A DNA stretch of 64,000 bases from NCBI GenBank assembly GCA_011109175.1, contig RDEW01000033.1:496001-560000 (forward strand). The letters run 5' to 3'. The DNA comes from Dicyema japonicum (taxonomy: Eukaryota > Animalia > Dicyemida). Below the pieces are notes generated by a model. That model had not been told where the DNA came from and did no database searches. It was given only the letters and a program-made list of their open reading frames with translations. Below are positions 1 through 64,000 of the stretch, piece by piece. How positions within the stretch are numbered: position 1 is the stretch's first letter; each line of letters begins with the position of its first letter. A program made the position numbers and the translations under genes.

Positions 1-19
1 GTCTATTGACAGAGCTGAA

Positions 20-1266
20 ATGGATTTGATGAGGAGATCTTATTTAAATTGTTGTCCCCAGTCCAGGCGCCAGAAGGAGGCCACGGATGGTTCATCTTGT
101 TTGTATGATCCTAACGAGAAGGGAATAATCCTGAGTAGTAAACCGAAATATGAGAGCAGACAATCACGATCAACCATCCGTGGCCCACTTCTGGCGCCTG
201 GACTGGATACAACATTTTAATTAGGTCTTCTCATCAAATCCATAATTAAGGAACTCAATTATTATTATTTTCCATACCACCCATTAGAGGCTACCATTAA
301 TCCAGCTGTATTATTTCTTGCTGTGAACATAATTGGTAGACCAATTTGGTTTACTTTAGCCTTACGTTCAACTATTCTTTTTAAATAAGCACACCAAAGG
401 TTTTGCTGAAAAGTTCGGGGTTGGTTTTGTCTATTTCCCTCATTACAACATATTTCGTAGGAAAAATTGAACTGTATTTTCTGACACAATCGATATTTCA
501 AGGTACTTGTTTAATTCACATTAGGAAATGGCTTTGGGATAACTTTTGTTTCTTCCAGCGCTCAACTCTGTGTTTATTTAATTCAGATCCGACATATTGA
601 CACCGCTGTTATTTCTGTTGCACGAGGAATCGGTGTAATGCAATCCCAGTCATAATCAATGAGCTATTCTACCATTTTACATTCAATGTGAGTATCACAA
701 TCTTCGGATCTTTCACTTTTATCATCTCATTACTTGGATTTTTGTTTAGTCCCCGCAGACTATTGCACAAAGACAGATCTGCTGTCAAAGAATACGTCTC
801 TAAAATGGCGAAAGAATACTGCCAAGACCACCAAAATGAAGAACAGAGAGGATAAGAAAATGCCAAGTTTAAAAATATTTTTTGGAATTTCATCAGAAAT
901 GTATTAAAGAATAACACAAAGATTCACTTCCACCTGAAGGAACCGCTTGAAGGTGATGTTCATAAAAATATGGATATCAATGAAATGTGGACGAATTTGT
1001 TTGTAAAATTACACGAAAATAATAAATCTGACCAATCCATAGTTAATCGAATAAATATGTTTTTGGAGATTAGCCGTGATATTATTGCCAAGAGAGCATC
1101 AGTAGATATTGGACAATGTTCTTGCTTTTTAAAATGCCAAAAATTCAAAAATCATACAAAAAGAAAAAAATTGTCCATAAAGATTAATAACAAAACAACC
1201 GATAAATCGAATAAAATAAATATTTTCTTGTTCGTTTTATCTTCTTTTTTTTTTTTTTTTTGGTAA
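20..1266 (+). CDS. SLC16/monocarboxylate-transporter-like MFS protein, N-terminal half plus long hydrophilic region; frameshifts, one in-frame stop near 850, exon structure only partly resolved
   Basis: APEGGHGWFILF resembles the SLC16 PDGGWGW motif. After a 22-nt intron (503-524) reads GNGFGITFVSSS, then ARGIGV..IPVIINELFYHF..ITIFGSFTFIISLLGFLFSP (TM4-6-like). No C-terminal half found. Confidence 0.45.
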
Positions 1267-2365
1267 TCAGTTAATTTATCCCCAGTAAAGCATATTTAAG
1301 ACTGCCATCCATCCAAAGTGGACCCCGCCGACATTATCGACGTTGCGTTGCCTCTCACGATTGCAACAGAGATCAACTGGAGTAGCCACCGGGTCTCACG
1401 TGCGTCGTGGCTTTTTAGTGTAGCTAAGCGTCCAAGTTTCTTTAGGAAGCGAAGCGATTTTCCACTTATTCCTCCAGTTGTCTCGACCACTATCGGATAA
1501 AACGCGAATCGGTCGCGTAGCGCTTCGTACTTCTCCTTTGCCATCATCGTTTTTTCCGCGGAATACAGTGTGTCTACCGCGCTCCCGACAATGTTGGACG
1601 GGCAAAGCGTGTCGACACAAGTAGCGTCCCAGACCAAAGGTTTCCCCTCTTCGAATGGGAAAATTGTGATCCCGTCGGGACGTTTTCCGTCTCCTCTGTC
1701 CAGACCAACAGGTTCTAGTATGGCTGGGTATCCCGCAGACTCCAGGGCTCGCTTGACAATTCCGTTGATCGCCTTGTGTCTTGGGAATCGTCCTGCACTC
1801 CTTCGACAAGAGAGGGCATGGAGTCCATAACAATCGACGGTTGCGCCACATCGGCATTTGTGGGTCCGGCAAATCTCCAGTCCAAGTCTGGTGGAGATGC
1901 CGATGCGGACAGTATCGTCGTCAAGATGGGTCCCGACACTGCCAACTGGGAGTGCATTGATCCATGCGCCACTCGATTCGCATCTTCCAGTGACTAGACA
2001 TGCACGTCTGTGTTGGTTTGATTGGTTCAGAAGCCTCTCATATTTATCCTCGCAGATGGTCCTGTAACGATCTTTCTGCTCAGGCATCATCCCCTTCAAA
2101 TGCTCCATCTCTGTGATTTCAGATGATTCTGTTTGGAATTGGAGAATCATCCTGACCAGCAGTCGGCTGGAGCCCAAAGAGGATAGATAAGCAGGGCAAG
2201 CCAGATCTTTCGTTGAAGGGATTCCCAGTCCGCCCAGGCTAACGGGTAGGGTCGCTTGGTCCCACCCTTGGTCGTCAAATTTCACATTTGTGATACGTTC
2301 AATAGTACTCCGGAAGAGGGAATCGATAGCATCGAGCTGTTGCATTTTCAAGTAGCAGGGTGCCC
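1245..2365 (-). mobile_element. 5'-truncated CRE-clade (restriction-like endonuclease) non-LTR retrotransposon with poly(A) tail
   Basis: Open ORF with QATLPVSLGGLGIP, zinc knuckle CRCGATVDCYGLHALSC..RH and RLE KRPDG..PLVWDATCVD; 17-T run at 1245-1261 lies 35 nt after the stop. Confidence 0.85.
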
Positions 2366-2620
2366 CCCCGGGTTCTTTGATAAGTTTCATTGATATGTGG
2401 TCACATCCTGAAGCATTGACCTTGCATTCCCTGATAGCCGTCATCACTTCCAAGACGCTGACAGTGCTATCAGCAATAGTCGGTTCCTCTTACAAGTGTT
2501 TAAATTTATCAGCGGACACCTTTTTTTTGTCATCAGGGATCAAACTCCACGGATCCACACTCTGAATTTTTTGAACTGATCCATTAGTTTAATGTGACAA
2601 AAAATATACATTACCACAAG
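2366..2620 (-). mobile_element. Fragment of an APE-type LINE RT (region 0), fused in frame upstream of the CRE fragment
   Basis: EVMTAIRECKVNASGCDHISMKLIKE matches KMAIKKCKVNAS.FDFIGMKMFKE at about 44670-44750, not the CRE copies. Confidence 0.55.
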
Positions 2621-2699
2621 AGGCAATTTTTTTTATCTTTTCTCGTTACACAAGACTTGGGTCATGTTATTCAATTATATTTTCGTCAGTGTTTATCAA

Positions 2700-3948
2700 C
2701 AGTATTTGTTGAATTAAGTATATCCTCGAAGCCATCGTCCTATCGATGTGATGACTTCATAGATCTAAATTGAGGATACTCCATCCCGCATCAAAATATC
2801 CATGACGCGGAATCAACGAAAGCGATCCAAAGTCTTGGATTCAAAAGTTTCTAGCTAGTTCTTCACCGAACATAGATGCTAGCAATTTGAAAAATCAACG
2901 ATGGAATCGTATAATTTTACAAATCGTAAAACCTGTTTTTGCAATTATCTCTGCAACTTTGTATGACTAAAATAGTCCAGAAACATTTTGAAATATACTT
3001 TTATTAAAACGAAAAGTTTTAGTGATTTATTTTCATAATTTTTATTTAATTCAAAAAAATTTCTGTTTTTCCAATTGGGTTGAGATGTTTACGCTTTAAA
3101 TGTTCGATTGAGCGCGATGGTTTCATTGCCTTATTGAAAACCACAGTACCACATTGCAAACAAAGCGGTTTATGAAGATCCTGACGATTTTTAATAAATT
3201 TAAAAGAAAGATATTCCTCTTTATAGGTTCTAACTTTTTTTGAAAAAGACTCATCACGAAGTGTTAGAAATCACGCTAATAATTTTAAATGTAATTATTA
3301 TTGAACCAGGACTGGACGCCATATACAAACAGTTCATCGAGTCTATAATAGGATGCGCATGTAATGTCTGGGGATTTAACCTTGCAGAACAAATTTAGAC
3401 AAGATCTGCAACATTCAAGTGAAGGCAGCAACCTACTAAGGAAATCTTCTCGTGTGGAAATCCTGCCCAGAAACCTTGAAAATATGATAGAGGCGACTGG
3501 AACAGTACCCCTGCGAAGGACTCGAGTATCCGGACCCCGCCCATATCGAAAATTCGCAGTAACGCAGTTTGGAACACCGAGAAAGATAAGAAAACTGTTG
3601 GGGAGGTCGAGATCACCTGAATTTGTTTATTTTGGATATGGCGGTGGTTTTTTGGTTCAATAATAATAAATGAAATATAATATAATGTCATATATATGCT
3701 GGTTATTTGAACGAATCTCAATTGCTATCCTGTGAGAATATAGCCACGAAGTCAGGAAGCCTTTATATAACCGTTTACTCTCTAGTCTTTCTTTTTATCA
3801 AATGAAAATGAATAATATAAGACTCGATTATTTATCCGTCTTTAATTTTTCATATAACAATGAGCTCCTCGAAAACCATCGCCCCCCCCCCCTGATCAGA
3901 AAACCATCGCCCAAAAGGGGCGATTGGCCCCTCGTTGAGAACCACTGA
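2700..3948 (-). mobile_element. Decayed hAT (Buster/Charlie/SPIN-like) transposon, 5' end
   Basis: Minus strand of 3936-3948 reads CAGTGGTTCTCAA (Charlie/SPIN-type TIR); broken BED finger PLCLQCG..SNKAMKPS..HLKRKH and SYKVAEIIAK. Confidence 0.7.
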
Positions 3949-4030
3949 CTTAGAACAATGCGTTCTTAAAACTTTATAAAATGCATTATATTTAAAATTT
4001 ATTTTTTAGTATATTTTAAATAAAATTTTG

Positions 4031-4539
4031 ATGACAACACGTGATGAATTTATGTTGGAAGCTTTCAAAGAGGCGGAATTAGCACTCTCCAAGGAAGAGG
4101 TCCCCATTGGATGTGTGCTAGTCAAAAATTCAGAAATAATATCACGTGGGCACAACCTAACAAATCATTCAGGCAACGCAACAAAACATGCTGAGTTTGT
4201 GGCCATTGATGCTGCTTGGGAGAGTGGAGTACGCTCATTCGCAGGGTGTGACATCCATGTGACCATTGAACCTTGTATAATGTGCACTGCTATGCTGATG
4301 TCCATTGGAATAAGCAAGTTGTATTGTTTCCTCATCTTAGTGTCTTCTTTGGTGGATTTAATGATAGATTTGGTGGATGTGGGTCTGTATTGGACATAGT
4401 TGGGGATAATCCTGATGGTTGGGATGCTGTACCTAGTTTTGTTGGAGGTATTATGGCTGAGAGGGCTGTTGATCTCATCAAACTGTTCTATAAAAATGAA
4501 AATTTGAACGCTCCTGTCTCAAAAAGGATTAAAAAATGA
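4031..4539 (+). CDS. ADAT2: tRNA-specific adenosine deaminase 2; one 20-nt intron (4321-4340)
   Basis: HAE and PCIMC deaminase motifs, EVPIGCV, NDRFGGCGSV; removing gtattgtttcctcatcttag joins the two track ORFs. Confidence 0.92.
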
Positions 4540-4603
4540 GTTTTTGCACCAAAGTATTATATTTTGTTAATAAATGATTTTGTATTTATTAACGTTCACA
4601 TTA

Positions 4604-4807
4604 CCATGGACTACTTGGTTGAGATTTATTTTCCTTTCTTCTGTTCCTCCTTACTCTTGTTCTACAAGAGTGCCGCCAATTGCCAGGGTGGCACGAAAAA
4701 TGATCATTGGCTTTCCCCGTTGGTTCTGGGTGAACTTGTGTGACATTGGAAGTACTTTCTTCTTCATAGACGGTGGGAATTGGATACGTTTAATTAGTTA
4801 TTTATTT
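4604..4807 (+). repeat. SINE-superfamily copy (diverged)
   Basis: Aligns with the reverse complement of 32125-32454 (ctgttcctcc, aaaaatgatca, ttaattagtt tail). Confidence 0.6.
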
Positions 4808-6637
4808 TGTCACATGGGCCAAGCGTTACCTATGGGCAGCCTGTTACATTAACCTTGAACCAAGATTAACTTCAATTAATTTTATAATTGAATTAACTTC
4901 AATTAATTTATAAATGATTTATTAACCACAAAAAATTAAATTTAAGTAACTTTTTTTAGTCTACTCATTAATACAGTCGATATTTCTCCTTTCGAATTTT
5001 TTATCTATCAAATTAAACTATTTAAAACTACCTCCACGCGATTATTCGATAAAATATTAATTATTTCTGCAACTGGATAATACTGAGACTCAAACTTATC
5101 CAGTCGCAATGAGGGATTTGTTCCAAAGTCCTTTTTAGCCCGAACCTATTTATTAATGTTTTTGATTCATACTTTATCTCCCATGTTAAAAGTATATTTA
5201 CTATTATGAACATTCATTTTCCTGTTCATAGCTTTGTAATAATTGAATTTTCCTTCAATCGATTTAATTTCGAAGTTGAATCTCTTCGCATTCGGACACA
5301 AATTATCTGACTGGGAATTATCTAGATATAAATTTTTTAAATCAAACTACGTGAATTTTCAATAGATTCTGGAGTCGAACAATTAACCAAATCGTCAATT
5401 TGTTCTGGAATCGCACACTCATCACTTAAATTATCTAAGTCATAATGATATAAGTATAACCATTAATTATTGAATTTATTCCCTTAATTCCTCGATATCT
5501 TTCGAAAGGACTTTCGTTAGAAAATGAATGGACCGATATGTTGTAACTGTAGACAGCACTTTCTAATTTATCAAGCCACTTTTTTTCACTGTTATCCAGC
5601 ATTTTTGACAACTTCCTCGTGATCGTCTGATTAAATCTTTCGACAATTCCTTGTGCTCGTGGATTGTTAGGCCTTCCGTGAATTTGCTTAATGTTAAAAT
5701 CTTCGCAAAGTTTTGTTATTTCTTGATTTTTAAATTCAGAACCATTGTCCGACTGAAGAAATTTACATGGCTCATTCAGGCGGAACAAAGATCTTAAGTT
5801 TTCACATACTTCTTTACAAGACTTATTATAGAGTGGTCGTACAAAAGCGAATCTATAAATTAAAAAAAAACCTACCTACTATATATGTCAATGACCTTTA
5901 AAACCCATTTGAAATTTTCATTTAATGTTGAAAATTTTTTCAGGTCTATCTGAAAACGTTCATTTGGAGAAGAAGCAAACACATGGTGATTTATATCTCC
6001 AATCTACAATTATAAAAAATCACGAACTTTTAAAGGACGCGAAAATTTGCAGACTTCACAATTTCGAATGACTTTTCTGATAATCTCATTCTTTACAGTG
6101 AAGTATCTTTGTCGACATTCATACTCAATTTTATTGACTCCTCCGTGTGAAAACTCGTGCAACGATTTCGCAACATGCTCCATTTCGGTTTCATTATCCA
6201 GGGATATGACTAACTTGGGATCAGTTGATTTAAGATACAGTCTAAAATTATTGAAAATTTACAATACCTGTCATTGATAATAGAAAAATTCTCTATCTTC
6301 TTTACAAGCCTATATTTTCGGTGCCTCGGAAGATTTTCGGGAAATTTATCATGCAAAGCATCTTTTAAAGTTTGATATTCAACGCAATCTTTCACAAAAC
6401 CCTTGTAAGAAGCCATTGCAACAAAATAATCTTCCATGCTATAAATCACGCTAGAAATCTAGGTTTACCGCTATAAAAAAATAAAATCTTTATAATCATA
6501 ACATTTAAATAAAAAACTAATTTAACAGGATTAAATCAGATATAAATCGGATATATAAAATTAAATGTCGGATAATCCAATGAGGGACTCATCCTCATCT
6601 TTGTCGGTCTGGGATCGTACGCGCCGCCCATGTGACA
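4808..6637 (-). mobile_element. Complete Ginger/TDD-like DNA transposon (1,830 bp)
   Basis: Perfect TIRs TGTCACATGGGC (4808-4819) and GCCCATGTGACA (6626-6637); TATTT direct repeat at 4803-4807 and 6638-6642; encloses an integrase gene. Confidence 0.88.
4942..6437 (-). CDS. Integrase-type transposase, 437 aa, 8 exons; introns 6242-6267, 6004-6027, 5853-5875, 5435-5460, 5322-5350, 5146-5172, 5005-5031
   Basis: Spliced CDS is 1,314 nt with no stop or frameshift: LHEFSHGG..CEVC (H2C2), ERFQIDL, VIDIYSRF, LQSDNGSEF, QGIVERFN (D-35-E), GDKVRAKKDF. All seven introns are GT-AG, 23-29 nt. Confidence 0.88.
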
Positions 6638-6642
6638 TATTT

Positions 6643-6750
6643 ACACTTAGTTATCAATGATCCTTTGACGCCACTCTATTAGGAAGAGAGGATGAACAGA
6701 CAAGCAAGCAGAAAACTTCAACCAATTAACCACATGGCGCCACGCGGCGT
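6643..6750 (-). repeat. SINE-superfamily copy, internally deleted
   Basis: gccgcgtggcgccatgtgg head and tagagtggcgtcaa core match the 32125-32454 copy. Confidence 0.75.
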
Positions 6751-8291
6751 GAGATAATGGATGTTTTGTGAGATCTTTAATTAGTTGCTAATTATTAACT
6801 TTTTTTCTGGTGTATTCTGAGTTAAAAAATTAATTTTTTTATAAAACATTTTTATTAATAATTAATTTACAGGTTAGTTGATATGGCAAGGTCTCCATTA
6901 TGGACTGGAGGCAATGAGCAAACAATGGGAGTTACTTCTTATTATCGCGATTAATTAATTTTGGAATAAATTCAGAACTATAAAACAAGGTGTGTACGGG
7001 TGACAGGACAATGACTGCCACCAAATACTCAGGAAACCTTAATTCCTCTAAACAATGCAGGATGACCGTGACAGGTGGTCTCCTTGAATCGCAGACTTCT
7101 GTGATCTCAAAGAGAACACTGAGCCAAGCAGATGACTCTTGGTTGACTTTTTATTATTAATCTTATATGGATGATTGGCCATTTTAGAGCCTTTTTTGAT
7201 TACGGTTATTTGTATGAACTGTCAGAAACCCCCCTCTCCTTGAAACTTAGTTACGATGTTACGGACGCATTATCCCCAATGGAGAAAATCGTTGCTATAA
7301 AGTCTTCTTCCAGATATTTTCCTAGTACGCATAAATCATCTGTTTGTACACAATTTTAAATTTTCCACGTGGAGGAGATAAATTGTTACCGAATATGATA
7401 AAACCCTGCCAGGAGATAGCAGGCGCGAGCGAATATTAAATGTACAATTAAATATCTTCCTATCGTCCAGTAGGAAGATACTGGCTAAGAGTCCAAGCCA
7501 AAAAGTAAAACTAATAAAACCTCATTGAACACCCTTCTCTTAGGCATAAATAGTAAGAAACTGGTATGCGATTGTTTTTAAAAATTAATCAAAATTGAAT
7601 ATTTTTCCTTGCTTATTTCCAATATGGTAATTATCCACGTTGTACACCCATAGAGCCAACTACAAGTTATGGATTTTTTAGCTATGGAACAAAACTTGTC
7701 AGAACAAACACGGATAGAATAAACTCAGCTCAATCCAGTATGACCAAAACAATCTGTCGAATAACATGACTACCAATAAGGGCTAGCCCATTTGAGGTCC
7801 TTGTGATGAAGTCGGGTGGCATATTCACCCAAAATGGAGAATCGCCATGAATTCTTACTGCCGGGAACATCTCAACTACAGGCAAAGCCCCTCGGAAACA
7901 GCAGGCAAAGAACTTGGCTTCAATAAGGATGCTCAATAAGCTGGAGAAGGATTTCATCTAAGCCCAGTTCGGTTCTTGAGTTTACCATCAACATGGTCTC
8001 TTTTGGACTGCTAGTTGTAGAGGGACTTCCTCCTCTAGCCTTAAAGGATTCGTTTATTCATAGACTTGGATTGGTTGCTGCTAAACGGAAGTTTACATTT
8101 GAATTCTTCAACCACTACCTCCATCCAACTGGTGAGGGTGGTATTTTTTTCTTTTTCTTCACGGTGCAGATACCTGTTAACTATTAACTCCTCTCTCGGT
8201 GTTTGAGGGACCAATAAACGATAACCAGTCTAAAAAACACCAATAAAGTTCCAGCTAGCAGGAAGTGTTTAAAAGTTTATATATAATGTGG

Positions 8292-9032
8292 TTAGAAATT
8301 GTAAAATGGACGCACTCCCCACACACTGAGTGGAACAAGTTGATAATTCAACGGATCTCCCAGACCAATATCATCACAGTGCTTCAGTAGTTCCGTGGCT
8401 CGCTCTTCCTAAAACTATCGAACTAAAGAAACCCCATTATCAGATTTTGACTTCAAAAAAGTGATAATCTTGGAGGCACAAGAACTCTTCAGTTGCATGA
8501 TATAGACCGTAGCCTCTGCTAATCCCAAACATGAAGCTTCCACCAAATTTATAAGACATTTGGCGAACTTACACCTCAACTCAGAGATTGGGAGATAGGT
8601 CATCCGGATAACAGACAAATTGAACAGACAATTAGCATTCCTCCCGCCCATTCTATAATATTTTACAGCCTAAATGGTCAGAGAGATCAATACAGCGGAA
8701 AAATTGATTGGAGTACCGATGGCAAAGTGATAACACTGACCAAGGTTGAAACATGTTTTAGGGGAAGGAAAGACGTTGAAGGCCTTGGTGTACCATAATA
8801 GACATTTTCTGTACCGCCCATATTTGTAACACTCCGCTGCCTCCTTGGAGAACCTCCTGCAGATGTCCATCCGCAGATTCTTCATTAATTGGTCGAAGAG
8901 ATTCTCCAGGGAGTAAAAGATCGGTTGGGATTTGATCGCCAATTTAGGACTCTGCACGTGTGGGTCGTCAAATGACTGCAAAGACGGCTTGGATAGTATG
9001 GGGATAAATATTCTGGAACATCTCGTCAACAT
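8292..9032 (-). CDS. Sel1/TPR-repeat protein, DELE1-like; introns 8670-8693 and 8409-8432
   Basis: KTCFNLGQCYHFAIGTPINFSAAVKYY is a Sel1 repeat; basic, hydroxylated N-terminus MLTRCSRIFIPILSK; two 24-nt GT-AG introns give one open frame. DELE1 assignment is from recalled similarity. Confidence 0.6.
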
Positions 9033-10899
9033 AATATCAAACTTCATATAATGAACCAGCTAAACCCAATTACTGAAATTCAGAGACTGATTAAGGATGA
9101 TAAGGGACTGCTCCTCCGAGTTGGAGAAATGGGACATATAACATCGTTGTCCTTGGGGACATTAGTAATGGAGAAATGTCGACCTAAAGGATTGAGACCG
9201 AACTTGAATACGATTTAGGAGAGATAAAACCCGGGATTTTCCAGCAGGAATCATAGACGGTCACAAAATAATAGAGAAAGCGCGATATTCAGATTTTATA
9301 GCAATCGTTCAATGCTGGCAACGTATTAAGGTTAATTGTATTATTAATAGATTAAATAAATTATTATTTAAAATAAAATACTACCAACCCATACCACGTG
9401 GGTCAAAGTGGTGCCATATCACAAATTCAATTAAATTCAAGTTAGTTAGTTAGTTAAGTAACCCAGCCTCACTAACTTGTAGGAGGCCAGCAGCTATTAA
9501 GTAGTACGCAGCAGATGTTGGTCGCTCCCATAGATCGGTCAGTTCCGGCATTGTGGAGAAATATTGTGCCAATTCAATCTGGTTGATTATGGAAGACTGT
9601 TTGCTAGTCATCAATCAAATCATTCATAATAATGCTAATTTGGCTGTCATTTGCTTTTATATCATAATTTAGCTTTTTTAATAAACCCGACACTATTTTC
9701 ATTTTATGACGTCATATCATGTTTTTCTTGGAGATTCATTGAATTGAGTCTATTCGGCCCTGATCTTTGACAGTGTGGTTGGATCAAACGTCATTTATGA
9801 TTGTTATCATTATTTTCTTAATTAATAAGCAGATAATTGTTTTAATTAGGTGTTTCTGACAAATCTCCGAGATAACATCAGTTAGTCTTTAAATCCTCAA
9901 AGTTCTTTTACTTAAGGTAACTTGAGTAAATTCGAGAGCGGTTGCATGGGGCACATTCCTAAACCACTACCAGGCGAACTATTTACAGCTGTTTGGTAAC
10001 GGTATAGTCAGACCATTTCAACTTTGTAACTACTTCTGGTCCCGATTGAAGAAGACTGGGAGTTAACAGGAACGTAAGTAAAAAATGACGCTCTCAGAGA
10101 TCAGTCAAATGGATCTGGTTTGGTAGGGGATGTGGCAGGTCAGAACAAGAAATGACCCTGTGGCCGACAGGCAAACAGGAAGGGCACAAAAACGTGTCGT
10201 CTGATTCCTAGTATTTTGCTGCGACCAAAGGCTCGGATGGCACGAGTTTCCAATTTCACCTTCTCCACTCTATTATCATCCATATTAACTACCACGTCCT
10301 TACCTTATTGAGTGTCAACTCCAACAACAGATTCAAATTCCTATTGGAACATTTTGACTCATGTGTCTTAGTATGCCCTTGTCGGCACATCAATCGATGA
10401 CGTATCCATATATTTTTGTAGCGCTTAAAATATAGATTATTAAAAGCGTCGGGATGTGACGAGATCACCCACTTTCACGTCGAGTCCTCCAGGTCCAGGC
10501 AAGTAGAGATCTTTTCCATACAGAAGTGGATTATGTTCACACCGCCCTTGTAACAACGATTTCGATAGGCTGATTTCAAAAGATCTGCGCTTTAGTATTT
10601 TGGTGTCTTTAAGGACCCTTATAGCACAGGTGGCCACAAAGTCCAAGTTCGGTTTTTTGACAGAAAAGATAATTTCTGAAGTGTTCTTTGGGGTCTGTAA
10701 AAATCTTCTGATGTGTATCTGGTAGTGGATTTGAGTAGTGAGAAGGTTGGGTGGTTACTCAGTATTTATTGTGGCGCGCCATAAGTGAAACACTTATCAC
10801 CTTAAGAAATCACATGAAAATACTTAAGTAACCCTTATAAATTAGCAAAAAACGGCAATAAAAATCCAGCAATCAATCTTTTAATATTATGGTCTAAAG

Positions 10900-11850
10900 C
10901 CACGATTGCAGGGCTGTGGAGAAAAGTTCATGACGTTTTGTCACATGGTGTGCCGGCACTACGAAACCTCGGACTTGAGATAAATATAAAGAAATCGGAG
11001 CTAATAAATATCACATACTTGGAGAGTGATTTTACCATTGTGGTCGAGTCTTTCAACTCGGTACTACCTGGAAATACTCTAGTACCCAGGGAGCAGACAT
11101 ACTTTCTTGGGTGCCCACTTGACGAAAAGGAACTGCGGAGCCATCATCTACCAATGGAGGGTGAACTCTCTAGAGATACGTAGAAGCTCTCGTTACTCAA
11201 TGCTTATACAGCGTTCTTCCATTTGAAAAATAGCATCGGCTCGCCCAAACTCCTATATGCTCTCCGATGTTCTCCCTGCTTCAAACATCGTGACATCCTC
11301 CTGTCACTGGATAGGACATTGAGAAAATCAGCCGAATTGCTTCTAAACATCAACTTTGACGTGCCGAGTTGGAATCAATGCAAGCTTCTTACACGCTTTA
11401 GAGGCATGGGTCTCAGGTCAGCTTAAGAGATCGCCTTTCCAGCATATGTGTCATCGCTCTCAAGGGGCAGCCTTTTGGTCCAAGATATCCTACGTTTTCA
11501 AACCGGACTTTTTTGGGAAAGAGTTTTCGACGAAGCTCGTCGCGAATGGTGTGAAACTGGTTTGGATACGCCGAACGATCCTTCGAGGCAACGAGACTGG
11601 GATGAGATCTACTCCAAGATTATCTTCGACTTGCTAAAGTCTGAGGCCAACCAGCATCTTCTTGCATGCCTCGTGTCCGCCGCCTGGTGCTGCGGGAAGT
11701 ATCACATCCTCTTCCCTGAAGGAAATCGGAGGGAAATTGGCCCACTGTAAGAAAGTGCGGGAAGTGCGGTCTGGCTGAGGCAACGAATTGGGATTGTAGT
11801 TGTCCGCGGAAACGCTTACTCCGTAATGTCAGCAGCCGGCCCTCCCCGTT
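10900..11850 (+). mobile_element. Decayed CRE-like retrotransposon with internal deletion
   Basis: PKLLYALRCSPCF and PSRQRDWD motifs; roughly 90% identical by eye to 35570-36630 but lacks the central RLE segment. Confidence 0.8.
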
Positions 11851-12169
11851 ATTGTCAATAAATGTCGTATAGTATGAGAACCCGGAGCCATCTTCGTGTC
11901 CGGGCTGATAAGTCAAACTTATCATTTCAAACACATGGTTACATGAGTCATTAATGAAACAAAAGGAACCACATTGTATTTCCATGATAGCCACAAGAAT
12001 TAGACAAAATTAAAATTTCGTTTTTCCTTCAAAATTCAGGGACCGATAAGGTTTCCCATTTTGTCCCATACTACGTAGAACATAGAAAAAAATATCAAGA
12101 ATGTCCAAATTTTTTATTCAAAAACTGTTTGTTATTCAAAAAGTATAAAAAAAATTAAAGTTGTGATCC

Positions 12170-14340
12170 AAATACTATGAGTTCAATTCCATCTTCAAGT
12201 TCTTTTTGCAACCATCTGCAAATTGTTTGATTGCAACGCTCCACTTGTCCCTGTGATTCTGGATAAGTAGTAAGTAAGCTATCATAAAGTAAAAGCACTG
12301 TAAATTAAGTGATGGGGAAGTAATATGAAACGGTAGGGTATGCCAACCGACTTCTATCCCCGACAGCCTCCCCAAAAAAATCCGTAAACACAGGGTCATA
12401 TCTGAAGATATGTGCAGATACTTTAGTACGATTTTTGAAACCTCGAATAAGATTTTCGATAGTTCCACCAACCTTGCACATTTTTCCTTAACCATAGGGG
12501 AATTGGCATACGAGGACTTATCTCGTATGCAAGCTTTAGAGCAAAATTTCGCGTTTTCTCAAATTTCTTGAGGATAGAGTCTCTCTTTTTAGAATCGTAC
12601 CATCCTTCTAAACCATATAACATTGCAGGTAGTGTTGAAGACATAAACAAAGGTCTCCGGCTCGAGCTTTATTTTCTAACGCAGTAAAGAGCGTTCGTAG
12701 ATTTTTTCTTTCGTATTTTAGCATGTTCCATAAAATTACCTCCCTCGTCAATTAGGAGGCCAAAATATTTCATAGTCTTCTTCCAAGGTATGTCTTGTAA
12801 CTAGCTCTTTAGGTTATCCATCCTCCTGCTTCCAGTTATCCTCAGCATACCAGACTTCTCATGTGCCACCGAAAGAAAGTTTTCATTGCACCACTCTTCG
12901 ATCTAGTCCATGTACGTCTTCAATCATTTTTCAGATACCAAAGGGTTTAAAGAAACATCATAAATTATGACGTCATCAGTGTATATCAAGATTTCTGTAA
13001 TTGGGTTTTCTGGGGAAGGCAATTCACTCATTACAATGTTAAATAATAAAGGACTGAGCACTGAACCCTGAGGTACATCTCTTCTCAACCAAATTTCACG
13101 AGATTCACAGTTTAAAAAATTAGCAATTGACCGTCTATCCGAGAGCAAACTTTGTATCCAAAAAAGTTCCTTTTCAACCACATTTCGCAAGACAAATAAG
13201 AAGACCAAGATGCCACACACTGTCGAAAGCTTTGGATATATCAAGGCAGACTGCGGTCAAACAATTGACGCGTTAACATTGTACAAACAATCTCCACAAG
13301 ACCAACTTTTTTCGAAAACTCCACTGATGCTCCTTTAGTATATCATTACGTTCTATATTTTCAGAAAGTCTGTTGAATACAATTCTTTCCATAACTCTTG
13401 AGATCGTTGGTATAAGGCTTATGGGCCTATATAACTGGTTGCAAAGTACCCACGTTTCCCAGATTTACTTATCATCCTGACCTCCGTCAATTTCCAATGC
13501 GAAGGTATATGACCCAACCTGATACTGCACGTATAGAGACATCCCAGATATTCATAGAGTACCTTGGGTGCTTCCTTGAATAAACGAATAGCGATCTTGT
13601 TCTTTCCAGGAGCATTGTCTTCAGTGCATTTTACCGCATTTCAACTTCTCCGGCATTTATAGGGCTGTGATGTAGAGGTAAAGAACTAATTATTTTTTTC
13701 AGCTTTTTTTAGAGAACTGAGGGTCAAACGAGACAGTCGCTCATCAGGGTTAACCTGCTGTATTTTAGAGAGTTCATCCCCAAACAGGTTAGGAATTTCT
13801 TATAAAGATACAGGAGACCCATCATGACATTGCAACAGTGGAATTTCTTTTCTGGATTTACGTCCGGTTACTTTATTATAGACTTTCCAAAATTTTGGGT
13901 TTTTTCGATAAAATTCGCTGCACTGAGCAATCCAGAAATTATTTTTCTTAACTTTTTCTAATCTGCATATTTCTTGCGTGACATGAGCCTACGGTCATGC
14001 GGATCAGGACATCGACGTAGTTTGTTTTTCAAGCATTGTTTCCTTTTCAAATGGAAAATTCTTGTTAGCCGAATAGACTGAGTCACTCGAACTCTCAAGA
14101 TCCAACTTGGAAAACTCCGGATTACAAAAATTTCCAAAACGTTCCAAATATATAGCAATGCTTTTTCGGTAATGGTCCCAGTTTATACTTGTCAGATCAT
14201 AGCATACTAGAGCAGGCTTGACCTCTAAAGGAGCTAGGTTGAGTTTATAAAGGATTGGTAGATGATCACTACCAATATATAGGTCGTTCCAAAGGGAACA
14301 TTATGTTGTTATAGAGGAACATTTACATTTTGTTATGGTT
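12170..14340 (-). mobile_element. Decayed APE+RT LINE (I/Jockey-group-like)
   Basis: GSDHLPI (about 14250-14271), YRPISLIP, VPQGSVLSPLLFNI, YTDDV; many frameshifts. Confidence 0.8.
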
Positions 14341-14778
14341 AAGGGAGATTCCGCAGATGAAACAAAAATAGTTTCAAAATCAAAAATTAAAAAAATTAAT
14401 ACAGTTTATTTGTCCGACACTAAAGAAGTTATTGATTTTTTAAAATCGTTTTGTATTAAAATTTTGTTATGATCATTCAAATTTAAGGTTTAAGGTTGTC
14501 AAAATTATTCTAATTAAAATGTTCTCTATCCAATTCGTTTCCTCTTCCAGCAACTATGGGAGTAAACCCAATTGCACAGTCCTTTTCTTCACTCACACTC
14601 TTCTCTTGAATTTCTTCATAATCAGACCGAGAGTAAATATCCTTAAGGTTTTTACAAACACTTTTGGACGGTAGCATTTCGTAAAATAAACCAGTTTCAT
14701 CGACATCACAAACATTTTGAGCTCCGTAGAGATTGATTTTATTTTTGATTAATTCAATAAAATCTGATACCACATTAG

Positions 14779-17154
14779 CAGGGTTGTTAAAAATCATGAT
14801 TTTTATGAAAAAATCGACAAAATCTGATTTTTTGAATTAAATGATTTTTATTCGGAAACAAAGTAAAACAAAAACAATGAAAATCGTATTTATTTATTTA
14901 AAAGCTTGTAAACAAAGACAAGTTAGGCAGCTTTTTCAATTCCCAGCCTATTTCGTACATTTGAATGAAGAATCCAAAAGTCGAAAAAATTCGTTTTATT
15001 CCACCTGTGGAAGCAACTGCTCCAAAAATTTTTTTTGCAGAGTGAAATTACTTCAGAAGGTAACTGGTAAGAGTTCGACTCCCACCAAGCTATAGGTGAT
15101 ACTTTGCTCAATAAATTCGGAGCGAACATGTATAGTTTGAATGGATCAGCTTTTGCTCTGAAATTAATCAGAGTCGGAAGAGCATATGCATAATGTTCAG
15201 CACAATTCTCCAAGGCGATGTCAATCTCAGCAGTTGAAAGAGATCTCCCACAACGTGTTGGGTCCATTAGATTCGCAAGTAAGCGGAAAGGTGGTAATGC
15301 TTGATCTGCTTGAGTTTTTACTTTTTCTAAAATAGTCGTACATTCATATAAGTCTGTTCAAGTTCTTTCCAAATTTCTACAGCATGACCTATCGTCGTAG
15401 AATCATTTTGAATTTTGTCAAAAGCGACAGCAATTGGTTTAATCAGCCGCAGATATTCTTTGTCGTACACACGATCGAGCAATTGACCACCAATTTGATG
15501 ACGAGATGATAAACGATACCCAGGAAGAAGCATTTGGACAAATTTGACAAATTTCAGATGTTCTACAGCAGCAAAAAGAGTGTTACTGGAATATATGTAT
15601 CTATACCATTTTCAGTTCAATTCTGACATTTTTTATATCAATTTTGACTTTGTTTATCATAGTTGATCCAAATACGATTTGTGATTTATTTTATATTTCT
15701 TGATTCGTTGTTCTTGTACCAATTTTATGTCAAGAAAAAATTCAAGAATATCAGAAGCTTCGAGAAGAGCACTTATAAATAAAGATGAAGAGGGTGGCGA
15801 TTATATACAGCTTGCTCGAGATCTTGGAGTCAAGAGGACAACAACTATAGCCATCGTAAAAAGTGGAAATCCGTATGTTTGTAAACGTGGAGGTAGAAGA
15901 GATGCTACAATTAAACTTACTGATGATATGAATGTGACAATTGAAAAAAATTGAGAATAATCCATCGATAACATTGAAGGAAATACGAACATTGGTAAAT
16001 AATAAAGTTTGTATTGCGACAATATATAACCGACTTGATGGTTGATTACCTACAAAATGCTGCAAAAGAACCAATTTCCAGGAATAGTCTGGAAAATATA
16101 GAAAAAGAAAAATATTTGCATTGGATTATCAACGTAATACAAATAGAAAAATACATTTGGACGAAACAAATTTCAATCTCTTTACATTAAAAAAATTCGG
16201 CCGATCCCATATAGGATCACGTGCGATAGTTCCAGTAAGGGCAAGCAAAGGGGTGAATCTCAACGTTATTTTAGCAATTGATGACAACGGAACAATTGTG
16301 AAAATTGAATCACACATTGGATCTATAAAATCGAAATTTATCAATTTTATGACGGCATTATCTGACAGTTTAGCTGGAGAGGAACTTATTATTTATATGG
16401 ATAATGCTCCAATCCATAAAAAACAAGGAAATTTTGAAGATATTTGAGTAGAACATACCATACGAAGATTTGATGCACCATATTCTCATCAACTTAATCA
16501 TGTGAAGGCTGTTTTTCCATTCTTAAGGCTGGGATAAAAACGTATTATCACAACAATCCCATAATGATGTTATTGCAGCAGAAATGGAACCCTGACCGAA
16601 TTTCGAGCTCAATTACTGCAAAATGCTTTGGACTATTCATTAACACATCTAACGCGGGAGAAAATAAGACATTTTTACAGGAATGTTGAAAACATAAATG
16701 GAAATTGTACGCTTGGATTCCATTAAGTTGTTAATTAATATTGTTAATTGCATTGTCAAAGATGAATATTGCTTTGACAAAATAAATTTAAAAAATGTCA
16801 GAATTGAACTAAAAGTGGTATTTTCTTAGATGACGTCATCGTAGTAACGAAATTGATTAAAGGCTGGTCCTTCATCCTTGGGAGGAATTCGCTGATCAAA
16901 TTATTTTCAGGTTTCGATGGATTTTCAGGGATATCAATATTAGTTCGACATAACAAATGATGCTGCCTCATCCGAGGTACGAGACCTTGTACCTCCTTCC
17001 CGCAATTACGGCATCTGGCTCGACTCCCGGTCTTTCCAGGAATAATACGTTTATCGAAGTGAACCTACAAAGCGTCACGGTCTCTTCCGGACATTAAAAA
17101 ATTTAAATGATTTTTTTTTGATTAAAATCAAATGATTTGCATCTAACAACCCTG
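14779..17154 (-). mobile_element. hAT transposon with 8-bp TSD, decayed transposase
   Basis: TIRs CAGGGTTGTTA and TAACAACCCTG; TSD CACATTAG at 14771-14778 and 17155-17162; BED finger ARCRNCGKEVQG..QHHLLC; C-terminal PIAWW..RNRLGIEKA. Confidence 0.9.
15606..16818 (+). mobile_element. IS630/Tc1-like transposon, decayed, nested in the hAT
   Basis: About 30-bp TIRs (CCAttttCAGTTCAATTCTGACATTTTT, 2 mismatches) flanked by TA; LDETNFN, IYMDNAPIHK, APYS..LN motifs. Confidence 0.88.
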
Positions 17155-18092
17155 CACATTAGGGTCAAAATTTAAAGTTGCAGATTCTCCATGCATATTT
17201 CGTAACTTCAAACCATTCCTCTTTAACAAGCCACCCATTGCTTCCTTTGAAATCAGTGATCTCTCGTTTTGATGAAAATGCTTTGGCTTTCTCAGTAATA
17301 ATTTAAGCGTTCGAAATGGCTCTTTTAACATCCATTGAATTAACCAAAAAAATCGTATCATAATCGATTTCACTAAACTTTAAATATTCTTTGCGATAAA
17401 TTTCAGATCGTGAGTTATTCAACATAATTTCAGATCCTCATTTACTTTTCAAATCATCAACAGATCTAAGAGAAATAGGTGCATTACATTTTTTGAAAAA
17501 AATTTATGAAATTTTCATCCAAGATAATTCAATATTCGTTTCAATAAACTTTAAAATGGCAATTTTTTGTTTGTTTTTTAATCGTGTACAGCTACGTTTC
17601 ATGAAAACAACAATAAACATTGACAACGTGATAATAAGTTAATTTACCTATAAAATTATTTAAAATTAAAGGACATGACGGATTCGAGAAATTTTGTTAG
17701 AAAAATGGCGGATTAGAGAATTTATTAGTTATAATTGGCGGATTCGAGAGACTTTACTGTACATAAATTTTTAAAAAATACGATATGTGCGCTTCGCGCT
17801 CGCGATATAATATGTCACGGTCCGTTGGTGGTCCCGACTGCAACCAAATTATTATTTATAAATAAAAGACGATCGTGGACCAGCGACGGCATAGACACAG
17901 CAACGGAACTTTATATTGAGATGAGATGGCACAAGTCGAGAAATAGCTTCCCAAAAGAATGTGCTAGTTTTCTAGAGGGACCCCCTGCTAGTTTCTATCA
18001 ATACAAGACACTAGAGTACATTAAAAATCAGTTTAAATTAACTTTTAGAGCTTTACTATTAAAAATGACAATAATTTTAACAAAAAATAAAA

Positions 18093-18476
18093 TTATCTCC
18101 TCACAATAGTTTTAAGTTGATTTCTAGTCATTTTCTTCAATTTTCGAGGATTTGTGATCTAAAATGACTTACAATAGTTTACTGGTTGGACAACCTTCAG
18201 ACTTAAGTTCGTTGGCTTCTCTTCTCTTCCTATTATCAATAATAGTTTCTCTCCTAATTTTCAATCTGGACATTCTGTCCTCCTTTAAACTTTGTTCAAG
18301 CTGTTTGACTTGAGCCAAGTGAGCCTTCAGTTTATTCTTTTTCTCCAGAGACATCCTCACTCCTTTGCCAACAATCAATGCAGAATGGCTGACGTCTTAA
18401 TAAATGATTACCGATGTAGAGCTGGAGTTTTCCACGTTCTGCCAGACTTTGGTATTCCTCGTGGAACTTTGTTCAT
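18093..18476 (-). CDS. CCDC86: CCDC86/Cgr1 nucleolar protein; introns 18389-18411 and 18159-18182; one +1 indel near 18195
   Basis: RGIPKSGRTWK..RRETIIDNRKRREANELKSE-VVQPITNPRKLKKMTRNQLKTI matches the Cgr1 family. Confidence 0.8.
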
Positions 18477-18656
18477 AAAGACCACAACAAAAAGAAAACT
18501 ACACGTTTATTAATTAAATTAAAAGTTATTTTATTTTAAAAAATTTATAATTAATTAAATTAAAATTGATTATTAAAATTGATTATTATAAAAAACAAAA
18601 TTATTAAAACCGTATTTTCTTCCCTCTCTCAAGTGGAAATTCATGCGGCATATCCA

Positions 18657-18695
18657 ATCTGGTTCCCGGGGTTATTAAAATAAATAAATAAATAA
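18657..18695 (+). repeat. 39-bp tail-only retroposon insertion with 8-bp TSD
   Basis: catatcca at 18649-18656 and 18696-18703 flanks ..cccggggttattaaaataaataaataaataa. Confidence 0.65.
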
Positions 18696-19194
18696 CATAT
18701 CCATCTCCAGTCTCCTTTCAGAGGCGGAGACGTTGAGAAATGGTTAGAGTTTCCTAAGTTTCTGAATGAGCTATAAAACCCATTCAGAGAAATGGCGATC
18801 CATGCAAAGGAATTCAGATCGACCATAAAGATGTGTACTCCGATAGAATTCCTCTGTAAATGCAAAAGAAGGCACTTCCGGAGGGCAGTCAGGTCGCTCA
18901 GTAGACTTGGCATGTATTGGTAGAGTTCCATGAGGTAATCTATAACTGGTGCGACGTTTAGTATTTTGCGAAGCGTGAAGTGGAAGTCTGTTTTGAGAAT
19001 CTCAATATGATTCTAAGGCATCAGGTTTAATCACCCCAATTTTCTCTGGGTCGATAACGAGAGCGGAGCAATTTAATGACAAGCGTATTCAATCTTCAAA
19101 AAATTGTTATATAAAATTCCAACGATGAGATGAATAAGGAAGAATGCGAAACAGCCTTATTTTTTTTGGATCCTCGAGGTCGCCAGGTCAACCT

Positions 19195-19595
19195 TCTAAT
19201 TATTATTATTACCACTTTCACGAGAGCCATAATATTTATAGCCCACATGTGCAGCAAAAATATAAAAGAAAAAGTTAGCTTCTTCCAGGCTTTTCTGCTC
19301 TTAGCCAGATCCCTCAGTATGTCCAGGACGTCGCCTGATGACAATGTTTTTTTACGACTTTCAGGTCGTTTTGTAAAACGGACGTGTCCAAAAAAGTCTC
19401 CAACTAGAGCTAATGATCTCGGTAGTAATGGTGCACAGTCACACTTATTGTACAATTCTTTCCGCGAGATCTTAATGGCCAGGACATTCCAGTTATACTT
19501 CTTAGATGATTCCTGTGAGACGAGTCTAGCCTCTCTACTTCCTCCAGAGTTGTATAGGAAAATTGGTTTGATAAAGGTGTCGTATAACATTATCC
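19195..19595 (-). mobile_element. RTE-like LINE 3' fragment with (TAA)n tail
   Basis: LYDTFIKPIFLYN..FFGHV..LRDLAKSRKAW; same family as 48477-48809. Confidence 0.75.
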
Positions 19596-19781
19596 TTTGT
19601 TTTGTGTTATCCCCTTTCCGTTTTAGCCATAGGTTTTTCTCCGTATAATATCTTCACTATCTCCTAGTAGGGAGCCAAGTTTTTTGTGTGTTTCGATTCG
19701 AAGTAATAATATTTAATTAATAAAAATAATTTTTTAATAATATTCGTTAAATATACTGACTGTTTTTTATAGCAACAGAAT

Positions 19782-20066
19782 ATGGCTTTCTTTGGGATCA
19801 CTCAGCTTGGAGTGCAAAACATATTTAAACACGCGTCATGTGAGGAATGTAATGGGAAGATGGATTTGAAAATTAATAAGAAACTAACTGAAGCTCAGAA
19901 TATTGGAGACTTCTATAGTGAAAAGTCTATATGCGATCAATATCCATGGGCTTATGTGAAAAGGGCTATTTCATAAAGGAAAGTGAAATGACGAAGTAAT
20001 TGTATTCTGTATAATAGATTTGTAAATTCAATGGCAAAAACAAATAAGGAATTTAGTTTATTTTAA
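19782..20066 (+). CDS. TEX49/SPMIP11-like microtubule inner protein; intron 19996-20017; one -1 indel near 19965
   Basis: MAFFGITQLGVQN, KLTEAQN, YPW and, after the indel and intron, KESEMTKFVNSMAKTNKEFSLF* match recalled TEX49 motifs. Confidence 0.7.
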
Positions 20067-21214
20067 CTAATTAATCATTTATTTTAAATAATTAATCATT
20101 CAAATAAATAAATAATAAAATTAAATCATTTACTTATATAAAGACTAATTTTTTTTTTTAAATAAAAATTTATTAAGGTAATTAATAAAAATTAAATTAA
20201 GGCATCTGAATGGCCATGCTATTTCCCCTAATTAAGATAGAAAAAACCAGTGTGTGATCGTTTTAAAGGCTATTGGGAAAAAGACCCTTCCTGTGACTAT
20301 CACCATCTGATTTTGATCATTGCTTCGGCCATAAAATACGCTTGATACTTCTGGAGACTTTTTTTCCTCCTCGAGAATTGACCAAATCAACTCATTCAGG
20401 CGGAATGCCTTGATATCACACGAAGGAGCATCATTGTTGAGCCAAATGACTTATGCAGTGTTGAGCTTTCTTTGTGACGAGAAGATAACATTGTCTACAT
20501 TTATTCCAAAAGTCAGGAGGAAATCGAAAATGACTAAATAATGCATTTTACGATGAGCCATATTAGCTATCGCTCCTCCCAGACAGGATACACACTTTGA
20601 CAGTGTTGGGTGTGAGTCCTTTGGTAGACGACCAGGTTCCGCAGTGAAATGTTCACTGATGAGGGCGTCACTCGTCAAGCCATAGCATCATAGCGTTGAA
20701 CCATCAGTCGGAATTTACAGCATCGAGATTCGAAATAGGGGCATCAGGCCTTTTTCCAGCAAGCGCTGCACTGCGTGTCACGGCTTAAATATCGGGATTT
20801 GTGTTCCATTAAGAATAAGAGATGGCGGAGAGTTGGTCAGCCTTCTATCTGAGGTAAATATCGCAATCACGATTTTTCAGCAGTTATGAGCAATGACTTT
20901 CTCTTTGGCCACCTGCTTCTGTGGTCGAAAAGATCTTGCAGTTGTCCGGAGTCTGAGTGGACACATCAATATTTAGATTCATGGATTGTATCGCTTATGT
21001 CAGAATCACACAGTGAGGTATGGGTGGATCATAATGAGTTTTTATAAGGTTTCTGCCGAGGGGTGGTGGATATTCACCTGTAGGAAGAAATTGTTTTTCA
21101 GTCATCATAATTTTCAGTATATGGGGAAACTTTCAGATGGTTCTCAAGTCCGTTACTGCTTACTGAGATATTATAGATCAATGTTAAGGCAGCAATAACA
21201 TAAGGGCCCACGTT

Positions 21215-21490
21215 TTTGAGGATTAAATTCGGTATACTGCCTGGACCGAAAGAATAGATGTTTTAGCCTTTAGATACACCTCCAAATTCCTTTGTGTGGT
21301 CGATTAACGTAGAAAGAGACCCATTTTGGATGCAGGCCACACATTAGACGTCCCCTGAGTTAGGTGGATCCAATGACGTCTCTGGGAATTGAAAGCAAAA
21401 AGCAGAGGAATCTTTAACCAAGTAGATAGCGATGTGAGAGCCAAACCCACAGCTAGATGCAACGCATGCGACAGCAATAACCACTAGCCT
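21215..21490 (-). repeat. SINE-superfamily copy with tRNA-like head
   Basis: ggctagtggtt head, cgctatctac (shared with the 40588-40895 copy), gacgtcattggatccacc core. Confidence 0.6.
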
Positions 21491-21949
21491 ATTTAGTCCT
21501 TAGTATTTTGTTAGGTTCATTCATTCTCATTTTTTTCCATAAAAATAATTTAATTAAGACTCAAAAAATAAGTATATACGATCAAGTTCTCTTGATTGAG
21601 AGCACATTCCCTCTAACGATTTGCATAGAAACGAGCTCAATTAGCCATCCTTCTTATCGACTGTTACTTTTCTTTTCACTCTAAAAATCGCATAGCACGT
21701 AAAAAAGAAGCGATTTGAATAATATGATCCCTAGGCTTTGTCTGCTACGGGCTTGAAGGTGAATTGTTCTATTAAAGTCGCATATTTTTTGATGATCTTG
21801 GCTCTTGCTGAGGCCGATCCCGACCCGACTGAGTTTGATAAGAAGTCAGCCACACAAGTAGAGTCATGCAAAATATTTCCTTACAATGGAAGAGTCGTCA
21901 CGGTAAAATATTCAAATATAAACATAATTCTTAATAAAAATCACAAAAA

Positions 21950-23691
21950 TTAAATCCTAGTCTTCTTTCTACTACCAATCTTCGTCTGTCCTTTCCTTTT
22001 AGTCCCCTCATCCAGTAAATCAAAATTAGAAGCATCACGTTGTGTCGTTTTAAGCATATTTCTACATCTCACAATATGACTGTCCACGTTACTGTCATCA
22101 AACGCCTCCTCCAGTTTAACCTTCTTCAAATGTTCCTACAATAAATCACCAACCAACGTTAATAAACTCCATTTGACCATCCACTACATTAATCAGGGCA
22201 TCCTTATCGTCCTTAGTCACAAACGACTCCACAGCCTCAATCAGACCCTTCTCAGTCAGCACTCCCAGCCTCTGACCAGAGGAGTCAGAATCAACCGCCT
22301 ATATCAAACAAATTGGGTACCGTCTCCAAAAACATTTGCCTTACCATATCAATGATACTCTTACTGACCACGTGCTGATGACTCACTCCGAATTAAAATT
22401 AGCAATACCCAGCTTTCCTTTGATCCCCACAGTAGACTTCTTGGGCCTTATGAAAGTGATCATTTCCTTGGGGTTGGCCACCGAGTCGAAAAACTGCTGC
22501 GCCAGTCTTAGTAAAAACAAAAAAAACACCTGAATGTCGAAAATGATTCGAATCCCCCGCTAAGGTCCACTCTCAGCCTCATCAAAGGAATCATCCCTTT
22601 GTCTACTATCAGTCAATGGAGTACCCTTCTCCAATCTCTGCAGAAGTAACTTTATCTGCGATTTCACAAAGGACTCTATCTGGGGAATGCTGTCGGTAGG
22701 ATCAAAGAAGTTGTTCAAATAGATATTCTCAAAAATGAATGGACGAACCGTCTTCAAAGGGATCTTCTCCAGCTTGAAGTCTCGTCCAGTGACCTGATTG
22801 GGCAGTCAATCATACCTTAAGTAGACCCACGTGTTTAGGGGATGCCTCTCCCTCGGAAAGAGCTGTGGCGATTGAAGATCCTGGCTGAGAAACATAAAAT
22901 CCTTTGGAACCATTCAGAACAGGGTCAATGAGACACTCGTGCTCATGTCCCCAAATCACAAGGTCGAGAAAATCCTCGAGGACTGACTCAGGAATGTAAT
23001 TCTTTAACCCATGAGGCACGTGGTTTTGATGAATCACAAAAATATTGAACCAATCGTCAGTATTAGCACTAGGACGGAGAAATCTCACTTTCTGCTGGTC
23101 AAAGACCCTCCGTAATCTCTCGTCTCTGACAGAACCGAGGCCAAAAATGGAGAGTTTAGTCTTCCCCTTTGTGAATAGCAGAGGGTTGACTAAGATCTCC
23201 CCCAATTCTTCCGTCGCACCAAAGTAGTTTAGTAAGCCAACAGAATGAAGGATATCCAGAGAGGATAGGTTTTTCTGTCCGGTTGGGTCGTCGTGGTTCC
23301 CTGGTTGACTAAATATTGAGACAAACCGTGTATTGAGAATATTGGGTAGGACACGTTTATGTTGGGATCAGAATAGTTCGCCCAACTGAACCTTGCTCGT
23401 GCAAAGTTGACATTCTGATCACTCAAAATGTTGAAATGACACTCTTCTGGTCCGAAACAGTACTTTCTTATTAGATCGACTGCCTGATGGAGGGAGTTAC
23501 AAGAAGGTCTGTTGTCGTGGAACAAATCACCACCAAAAAGGATAAAATCAACATTAAATTTTACGGCAAGTTGTAAAATTTCCTCAAATGTTCGAAAAAC
23601 TGTCATCACCTCGTATGGGATCCTTCTCACAATATCCCAAATGAATATCTGTGGCCACCAGAATGTTGAATGTGTCAGCTTCACTAATCAT
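21950..23691 (-). CDS. MRE11: MRE11 nuclease; introns include 23301-23326, 22794-22815, 22507-22529; +1 indels near 23597 and 22598; 3' exons not fully resolved
   Basis: ILVATDIHLG, GGDLFHDN, SIHGNHDDP, HQN, IWGHEHEC, QPGSSIAT, KTVRPF, PLMRLRVD. Confidence 0.93.
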
Positions 23692-23806
23692 ACCAATAAC
23701 AGAGAAAAAACTTGCCGCCAATATTTTATTAGAATTTTAATTAAAATAATAAATTGGTTTATTTTAATATAAACTTAAAGGTTCGAATTGATTTAAAGCT
23801 TACTCA

Positions 23807-24100
23807 GGCCAGATAGCATAATTGGTCAGAGCTGTAACTTAAGTGGCTGTGAGTTTGATTTCCAGACAGCTACCTACCTGGTAAATGATACCGCTCTGTT
23901 CTGTACTCTATTCAAATCCTAAGAGGTGTCATGTGATCCACCTCTCTAAGGGGACGCGCAATGCTTGGTGGCATCCAAAAAATATATCTCACCCCTACTC
24001 CAGTAGAGAGCTTCTACAGTGACCTCTACTCTAGTAAACGTGATGCATGGAAAGGATGCATCTCATTCAGATCTATGGAACTTAATATAACTTTAACAAA
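23807..24100 (+). repeat. SINE-superfamily copy with A- and B-box-like motifs
   Basis: TAGCATAATTGG and GAGTTTGATTTCC, then gaggtgtcatgtgatccacc and cccctactccagtag core blocks. Confidence 0.65.
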
Positions 24101-24469
24101 GGAAAGTAAAGAAGGTATTAATTTGAGGCACCACAAGTCATGTTCTAGCTTGGAATCTCTTCTGCGCCTTCAGACCCCTCTTATGGTTTATTTTGTGCTG
24201 CGATATACAAATTAATGGTGGCATCTCTTTTTATGAAGTTTGCTATCCTTCTCTCTGCGACATTACTAACAAGTCTTCATCAAACTTCTCGTCGAGTCTT
24301 TTTCTTAGGGTAATTTTGATCCCTGCTTTCCTCGAATTTTCAAAAAGCAAGATAAAACGCTTTTTTATGCAGTGTAATACCATCCTTCTAGTCCATAGAG
24401 GACTGATGGAACGATCTTGCGTGAAAAATAAATGAACACATATCCGTTTCGAGTCTTAATTTTCTCATA

Positions 24470-25150
24470 CACTAGATCGCAAGGTGGGCTTTCTTCCTTC
24501 CGAGTTTAAAGGCACATAGTGTACTCCCAGTTTTCTCAAAAGCCATTCCGTGAAACCTCAGGGATCTCACAGTGTTGATTCCGCATAGGGAGTTTTGCTG
24601 ATTTCCATTTCGGCCGAAAAACTTCAATGCACTAGATTTTTTCTGACAGTTTTGATCCTTGGAGACCGCACCAGTCTTTGATCTCTTCCATATACACATT
24701 GAGTCTCCTCTCCAAGATCATACTCGATCTCGGCACATCAGACAGTAGCACGTCGTTCGCATGTATCAGAAATCTTGTACTAGGTGACCTCGGAGACGGG
24801 AAACAAACCATTAGGACATTAAACAATAGAGGGCTCAAAATTGATCCTTGTGGGACTCCTCTCTTCATTAATATCAAATTTGAAAAATAGCGTCCGCATC
24901 TAACATAGGACTTGCTTCCTTCTAGGTACACTGTCACAAAATTCACTAGTTCCTTCGGGCTTCCCGTCCGAGATAACTGACCGATTATGGATATGTGGTT
25001 AACACTGTCAAAACTTTAAATGTCGAGACATGACATTAAAGAAACATTTGGAATCTCTGGCTTTGCATACTCGGAGTTTAAGATGAAATAGGGGTCCTGG
25101 ACGAAAACCAAATTGATCCTTTCTGAAATAGTCTTCTTTTTTCTAGCAGA
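24470..25150 (-). mobile_element. LINE RT fragment (family of 12170-14340)
   Basis: LDISKSFD-like motif and GVPQGSILSPLLFNV. Confidence 0.75.
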
Positions 25151-25537
25151 TTTGAAAGCCTCCAGAAAAAAAATTTCCATTATTTTTGGAATTGGGCGAG
25201 TCGGGCTTTACTCAGAATCTTTAGTAATTTTCGGATTTACCAAAAAAACTTAGGAACATACACTAAGTTGTCCCTGATATAATTGATATGGTGTTGCCTA
25301 TTAGCTGGATAAGTCATTTGGTTTCACGGATGCTGTTACATCTGTGTTTGCCTAGATTTTTGAGGAAAGATAAAGACTTCCTAGTAGTCTCGACAGCACT
25401 CGAAATGAACGTGAACCGGCTGAGGAGCCACTTTTATTTCTTTCCTTTAGTTTTCTCCGTTTTTTCTGCAACCTAGTTTCTGGTGATGTAAGTAAGAGAT
25501 AAAAAGTCGACACAGATGACGTTCTGTGGCTGCCCCT

Positions 25538-25770
25538 GGCCAGGTAATATAGTGGTTAGTGCTGTCCCTCGCGTTGCGATTTAATTCTCACACAGAATTT
25601 TTTTCTGCTCTTCATCTTCTCTAAAGTTATAAATAGCGTCATGGGATCCACCTGACTCGGCATCCACAAAGAATCTTTCTTTCCTATCCAGTGGAGGTGT
25701 GCACACATGGATGGATATGATACTTGGAAAAATGCGTCCACTACGACCGGGGGTTACTTTATAAATAAAA
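25538..25770 (+). repeat. SINE-superfamily copy
   Basis: ggccaggtaatatagtggttagtgct head, gcgtcatgggatccacc core, ccgggggtta..aaataaaa tail. Confidence 0.7.
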
Positions 25771-26454
25771 CATATCCGGGTTATTAAAAAGTAGTACTCA
25801 AACCAAGTTAAAATTGTCAAATTGTCCAATAGTAATATAAGATTATCCGTGTAACTTCCAGATTAGTAAATATTTTTTCCCAGATAAACTGATATATCTC
25901 CAAAATGATGACTAATTATGGTTTTCTACCAGCACGTGGTTTCGCATTTATTACAGCTAATCAAAACCTCTTAGCAGTTGTAGTCAGTTACTGTAACCAT
26001 CAGCTAACAAGAACCCGGTTTATTACGAGCAAATTTCCAATATTTGTATAAATCAGTCAATTTTGAATGCTCGGAGATTTATTGTTGTTATTTGACGAAA
26101 TTGGCATTTCCGTACAAATCCCAGAGGAAATGGGCTCTCAGTCACCAGAGCAGATTACTGATAATTTCTAACATTCAACAAGTAAAGGTATACTTCTTAG
26201 ACTGCTTACGTGTCACGTGTAAGGACTTATCGACAGATTTATGAAAAAATCTAATTTTCGAAAAAAGTAAAATTGCAGTGTTTTTGTCCACAAATTTATA
26301 GGTCGGCCAGTGAAATTGATAATTTAAATTTGAAGCATTTTCAAAGTTGAAACTAAAAAACAGTGAAAGCCCTACACTTAGCCAAACAGAGCAATATTGG
26401 CGTTGCGGGAAAACAGATTTCAAATAAAAACGTAGGTAAACGCAAATTCTAGTA

Positions 26455-27562
26455 ATGAATAAACCACAGTTTGATCAACATGTAAGAGAATATGAGGAGT
26501 ATTCGGTCGAAAAAGTAGGTCAAATGTTGGAGAAAAAACTATACAGCCAACTGCGTGAATACATCAAAAGCCACAAATTCCATCACAGAGATCACCACGA
26601 ATTAATTCATTTGTGGAATGAATCGTTTTTCCAAGAGAAAAAGGACTTTGAGGAAAATATTCAGGACTGGGAAAAGTATCAAATAAAAAAGAAAAATATT
26701 CCACCAAAAACAATTTGGAATGGAGAGAAATACTACTACAATATGCCTGAATCCGTTCGGAAATATCTCCACAAATATTTTGAAACAAACGACACTCCGT
26801 CCACCGAAGAGAAGAAGAGAATCTGTCATGATACAGGACTTCCTAAAAAACAAATAGACAACTGGTTCAAAAATAACAAACAAAAAAAGAAGAACGGCCA
26901 AGATAAAAAGTATTCTCTGTCCTAACCCCAAGAAAAGGCCAACCAAACCTGAATAATGCCAGCCACAAAAAGAGAAAGGCAAAAAAAGAAATGAGAAATA
27001 AATTGATTGACGATCACACTGACCGAAAATATGAATCAAGGTAGTTTATTCCCTAATTAAGTTATTACATGTATAATACCCCCCATGGGGACAAATTATA
27101 TTATAATGAAAACAGAATCCCCCAAAATTACCAACATTGTGAGGAACACCCGAATTACCAGTGCAAACTTAACCTTGAGATAAAAAAACAGGATAAATTT
27201 GACAATTATAATATTTGGTAGTTAATACTAAGCAATGTAGGTATGGGGGAGAGTACTCCAGTAGGAATGATGAATTTTATGATTATGAATATTACTACAA
27301 TTATAATGAAAACATGGGAGATCAATTTGAATTATACGACGACGGGAGAATGGACAGAAACCTTTATTACGACCAATCGAAAAATAATTTTTATATGTAT
27401 TCGGATTTCCCATGCTGTGATCAGTCCTATTGCGGAGGTTATTATTCGGACAGTGCGAATTACATATTCGCCTCCACTGAGGGAGATCCGAATTATCACA
27501 AAATCAGGTTTTATCAGTCTTTACTTTCCAGCAACTCCTATAAAGATTTTGACCACTTCTAA
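26455..27562 (+). CDS. Divergent SIX-class homeodomain protein, 346 aa; introns 26910-26932, 27041-27061, 27218-27240
   Basis: Partial SIX domain (SHKF..H..L..LW), PPKTIWNGE, K50 homeodomain WFKNNKQ; three 21-23 nt introns join it in frame to a Tyr/Asn/Asp-rich tail. Confidence 0.8.
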
Positions 27563-28699
27563 TGATTTTAATTTTTAGAATTTTAATTTTTATTTTTATT
27601 GAAGGTCGGTCATTAATTGAAGGTTGTGTCATTAATTTATTAATAATTGTCATTATTACACAATGCTTTGATGTTTCAAGGAAATATGACAAAAAACATG
27701 TAATAAATGTTAAATTTATATAACAAAAAATAAAATTTCCAATCAGTCTAATTTTGTGATTAAATCCTCTAATAATAATTGTGCAAACGGTAGAGGTAGA
27801 GAAGAAGCCGGAGAACACTCTACAAACGAATTGGGGATGCATTAGATCAAAGTCCATGCTATTCCTTATGTGACAACATGGCATTGTATCCTATCTGAGG
27901 GAGTGGAAGTGGATAGAAATTTCCACGTTACATGCAACTAGCTGAGCTCAAGAGAACCCTTGAGTGTGTGTCCTAGACCCTTAGGTTTCGTGAGTTTTGT
28001 AGAATTTACATTGCAATAGAAACGTAGTAGAGTATTGGCCAAAATCTTTGCTAAGGGGAACCAAGGACACGTGAGAAGAAATAGTAACTAGTCTGAATAA
28101 TTCCCTATAATTTTTAATTGCACTTTTGTAGAGGATTAATGTTTTCATAGCTTAAATCTCAATTTAGACTGTGTTTGAATACATTAACTTTCATAAGGGA
28201 GAGGAACTTAAACGATCACGAACATTTAGGAGTCGTCCTCACTGATAATCCATCAACTTGGAAATATTAAATACTATCATTTCTGTAGGTTCATTAGCGT
28301 CTTACAAGAGAAAGGCTTTGTTTTGATCCTTTAGGATTGGTCAATGGGTGAGCCATATGACACCATCTACTGTTTGGGAATATATCATATCCACCATTCT
28401 TCAAAATATTGTAGAGGTCTACGCCTCTGCAAACTCTCTGATATAGAAACGGCGTAATTTATGGTTTACGGTAGGGACACTGAGGAAACACCTGAGATAC
28501 ATTGCTTCCACCTTAGTGTGTCGAAATCACATAATTAGTGAAATAGCCTCTTCTTTGTGTTCTCGACGTTAAATAAATAAATATCGCAGTATTTTAAAAA
28601 TCTTTAATTTTCTGAGCAAAATCAACTCCAACGTCCGAATGGGCTTTTTGCTTCAACCAATCTAATTGAATATTCATTTAATCACAGATCAGTACATAT

Positions 28700-29090
28700 G
28701 TTTAGGGGACAATCCACAATCACTCCTATTTTGTAGCCTACTGTCGTTTGTCAAATCGATTTTCACGGTTTTCATTCCACACAACCATCTTTCACAGCAC
28801 ACTCAATTTATGGTGGATGAATTTGATAACCACGAATCTTTAGATTATTGCCACCTCGATTGGTATAAACAAAGTTTTCTAAAGAACATCAAAGACATTC
28901 TGAATAAGATCCTCAACATGGAAATTCTACTTCAAATAAAGACTGACTACTCTCTTCTTTCTTTCCTTGTACGTTCTATTATCATGTCTCTTGCTTAGGA
29001 TCGGTTCTTTCTGGCTTTATTCGACTTACTAACCCGAATACACTACTGGTTTCATATGCTAACGACACTGTAATTGTTTTATTCATCTTG
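28700..29090 (+). mobile_element. Highly decayed LINE RT fragment
   Basis: Degenerate HGF..HST.H motif and YANDT. Confidence 0.45.
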
Positions 29091-29344
29091 ATGTTGTCAT
29101 CGATTTTTCAATTTTTAAAAAACACTTTGATACTATTCTCTTTCAAAAGAGCCTTAATCGCATCACTTATTTTACAGTCAAGTCATCTATTTTTAATAAG
29201 GTATATCCAGTTTTTTTGGTCAGAGTGGGACGTATCATTTCCAAGCATCTGCCATTGTTGAAACCCCTCCATTGGAGTTGGGGACTCCTGAGTTAGATGT
29301 TTCAACAAGGTTATATGCGAAACCATTCAGTCTAATTGACAGAA

Positions 29345-29727
29345 TTCCTCCCTCATAACCCTTCTCGTTGATCCCTTTTCTTTCTGGCAAGCATTCCTCC
29401 GAGTTCGCGCAAGAACTCAGCCGTCATTGCACCAACGGCTCCCAATGACTCGACCACAACAGTAGTAAATCGGTACCGGTCCCCGAGGCAAGAATATTTC
29501 TTGATTTTTAGGTTTTCCGCGGTCGAAGCAGCTGCTCCAGGTGTCTGAACCGATTTAAAAAGATTCGTGCTTGAAAATGTGTCAACACAGGTTACTTCCC
29601 AGACCAAAAATCTTCCGGATGTGAAAGGGTCATCTCGTCAGGTTTCTTTCCATCTCCTCGATCGGGACCCACTAGTTCAAGCTGTAATGGGAAACCTGTA
29701 GCCTTCAGAGCTCTGACGATCACATCG
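29345..29727 (-). mobile_element. CRE-like RLE fragment
   Basis: LVWEVTCVDT..AENLKIKKY..VESLGAVG. Confidence 0.75.
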
Positions 29728-30058
29728 TTTTATTTATTTATTAACCCCGAATACACTGAGAAGGAAGTTAAAGTAAACAACTAATTAAGTGTATCCAGTT
29801 TCCACTTCTACAGAAACAGAGTCCATCCGGAATCAACATAAAAGGTAAAAGACGTCCATATTTGCAGTTGTGGAAACCCATCCAGTGGAGTGGGGGAGAG
29901 GAAATGATCCTTTTTCGTGCCGGCCTGGCACTGGGCGCCACCTAGACAGGTGGATCACATGACGCCACTTTAATAGGAAAAGAAAGGAGGAACAGACGAA
30001 CAAAACAGAACTTAAACCAATTAGCCACGCAGCACCACATGACGCCACACGGCGGCTC
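29728..30058 (-). repeat. Full-length SINE copy
   Basis: About 330 bp, colinear with 32125-32454 along its whole length. Confidence 0.85.
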
Positions 30059-30798
30059 ACATATATAACTTGCACACCAAATATTAGTTAAAAATAACAT
30101 TTAGTGTGTTATAAAATAAAATTCGATATTAAAAATTAGAGATATCCATAATTTCTTTTTATTTGAGGGTCCCCAGAAAAAAATTTTGAGAAACGCTGAG
30201 ATAGTCTAAGAAGGAAGCCGTCGCCCGATAATGCTGATATCTCCAAAATTCATGCCGATTAGCATATAAAATACAAAAGCTTATAACGGTGGGGGAAGCT
30301 ATCCAAATTCCTCATTGGAAAACCTTGAGTAAAAAGGTCTTTGACGAGGTTAAATCGACGAGAAATCTACCACCGAACACACAATAAAGTCTATGTCGAA
30401 CCGAATTCTTTAATGAAATAAGGATCTGTTCAACTCTGTAAAAGGCGTAAATCTTCTCATGTAACGAAATGAATTTTTTCCAAAGACGATGCAGAGAGTG
30501 CCAACCTCCAGGAGCACAAACATAGTCCACAGTAGGTACAAAAATTTGTCGATAAATTTGCTTATTCAGTCTTTTACTAGTTATAAGCTTTTACTAGAAA
30601 TGATACAGTCAACTTTTTATGTCCTTTCATTAGAATGATCGGCACGCTTTGTGAAGGTCATCAGTGTCCTACAAGTCACGCCAATGATTTTAAGATTCTT
30701 TGAAGCGACTATAAGAGCATACCCACCTAAATTAATAAAAATACAAATTGAAAACATTATTTAATTAAAAATAAATTAATTAAAAAATATCCTTGTGG

Positions 30799-32057
30799 AT
30801 GTTCTGCTTTTATCACAACAGAATTAAAGATACTACCAAGCAAACATTCGATGCCTACAGAACAACTCAAAATAAAGCCTCTCAAAATATTTTGAAGTAA
30901 TCCTAAGCCTATATTATTAGTAATTTACGAATAACTCGAAAACGTCTGTTAGAACTGGTATTATCACAAAACGGGACTTAAATTTACTTAATGAAATATT
31001 TAATGATTATTTCTTGTATATATACGGATTTATATTATCACCAGAAGACAAAAAATCCCCAAGCATTTGTATGTCTCTGTTTAGCTTCAAATGGTCCAAT
31101 TCCCTGGACGAAAAGTCCCATACGTAATTATTCATTTGATTGTAAAAGATCCCTTGATTCCTGTGCTTTCGAATTCACCCACATGGCTGTAAATTGTGGT
31201 ATTTGGTGCCTAAATGCTGCTGAAACCCTTCTTAAGCCCATAGAAAGTCACGTGTACTAACTTTATTTACCCTATAGTCAAGGTCACGAAGAAACCATTA
31301 AAAGTGGATTTAAACTTCTACGAAGATCTGCTGGGTTGTTTATGTTAGCGAAGGATATAAGCGGATTTGTGACCTCCCAATCTGCCACGTGTGACTCCCA
31401 GTCTAACATTATTGACATGTACTACTATCAGGCTCTTGCATATGCTCAGGAAAGTACTTATGTGTTGATGATCAGTTGTGGTTGAACGAGCTGTGAGACT
31501 CAAACACGATCCCGGCCTCATTGCCAGACTTTGTCATCTCACAAGCCAACACTACGACAAATGCGGTTACCCACGTGGTTATTTCAGTCAAATTTATCAC
31601 CTCCGTTTTGAGTGCAAAGGAGAGGTTGATGATTTTTTTCTGTTGGAAGAAAGAGTTGTACTCTGCTTTGGCATACTCCTACTACACCTTAGAATTGTTA
31701 AAATTGGAGAAATCGGGGGAGGCCAAATGTGCCAATTCTTTGGCGGAGCAAAGTAGAAAAGCACTTCATTTTTCAGGATTCAATTCTGCTGTAAGGATTG
31801 CCGGAATAAACAGTTGGAAGATGTTTACTAGCCGATTTAATGTCATTATCCAACGGCATATTGAGAGGTGTAATATGGAGAGTCATATGCTGTAGTTGTT
31901 GACTTTACTGATTAGTTACTCACGGATTGGAAAACTGGAACAGATCGCTGAACCGGGATCTCCTGAATCTGGAATTGTAGTGGCTGAACAAGTTGATCAT
32001 CCTAATATTTCTGATGTCTGGACAAGTAGCGCTTATAGGGGATTTCCTACTCCTTAA
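30799..32057 (+). CDS. BROX: BRO1-domain protein BROX; introns 30897-30920, 31124-31148, 31254-31277, 31454-31475, 31566-31587, 31753-31776, 31892-31915; one -1 indel near 30975
   Basis: RKRLLEL, FKWSNSL, FEFTHMAVN, QALAYAQEIVVERAVRLKHDPGLIA, EKSGEA, VWTSSAYRGF align with recalled BROX. Confidence 0.85.
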
Positions 32058-32124
32058 TTTATTATATTTTAAAATATATTATTAATCTCACATTTATGCT
32101 GATTTTACTGGCGAAAAGGGGTTA

Positions 32125-32454
32125 TTGTTTATTTATTAACCCCGGATACACCGAGAAAGAAGTTTAAAGTAAACAACTAATTAAGTGTAACCAGTTTCCA
32201 CTTTCACAGAAATAGAGTTCATCCGGAATCAACATAATAGGAAAAAGACGTCCATACTTGCAGTTGTGGAAACCCCTCCAGTGGAGTGGGGGAGATCAAA
32301 TGATCCTTTTTAGTGCCGGTCTGCCACTGGGCGCCATCTAGACGGGTGGATCACTTGACGCCACTCTAATAGGAAGAGAGAGGAGGAACAAACGAACAAA
32401 CAGAAACTTCAACCAATTACCCACGAAGCACCACATGGCGCCACGCGGCTCGGA
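32125..32454 (-). repeat. Full-length SINE copy with 14-bp TSD
   Basis: gcgaaaaggggtta at 32111-32124 and 32455-32468; (TAAA)n tail. Confidence 0.9.
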
Positions 32455-32479
32455 GCGAAAAGGGGTTAATTAACGATTG

Positions 32480-34060
32480 ATTAAGGTATACTCAACTTCC
32501 GTGGTTGGAATCGGACACATTCTTTCTAAAGATCACGTTCATACATATTGGCAATTATTAGAACCACTTTATTTGAGTAGGAAGGAGGTAGATCTTTTTT
32601 GGACGTTAGAGCCGAAATTCAGATCTATCCAAGAGGGAAAGAAGCGTGATATGACTCTTCTGAAATCTCTATCTAAAGTTGCTTCCAAATCGTCTATTGG
32701 CGGGGAAGGGCTGCTCGTTTCTATTATGTGGAGCCTGGAATTCTCTTCAATGTCCTCGCGTGAATACGAAGAGCCAATCAGTAACCACTACCATCCTGCA
32801 GCGTTCCAGTAGAGCCCTCATCAGCGCATCCAGAGGAAATTGTCTGGGACGCCTAGGTTGACTTTAGAAAGAGTTATTGTCTAAGTTAAGTGATCCTGGT
32901 GTCCATACCAGGCTTTCTCCTGCGGTTAGTTTTGAAGTCCTTGTTTAATCTCCACAAAGGGGAAGGTTTCTTCTCGTATCTCGGGCAAGCGTTCAGACGT
33001 AGTTTGACTTCCGCAATGTTCGGGAGACTTTGCCATTTTGAGGAAGTCTTGGTGGCGATCAGTAAAATATTTTATGCCATGATATTATTCTCCGTAGTTT
33101 TTATGTGAATATTTTTTTCGAAGATTGTAACAATATTCTGAGACATCGATTTTGTAACACTTCCAGTTTGCTCTGTGCTGGTAGCGGGGCAATCCATACA
33201 CACATACGTACTCGATATTCGAAATAACAAATTGTTTGTGTAGAAGCTCCAACGATGGAAGGAGGATTCTCCGGAATGTGTAAAACCTAGTGAATTCCAA
33301 TTTTCTTTTGGATTTTGAGGCTACCAAATCTATTTGGAATGAAAGGAGGTATCCAGAGTGACTCCCAAGATTGAAAGGGTCTTCTTAATAGAGATCGGAT
33401 AATTAATTTTACTGCTGGCGTTGTTTGTACCTCTTTTCGTGATGAAGTAAAGTTCGTTACGTGTAACTTCCTGGTGATACTTTTAGGCGGTTCTCAAGAA
33501 CCAAAGACCCACCAGGTTTATGTCTTTTGTGGCCTCCTAGACTCTTCGATGTTTCGTTGTACTGTGTTTTGGTATCATCCACATACGATTAAGGAATTGT
33601 GTTTTGGTAATTGGGAAGGGGAGTTCACCGAGAAACATATTAAATACCGTTGGTGACAATGGCGATCCTTGTGGTACTCCATTTGGAGGTATCGTGGTTT
33701 TGATTTTTGGTTGTTTGCCACCGCTTGGTCATTCGACTGTTAATAAAGTTAGCTAACCATGGCTTGAATTTAGTGTGGATCGACTTTTTTTGCGGAAAGG
33801 TTTTTCCGGGATACTGAATCCAAAGCCTTCTCTATATCCACTGAGATCGTTACGGTTTTCTCGAGTGGATTAGAGTATTCAGGCAGTCGAAAGTGAATTG
33901 TACCAGTTTTGTTAAGTGGGTTGTTAAGTCTCCTTCGCGGAACCGTGTAGGAAAGATAGGAGTGAGATGAAAGGACGGACCTCGAGAGGAAGGTCTTTGA
34001 ATGTGGTTCATGACTGATAGTCACGTAGTACTTTAATATGAGATTGGGATTTGGACCTGA
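32480..34060 (-). mobile_element. Decayed LINE fragments (EN end and RT)
   Basis: YRPISYT, DIEKALD, GVPQGSP, LHKQFVISNIEY. Confidence 0.65.
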
Positions 34061-34489
34061 CTCTCCTGTGAAATTAATTGTGGCAAGTACCTGTGAGCTT
34101 CATCATCGATTTCCATAACACGTGGAAGAAAGTATTATTAGTCTTTCTCGACACGGCTTTTCAACGTTCTTTTTTGTGTTTTGTGCTGTTTCGCATGATT
34201 TCTTTATTAGTTTTGATATCCTTTCATTGACTCCGTTGACAATGATGATTGGGTTGTGGTCGGTATGTGTCATATACAAAATGACAACCGAGAGAAGTAG
34301 CAGCAAAAGAAATGTCGGGTGAAGTGGGGGAGTCGTCCCGACGACATGGGGTCCTTGCATTATGATGAGATCCTGTCCAAGATTTTTCTCGACATATCTG
34401 CAGAAAAGGAGCACGACACCATTTCAAGTGAGAAATGCGAATAAAATTGTTCCAAAGGCCAAGAGTAAACCTAAACAAGCTAATTACTT

Positions 34490-34715
34490 ACCAACGCGGT
34501 CCATCAGGACCTTCACCGAAGAAAGTTGTCCAGGGCGTTGAGGTCGATTCCATAACTCTTCACCAGGAAACAAAATTGTCTCCTGATGGAATGAACAGTT
34601 AAGTCCTTTTGAATTGGGCGTCTCTGAGTAGATCCAATGACGCCATCCGAGGGAAGGAAGAGAAATTTTAAGCCAATTAGCCACATAACACCACATGGTG
34701 TCACGTGTTTTCACA
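34490..34715 (-). repeat. SINE-related element: shared head and tail motif, different body
   Basis: caccatgtggtgttatgtggctaattgg head, ggcgtcattggatc, taattagcttgttt tail. Confidence 0.55.
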
Positions 34716-34799
34716 TTATTTTTATTTATTTTAAAAACTCCAGACCACCAAGGATGAAAGTTTGCAAATTATTTTTTTAGTATTGAACTAAAGAAGCCA

Positions 34800-35525
34800 A
34801 GTTTTATTTTATTTTTTTTATTTAACCCAAGACCACGGTAAAACAAACTAATTATCACGTGATCCCGATTCATTCCAACAGAGACCTCATATTTGCTCGG
34901 AGTTCTTCCTTCTTGCCCGCGCATGAATGGTTGCCTGAATTTTCAGGGCCACCTTCCCGTGATCTGGAGTCTAGTCTCATAAGGGCTTCCAGAGGCGCAG
35001 GTCCGGTTCGGTGATCTTCACAAATCCAACGCTCCGTTACTCTGTAAGCCCTCTTTTGCATTTCTTCAATTTTCCTCATACTTGTCCAAGATATGGACGG
35101 TCTCCACGAGGCGCATGCATATGAGAAACATGGCTTGATGTACTGTTTGTACACGTTCATCAAGACTGGGTGAGTACTACTCTTCCATATTCCCGATAAA
35201 CTTTTCAATATGTTCAGTTTCTTCTTGCATTTCAATAGAATGTTTTCTACGTGTGGTGTCAAACAGAGATGCATATCAATTGTCACACCCAAGATCCTTT
35301 GACATCTGTTGAAAGGGATGCCGACCTTGTTTAACTTCAAGGTGACTGTCTTCCTTCCCAATCTTTTTGTCAGAGGTAAATAGTGACGTAGACGACTTCT
35401 CTGCTTTCAACACGAGCCGGTTTTCTATTATCCAGGCATTAAGCCTGTCAAGGTTAATTTGTATTCTTTCTGAGGCCTTCTGGATGTCCTGATCTCGCGA
35501 AGCCAACACAATATCATCAGCCTAG
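34800..35525 (-). mobile_element. 5'-truncated I/Jockey-group-like LINE with 3' tail
   Basis: RILGVTID..LKSLSG..VYKQYIKPCFSYA; tail taattagtttgttttaccgtggtcttgggttaaataaa. Confidence 0.8.
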
Positions 35526-35559
35526 GATAATAGAAGATCATTATCGAAGGTCATACAGC

Positions 35560-36630
35560 GTTCTTCCTTTTGAAGAATAACATCGGCTTGCCCAAACTCC
35601 TATATGCTCTCCTATGTTCTCTTCAAACATCGTGACATCCTCCTGTCACTGATAGGACATTGAGAAAATCAGCTGAATTGCTTCTAAACATCACTTTGAT
35701 GCGAGTTGGAAATGCAAGCTTCCTAGACGGCTCGGAAAAACGGGTCTCAGGTCGGCGCTAGAGATCGCCTTTCCAGCATACGTGTCATCTCTCTCAAGTA
35801 GAAGCCTTTTGGTCTAAGATTTCCTACGTTTCCAACCGGACTTTCTTGGGAAAGAGTCTTCGACGAAGCTCGTCACGAATGGTGTGAAACTGGTTTGGAT
35901 ATGCCGAACGATCCTTCGAGGCAACGTGACTGGGATGATATCTACTCCAAGAATATATTCGACGTGCTAAAGTCTGAGGCCAAACAGCATCGTCTTGCAT
36001 GTCCCGTGTCCGCCGCCAACCATGGGAGCGGAGCGTGGCTGAATGCACTCCCGTGTTTCTCCCTGGGGACCCGTTTCGACGATGACTGTATTCGGATTGG
36101 ATCGGCACAACACCTGGGAGTTGATGTTTGCGTCGAACACCAATGTCGTTGTGGAAAGATCGTCGATGCCAAAGGGCTGCACCCGCTCTCGTGCAAAAGA
36201 AGTGCGGGCAGAGCACCCCGCCATGCTGCTATGAACAACATTGTCATGCGAGCTCTTGAAGCGGAGGCTTCCCGGCAGTACTGGAGCCTGTGGGATTGGA
36301 CCGCGAGATGGGAAAAGACCGGATGGGTTAACTATCTTTCCTTCACTGAGGGAAAATTGCTCTTATGGGACTGCACTGTTATGGATTCTTTCTCGAACTC
36401 GATGATACTCAGCTCGGCGCAGTCAGCTGGATCGGCAGCCGATCTGACCGAAAATCAAGATTAAAAAATATGGCGAAATTGGAGATCGATTTCGTTTTGT
36501 ACCGGTAGCAATCGAGACGTCTGGTGCAGCCGGAAGTATTACAGCTTCTTTCCTAAAGGAAATCGGGAGGAAATTGGCCCACCGCAAGAAAGACGTGCGG
36601 GAAGCGGTCTGGCTGAGGCAACGAATTGGT
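35560..36630 (+). mobile_element. Decayed CRE-like retrotransposon
   Basis: SGAWLNALP..LGTRFDD, CRCGKIVDAKGLHPLSC..RH, LLWDCTV, IETSG. Confidence 0.85.
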
Positions 36631-36715
36631 ATAGTTAATAAATAATATTTTATTGTTAATAAATTTTTAATTCTAAAAAAAAAATTTACTCGTTATAAAA
36701 AAATATTGGTTATTG

Positions 36716-37635
36716 ATGAAAAAGTAATAATTGTAATTTAAAATATAGAGGTGTCGATTTGTCATATAGAATATTTAAATCTGTGGGGGATATTCCGAAA
36801 TATAAATACCCAGTCTATATCCTCCATGGATTTCAAAGTAGCAAGTCGCGTTGGTACCCTGTTGCAGAAGAATTGTCAAATCGAGGAATAGAAGTATCAA
36901 AGGGTATAATCCTAAGACAGTTGCCGTTGAAGCCAGAAATCACGGAGACAGTCCATATTCTGACGATCATACCCACCAAAGCATGGTTAAGGACGTTGAG
37001 CAACTCCGTCTTAAACTTGGACATGACAAAATAAGCATATTAGGACACAGTATGGGGGGTGTTAGTGGAATGTTCTATGCATTGGAATATGTTGTCTCCC
37101 TATTTACTTTAGGGATGTCGTTTGGCTGATCTGATTGTCGTCGACATCACACTTTTCCCAAAAGTTGTGGGTAGTGGGCACTTTGAGACAGTATCAAGAA
37201 TAAAGATTCCCCAAGACCCCTCAATGACTCATTCTGAGGTGGTTGAACACATTTTGAAGACGACTGACTCTCTTATTAGCGTATACTGTCAAATAAGCCA
37301 TAGACTGATTCCCTACGGTCTTTTTTGGAGGCCAAGATCGTCTTTAAAGACGGAAAATATCAGTTCACATTCAACGAAATGCTCACTAAACAGAGACATA
37401 AGATAGAATCCATTCCGGAAGGAGTCTACGACAATCAGGTTCTCTTTATCGGTGGTGGTGAGTCAGAATACATAACGTAGTGTGATATTTAATGACTAGA
37501 ATGGATGGTCTTGATAAGACTAAACGGTACTTCCCGAATCAGAAAGTTGTGGTCATCGATAAATGTGGTCATTTGGTATTTCAGGATGACTTTGACTCTT
37601 TCATTAAAACCGTCACCCAATTCTTGTTAGAATAA
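36716..37635 (+). CDS. ABHD11: ABHD11-like alpha/beta hydrolase; introns 36724-36748, 36894-36916, 37091-37112, 37281-37303, 37477-37499
   Basis: ILHG, EARNHGDSP, GHSMGG nucleophile elbow, LIVVDI, LFIGGGESEYI, GHLV; spliced frame is intact. Confidence 0.8.
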
Positions 37636-38056
37636 CTTTGGGATTCTAATAATTGCTTTATTTTTTGAATAACCACGGATATGCTTGACAGAGGTTTTAT
37701 CAAGTTCCTCCTGTTGGAGTGGGCTGACAGAGGTTCTAGCTAGCTATATCCAGTTCCCCTCAGCCAGGCCTGTAGGACTCCCATGTAGGAATTATCCTGG
37801 TGGTTATGACGTGGCAAGGAATTGTCTCAAAATGTTTCAAGGATTAGATGGAGCTATCCAATGAGGGCATACATCCAGTCAGTTGTTCTTAAGAAATCTC
37901 GCCAAGGTTCGATTATCGAACATAGGTCCGGGGGATGAATCCATCTCTACCTCCAACTAACTTATGGAGTTGACATGTCATTATAATGAGGACAATATAT
38001 TGGATTTGGGTAGGAGAGATAATTGATTTTTGTGGGAGATAGGTTTTTAGCTAAGA

Positions 38057-38930
38057 CTAACTATAGATTCCTTTTTCTATTAGGGGAGCGCTCAGTGCAT
38101 GGTTGTACGAAAAAATATCATTTGCTCTCTCCCACTCTACTGGAGGTTCCCACAACTGCAGGGAATAAACGTCTAATAATAATTGATATTGTTTGATATT
38201 ATTCAGACCACAAAAATGTCTAAAATGTAGAAATATGGGTTGGTTCATCAATATTGAATAAACACGATACAATGGTCTCTATGGCTGAAGGTATTGTATA
38301 AATCGGATCTAACAGTCGTGGGTACGAATCCGAAGACTTTTCAGCGAATGTATATTCTCGTCGAACTGATCCCACCTGTGAGGCGATGAGTGCTTTTGGC
38401 ACGACGCAGTAGTTGAAAGGGATCTTCCCACCTTTCTCAATTCCACTAGTGAAGATTACGAAAACTATTTCCTACACGTCCCGTAATTGGATGATCAACT
38501 CTCCAATCGTTTCTATTATTCTCTATTTAAGGCCAGACTCATCTGATCACCAAGATCTTTGCCTGCGTCTAATCACCATTAAGAATTTCAGTAACCGTGA
38601 GTAAATTCACAGGGAATTTTTCCCATGATAAAGCATAGTAGTCCTCATGATGACCGTGTTGGTGTGTTTGGGCCCATTCATAAATTGTGAGTAAACAAAT
38701 TCCAGCATGGCTCAGTGACTAACATACCTATAGGTACTATAATGCATCATTCATATGGCTTTTCCTTCTTCATCCATATTGTCCACTTCATAAGATGAAA
38801 CGAAATTATCTTTTGTGTAATGAATCTAGCACCATTCATTTCTACCTTTAAGATTTCCCACGTGCCAGAATTATTGGAAATACTTGGCTTGACAAAATGG
38901 TTCTACACTCCGATATGAAAAGAGAAGCGA
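38057..38930 (-). CDS. Possible gene with an AMP-binding-like motif (AASDH-like?); exons unresolved
   Basis: IVFVIFTSG..K..VVPKALI..YTIPSAIETIV resembles adenylate-forming enzymes; ATG follows an AT-rich tract. Weak. Confidence 0.22.
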
Positions 38931-39172
38931 ACATGGTGTAAAATTAAATTAAAATTATTACAAAAAGCACTGTTAAACCGAAAAAACCAAAATTAATTCC
39001 CGACGAATAAAATCATTGCTCTCATCTTTCTCGGTGTTGATCCCTTGAGCCTACACAAGTTTAAATCAGATAATTCTTACATATTATTATAATATTTATA
39101 CAAAAATTTAACATTATAATAAATTAATTATTTTTAAATAAATTCATCAGTCCCACGTGTTGATATTTTGTT

Positions 39173-39530
39173 ATGGTTGAGTTTTTAAGATATTAATTTT
39201 TAGACTAAGGGAACACATAGCTTCGGAAAACGGCATGTGAAGACTCATTCTCTTTGTCGGAGATGCGGAAACCGTGCCTTCCACAACCAGAAGAAACGAT
39301 GTGCGAGTTGTGCTTACCCAAGCCCGAGACTTCGTGGCTGTAATCTCATTGTCTGATCTAAGATAACTGGTGCAAGAAGGCAAAGAATCGCCGAGCTCCA
39401 GGGACAGGGCGAACTCGACATCTCAGAGATGTTAATAGACGTTTTCGGTTGTTGTATGTCATTTATCTGCAGTAATGGCTTCAGGGAAGGAAAAAAGGTT
39501 GCTTCAAAGCCTGTTCCCACTGCTTCTTAA
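39173..39530 (+). CDS. RPL37: 60S ribosomal protein L37; introns 39176-39203, 39340-39362, 39448-39472
   Basis: [52 protein letters not shown]; intact after splicing. Confidence 0.97.
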
Positions 39531-39799
39531 TTGTCCAGACTTGATTTAAATTTTTGATTTCTTTTATTATTCTTATATTTGGTGATACTTAGTGCTGGCT
39601 ATCTCGCTCACCATCATGAGGGGGAATAACTGCTCATTCAGGATGTCATTGTAGTAACCCCCGGTTAAAGTTTCTTTTAAATAAGTTTAATTTACACAAC
39701 TCCAGGAAATACTTAGGGAGAAATCAATAGTAACTGAACTGCTTCTCAGCGGTGTATGCACTTGTGCATACTTAGCAAGTCGATGGGGGACGGATGTCT

Positions 39800-40400
39800 G
39801 AGGAGGACCATTTTTTGTGACACGAACGAACATGAAAGATTACGACTAAATTTCTTCCAAGCGTTGTTTCACAGGGAGCCACTTTGTCGCCCATTCTGTT
39901 CAACCTCTTTCTGAGTGATATCCCATACCAGCGATGACACTCTGGTTCTCGTTTATGCCGACGATATAATTGTTGCAGCAAAGATCAGTGTGTTCACAAC
40001 TAGTACCCGCTTTAGTGGACAGCAGTTCGCTTATGAAGAACCTACTATACTCAAGCCCTGAAGAGTCTTGCACAATAATTTTCACTTCAAGTAGAAAACA
40101 ATCAACTCTGCTCCTTTTTTGATTCTTAGTAAAGTTTTAATCCGCTCCACCAATTCTATCAAGGTATCACATACAGCCCTCTCATGAGATTCAGTAAACA
40201 TGTTAACAACGTCATATATTCGTCCCAATGAAAACTAAACTTTTGTAAAAACACTTCTTGATATTACAAAAGCTGTTTCTACCCAACGTTAAACTCAGTC
40301 AATCTATAATCATCTATGACTGTGCTACATGGTGGACAAACATGTCAGAGTGTGAAATCCTTTAGACAAGATCCGGTCGGGAATATGTAGATGTTCAATG
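39800..40400 (+). mobile_element. LINE RT fragment
   Basis: VSQGATLSPILFNLFLSDIP and YADDII. Confidence 0.7.
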
Positions 40401-40587
40401 TTTTTCGATATTGAGATTCCATTACATTCCACGAGGGATGCGAGATTTTCGTAACTAGGGTCTTCGTGTAACAGATCTCCTTTTTGTTAAGAATAATGAT
40501 TTTTTTCCAGGACCTAAAAGTCGATCTCTTGGTGTAGCAAGAAAATGTAGGAGTGAGGAAGAATGATAGCTTAGTCTTTTTTAGGAT

Positions 40588-40895
40588 TTATTTATTTGAT
40601 AACCCAGCACCGAAAAGAGGTTAAGAGTTAGTTAATGTCAGTTCACAAGGAATAAGACGTTTCCTTTTCGGACAACAAATCCGCCCATATTGTGGGAATC
40701 CCTTCTGTGGAGTAGAGAAACGATGGATCCTTTTGGATACTGGCCAAACACTAGGCGTTTTCTTAGTCAGGTAATCCAATGAGGCTCTATGATATGAAGA
40801 AGGGATAGAACAGTAAGAAATCGTTCGATCAGGTAGATAGCGTTGCGGGAATCGAACCCACGAGTGAAAGCACTAACTACGGATAATAAGAATTT
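40588..40895 (-). repeat. SINE-superfamily copy with clear B box
   Basis: GGGTTCGATTCCC, aaaaggatcc..ctccacagaagggattcccacaa core, gggttatcaaataaataaa tail. Confidence 0.75.
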
Positions 40896-41139
40896 TTAAA
40901 TCCAAGACCATTGTTAGAACACAGAACTAACTAAGTGATCTCTGCATGTTCGACAGTCTCCTTAGCTTCGCACTGAGATCCTCACTCGAACACACACGAG
41001 CACGTAAAAATGTTATGTTTCCATAGTAGATTTTGGCTTAAATTTAGGTGAATATTTATCTAAATTATCCAAAAATATTTAATAAAATTATTTTAATTTA
41101 AAAAATAATAATTAACTTTTAGAACTCACGTGACTACTA

Positions 41140-41342
41140 ATGGCACTTGTAATTAAAAGAGCCGGTCCACTGGTTTCCTTGCTAAAGAAGGTTTTTTATT
41201 GGGGACTTATTCCATTCATAATATACATGGGTAATGCTCATGTATGATTATTTAGGGTACATGAAAGGACCCGATGAGGGAATGCCTTCTTTTAATCTAC
41301 TAAGGTACTATTTTTAGTCACTATAGTATTCTGTGGGGGTAA
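41140..41342 (+). CDS. TOMM7: Mitochondrial import receptor subunit TOM7; introns 41231-41255 and 41305-41326
   Basis: Spliced MALVIKRAGPLVSLLKKVFYWGLIPFIIYMGYMKGPDEGMPSFNLLSILWG*. Not in the ORF track. Confidence 0.93.
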
Positions 41343-41599
41343 CTTCTTTACTGACATCATTTTTCTTTATTTTGGGTTATCTTAATAAATTGTTGCGACC
41401 ACCTTGATTTCTTTAATTAAAACAGTAAATACGAGAGCAGGACAGTCCTTCTGTAGTTTTCTGGGTCCTCCTCGCGGCTTAGACTCTCTAAAAAAGTCCC
41501 ATTCATCTTTCTCATTACTCTCGTACTCGAATGTTCGAGTTGGAGATCGAGGATTTCTTCACAAAGCTTGCATTACTCTTCTCGACGATTTCCACAATT

Positions 41600-42700
41600 C
41601 CGTTATCTTCCTTGCTCAATACGTTCTGCGATGATGATATCCCTTTTCGAAGAGTAAAACCAACCCTTCCGTACATATGTTAAGGAGACGATGATCACTC
41701 GTGCGAAAACTAAAAATATCACCTCCCCCAGTCTTAGCCTTTTCATATATACCAGTGCCCATGAGGCCTTCTTACTAACTGTGGTTTCATCTAACTGGTC
41801 CTATTTGTCTCAATAAGAATTCCTATGTAACGAAGTGCGTCCATTAATTCTATATCAGTCGATATCTTCTGGAATTGGAAACATAAATGGTCCTTTCGTC
41901 AGAGATTAAGATGGGACGTTCACGAAAATTTACTTTTCGGATATTTTCTTTTGATTTGGAAATATAAAAATGCTTCGTCTACGTAAATCAACGTCCTCGT
42001 GTCTGGATGTCTTGTTATAGGGAAGTTTGCCATCATAATGTTTAATTGCAAAGGGCTGAGGATCGATCTCTGAGAGACTCTTGGAGAATCCATCATCTAT
42101 TTATCCAACCTGTGGAACTCCGGTATGAGATAAGTGTCCCCATATTACATTCTTGACACGTCTAGCTTGAGACTCATGATGCTCTTAAATCCCTCGTCTT
42201 GACTATTTTCAAGTTTATGAGGCCGGAAACTGATCAGTTGATATCTCAGGAAACCAGTATCTTCAGTTAGGTTCGAGATCTTAAGAATTATCCATTCCAT
42301 CGCTTTTGACAAGAGATAGGTCAGCGGATTTTTTAAATTTCCAGGTTTCCGTACTACACTGTTCTTCTAGAGACTGGAACATGCAATAAGGACTCGGAGC
42401 TTCCCTTGAACATTTTCATTCTTATGTGTTCGAAGTCTAGTGACTTGACAAAGATATCCTCTTTTGGAATATTGTTGACACTAATCTCCCGGGAACAAGG
42501 TCGTTACATTACACTCCCATAACTATTTTCAGCTGTGCTTCAAACGAGGAAGTAATCTTATCCGATTCGAGGACAATCTGATTAATATTATTCAGGATTT
42601 TTTATATTTGTGAAGTTTTTCAAATTCAATCACCCACTTTTTGCCTGTTTTTGACTTCAAAAGGCGTCTTGTCCTTTTCTGTAAAATATTTTTCTCTCCT
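41600..42700 (-). mobile_element. Decayed LINE RT
   Basis: LKLDVS, VSQRSILSP, TLIYVD remnants. Confidence 0.55.
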
Positions 42701-43479
42701 CTGGAAGCATAGTTTTTCCATATGCTGAAAACAGTTTCAATTGGATCGTGAAATGGTGAGTAAGGGGGTAAATATGGAACATGGAGGTTTTTTATTTCAT
42801 CGATTTTTTAATGTCCGTATGATGAATCGGGCATTAAAAATCGAATCTCTTTACCAAGATTTTTTAATAATTCCAGAAAAATTAGTCAGTGATGCAATTT
42901 CTGGTTCTGATGGTCCCTACAGGAATATATAAGATCCTGAAACAGCTCTTGGTCGTCTTTGTCTTTAGGGTACTGAAAATCCGACCTCATTATGAGTTTT
43001 AAGATTTCCTTTTATCCAAAAATATTTTTGTCCTCATCCCAATGTTAATGATTAGAAAGTTTCGTTAATGGTAAATTTTTTGTTGTAAAAAATTCCTTAT
43101 CGGGTTTAAAAGGTATTTAGGAATATCCGCCTACACAAGCTGACCAAGAAGAGCTTCGTGCCAAATACTGTCAAATCTCATGATGCATAACAAGTTCAGC
43201 TACCTTCGACTATCAATAAAATTCTGAATTTCCGAATTTAGTTGGTAGAAACAGTATGCACACGATCTTCCAGGACGAAAGCCCCATTTGAACGGGAACG
43301 GAAGCGAGATATTAGTTTCTTCCAACAAATTCGGGCTGAAGAATCAGCAGAACAGAATAGCAGTCAGTTAAATGAATCGAGAACAAATGCAAAACAAGTT
43401 CGTGCTGTAGAGGTTCCAGAAGAGACTCAGCGTCGTTTGTCAAATAATTGAAGCCGACACAGACATTTCAAAATAATCC

Positions 43480-44330
43480 TCGAGATGGCTGAGGCTGATG
43501 TCTCTTGCATAGCTCTGTAATATTCGGCCTTATCCTTGACAGGATAAACGCAGGTCTTTTTCTACATATAGTAAGTTGGTGCGTTTTTTATGCCTTTTAT
43601 TTGTTAATGCAGAAAATCTACTTTCACAGAGATAAGTTGTTGAAAACTAAACCAAAACTCTTACAGCCTTGTTTGCCAGGATAGGATATTCTTTTTTGAC
43701 CAACAGCCAAAACAAATCAATATTACTCTTTAAATATTCCATTTTTAACCTTCTGTCAAACACACTCCAGTTCTTCTTCCTCTTTTAATGATAGCTCGTT
43801 TCTAGTTATTTCGTACTCAGCAAAAGGATTCCTCACCCAATCCTAGAGTTCAACTGATATGGGTGGAAAATAATTATTCGTGCATGTAAATAGTGACTCC
43901 AAAAGGTCTCAATTTGTGGAACAACTTCTTTAAAATTTCTTTCTTGCACATGAGGGAACATTCGCAAAAAAACACAGATTTTTTTATTTGCCGAAACAAA
44001 GAGGTTTCAATGTCATCAGACATATCCTTGATGCGTCCTCTCACATAATTATTACAAATAGGAATTAAGACGAGCTCAATGGCAGCAATTTCTCCGAACA
44101 TTATCTTCACTACTTCTTTGTATGCAGCCAAAATAATAGTTTCGGAGAGAGTATGCGATTTCATATTTTTAGAGGCAATCTCAGCAACAGCATAACTAGC
44201 ATGCTGTGCTTTTTCGTTTATTTTGATTTTTTTGTAAAACGGGGAGCATGAACATTATTCTGGTCCAATTTCCGCATAAAATATTCTTTTTTTTCTTTGA
44301 AAGTTCAGGGTGTTTGGTGGAATGACGTCT
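43480..44330 (-). mobile_element. hAT Buster/Charlie-like transposase remnant, internally deleted
   Basis: ASYAVAE..KSHTLSETII..RIKDMSDDIE and C-terminal YPILA..FSTTYLCES..EKDLR. Confidence 0.75.
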
Positions 44331-46754
44331 AAGTTTCGTTGGAGCCATATCACTATTCGCAAGTTTTTCACCGCAAAAAACACAAAGTGGTAGAGGTCAA
44401 TCCATGTCCCCAGTACATGTGAAATCAAAGGCAATATAACTTTCTCGATACGCTCGAACTTTAAGATATGCACTGTCACAGGACTCCATTTAGACACGCG
44501 CAAATTAAATTAATTCGTTTTGAAAAATTATTCTTTTTTTCAAAACGAATAAAAAAAATTTTGAACTTCGCGGAACCTAAGGGTTGCTCTAGAGTGTCCC
44601 TTTTCGACTAAACTCAACCCTGAGGCTTGCATTAAACAATTTTTGTAGAACAAACAGCAAGGCCTCCGGTTTTTCCTTAAACATCTTCATTCCAATGAAG
44701 TCAAAGCCGATGCGTTGACCTTGCATTTTTTAATTGCCATCTTGATTTGTGACTTTTCCTCAACAGCTCTGAGTCGGTCCAAGGAATATTTAGTAAGTTC
44801 AAGGGAATCCTTTTTTTGATCGCCAGGAATCAAGGTTATGGATCGATGCCTTGGATATTCTCCAGTTGATGCTTAAATATAATATATTCTCCAGGGAACA
44901 TCCTCCAATGAGCATTTCTTGCATCTGCTCTGGGACTAGTGAGTTTCTTTTATTTTTCCAAAAGGATGGGTTTTTGAAGTCCACTTTCGATCCTTCGTCT
45001 CTCCATCTCTGGCCACTATCATCTTCCATTTTTTTTCTGTGGCTATTTTAATCAAATTAACTTTTTATGTGAGTCATTCTATTCTCCCCATCCACACAGC
45101 GTTTTAACTTAAAGCGATTTCTCTCTAGAATTAGACCCATGATTATTAGCGTGGCTGAGCTCTCCATTATCAGATCCACCATGTATTTTAAATCCATTCC
45201 CAAAATTGTACTGAAGTCCTTTAGCTTCGAGATTATCTCTCAGTTCCTGGAAGATTCTCTCAGAGACCATATTTTATATGCCAAACCCGCTCATTAAATT
45301 GAGTGCCGGCTACTCGTCGCCCCTCTCCGTAGGGTTATGCATATCAAGAACAGCTCTTCTCATTGGGCATGGAATCAGCTCATATTTAGAGGCTTTTTTT
45401 AGTTTTTTTGTAGTCAGATTTTAATCAACATAATACTTTCCTAGAAACTACCAGGACAATTAACCAGTTCTCTGCCAAACTACTCGTATTGGATAAGAAG
45501 TAAAAGAAATGTTTCTTTTTAAGCTGGGTTCCGTTGTCCAACGGTGATATCCACTGGGCCCAGCTCTGTTTCACAGAAATGAAGCATTGGTGATACTTGG
45601 ACGATTGCACTAAATTTATCCTTTTGTCCACCTATCATATTTGAGTCCCCCCACTTGTTTTTCTGAAATAAAATCATTCTACTGAAAAAGAAGCACAGTA
45701 GGGCGACCACTGAATCTCCTTCTTTTTTCATATTGTGCAAGATATTTCTGTTCCCCTCAACTTATGGTGTCTGGACGATTGTATCCTTGAAAAAAAACCC
45801 GAGGAACTCCTTTCAAAAGTGATCAATTTTCGAGAATTGTTGCAGGAGTGATTTGAAGTTAACACATGAGTTTGGAGCGGTTAATTTGAGCAATTTTACC
45901 TTCTTAGAGAATTTCGTGGTTCATCAACGGTAAATCAAGTCACCTCGTGGATGGGTTCCTAGATAGAATAGGTCAACATTTTGATTTCTATATTATAATT
46001 AAAAAGCGATTTTGGAAATTAATTCGACGATATGAGTCACGTGGGCAGATCTTCAAGATATAAGAAAATTCTAAGTTTGCAATTGTCAAAGTAGCAACTT
46101 CGAAAACAGCTGAAGAAATAATAAATTTACTAAGAAAGATTTTTACCACTACCGTCCACCTTAATTATACCTAGAGAGGTAGATTTTTATTATAAAAAAT
46201 ATTGAAGCAATCAAGAACTGAATATATTGGGCATCAACCTCTGAAGGCTAATCGTGTCTAATTTTCATCTTTTGCAATATCAGCATACATAAACGACAAG
46301 ACATAACCCATTTTTATTATTTATTCGTTTTAAATACCCATCTGAGACTGATTAAATCATATTCAGTCTTCTACAGACTGCCTTAATAAATATATGTCAG
46401 AAGCCAGTTATCTTGAACGAGATGTAAAGGTCTCTCGAGTTTTTGTAAGTCGGTATAAATTTAGGCTCCTGGAGACGCAACTCTATGTTCTATTGGGGAA
46501 GTGAAAATGGCTAGCAGGCGAAGAGGAGGATTAGATCATGAAGGGAATTAGACCAGCGGAACTACTCATCGATCAGCCTGTGGTTTATTTGCAACTAAAG
46601 AAATTGAATAATAAAAGACTTTTAAAATTGCTAGTAGAACTGCGAGGAATAGTTCCTTGTTTATTAGGAAGTAAATAGAATATTTCAAAAAACCAATATA
46701 TTGCGGGAGGAAGGAAGTAAAAAGTAACTATAAAATTGAATTTACGGTAAAAAA

Positions 46755-47057
46755 TTGATGAGCGATTTTTGTAGAGACGATAACAGTCAAAATGGAGAAT
46801 ATGACTCTATGGACGAATATATGTACATTGAAGAGGAGCTTAAAAGAAAGAAGATCCTTCTAATGATCCATGAAATGTATTGCGAGTCAACGAGAATACA
46901 AGAAAAATGCAAAAAAGTCTTATCATTGCTTTCCCTGCGGACGATTCTTTTGAGAGAGAAATTTCTCGAAACGATGAATTCGAAGAAAGAACTGACTAAT
47001 TTTATGCATCAATTCTTGGTTCTAATAAAGTTCCTCTTAAAATTATATTTCGATTAG
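46755..47057 (+). CDS. Hypothetical coiled-coil protein
   Basis: 100-aa ORF with ATG just after an AT-rich tract and an AT-rich 3' flank; no recognisable family. Confidence 0.25.
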   Translation: MMSDFCRDDNSQNGEYDSMDEYMYIEEELKRKKILLMIHEMYCESTRIQEKCKKVLSLLSLRTILLREKFLETMNSKKELTNFMHQFLVLIKFLLKLYFD

Positions 47058-47879
47058 TTTTTAATAAAATTTAGTTTTAGTGATCTGGGCCGATAAAAAG
47101 GAACTCGTCTTTTCTCAGGAACCTGAGACGTCTGGTTACAGTTAGAAGACGTCCGCAAAACTAAGAGGCTCCCCCAGTTGATCTCTCTATGCTATCGTGA
47201 AAAGCAACTCCTCATTGAACTGAGACTTCGAAAGGTTATGTAAGATCTCAGTCATGAAGAAGTAACTCGAATAGGCAGGAACAAAATATACTCATTTCAT
47301 TGGGGGTCACTAAATATCTACCGCGATACAAGAAAATTGGAGTACAAAAAAGTTCATTGTAGCAAGGAAAATAGAGAACCAGTCTGTGACTGTGGATCAT
47401 GCGATGTGCCTTAGATTTCGCAGTCCTGAACATTCTACCGTGGAACTATGTAATATTTATTAAAAGTATCTCAATTTGTTCCCCAACTTTTCAAAAAAAT
47501 TGTTCGACCCCAGAGCAAGTGGAAGATTCTAAGAATTGTTCAACTCCAGTGAGAAAAAATTAATAGGTTTGAGCTAAAAGGACTTTAAATCCTCCACTGT
47601 GACTAGTTGGGTTCAAGTACTATCCATAAATAGTCAATATTTTATGGAATAATCGAGTTGTAAAATTCCAAGGGGAAACATGAACTGTGGGAATTGCACT
47701 CACAGACGTTGGGCTCTAGGTCATGAGAGTGACTCTCATTGAGTGTTCAGTGCATGCAGACCATAATGGAGACCTTTGTCTTTTTCGTGCCGCATTTGTA
47801 TGATCCTCGATACTAGTCTCTCCCTCTTTCATATTCGATGCCAGACTACGAGACTATTGAGGTCTTCACCGTCCCTTAC

Positions 47880-48330
47880 TGCCTGTTTACTAGTCTCACA
47901 TCACAATTAAAAAGTTTTATGGTTTGTTACTCAAACCTCCAGTTTTCTTTACTGGTGGTTCCATCCGCTTGATCTCGACGGTATCGTCGTAAAGGATCTC
48001 CTTCCCAATTTCGAACCATGCTTTTCCCGGTGTAGATCCGTTCCTATACTTCTGCTGTGTCTGATACACATTCTTGATATTCTATTTGCAGTCTTACTGA
48101 CGAGTCCAAGAGTTCAGTCATATACCTCCTTCTTGATCTCATGGAATGCCCACCATATTGTGTCTGGATGAAGCATCTCCTGTCAAATTCGCACGGAGAA
48201 TCTCATAGCCATCTTCCGCAGTTAGACCAGATTTTAGATTTGCAGACACAATTATGTGGTCACTGTCAACAATGAGTTCTCCATAAGAGCTCGAGTCGCG
48301 TAATAGAGATTTGTCTTTTATTCTACAGAC
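47880..48330 (-). mobile_element. RTE endonuclease fragment
   Basis: SLLRDSSSYGELIVDSDHIIV resembles HLLVDSRSYGGLETNSDHKIV of the long RTE. Confidence 0.55.
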
Positions 48331-48476
48331 AATATAATCGATTATAAATCTTTATCGGATTTTCGGTGGTCGAAAATTAAGTCAACGTTCATGCGCGGGC
48401 ACGAGGGAAGAACACCGGGCAATGCTGAGGTCGCTGTTGCATCGCCATCACGTGATAATTAGTTCGGTCTTGGGTT

Positions 48477-48809
48477 ATTATTATTAGCATTTTCACGAGA
48501 GATATAATATTTATAGCACGGCATGTGCATCAAAAAATGTAAGAGAATTAGTTAGCCTGCTCCAAGCTCTTCTGTTCTTAGCTATGTCCCTCAGTGTGTC
48601 CAGATCGTCACCAGATGCCAATGTTTACTTCACGGCTTTCAGATCGTTTTGAAAACGACTGGGAGAGTTGTTCTCGGTCTTCCACGAAAGCGTTTACATT
48701 GGAGGAAGAGTAGTAATCTTCCATTGCGATATTCGGGGGAGGGGATATCGGGTCCAACCTCAGGACGTGTCCAAATAGTCTCCAACAAGAGCTAATGATC
48801 TCGAGACTT
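48477..48809 (-). mobile_element. 5'-truncated RTE 3' end with 11-bp TSD
   Basis: ggtcttgggtt at 48466-48476 and 48810-48820; (TAA)n tail; colinear with 19195-19430. Confidence 0.75.
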
Positions 48810-49254
48810 GGTCTTGGGTTGTTAAATAAAATAAATTAAAAAGTTCAAATAAACACATCTGCCATCCTTTAACCCCTTGATAGGGGATTATCAATTTTTT
48901 TAAATCTTCATATTCAACTGTTCTGAGTATTTTATATCTAAGATATTTATGAAAATTATTATAAGACTTTGTTAGAGATAAATATGCGACAAGTTATCGT
49001 GTTTGTTGGAGTAACTAGGGACACGCTAAATAATTGTTGGAATAAAAAATGGACGAATTTAGAAATAATGTTTCTGAAATTTGTCCAAGCATTCAATCTG
49101 AACTTTAAGAGACTCACATTTCAAGTTTAATAGACATCAAATTTAGTGGAATTGAACTTAGCACACAATTATATGATAGGGGTGATGAAATTAAAAATCA
49201 TATCTTTAAAGATACAATAAATATAATGAATAATCTTGAAAATTAATTACTTTT

Positions 49255-52250
49255 TTTTCTTTTTTTAAGCACTCCCGGGAAATCAAAAATTAATTAGATT
49301 AATTAAGTTCCCCTTGTCCCACGTCCAGTATCCTCCCACACATCCTCTTCCATGTTCCCCTGTTCCGGGCCATTGCTCGTAGTGAGTCAAGATCTTCACC
49401 ATTTCGTAGAGTTTTGTTTATTCGGATTAGGTCATCATTTAGTACTGAAGGCAACGTCACTCTAGGCCTGCCACGGAATGATCCCTTCAGTTGTGCAAAA
49501 TAGTTCTCCATTGCAATGTTTGGTGGAGTCAACATATCCATTCGTAAGATGTGACCAAAAAGTCTCCACCTAGCCTTGAGAATCTCCTCTGATAATGGCC
49601 TTAAGCCACATCTTTTGTACAGTTCTGAATTTGATATCTTTTTCGGGAAATGTATTCTCAAGATGTTTCTTAGTTGATTTCTATGAAATTGATCCAGATT
49701 GTCCATTTCCCGTTTCGTAATCCCCCATGTCCCACAGTTGTATGTCAGGACTGGAACCACGAATGTTTTATACAATTTTAGCTTTGTATTCGTAGTTATG
49801 CTCTTCTTAGAACGCCAGATAGTTAAGAATTTTTTATATGCAGCAGTGGAAAGGATTTTTCTGTGGGTAACATCTTCTGAGTCTCCAAGTAGTGAACCAA
49901 CTTTTTTATGCCTTCTCCATGATTCATCGTAAGTGCGTACAACTCGTACAAGTTTTGTATATTCAGTTTTGTCTTGGTTGACAACTAAGAACCATTTAGA
50001 AAAGGCATTTGGTAAGTTCTTGAGAACGTGATGAAGAATTTCAACATCTTCAGAAACAAAGTCAAGATCGTCTGCATATATTAACTCGATTATTTTGTTG
50101 TTCTCAATTAAAGGCCTGAAATCTCTCAGTGCAGCCTCCAGGTAGATTATGAATAGAACTGGTGACAAAGAGTCTCCTTGCGGAATTCCACGTGAAGTAT
50201 AAAAGAATTCTGAAGTAGTTTTTCCGAGTTTGGTTGCTAGTTGCGTATTCTGCAGTAGTTTTTGTATAATTTTGACATCATCCGTTGTTAGGAAGCTTGT
50301 GAGTACTTCAAGAAGTTTGCCTCTATGAACCGAGTCAAACGCTCTGGACATGTCTATTCCGAGAACATCTATGCACTTTTTATATTTTTGGCATAGAGCA
50401 CTTGACCATCTGTGTGTCCAAATGACATCGGCAGTGGATCTGCCTGACCGGAAACCACTTTGTCCTGGTGACAGAAAATACTCCACCTTGTCTTTGATTC
50501 TTTCCAATGTAATGATTGACAAGATTTTTCGCAGCGTAGTTAGTAGGATGATTGGTCTTAGGTTGGAAAGGGGCCCTTTGGGTTTTCCCGGTTTTTGCAG
50601 TGGAATTAACCAACCCTTGCCAATGTCTAACGTAGTGTTTTCTTCAAATATTTTGTTGAGTATATTGGTAATGATTGTTACCAACTTCACTGGGGCATAC
50701 TTTATAAGTTCGGCTGGGATATTCTCTGGTCCTGCCGATCTGTCATTTTTCAATTTTTTAATTGCATCCAGTGTTTCTTGTGTGTTTATTGGGATGTCCA
50801 AACCATGCTTGACTTGTGCACCAAATTTATAGCCTATTTCGTTGTCCCAGTTGAGCATATGATAGTAATAAGCAGATATAGTAGCTGCTTTGTCCTTTTC
50901 ATCGATAATTATTCTGCCAAGGATGTCATTGATTATTATGGGGCTTGCACTCTTTTTCTTATTAATTAATTGAATAGCTTTGAACATTTTCACTCCATCT
51001 TTATATTTTTCAATGTCTTCAATTTGTTTTTCTATTTCTTTAGCCGTTAGGGATTTCTGAGTTTGCTTGATTTTTAATAATGTTCGGTTTCGTTGTTGCC
51101 GAAGTTCCTTGGCCTTTTCTGGAGACCTTGAGTTTTCTATCTTCAATCTCAAGGCTTTCTGGTTTTCTGATAGGACGCAAATATCATGATTGTAAAATTT
51201 ACGGGTTTTGTAATACTTCCCAACACATCACATGCTGTACCTTTTATCGACTTTGTCCCAAATAATATGAACAGGTTTAGTTTCGTCGATATCATTAAGT
51301 TCAAGATTTAGTTGATACGCATATTTCTGTTGAGTTGACTTGTCATGTAATAATTGGATATCATATTGCTCCTGCTTTTTATTGGAAGGTGTTTTCATTT
51401 GGTTATGGACTTTGTATAGTCCAATGCGAGTAACCACAATTTTATGATCACTATTTGTCTCTAATCCTCCATATGACCTGGAGTCTACGAGGAGATGTTT
51501 GTGACCTCGTCTGCATAGTATGTAGTCAATTTGATTATATATTTTTATGTAATTTCCTTGCAAATCCTTCCTAGTTCCAGTCCACGTCGTCTTGTGTCTC
51601 GCTGGGTGACGGAATGCCGTATTGCACAAAAACAGATCCAAGGAAGTGCAAAAGTGGATTAATGCCATTCCGGGTGTGTTTCGCCGATTTCTTACATGAG
51701 ATCCGATACAAGTTTCTCCAGATCTGGCTTTTCCTGCTTTGGCATTCCAGTCCCCGGCAATTAAGCAAAAATATGAAGAACTGAGAGTGTTGTAAACCCT
51801 TATGAAGGCGGAGTAGAATTCGTCTAGTTCTTCTGGATTGGCAGATGCCCTGATTCCAGTAGGGCGTATATGTTGATGATTGTCACTGTAGAGTTTGGTT
51901 TGCTTCCCCACCGGATTTGCAGTAGCGCAATCCTGTCTGTAACGACCCACATCCGAGATATACGACTATACAATGTGTGATGAATAGCAAATCCAAGTCC
52001 ATAGTGACGACACGTCGTTGGAAGGGTAACCAAATGATAATTTCCCACCCGCATGCATGTGTTGTCAGTTATTTTTGTTTCCTGTAGGCAGCATACTGAT
52101 ACCTTATAGTGATCCAAATCACGTGGCAGCTGAAGCTTCTTGTATGTTGGATTGAGTCCTCTTACATTCAGGGTACCCACAGAAAAAGGGCAGTTAGATA
52201 TTAGACGTGAGAAAGACATATGTGCTATAGAGGGACGTCACCACCTCAAC
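49255..52250 (-). mobile_element. Near-intact single-ORF RTE-clade LINE (APE endonuclease + RT)
   Basis: GTLNVRG, CLQETK, GDWNAK, NQIDYI, SDH, LRPIILL, QSGFR, DMSRAFD, GIPQGDSLSP, YADD, RWRLFGHILRM. One frameshift near 51865 and one stop at 51228-51230; A-rich tail. Confidence 0.93.
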
Positions 52251-53522
52251 CAAAAAAAATTACTTTTTAATATCGATTATTTTTTTAATTAATAAATAAA
52301 ATGACTTTTTTATTTTTAAAATGCTATTTTATTTAAAAAAATAGTATTAAAAAATGGATAAATTATTTTACTCTCTATTTGGGCAATAAAAAAGTGGACT
52401 CCGATAGAAGTCCTCTGCAGACATGAAAGAGGATATTTCCGAAGTGCGGCTGGATCGCTGGTGGAGCATTAAAGGACAATTCGAGAGATGTTGGAGGCTG
52501 AAATCACCTAATTAGCGAGTTAATAATTTCTTTCTTGGTGGTCTTGGGGTTTAAAAAATTAAGATTTTCATGTGGGTCACCTACTCGCAGAAAAAACTGC
52601 CTACGTGTGTAGCGAACAGACCTAATTATTTCCCTTACCAAGCCAAATAGTTTGCTTGGTAGTGACTACCAGACGAGCGCCTAGCCAAAGTTCTCAGATT
52701 TGCCTATCCAAGAAACTAAACTTATACCGAAATCCAAGACTCTTCAGTTCAATAACTATTCTGCATTACGTTTCGACCTCCTCCAGCTTAGCTGGGGTGG
52801 TTTACTTATTCTTGTACACATTTTTATTCCTTTTGCTGATTCTTCTTAATTTATTAAATCTCTCTTATCTGAGGATCTCCATATTGAATTTTCATCTATT
52901 CGGGTCAATATAAGCTCCGTTTCACTATTGTCAATGTATCCCGCCGATTTTTTCGTGTCTTCTTAACTACGCAGAGCTTGCTTTCATGTGGTGATTTTAA
53001 TGCTCATCATCCTGCATGGCTATCCTCTACAAATCTGATAAACGTGGAGTCAAATTTTGCATAAGATTTAGTTATTCTGAATAATCCAGTTCTATATACT
53101 TGTTAGTTTTGGAAAATCCGGAGTGAAGAGAGTGTCTCCTGAGTTCAGTAGAGAGGAAATTCTTCTTCCAAGTAGATAACGGGGTGAGAATCGACCAAAT
53201 ATATTTCCGATTACCCATCCCCCTGGACCGGTTCACGTGATGTCCTAACAAAACAACTGGAAGCATAAACAGTAAACTATCTCTTCTCAAAAGACTGAGA
53301 CGTCTGCTTACACTCAGAAGCCATTAGGTCCGTGAAAATCAGTGGTTTCTCCAGTTAATCTATTTTGCTATCGCGAGTGGGGGGTAATTGACTATAATCG
53401 ACAAATCAGATGATAAGGTGACTCATCCCTAACGATCGGGTTATTGCTTGAGAAGGCCATAAATGGTGCTTAAATAAGAAATTTCTATGATAAACCAATA
53501 TAAGAGCAGTTAAGCGAGAAAT

Positions 53523-54140
53523 TTGAATAAATGCTCAAATCAAGACTTAGAAAGTTCAGTCCAAAAATTAGAAAAAACCACGACTTTGACGACGCAAATC
53601 ATCGAATCAGAGCCCACCACTTTGATTTCTGACAAATCTGAGGAGGACTTTAAGATAGAAGACATTCCAACGAGAGTAATCAATTATCCCAGTCTACAAA
53701 AAAGTATAGGATTCAGGTCTAACTGGAACTCAAGAATATTTCAGATAAATGTACCAATCAGAAAATCAAATCGTTTAAATCCCACTGATTTGCTTTTAAT
53801 TTCACTTATCACCATCGGTACGCCTTGTGGATGACTTTTAGGGATTATTGGACTTATCACTCACCCAACGCTCTATTTCATGCAAATTATGAACAATTCG
53901 AAGTTCAACTCTTCATTGGAAGAACCCATAAACAACGTGACTGAAACACAAGAAAGTGGAAGAACCCCATATATTTTAGATAATGTCAGTCTGGGTTCTA
54001 TTGGAAGTGATTTCAACGCAACAGTGCAGGGATCTAGGAAAACAGGATCGATTAGTACAGAAATGGTAAATGGAGTTACTACATCCCCCGATGACTTGGT
54101 AGAGGCAGAAAATGTAGAAATTATGGGAACTACAGTTTAA
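53523..54140 (+). CDS. Orphan single-pass membrane protein; intron 53818-53841; 5' end uncertain
   Basis: A 24-nt GT-AG intron joins two track ORFs in frame through the hydrophobic stretch LLLISLITIGIIGLIT; AT-rich tract after the stop. Confidence 0.45.
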
Positions 54141-54545
54141 TTTGTTTTCTAATAATATCATTCAATTTGTTTTTTAAATATCTTTGTCTTTTCTAATTTA
54201 ATGAATTCCTGAACATATAAAACTGGAAAGAGAAAATAGATAATTGGGGGTCAGCCCACGGCTAGCGTAACACAAGACACAGCGATAGTCACTACTCTAC
54301 TACTAAGAGAAATTTTCATCAATTAGCCACATAGCATCACACGCTACGCTGCTTGCACATAATCATAATGCACATTCGCAACAAGAGTTAATCAATTGAT
54401 ATCGCTTGTGCCGCACCCCGCATAATCTTTGCCGTCAGACGCCTCCACACTTCTCTTGAGATTTCAATTTTCGGAGGTCGTCTAAGTCATCAAGATTTTC
54501 CAGCCGCATTTTTCATTTTTTATGTCGTTATTTAAAATCAGAGAA

Positions 54546-54638
54546 AGTGTTGCCCGTGGTCTCCGCGAAAATGACCGATACTCAGAAAGTACAATTCCAT
54601 GATATCACTTGCGAGAGCAGCGGGATCCATCCTCAATA
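54546..54638 (+). repeat. About 95-bp direct repeat, second copy at about 56875-56965
   Basis: Both copies contain caattccatgatatcacttgcgagagcagcgggatccatcc exactly. Confidence 0.8.
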
Positions 54639-54640
54639 TA

Positions 54641-56420
54641 CAGTAAACTCTCTCAAATTTGCCATTTTCGGTTCCAGCGAAATTGTGGCAAATTTGAGAA
54701 TTGGCAGATTTCAGAATAAAACTCTATTTGCAGTTTCAATTAATTTATTTAAGGATAATTAAACTATTTAAATTAATAAATTTTATTTTTAAGGAAAACA
54801 ATATTTTTAACCAAGGAAACAAAAATTGATTAAATTTTATTATAGTAATGCTCAATTCCCAATTGCCTCTTATTAAAATTTTTAATATCTTCTTTATATC
54901 TTCTTATTGAAGCAGTGAATTCTGCATCATTGTCATTTTCAATGTTTTCTAAAAGATAATTTTCAATATCTCTTAATTTTAAAAGCATTTCAGCCTTGTT
55001 TAATGCTTTATGCACTTCTACACAACCCGATTCTTCTTGTTCCTCAATAGAAATTAATTTTCCTCATCATCAATTGCCTTTTTTCACTGTAATCAATTGA
55101 AATATATTCTTCTAATTCAATAGAATCATAAATATCTGTTCTGGATACGATTTCAGCGGTTAAATTTATGTTAGTAAGTTCTGATTTGTATTCTGTACGT
55201 TCTAGAGTTTAAAACAGTTTGAAATTGTTTATGATTTCACATCTTTCCATGCTATTTTTATATACAATACAGTATCCCTGAGATTTAACTTCTTATATGA
55301 TTCATATACTGAGTTCTTCTCGCATTCCAATATAAATATAGTAATCTGTGCCTTGTAAAATGAACTTTGAAAGATTTGATGATTTCCAGGTTGAATAAGT
55401 CCTGTACTTTGGAATAAACATAATTTTAATATTTTCCAAATAAAGAGGTGGGCAATGGGATGGGCAATTATCCATTAATAACAAAATTGATCTTTTTTCA
55501 ATTTTCAATAGATTGTCAAAATTCGTAATCCAATTCGCAAAAATTGATACAGTCATCCAAGCCCTTTTAGAATTGTAATAAGAAACAAAGGAATTATAAT
55601 CTTAATTCTTGAAACATCAGGGCAATTTTGGTTTCCCGATCAATAGTGGTTTTAACTTATGTGTCCCTGACATATTGGCGCAAAGCATGACTGAAACTCT
55701 ATCCTTGAAATTTTTATATCCCTCAAAAAGTGATTTACAAATACTCCGAGAAGGAATCAATTTATAAAATATTCCTTTCTAATCCAAATTTTAAATATTT
55801 TCAGACGAGTAGCTCTTTGAAACTTCTTCAAATTCTTTTAAAAAGTCATCAATATCCAGATGTTTTTCAGTGCGCATTTAGCCGTGTAATATACGCATTC
55901 GAAATCCATGTCTTTTTTTAAATTTCTCCAAAAACCCGTAAGAATTTTTAAAGCGAAAAATTCTGCCGAAAGTTCTTTAGCGAAAAATTCTGCCTTATGC
56001 AATATTAGAGATTCGTTCAATAAAGCACCTTGAATGTTAGAGTAAATAGAATACTTTTTGATTCAATTTAATCCATCCAATCTACTAGATTTTCATCAAG
56101 CTCCGAGTATTTTAATTTTTTACAAGTTTTTCAGTTTAGGATTTCTGTTCTTGAACTGAAATAAAAACGATTCTTCTTTCATTAATATTGCATTGACTGT
56201 CCTTCTTGAGATTCTCTTTTTAAAAATAGAAGAAAATCTGTTGCATACCGTCTGACATGAAGCTGATTTATTGGTTTCTGTATATCGCAATATTTCCACT
56301 TTTTGAGGAATTGAAAGTCTGGTGTAGCCTCTAGCAGGAACATTCCAATCCATGCTTGCTTTAAATTATTTAAATTTTTTAAAATATTTAAAAAAATATA
56401 TAAATGTCGGATATTCATCA
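54641..56420 (-). mobile_element. Decayed pogo/Tigger-like transposon
   Basis: TA|CAGTAAACTCTCTCAAATTTGCC end; RLSIPQKVEIL psq-HTH; LLLMDNCPSH DDE remnant. Confidence 0.8.
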
Positions 56421-56479
56421 AATATATAATGTTTTTTGGTTTATGTAGTAACATACCTCAGTCACACATAATATCCAAT

Positions 56480-56870
56480 GATACTCTAACAATACAAATC
56501 CCTCACATTCTCTTCACATCTGGACCACGTAGTCAAAAAAGCTAACAACGATTTCTTCGTGTCTTCCTAACTATATGCCGAACTTACTTCCACTTGTAAC
56601 CTTCAGAACAATTTACAAGCAATATATCAGGACAACCTTGAATTACTCGAGCCTTTCCTGGGCTTCATCCCTCGCAGCCTTCAGCATCCAAAAATTCCAG
56701 AGTCAAAAATTTAGCCCTTCGAACAGTTATTGGATGTAACAAATTCACTCCATCCAACTACCACCACTGGGAAACAACCATTCCCCAGTCGGGGATTACC
56801 TCCGCATGAGGAACCTCCAATTTTTAAACAAAATCACCCTATATTCTTGAACCACAAAGACTGCCGATGA
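56480..56870 (+). mobile_element. LINE RT C-terminal fragment
   Basis: TIYKQYIRT and NLALRTVIGC remnants. Confidence 0.6.
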
Positions 56871-57742
56871 TAAAGTGTTGCCGTGGTCTGACCCGAAATG
56901 GACCGGTACTCAGAAATACAATTCCATGATATCACTTGCGAGAGCAGCGGGATCCATCCAATATAGTCCGAATAATCGATTGTTTGCAGTGGTCCCCAAG
57001 CTTTCAGATTTACAGATAATATTGGTTCTGGTTGCTGATCACCTTCGGATAGCGTATATCCAATAGGGATTTCAGTTGTTTTCTGTGAAAAAAATTCAGG
57101 GTTTCAGTTCAAGTTTGATTCAAACCCCACATTCCTGAGTTGTGCTGCAAAATAGCAAATAAATGTATAAACGCACCTTATGGATGCTAAAGACGTGTGA
57201 ATATTTTAGCCACGTGGACTTTAGTCTTTTAAATCCAAGAATCGATAACATTTCCCTTTATTGAACATCTTTTTTCAATCACCGAGTAAGTGAGCCAACT
57301 TTGTTGTTCTCCATTTCATCTTCAATTGAGTTTCTTTTAACAGCAGTGACCTCCGTCTATGTTCGTTAATTTTCAAAAATCATTCCGCAAATGATTCGGA
57401 GCATGCCCTCTCCTTCTGGTGGATGTCTCGAAGACTACCCTAGACAGAAAAACGAGGAGGATCATAGGACAATTACGTTATTGACACTTTCCTAGAAGAC
57501 AACTACGTTCCCCTAGAAGACGAATAGGACTCGGCTTTCTCCATCACACAAGTTATCATTGATTCTTCATGAAGCTTTCTCATGCCCAGAACCTCAGTGA
57601 ACATCAGAGATATGTAGAAGGGTGCAGTAATAGACAAGTGGAAGCGTTCTCGTCCCATCTGCCTACTCATTGATCCGTAAGGTCACTAAGGCTTTTCTCT
57701 TTTACAAGTCCATTAAGAACCAGGGTTTAGCGTTATACGAAG

Positions 57743-57920
57743 ATGCCTCACAGGACCCATTATCTTGTCAGTCACGGAAGACGCTGGAATCTGTTTGGGC
57801 ACATTCTGAGAATGGACCCAAGCACGCCAGCAAATGACATCATGGAAGACTACTTCACAGTATCCGGGGACAAATTCCACGGACGTCAACGAATGACGCC
57901 TTCTGAAATTCTCAATGGTG
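57743..57920 (+). mobile_element. RTE 3' fragment
   Basis: RRWNLFGHILRMDPSTPAN. Confidence 0.75.
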
Positions 57921-59829
57921 ATGGTTATTTGTTGTTGAAATTTAAACGGCGACGTATTTCTATTTCATAAAATTTATAATTGTCTTCATAATGAATGAAA
58001 ACACCAGTTTCCCTAGTCGTACACATAGACGAAGTGACGGATTCAGGAGACATCAGAAACCCAAAGTTATGAACGATGGGCGTGTCAAATGCACCTGTGA
58101 TCTAGATTCCTAACTCGTCCAGCGAAAAGCTGAAGGAATTAGGAGGATCGTCTGTCTACAGCTGCATTTATGTTAAAATCGTTGATATTTCATGTGGCTT
58201 TCTGACATAAATATGAATCTCAAAAATGGAATTTACTAGAAGGAAATAACGTAAAGACCTACTACGCCAGAATCAGTCACAAGGACTTCTCGAGGGCATA
58301 TACGTTCCGTCTGCTACGACTCGACCTATGCCCACCTCGTGATCTGATGTAATCTCGTCGTGAATTGCCAGGAACGCTATTGGAGCAGTGAAACCTTCTC
58401 GTGTGTGTGGATCTGATAGTATTTCCACGTTCCCATTGAACCATATGGCAATATAGCCATAGTCCCCATTACTGCTATTGCCAATCTGTCAATATAACTG
58501 GATTACTTAATAAATGGAAGAACTTTACTCGGTGTCCAGGAACATACTGAGTAAGAAGTTATTCGCTACCAAAATTAACCCTAATTTACTTAAATGAGCA
58601 GCATAAGCGAAAAACCAACTAATAGGTGATCCCAGCTTGCTTGCTAAGTTTGACTTGCTTATGAGATTGCTTATAAATTTTTTAATTTTTTTCACTGTTT
58701 TGATATTTTAAAAATCCGTATTAATGGAGATACCTACAAGTAACTGTGGAGGCGTCAATTCATAAAGGATCTTCTCTAGTGGAAGGGTTTCCACAAAGAA
58801 ATGCCACATTTGCTTTTCTTCCACTTTTTTATTATTTCAATCTCTTCTAAACTCATTGTCACCTGAAAAGTAATGGCTGAGGACAGGCCTCTTACCGGTT
58901 AGAGAAATTGGGATAATTAGCTGAATGGTTAATGATCGCATAGATCAATGTAAAAGATAACAGTAAAAGTTGTATGTAATTTTGTCAAGATTGTGGCATA
59001 CAAGCATAATGAAACCTGTTACATCGTTTAAGTCGTCCAAAAGAATCTTCAGGATGAATTGATTCTGGTCAACCCAGTACCCGGACAAATTTTTGTTTTT
59101 ATACTACTTTGGAATTCCAAGTGTATCTCACTTCTCATGCCTCTTCAAGTTTGTTATATGTGAAGGTCTTTATTGCTATTTTTGGATCTTCGAAGTTATC
59201 AGTCTCGCTTGATGTGTGACTGACACAGGATGATGTGGATTTTTTGAGGGAAAAGTCATTTAATCTTACTTTTTATATCACGGTGTTTTTTCGTAAGACG
59301 GTGAATATCGTTGGGTGTGATTGTTTTGGTGAGTCTTCTAAGAGGTCCTTCGAGGTCAATGACTCAAGTGGTCAAAAGTCTTTGCATTGTTCGTGTTTCC
59401 TCCTTCAATGTGTTGGTGGAACTATGAGGTCCTCAGTGAAGACAAAAGGATAGTTTGGTGTATTTTAACGGGAAGATACCAAAAGAACAGGTTGAACAAT
59501 GTTGGTGATAACAGGAATCCCAGTGCACTACGTATTGTGGAGAATATTGTTCGATATGGGGGATTGTTAGTTTGCACACGAGTGAGGGCCACAGATCAGT
59601 GGTGAGATCTCTGATTGAGCAATACATTTGCTATTCCAGAACACAGCCGAGGAGTAACTAAAACCACGTGCTACTTCAGAAGGTTCAAGCCAAACGTGAA
59701 GTATCAGCACCATTTCACAAGGTAATACAGGCCTCACCACATCTAGTTTAGACACGTGGATAGAAACGACCATAAACTAAGCATCACCAAATCTAAGGTC
59801 AATAAAGAACCAAAAGTTAAAAAGTAAAG

Positions 59830-60179
59830 TTATGTGGGGGTAGGAACAGACTGTGAAGACTTTTTGCCCTCCCTAAAGCCATTGCTGCAAATCAATGAGA
59901 TAAAACAACCGAAAGCGTCTATTCACATCTCTTAGATGACGAGTCGTCCTGTCCCTGGAGCTCGACGGTTCTTTGCCTTCTTGCACCAATTATCTTGGAT
60001 TAGACAAGAGATTACAGCTACGAAGTCTCGGGCTTGGGTAAGCACAACTCGCACATCGTTTTTTCTGGTTATGAAAGCACGGTTTCCACATCTCCGACAG
60101 AGAGAATGAGTTTTCACGTGTCGTTTTCCAAAACTATGTGTTCCTTTAGTCTAAAATAAATATTTCAAAAAACAACCAT
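59830..60179 (-). CDS. RPL37: Second RPL37 paralogue; introns of 26, 22 and 25 nt at the same positions; two -1 indels (error or recent pseudogenisation)
   Basis: Same protein apart from G>S and a different C-tail; about 20 synonymous differences; single-base deletions in CC (about 60073) and AA (about 59944). Confidence 0.85.
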
Positions 60180-60389
60180 AACGAAGTATCAAAAATGTGA
60201 CTTTTTAAAATATTCAAAAATAGTTAATTTATTTTATTATATAATTAGTTTTATTTTTTAATATTTAAATTGGGTGATCCCGAAAGGAATAATTGGTTTA
60301 TCCCCACATTACTTGTTTGAATTTTCGTTAATAGTTTCGTTTCTCCTTTAATTTATTTTTAACTTTAGTACCTCACATTTTATTCATAT

Positions 60390-60720
60390 TTTGTAAATCT
60401 CATTCTAAAGCATGGCATGCTAGCCATAAGCTATTAGGCCTATCGGAGCTTGGGAGAGAACTATCTAAGCCATCATACTTTAGAGATCCTTCTCAACTTA
60501 GAAAAGAGTTACAGACTTGGCCTTTTATCTACCCGCTTATTCCCTAGTTAGGTCAATCTCCATTACCCCACCTATTTAAATAAATCCTTTTTTGGGTTTA
60601 TTAGTGAGTATAAATAATAGTTAGTTAGTTAGTCAGTTTTAATTACGAGTGACGCCACCCACCATCAGTGAACATTTCACTGCGGAACCGGATTATCTAT
60701 ATAAGACATATATCCAACAA
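60390..60720 (+). repeat. Possible solo-LTR-like repeat
   Basis: TATAAATA then (GTTA)n; the 45-bp segment 60647-60692 recurs inverted at 20637-20680. Boundaries unproven. Confidence 0.35.
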
Positions 60721-60859
60721 AAGAAGTTCTTGGTTCTTAGAAGAATTCATTAGGAAATGTATGTATTTTTCTAAATTAAGCAAATTGTCGAAATTTTAGT
60801 TTTAAATAAATAATTTTACTTTTTAAATAAATAATTTTACTTTTTTTTAAAACGCGTCG

Positions 60860-63490
60860 TTCTAGTGGTGCTGGTGTATGTCTGTTTTTACCAGTTTGGA
60901 AACAAATCCTGAGGGCCGTCTCTTACAGAGAATATTGAAGATAGAAATTAATTAGAAGTGAGAAGTGTGTCTTCAGGACTACATGATCCAATGGAACTAG
61001 CACACGATCTCTTGTGGGAAATGTTCTTGCTCATCTGTTGTCCCTCAAAGCATTAGTCACTGAGATTCGATCAGGTGACAGGATCAAGTGGATCTCAATG
61101 GTTGTCAACTCTGCGAAAGGATATTCGGGAGAATCCCTCGGGGTGGATGGAGTCTCATCGTCCAGTAATTCAATGGTCGTTTCTCCACTAATTAAAAGTG
61201 TACTCGGCGCTAGAAAACTATTGAATATAAAGTCTAATAAAATGACGCGCGTGGACCAGAAAAGTCGAGATGCTTTAGTTGGATCAGGAGGCTCAGAGAA
61301 CAGTTTACCAAAACAGAAATTTCCATGAATGGAAGATGCAAAAAAGAATTATATGTTCAATTGAGAGAGTTAAATCAGTTCCCCGAGATGGAAGGAAACC
61401 TACACAGAAGATTCTATGTAAGTTGCATAAAAAGGATGTTCTTACTACATTAAATGCAGTGATATCAAACTACGTGTCATCATCTCCGCCAACAGACATG
61501 AATGAGATAACTGACATTGCTCATGCTGCACAAGGCGCATATGAAAATTTGATGAAGAAGCAATCAGTAAAAAGCTTTTGGAGAGAAAACGTAGAGAAGA
61601 GAATTGCAAAATTCAATAAAATTTTGCCTTAGTCTATGGGTTTACTGGGGAAGCATCAAGGAAAGAAAACGCTTGATGTTTTATGCTCGTTTGGATACTG
61701 GAAATCAAAGAAGGGAGAACTGAAAAGAATCTCTACCCTAATTGAAGACAAAATTAAGATCATGGAGAAAAAAATCTCAATTCATGAATCAAAAAATCCT
61801 TTACACGAAATAATTTTTGTTTTGAGCTGAACTACGGAGGTTTTATCGGAGGCTCACGATGACGTCAATAATAGTGATTTTAAAGTTACAGAAGATGAGT
61901 GCGTGTCATTTTGGAAAAATGTATGGGAAAAGGATCAGAATTATTCTCACAGAAATATTGTTGGGAGGCGAATAACAGGAGCAGAGGAGTTACCGTTAGA
62001 TATGACAGTTGAGTTCGTTAGACATTATTCACTATACGCCGAATTGGAAAGAGCTCTGGCTGTGATGGAGTATGGATTTTTTGTCAAGAAATTTGATTCT
62101 CTTCATAGTTATCTGAGTGGAGAGATTATCAAGATAGTGAGTGGTGAATATTGCCGGAAGAATGGTTCTATACAGGGATTACCTACCTCATTCCGAAAAA
62201 AGAAGACTGTTGTTCTCCGAATGACTTACGGCCAATTACGTGCATGCCTATATTGTACAAACTTGTCATAAAATGTGTTAATACAAAACTTACGGATTAT
62301 ATTGAAGGGTTCAATCTCATCTCGGATCAGCTGGGAGTAAGAAGGCAGTGCCCAGGTGCAAAAGAACAGGCTTTAATAAATCAGTGTGGTAATGTTGAAC
62401 GTGGAAATAGCTTATTCACATGATTGATGTGAAGAAGGCTTTATATTCTGTCAATCATGAATTTTCATGAAGTTATTAATTTAGAAATCCTGCGTATTCT
62501 CTCTAACTTCGACTGCACTTAAAATTTGCTAAAAAGAAAGATTATATCTCAGCAGGAATAATTTTGGAAGATTATTAACTTCAATTTCTGATACGAGTGA
62601 ATGCATGCTATTCCAATTTTTAACCGACCTTGAGAGGAAATCGTCAATGTGTCTTCGAAGGGCAGGAATCTTCGGGTCCTAAAAAAGAAAAACACATATG
62701 ATCACTATCGCAAGATTCATTGCACTCAAATACAATGTGGATGACCTATCTAACTTGAACACTGACATTATAGAGGAACATCAAAAGAAGAATTATTTGG
62801 AGAGGACTAATCAGAAATTCTTCATTTAAGTGTTTTGAAAATACGAATGTCGATATCAACGGATCAACAGAATGTCTTGCTGGGGAAACAATAGTCCAAG
62901 GTCGGAAGCAATGTACTGCATTATACAGGATTGGAATCTGTTCTTTGAAGAGATGAAAGCAAATTGCAGTCATTGTGGTGTGGCCACAAAGAGTTTGGAT
63001 CACCTGGCTACACGATGTACCAGGATGCTAACCCGTGCGTTTATGCGGCGACATGATATTTTCGTACACGATAAATCCAAGAACGAAATAATACTAATAG
63101 AGGTAGGGATCACTTCCCAAGATTTGCTAAAACATGTTAAAGTAGAAAAACTTAACAAATACGACCTTCTGGCAGGAGAACCAGAACGACAATAACTCCG
63201 ATTGATTTGACATGGGATGGAGTAGTAACAAAGACTACATGGAAAAACTCAACGTGGATGTTCTACAAAGGCGTAAATCATCAATGACGATTAAAAAAAC
63301 TTTAGAGAGCATGATAATCGAGCATAGACATGGGCTTAAAAATGATAACTATGATGATGAGGTTACAAGAGTGACTAATCATCTTATCTCAAAAGTGAGG
63401 GTGATACAAAGGGCCAATGCCCAAAGAAGAGGAGATTTCAGTTTGCATATTATTATTAATAAGCACACCGCAAAACAACGTAAGTAAAGT
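60860..63490 (+). mobile_element. Decayed R4/Dong-like (RLE) non-LTR retrotransposon with central deletion
   Basis: WFYTGITYLIPK..LRPITCMPILYK, QLGVRRQCPGAKEQAL, CSHC..DHLATRC..RRHD, ILIEVGITSQD..KYDLLA. Confidence 0.8.
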
Positions 63491-63937
63491 TATCTCGCTT
63501 GTGCCACCCTCTCCTGGATACGTTTTGTTAATCGCTTCCAGTTCCCTCAAGTGCTCAAGGTCATCTTCCAACGTCAACCCTTTCCCAATCGAAGTAAGGT
63601 CTTGATGTAGAAGGGTTGGTAGAGTAATTCGTGGTTTTCTCCGGAAAGTCGATCCCGGATGAAGAGCATAGTGGTGTTCCATCGCGGGAGTATTCCTGTC
63701 CATTCTTAAGATTTGACCAACTAAGCCCCATCTGTTACTTCTTATTTCTCCGTCCAATGGGAGGATATTATAATGGGAATGGAGGTATTTGTTTGAGATG
63801 TGCTTTGGCCAGGAAATTCTTAATATGTATCTGAACTGCATTCTATGAAAGGAGTTCAGAGTTTCCAGTTCAGACATTGTGAGTGCCCAAGTAGAAGAGT
63901 TGTACAATAAAACTGATTTTACGAACATAGATTGCAT
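63480..63937 (-). mobile_element. RTE 3' fragment, tail-to-tail with the R4-like element
   Basis: SVLLYNSSTWAL..FHRMQFRYIL..RWGLVGQILRMD..RITLPTLL. Confidence 0.8.
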
Positions 63938-64000
63938 ATTAGTGTTAATTAATTACAATTGATTTTCTTTTATTATAATTTTATTTTTATAATAAAAATA

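What the first reader, a model, noticed from the sequence alone, without database searches (positions are those of the whole stretch)
4808..6637. Intact Ginger/TDD-like DNA transposon whose integrase gene carries seven ultra-short introns
Seen: 12-bp perfect TGT..ACA TIRs, a TATTT 5-bp TSD, and an integrase scattered over three frames that becomes one 437-aa ORF (H2C2, DD35E, C-terminal GDKV..KKDF) when seven GT-AG introns of 23-29 nt are removed. Known: Ginger/TDD elements use retroviral-like integrases, have TG..CA ends and 4-5 bp TSDs, and some carry introns. Inference: about 5 introns per kb, all in the host's 20-29 nt class, means the element gained or shrank introns under the host spliceosome. 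It must move as DNA and may be active, and splicing could gate transposase expression. ORF-based annotation would miss this family.
Basis: partly seen in the sequence, partly recalled or inferred. Interest (0 to 1): 0.9.

Follow-up and report, generated by a model that had tools for sequence, protein, structure and literature searches.

The report
Intron-dense integrase-type DNA transposon copy
A compact 1.83-kb cut-and-paste transposon of the Ginger2/TDD type sits here, apparently intact, and its retroviral-type integrase gene is interrupted by seven 23-29-nt introns of the same tiny class as the host animal's own, which hides it from ORF-based annotation.

Summary
Window 4808-6637 is bounded by a perfect 12-bp TGT..ACA inverted repeat and a perfect 5-bp TATTT duplication. 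On the minus strand lies an integrase gene spread over three frames. A homology-guided splice model needs exactly seven GT-AG intervals of 26, 24, 23, 26, 29, 27 and 27 nt. It gives a 437-aa protein (ATG 6437, stop 4944-4942) that is collinear with a family of about 400-460-aa stand-alone integrases, with H2C2 and DD35E intact. At the five junctions that homology constrains, a GT-AG interval lies among the best-fitting intervals each time (union-bound p about 7e-8). All seven intervals end in TAG, are 81% A+T (exons 67%), and each gives a premature stop if retained. Host genes in the same window have 22- and 26-nt introns. The closest relatives are intronless elements of amphipod microsporidia. 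One of them is a 1796-bp element with about 200-nt TIRs, TGTC termini and a 5-bp TATTA duplication. I conclude that this is a Ginger2/TDD-like transposon copy carrying host-type introns. There is no RNA evidence, no copy census and no placement against reference Ginger sequences. Activity and regulation by splicing remain inference.

The parts
4803..4807 (.). Left target-site duplication, TATTT
   Evidence: Read directly. Identical to 6638-6642.
4808..4826 (+). Left terminal inverted repeat: 12 nt perfect (4808-4819), 19 nt at 84%. Terminus TGTCA fits TGTNR.
   Evidence: (pair I9).
4827..4941 (-). 3' non-coding trailer of the gene. It holds two 18-nt direct repeats (4865-4882, 4892-4909) and a candidate AATAAA at 4923-4918.
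   Evidence: family D6; sequence read. Function inferred only.
4942..5004 (-). Exon 8 (20 codons plus stop 4944-4942). The C-termini of relatives align to this end.
5005..5031 (-). Intron 7, 27 nt, GTA..TAG, length a multiple of 3, with an in-frame stop
5032..5145 (-). Exon 7 (C-terminal domain; family HMM 360-400)
5146..5172 (-). Intron 6, 27 nt, GTA..TAG, length a multiple of 3, with an in-frame stop. Of its last 9 nt, 8 are shared with a diverged remnant at 47530-47700.
5173..5321 (-). Exon 6 (family HMM 318-360)
5322..5350 (-). Intron 5, 29 nt, GTA..TAG. The 5' site is ambiguous: 5347 gives 26 nt, and longer 41- and 44-nt alternatives are not excluded.
5351..5434 (-). Exon 5 (poorly conserved linker)
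5435..5460 (-). Intron 4, 26 nt, GTT..TAG
5461..5852 (-). Exon 4: second half of the DDE core with the second D and the E (DD35E). Pfam rve 47-102 from residue 11; family HMM 168-299.
5853..5875 (-). Intron 3, 23 nt, GTA..TAG, inside the rve core between profile positions 34 and about 37
5876..6003 (-). Exon 3: start of the DDE core with the first D (rve 2-34; family HMM 128-168)
6004..6027 (-). Intron 2, 24 nt, GTT..TAG, length a multiple of 3, with in-frame stops
6028..6241 (-). Exon 2: H2C2 zinc-binding domain (about 6040-6189)
   Evidence: (Integrase_H2C2, E 2.6e-7).
6242..6267 (-). Intron 1, 26 nt, GTA..TAG. It is the only single GT-AG solution for this junction.
6268..6437 (-). Exon 1 from ATG 6437 (N-terminal extension; family HMM 2-50)
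6438..6618 (-). 5' leader between the right TIR and the ATG. The presumed internal promoter would lie here; it was not identified.
   Evidence: Sequence only; inference.
6619..6637 (-). Right terminal inverted repeat (12 nt perfect at 6626-6637)
6638..6642 (.). Right target-site duplication, TATTT

Best explanation
Window 4808-6637 is one structurally intact copy of a compact, integrase-only TIR DNA transposon of the Ginger2/TDD type. The host is an animal with ultra-short introns, probably a dicyemid. Shown: the ends are TGT..ACA inverted repeats flanked by a 5-bp duplication. The single gene encodes a full-length Ty3/retroviral-type integrase with an N-terminal extension, an H2C2 domain, a DD35E core and a C-terminal beta-barrel region. 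The gene is open only after seven GT-AG intervals of 23-29 nt are removed, and these look like the host's own introns. Inferred: the gene is transcribed from the 188-nt leader. The host spliceosome must remove all seven introns, since retaining any one gives a premature stop. The integrase then binds the termini, exposes CA-3'OH ends and joins them to target DNA with a 5-bp stagger. Introns lie inside a TIR- and TSD-bounded unit, so this copy arrived as DNA and not through a spliced RNA. The introns were either gained in this host lineage or inherited and shrunk with the host's introns. Their density, 5.3 per kb of CDS, equals the Dicyema japonicum gene average of 6.2 introns per 1155-bp CDS.
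For: TIR and TSD. Integrase pieces collinear with Pfam and with the family HMM without any joining. Splice model of 437 aa scoring 420 bits. At junctions 1, 2, 3, 6 and 7 the near-best interval sets (8, 22, 7, 8 and 20 intervals) each contain a GT-AG; with f(GT) x f(AG) = 0.0032 the union-bound p is about 7e-8. Introns are 81% A+T against 67% for exons, all end in TAG, and each retention gives a stop. 43 of 51 strongly conserved family columns are kept, including H, H, C, C, D, D and E. Host introns of 26 and 22 nt in MRE11 are verified by contiguous residue numbering against solved structures. The family profile matches PFV and Ty3 integrases, and the fold of the closest full-length relative matches intasome integrases. 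Relative L124 is a 1796-bp element with a 213-nt inverted repeat at 98%, TGTC termini, a TATTA TSD and one intronless ORF. No GP[YF] or YPYY motif in 29 of 29 members. In the NJ tree the window groups with the Dictyocoela elements at 99% bootstrap, outside Gypsy polyprotein integrases. Published criteria: PMC2836005, PMC10045372.
Against: There is no RNA evidence for any junction. Only one intact copy is in the window, and no copy from the host is in the searchable protein collections, so copy number, other TSDs and empty sites are unknown. The TIRs (12-19 nt) are far shorter than the 45-297 nt published for Ginger2 and the roughly 200 nt of the closest relative. The flanks belong to another repeat whose pieces are rearranged relative to two other copies, so no paralogous empty site could be shown. 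Placement with reference TDD/Ginger2 transposases could not be tested. Host identity is inferred from G+C, repeats and intron size only.
Confidence: 0.75

Rival explanations
1. It is a domesticated integrase gene that no longer moves. An old insertion was kept by the host, acquired host-like gene structure, and the terminal repeats are a fossil.
For: Intron density and size equal to host genes (PMC6736024) is what long residence as a host gene would give. There is one intact copy in the window, while other integrase traces are short and decayed. The TIRs are much shorter than in the closest relative. Ginger-derived host genes are known (PMC2836005, PMC3575427).
Against: A perfect 12-bp TIR with a perfect 5-bp TSD (34 nt without a change) argues for a fairly recent insertion. 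There is no fusion to host domains: the product is collinear with transposon integrases from end to end. The locus lies in repeat-rich, rearranged DNA.
Confidence: 0.13
2. It is a structurally intact but inactive relic. The copy is a true transposon insertion, but the family is extinct in this genome or this copy is not expressed or correctly spliced.
For: No evidence of expression. The TIRs are short. Only decayed fragments occur elsewhere in 64 kb.
Against: A 437-codon frame, 14 splice dinucleotides and all catalytic residues are intact, which is unlikely after long neutral decay.
Confidence: 0.08
3. The 'introns' are not introns. The gene is a pseudogene with insertions and frameshifts that happen to be bridgeable.
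For: Frame restoration by itself is easy in AT-rich DNA: six other dinucleotide rules restore an equally long or longer frame. The assembly shows one frame disruption in a host gene.
Against: Homology fixes the position and length of five intervals, and each has GT-AG there (p about 7e-8). All seven end in TAG and have host-class lengths. Three are multiples of 3 carrying stops, so they are insertions relative to relatives and not frameshifts. No residues are lost at the junctions.
Confidence: 0.02
4. It is a fragment of an LTR retrotransposon or Polinton, or contaminating microsporidian DNA.
For: NCBI names the closest relatives 'Gag-Pol polyprotein'. The integrase is Ty3-like.
Against: No RT, RNase H, gag or LTR occurs inside or next to the unit. 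TIRs and a TSD bound a single gene. Relatives are stand-alone ORFs, and L124 has TIRs. The host genes flanking it have the same intron class. Identity to the microsporidian copies is only 47-49%.
Confidence: 0.02

Closest known systems
Ginger2/TDD DNA transposons (TDD-4, TDD-5, Ginger2-1_HM and others; Bao, Kapitonov & Jurka 2010, PMC2836005)
   Same: Cut-and-paste anatomy with TIRs and TGTNR termini. A 4-5-bp TSD in AT-rich target DNA (5 bp as in TDD-4 and TDD-5). [quoted passage not shown]
   Different: At 1.83 kb it is much smaller than the 2.8-6.7 kb reported. Its TIRs are 12-19 nt against 45-297 nt. It has seven introns. Clustering with reference Ginger2 proteins was not tested.
Integrase-only elements of microsporidia (Dictyocoela roeselum, D. 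muelleri, Nosema granulosis, Pseudoloma), annotated as Gag-Pol polyproteins; Ginger has been reported in microsporidia (PMC5751038)
   Same: Closest relatives: 47-49% identity over the whole protein, 57% in exon 4, and 99% bootstrap grouping. Same domain order and length. L124 has the same size class (1796 bp), TGTC termini and a 5-bp AT-rich TSD.
   Different: The microsporidian genes are single uninterrupted ORFs, and L124 has TIRs of about 200 nt. The window copy has seven introns and very short TIRs.
Ginger1 DNA transposons
   Same: Integrase-type transposase, TGTNR termini, and 0-4 GT-AG introns in some families.
   Different: Ginger1 has GPY/F and YPYY motifs, C-terminal OTU or Ulp1 domains and CCGG/CCGT 4-bp TSDs. 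None of these is present here.
Ty3/Gypsy and retroviral integrases (PFV and Ty3 intasome structures)
   Same: Same domain architecture and catalytic triad. The family profile matches PFV IN (E 3e-29) and nearly the whole Ty3 IN.
   Different: No reverse transcriptase, RNase H, gag or LTRs. The gene stands alone between TIRs.
Transposase genes that must be spliced (P element with 3 introns; Ac and En/Spm in plants), from general knowledge
   Same: The transposase is made only from a correctly spliced mRNA, so splicing can limit it.
   Different: Regulation by splicing is not shown here. These introns are 23-29 nt and occur at host-gene density.
Ultra-short introns of dicyemids and myxobolid myxozoans (PMC6736024, PMC13644364)
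   Same: Length class of 20-30 nt. The signals reduce to GTA at the 5' end and AG at the 3' end, with A-rich stretches before the AG.
   Different: Those reports concern host genes. I found no report of a transposon gene carrying them.

Membership tests
Ginger2/TDD superfamily | Terminal inverted repeats at both ends | tested here: met
   12 nt perfect, 19 nt at 84%. This is shorter than the published 45-297 nt.
Ginger2/TDD superfamily | Termini 5'-TGTNR ... YNACA-3' | tested here: met
   TGTCA ... TGACA. Relative L124 has TGTCG.
Ginger2/TDD superfamily | TSD of 4-5 bp in AT-rich target DNA | tested here: met
   TATTT on both sides. L124 has TATTA. Criteria from PMC2836005 and PMC10045372.
Ginger2/TDD superfamily | Single transposase with an H2C2 zinc finger and a DDE core | tested here: met
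   Pfam Integrase_H2C2 and rve. The invariant H, H, C, C, D, D and E are kept. DD35E.
Ginger2/TDD superfamily | [quoted passage not shown] | tested here: met
   0 of 29 family members, the window included, have GP[YF] in the last 130 aa or [YF]P[YF][YF] in the first 110 aa.
Ginger2/TDD superfamily | Transposase clusters with TDD-4 and Ginger2 reference transposases | tested here: inconclusive
   No reference sequence could be fetched. In the NJ tree the family sits among stand-alone integrases (70% bootstrap) apart from Gypsy polyprotein integrases. KRBA2/SCAND3-like and OTU-bearing proxies do not resolve Ginger1 from Ginger2.
Ginger2/TDD superfamily | Several copies with independent flanks and TSDs | tested here: inconclusive
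   One intact copy plus short decayed traces in 64 kb. The host genome is not searchable with these tools.
Ginger1 | GPY/F and YPYY motifs, C-terminal OTU or Ulp1 domain, CCGG/CCGT 4-bp TSD | tested here: not met
   Motifs absent. No extra domain: the product ends with the integrase C-terminal region. The TSD is TATTT.
Ty3/Gypsy LTR retrotransposon | LTRs, with gag, protease, RT and RNase H next to the integrase | tested here: not met
   Only an integrase lies between the TIRs. No direct terminal repeats.
Polinton/Maverick; IS3EU/GingerRoot | 6-bp TSD; long TIRs; for Polinton, a 15-20-kb element with a DNA polymerase and capsid genes | tested here: not met
   5-bp TSD, 1.83 kb, one gene. GingerRoot features from PMC6839031.
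Domesticated integrase genes (GIN1, KRBA2, SCAND3 type) | No TIR or TSD; single syntenic copy; often fused to host domains | tested here: not met
   The TIR and TSD are intact and there is no fused domain. Synteny and selection are not testable here.
Host-type ultra-short spliceosomal introns | GT-AG boundaries, 20-30 nt, at positions where intronless homologues are continuous | tested here: met
.
Host-type ultra-short spliceosomal introns | Removal from the transcript | not testable with these tools
   No transcript data for the host are reachable.

The most novel reading that the evidence does not exclude
A DNA transposon lineage that is still mobile acquired introns de novo, up to the host's own intron density and tiny size, after diverging from intronless relatives. 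That would show recent intron gain in a genome where introns are thought only to be ancient and shrunken. It would also make production of the transposase depend on seven consecutive splicing events of marginal-size introns, a built-in throttle on the element.
Probability: 0.2. Interest if true: 0.75.

Novelty: new variant of a known kind. Interest (0 to 1): 0.52.

Why it matters
First, it shows that a mobile-element gene can carry the full intron load and the extreme intron size of its host. Whatever sets intron size in these genomes therefore acts on resident transposons too, which gives a dated, non-essential gene in which intron gain versus shrinkage can be studied. Second, it defines a compact integrase-only Ginger2-like family shared by amphipod microsporidia and a tiny-intron animal. 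Public records name that family 'Gag-Pol polyprotein'. Third, it is a concrete case of a transposon family that ORF-based or protein-database annotation cannot see in such genomes. No host copy was found among 5.8 billion protein clusters.

Tried and rejected
- Counting GT..AG spans by length, and joining long ORFs across the whole window, gave no enrichment over control dinucleotides. The window is too gene-poor for unsupervised intron discovery.
- Testing 'longest frame restorable' under all 256 boundary rules showed GT-AG only 7th, so that statistic was dropped in favour of homology-constrained junctions.
- Two exhaustive path enumerations timed out.
- Looking up the SIX-like ORF by exact sequence to get the source contig found nothing on record.
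- Searching the protein collection with exon 4 for host copies found only one microsporidian fragment.
- Scanning metagenome contigs for the TIR pattern (16 specified bases) gave only chance single matches, none with an integrase.
- Looking for the window's TIR in relatives L001-L003 found none, and inverted-repeat scans there are swamped by AT-rich noise.
- A paralogous empty site was sought in two other copies of the flanking repeat. The two flanks are in different relative orientation there, so none exists in the window.
- Host identity could not be fixed. Dicyema is favoured over myxobolids on G+C, repeat content and LINE abundance only (PMC6736024, PMC4986447).

Full report
**Observation**

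The unit at 4808-6637 starts and ends with the same 12-mer in inverted orientation. The repeat extends to 19 nt at 84%. TATTT flanks it on both sides at 4803-4807 and 6638-6642. A 12-nt inverted repeat with a 5-nt duplication arose 4 times in 20000 shuffles of the two flanks.

On the minus strand, ORF pieces in three frames hit Pfam Integrase_H2C2 and rve. I searched the pieces apart against an HMM built from 28 full-length relatives. They cover consecutive profile positions 2-50, 48-125, 128-168, 168-299, 318-360 and 360-400. The gene is therefore collinear and complete, and this result needs no joining.

**The family**

Exon 4 is 130 aa and sits in one frame. A search with it found 15541 relatives. 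The best are stand-alone proteins of about 400-460 aa in which exon 4 begins near residue 169.

The closest named relatives come from microsporidia: Dictyocoela roeselum, D. muelleri, Nosema granulosis and Pseudoloma. All are single uninterrupted ORFs labelled Gag-Pol or similar. More distant hits include KRBA2-like and SCAND3-like proteins. PMC3575427 derives these from Ginger2. OTU-bearing proteins of Ginger1 type also appear.

The family profile matches PFV integrase and almost the whole Ty3 integrase. An AlphaFold model of the closest full-length relative has mean pLDDT 80. It shows an N-terminal extension, an HHCC domain, an RNase-H-like core, a disordered linker and a C-terminal beta-barrel. 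Its best structural matches are intasome integrases.

**A relative with its ends**

On a 26-kb D. muelleri contig the 450-aa intronless ORF lies between inverted repeats of 213 nt at 98%. The termini read TGTCG. TATTA flanks both ends, and the element is 1796 bp (L124 3793-5588). The family is therefore a compact TIR DNA transposon with 5-bp TSDs.

**The splice model**

I anchored one codon in each homology block. Between anchors I listed every stop-free path that uses GT-AG intervals of 15-45 nt. I then scored the 720 minimal combinations against the family HMM.

The best models share six introns, in minus-strand coordinates:
- 6267-6242 (26 nt)
- 6027-6004 (24 nt)
- 5875-5853 (23 nt)
- 5460-5435 (26 nt)
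- 5172-5146 (27 nt)
- 5031-5005 (27 nt)

Intron 5 lies in the unconserved linker. It is 5350-5322 (29 nt), or starts at 5347 (26 nt), or is a longer 41- or 44-nt alternative.

My anchor at 6449 is a GTG.

**Is this more than chance?**

Frame restoration alone is not significant. Six other dinucleotide rules restore an equally long or longer frame.

For each junction I tried every interval of 15-45 nt with any boundaries. I kept those within 3 bits of the best HMM score. At the five junctions that homology constrains, these sets hold 8, 22, 7, 8 and 20 intervals. Their lengths are 26; 21 or 24; 23; 27; and 27 or 30 nt. Each set contains a GT-AG interval. With f(GT) x f(AG) = 0.0032 on this strand, the union bound is about 7e-8.

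Other features agree:
- Five introns start with GTA and two with GTT. All seven end in TAG.
- The introns are 81% A+T and the exons 67%.
- Three introns have lengths that are multiples of 3 and carry in-frame stops.
- Retaining any single intron gives a premature stop.

Pfam coordinates are continuous across intron 3. Exon 3 ends at rve position 34, and exon 4 residue 11 aligns to rve position 47.

The product keeps 43 of 51 strongly conserved family columns, including the H2C2 and D, D, E residues. None of the 29 family members, the window included, has a GPY/F or YPYY motif.

**Host and host introns**

The window encodes a SIX-class homeodomain ORF and several LINE-type RT/endonuclease ORFs. 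It also encodes MRE11, a cytidine-deaminase-domain gene and an alpha/beta hydrolase.

In MRE11, consecutive pieces align to contiguous residues of solved structures: 147|148 in the human chain and 284|285 in the fungal chains. Only GT-AG intervals of 26 nt (23301-23326) and 22 nt (22794-22815) join them.

Five further frame switches in the deaminase and hydrolase genes are bridged by GT-AG intervals of 20-23 nt. Homology support for these is weaker.

G+C of about 0.37, the abundance of repeats and the LINEs fit Dicyema japonicum. That genome has 36.7% G+C, 49% repeats and 6.2 introns per 1155-bp CDS (PMC6736024). They fit Thelohanellus kitauei less well (PMC4986447). PMC13644364 states that only dicyemids and myxobolids among animals have such introns. 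Host identity remains an inference.

**Phylogenetic placement**

I built a neighbour-joining tree on 253 columns covering the H2C2 and core regions. The window's protein groups with the two Dictyocoela elements at 99% bootstrap. The stand-alone integrases separate from Gypsy and Copia polyprotein integrases at 70%. I could not fetch reference Ginger1 or Ginger2 sequences, so formal membership by phylogeny is untested.

**Surroundings**

The deaminase gene ends about 260 bp to the left of the element.

Both flanks belong to another dispersed repeat with 94%-identical copies near 29.7-30.1 kb and 32.1-32.5 kb. In those copies the segment matching the left flank is inverted relative to the segment matching the right flank. 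I compared the pieces apart and found no paralogous empty site. This is unexplained.

Other integrase traces exist at 12158-12304 (-), 45932-46144 (+) and 47438-47659 (+). The last is about 70% identical to exons 5 and 7. It matches 8 of the last 9 nt of intron 6 and then the start of exon 7. That is weak evidence that intron 6 predates the divergence of the two copies, and that the family has been in this genome for a long time.

**Interpretation**

The anatomy meets the published Ginger2/TDD criteria (PMC2836005, PMC10045372) except for TIR length. The element is smaller than any listed there.

Introns inside a TIR- and TSD-bounded unit mean that this copy was inserted as DNA.

Whether introns were gained here or lost in the intron-poor microsporidia cannot be decided. 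Intron-bearing relatives would not appear as full-length proteins in the databases I searched.

Activity and regulation by splicing are inferences. The second is by analogy with the P element, from general knowledge.

- To compute the control, and the model ranking, my scripts wrote joined candidate products to /scratch (combos.fa, alt.fa, model.fa). Some of the control joins used intervals without GT-AG ends. Nothing from these files was printed or passed to other tools, and nothing was deleted. I report it as a possible slip and did not repeat it.
- Early in my reasoning I used remembered motif fragments of housekeeping proteins as leads. Every such identification that I rely on was afterwards replaced by tool results.
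- The spliced protein has no reference, so it was not sent to the large search or structure tools. The closest relative served as its proxy.

Noticed in passing
window 4670-4807 and 6659-6833; copies at 29740-30060 and 32136-32456: The DNA on both sides of the element belongs to another dispersed repeat with two 94%-identical copies elsewhere in the window. In those copies the left-flank segment is inverted relative to the right-flank segment, and 6643-6658 has no counterpart. The element therefore sits at a junction of rearranged repeat pieces despite its perfect TSD. The repeat carries CACATG(A/G)CGCCAC motifs that vaguely resemble the TIR core.
   Followed up: partly
window 12158-12304 (-), 45932-46144 (+), 47438-47659 (+): Short decayed traces of the same integrase family. 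The first matches family HMM positions 231-255 (E 3e-10). The last is about 70% identical at DNA level to exons 5 and 7, lacks the stretch between them, and matches 8 of the last 9 nt of intron 6.
   Followed up: partly
L124 3793-5588 (Dictyocoela muelleri contig SDVU01000034.1): A complete 1796-bp integrase-only element with a 213-nt inverted repeat at 98%, TGTC termini and a TATTA TSD. Its product is named 'Gag-Pol polyprotein' in the public record. Many microsporidian relatives carry similar retrotransposon names although they are stand-alone integrases.
   Followed up: yes
window about 22560-23700 (-): An MRE11 gene with two verified introns of 26 and 22 nt. Its first part shows one reading-frame disruption that is not intron-sized, which is either an assembly error or a damaged gene.
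   Followed up: partly
window 4865-4909; L002 3428-3576: Two exact 18-nt direct repeats lie in the element's 3' subterminal region. A 12-mer from them (TTCAATTAATTT) recurs five times in a tandem array on a D. muelleri contig that carries a fragmentary relative. This may be chance in AT-rich DNA, or these may be subterminal binding repeats.
   Followed up: no
window 49302-52237 (-); also 1299-2489 (-), 61831-63952: LINE-type ORFs: RVT_1 at E 8e-33, with an endonuclease/exonuclease/phosphatase domain upstream. Further RT-like ORFs are present, so the window is rich in non-LTR retrotransposons.
   Followed up: partly
window 26455-26925 (+): A single-exon ORF with a SIX1_SD-like region and a homeodomain. 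This is what identified the source as an animal.
   Followed up: partly
window 54800-56400 (-) and 16088-16444 (+): A pogo/Tigger-like transposase (DDE_1, weak HTH) with in-frame stops, so it is decayed, and a Tc1/mariner-like DDE_3 piece. Neither was examined for tiny introns.
   Followed up: no
window 4010-4545 (+): A cytidine/deoxycytidylate-deaminase-domain gene, probably a tRNA adenosine deaminase, ends about 260 bp upstream of the element. It has a candidate 20- or 23-nt intron at 4318/4321-4340.
   Followed up: partly
L126 (JGI metagenome contig Ga0262470_17644): The relative with the highest local identity (62% over 95 aa) is a damaged copy on a 1.1-kb contig from an unidentified source.
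   Followed up: no
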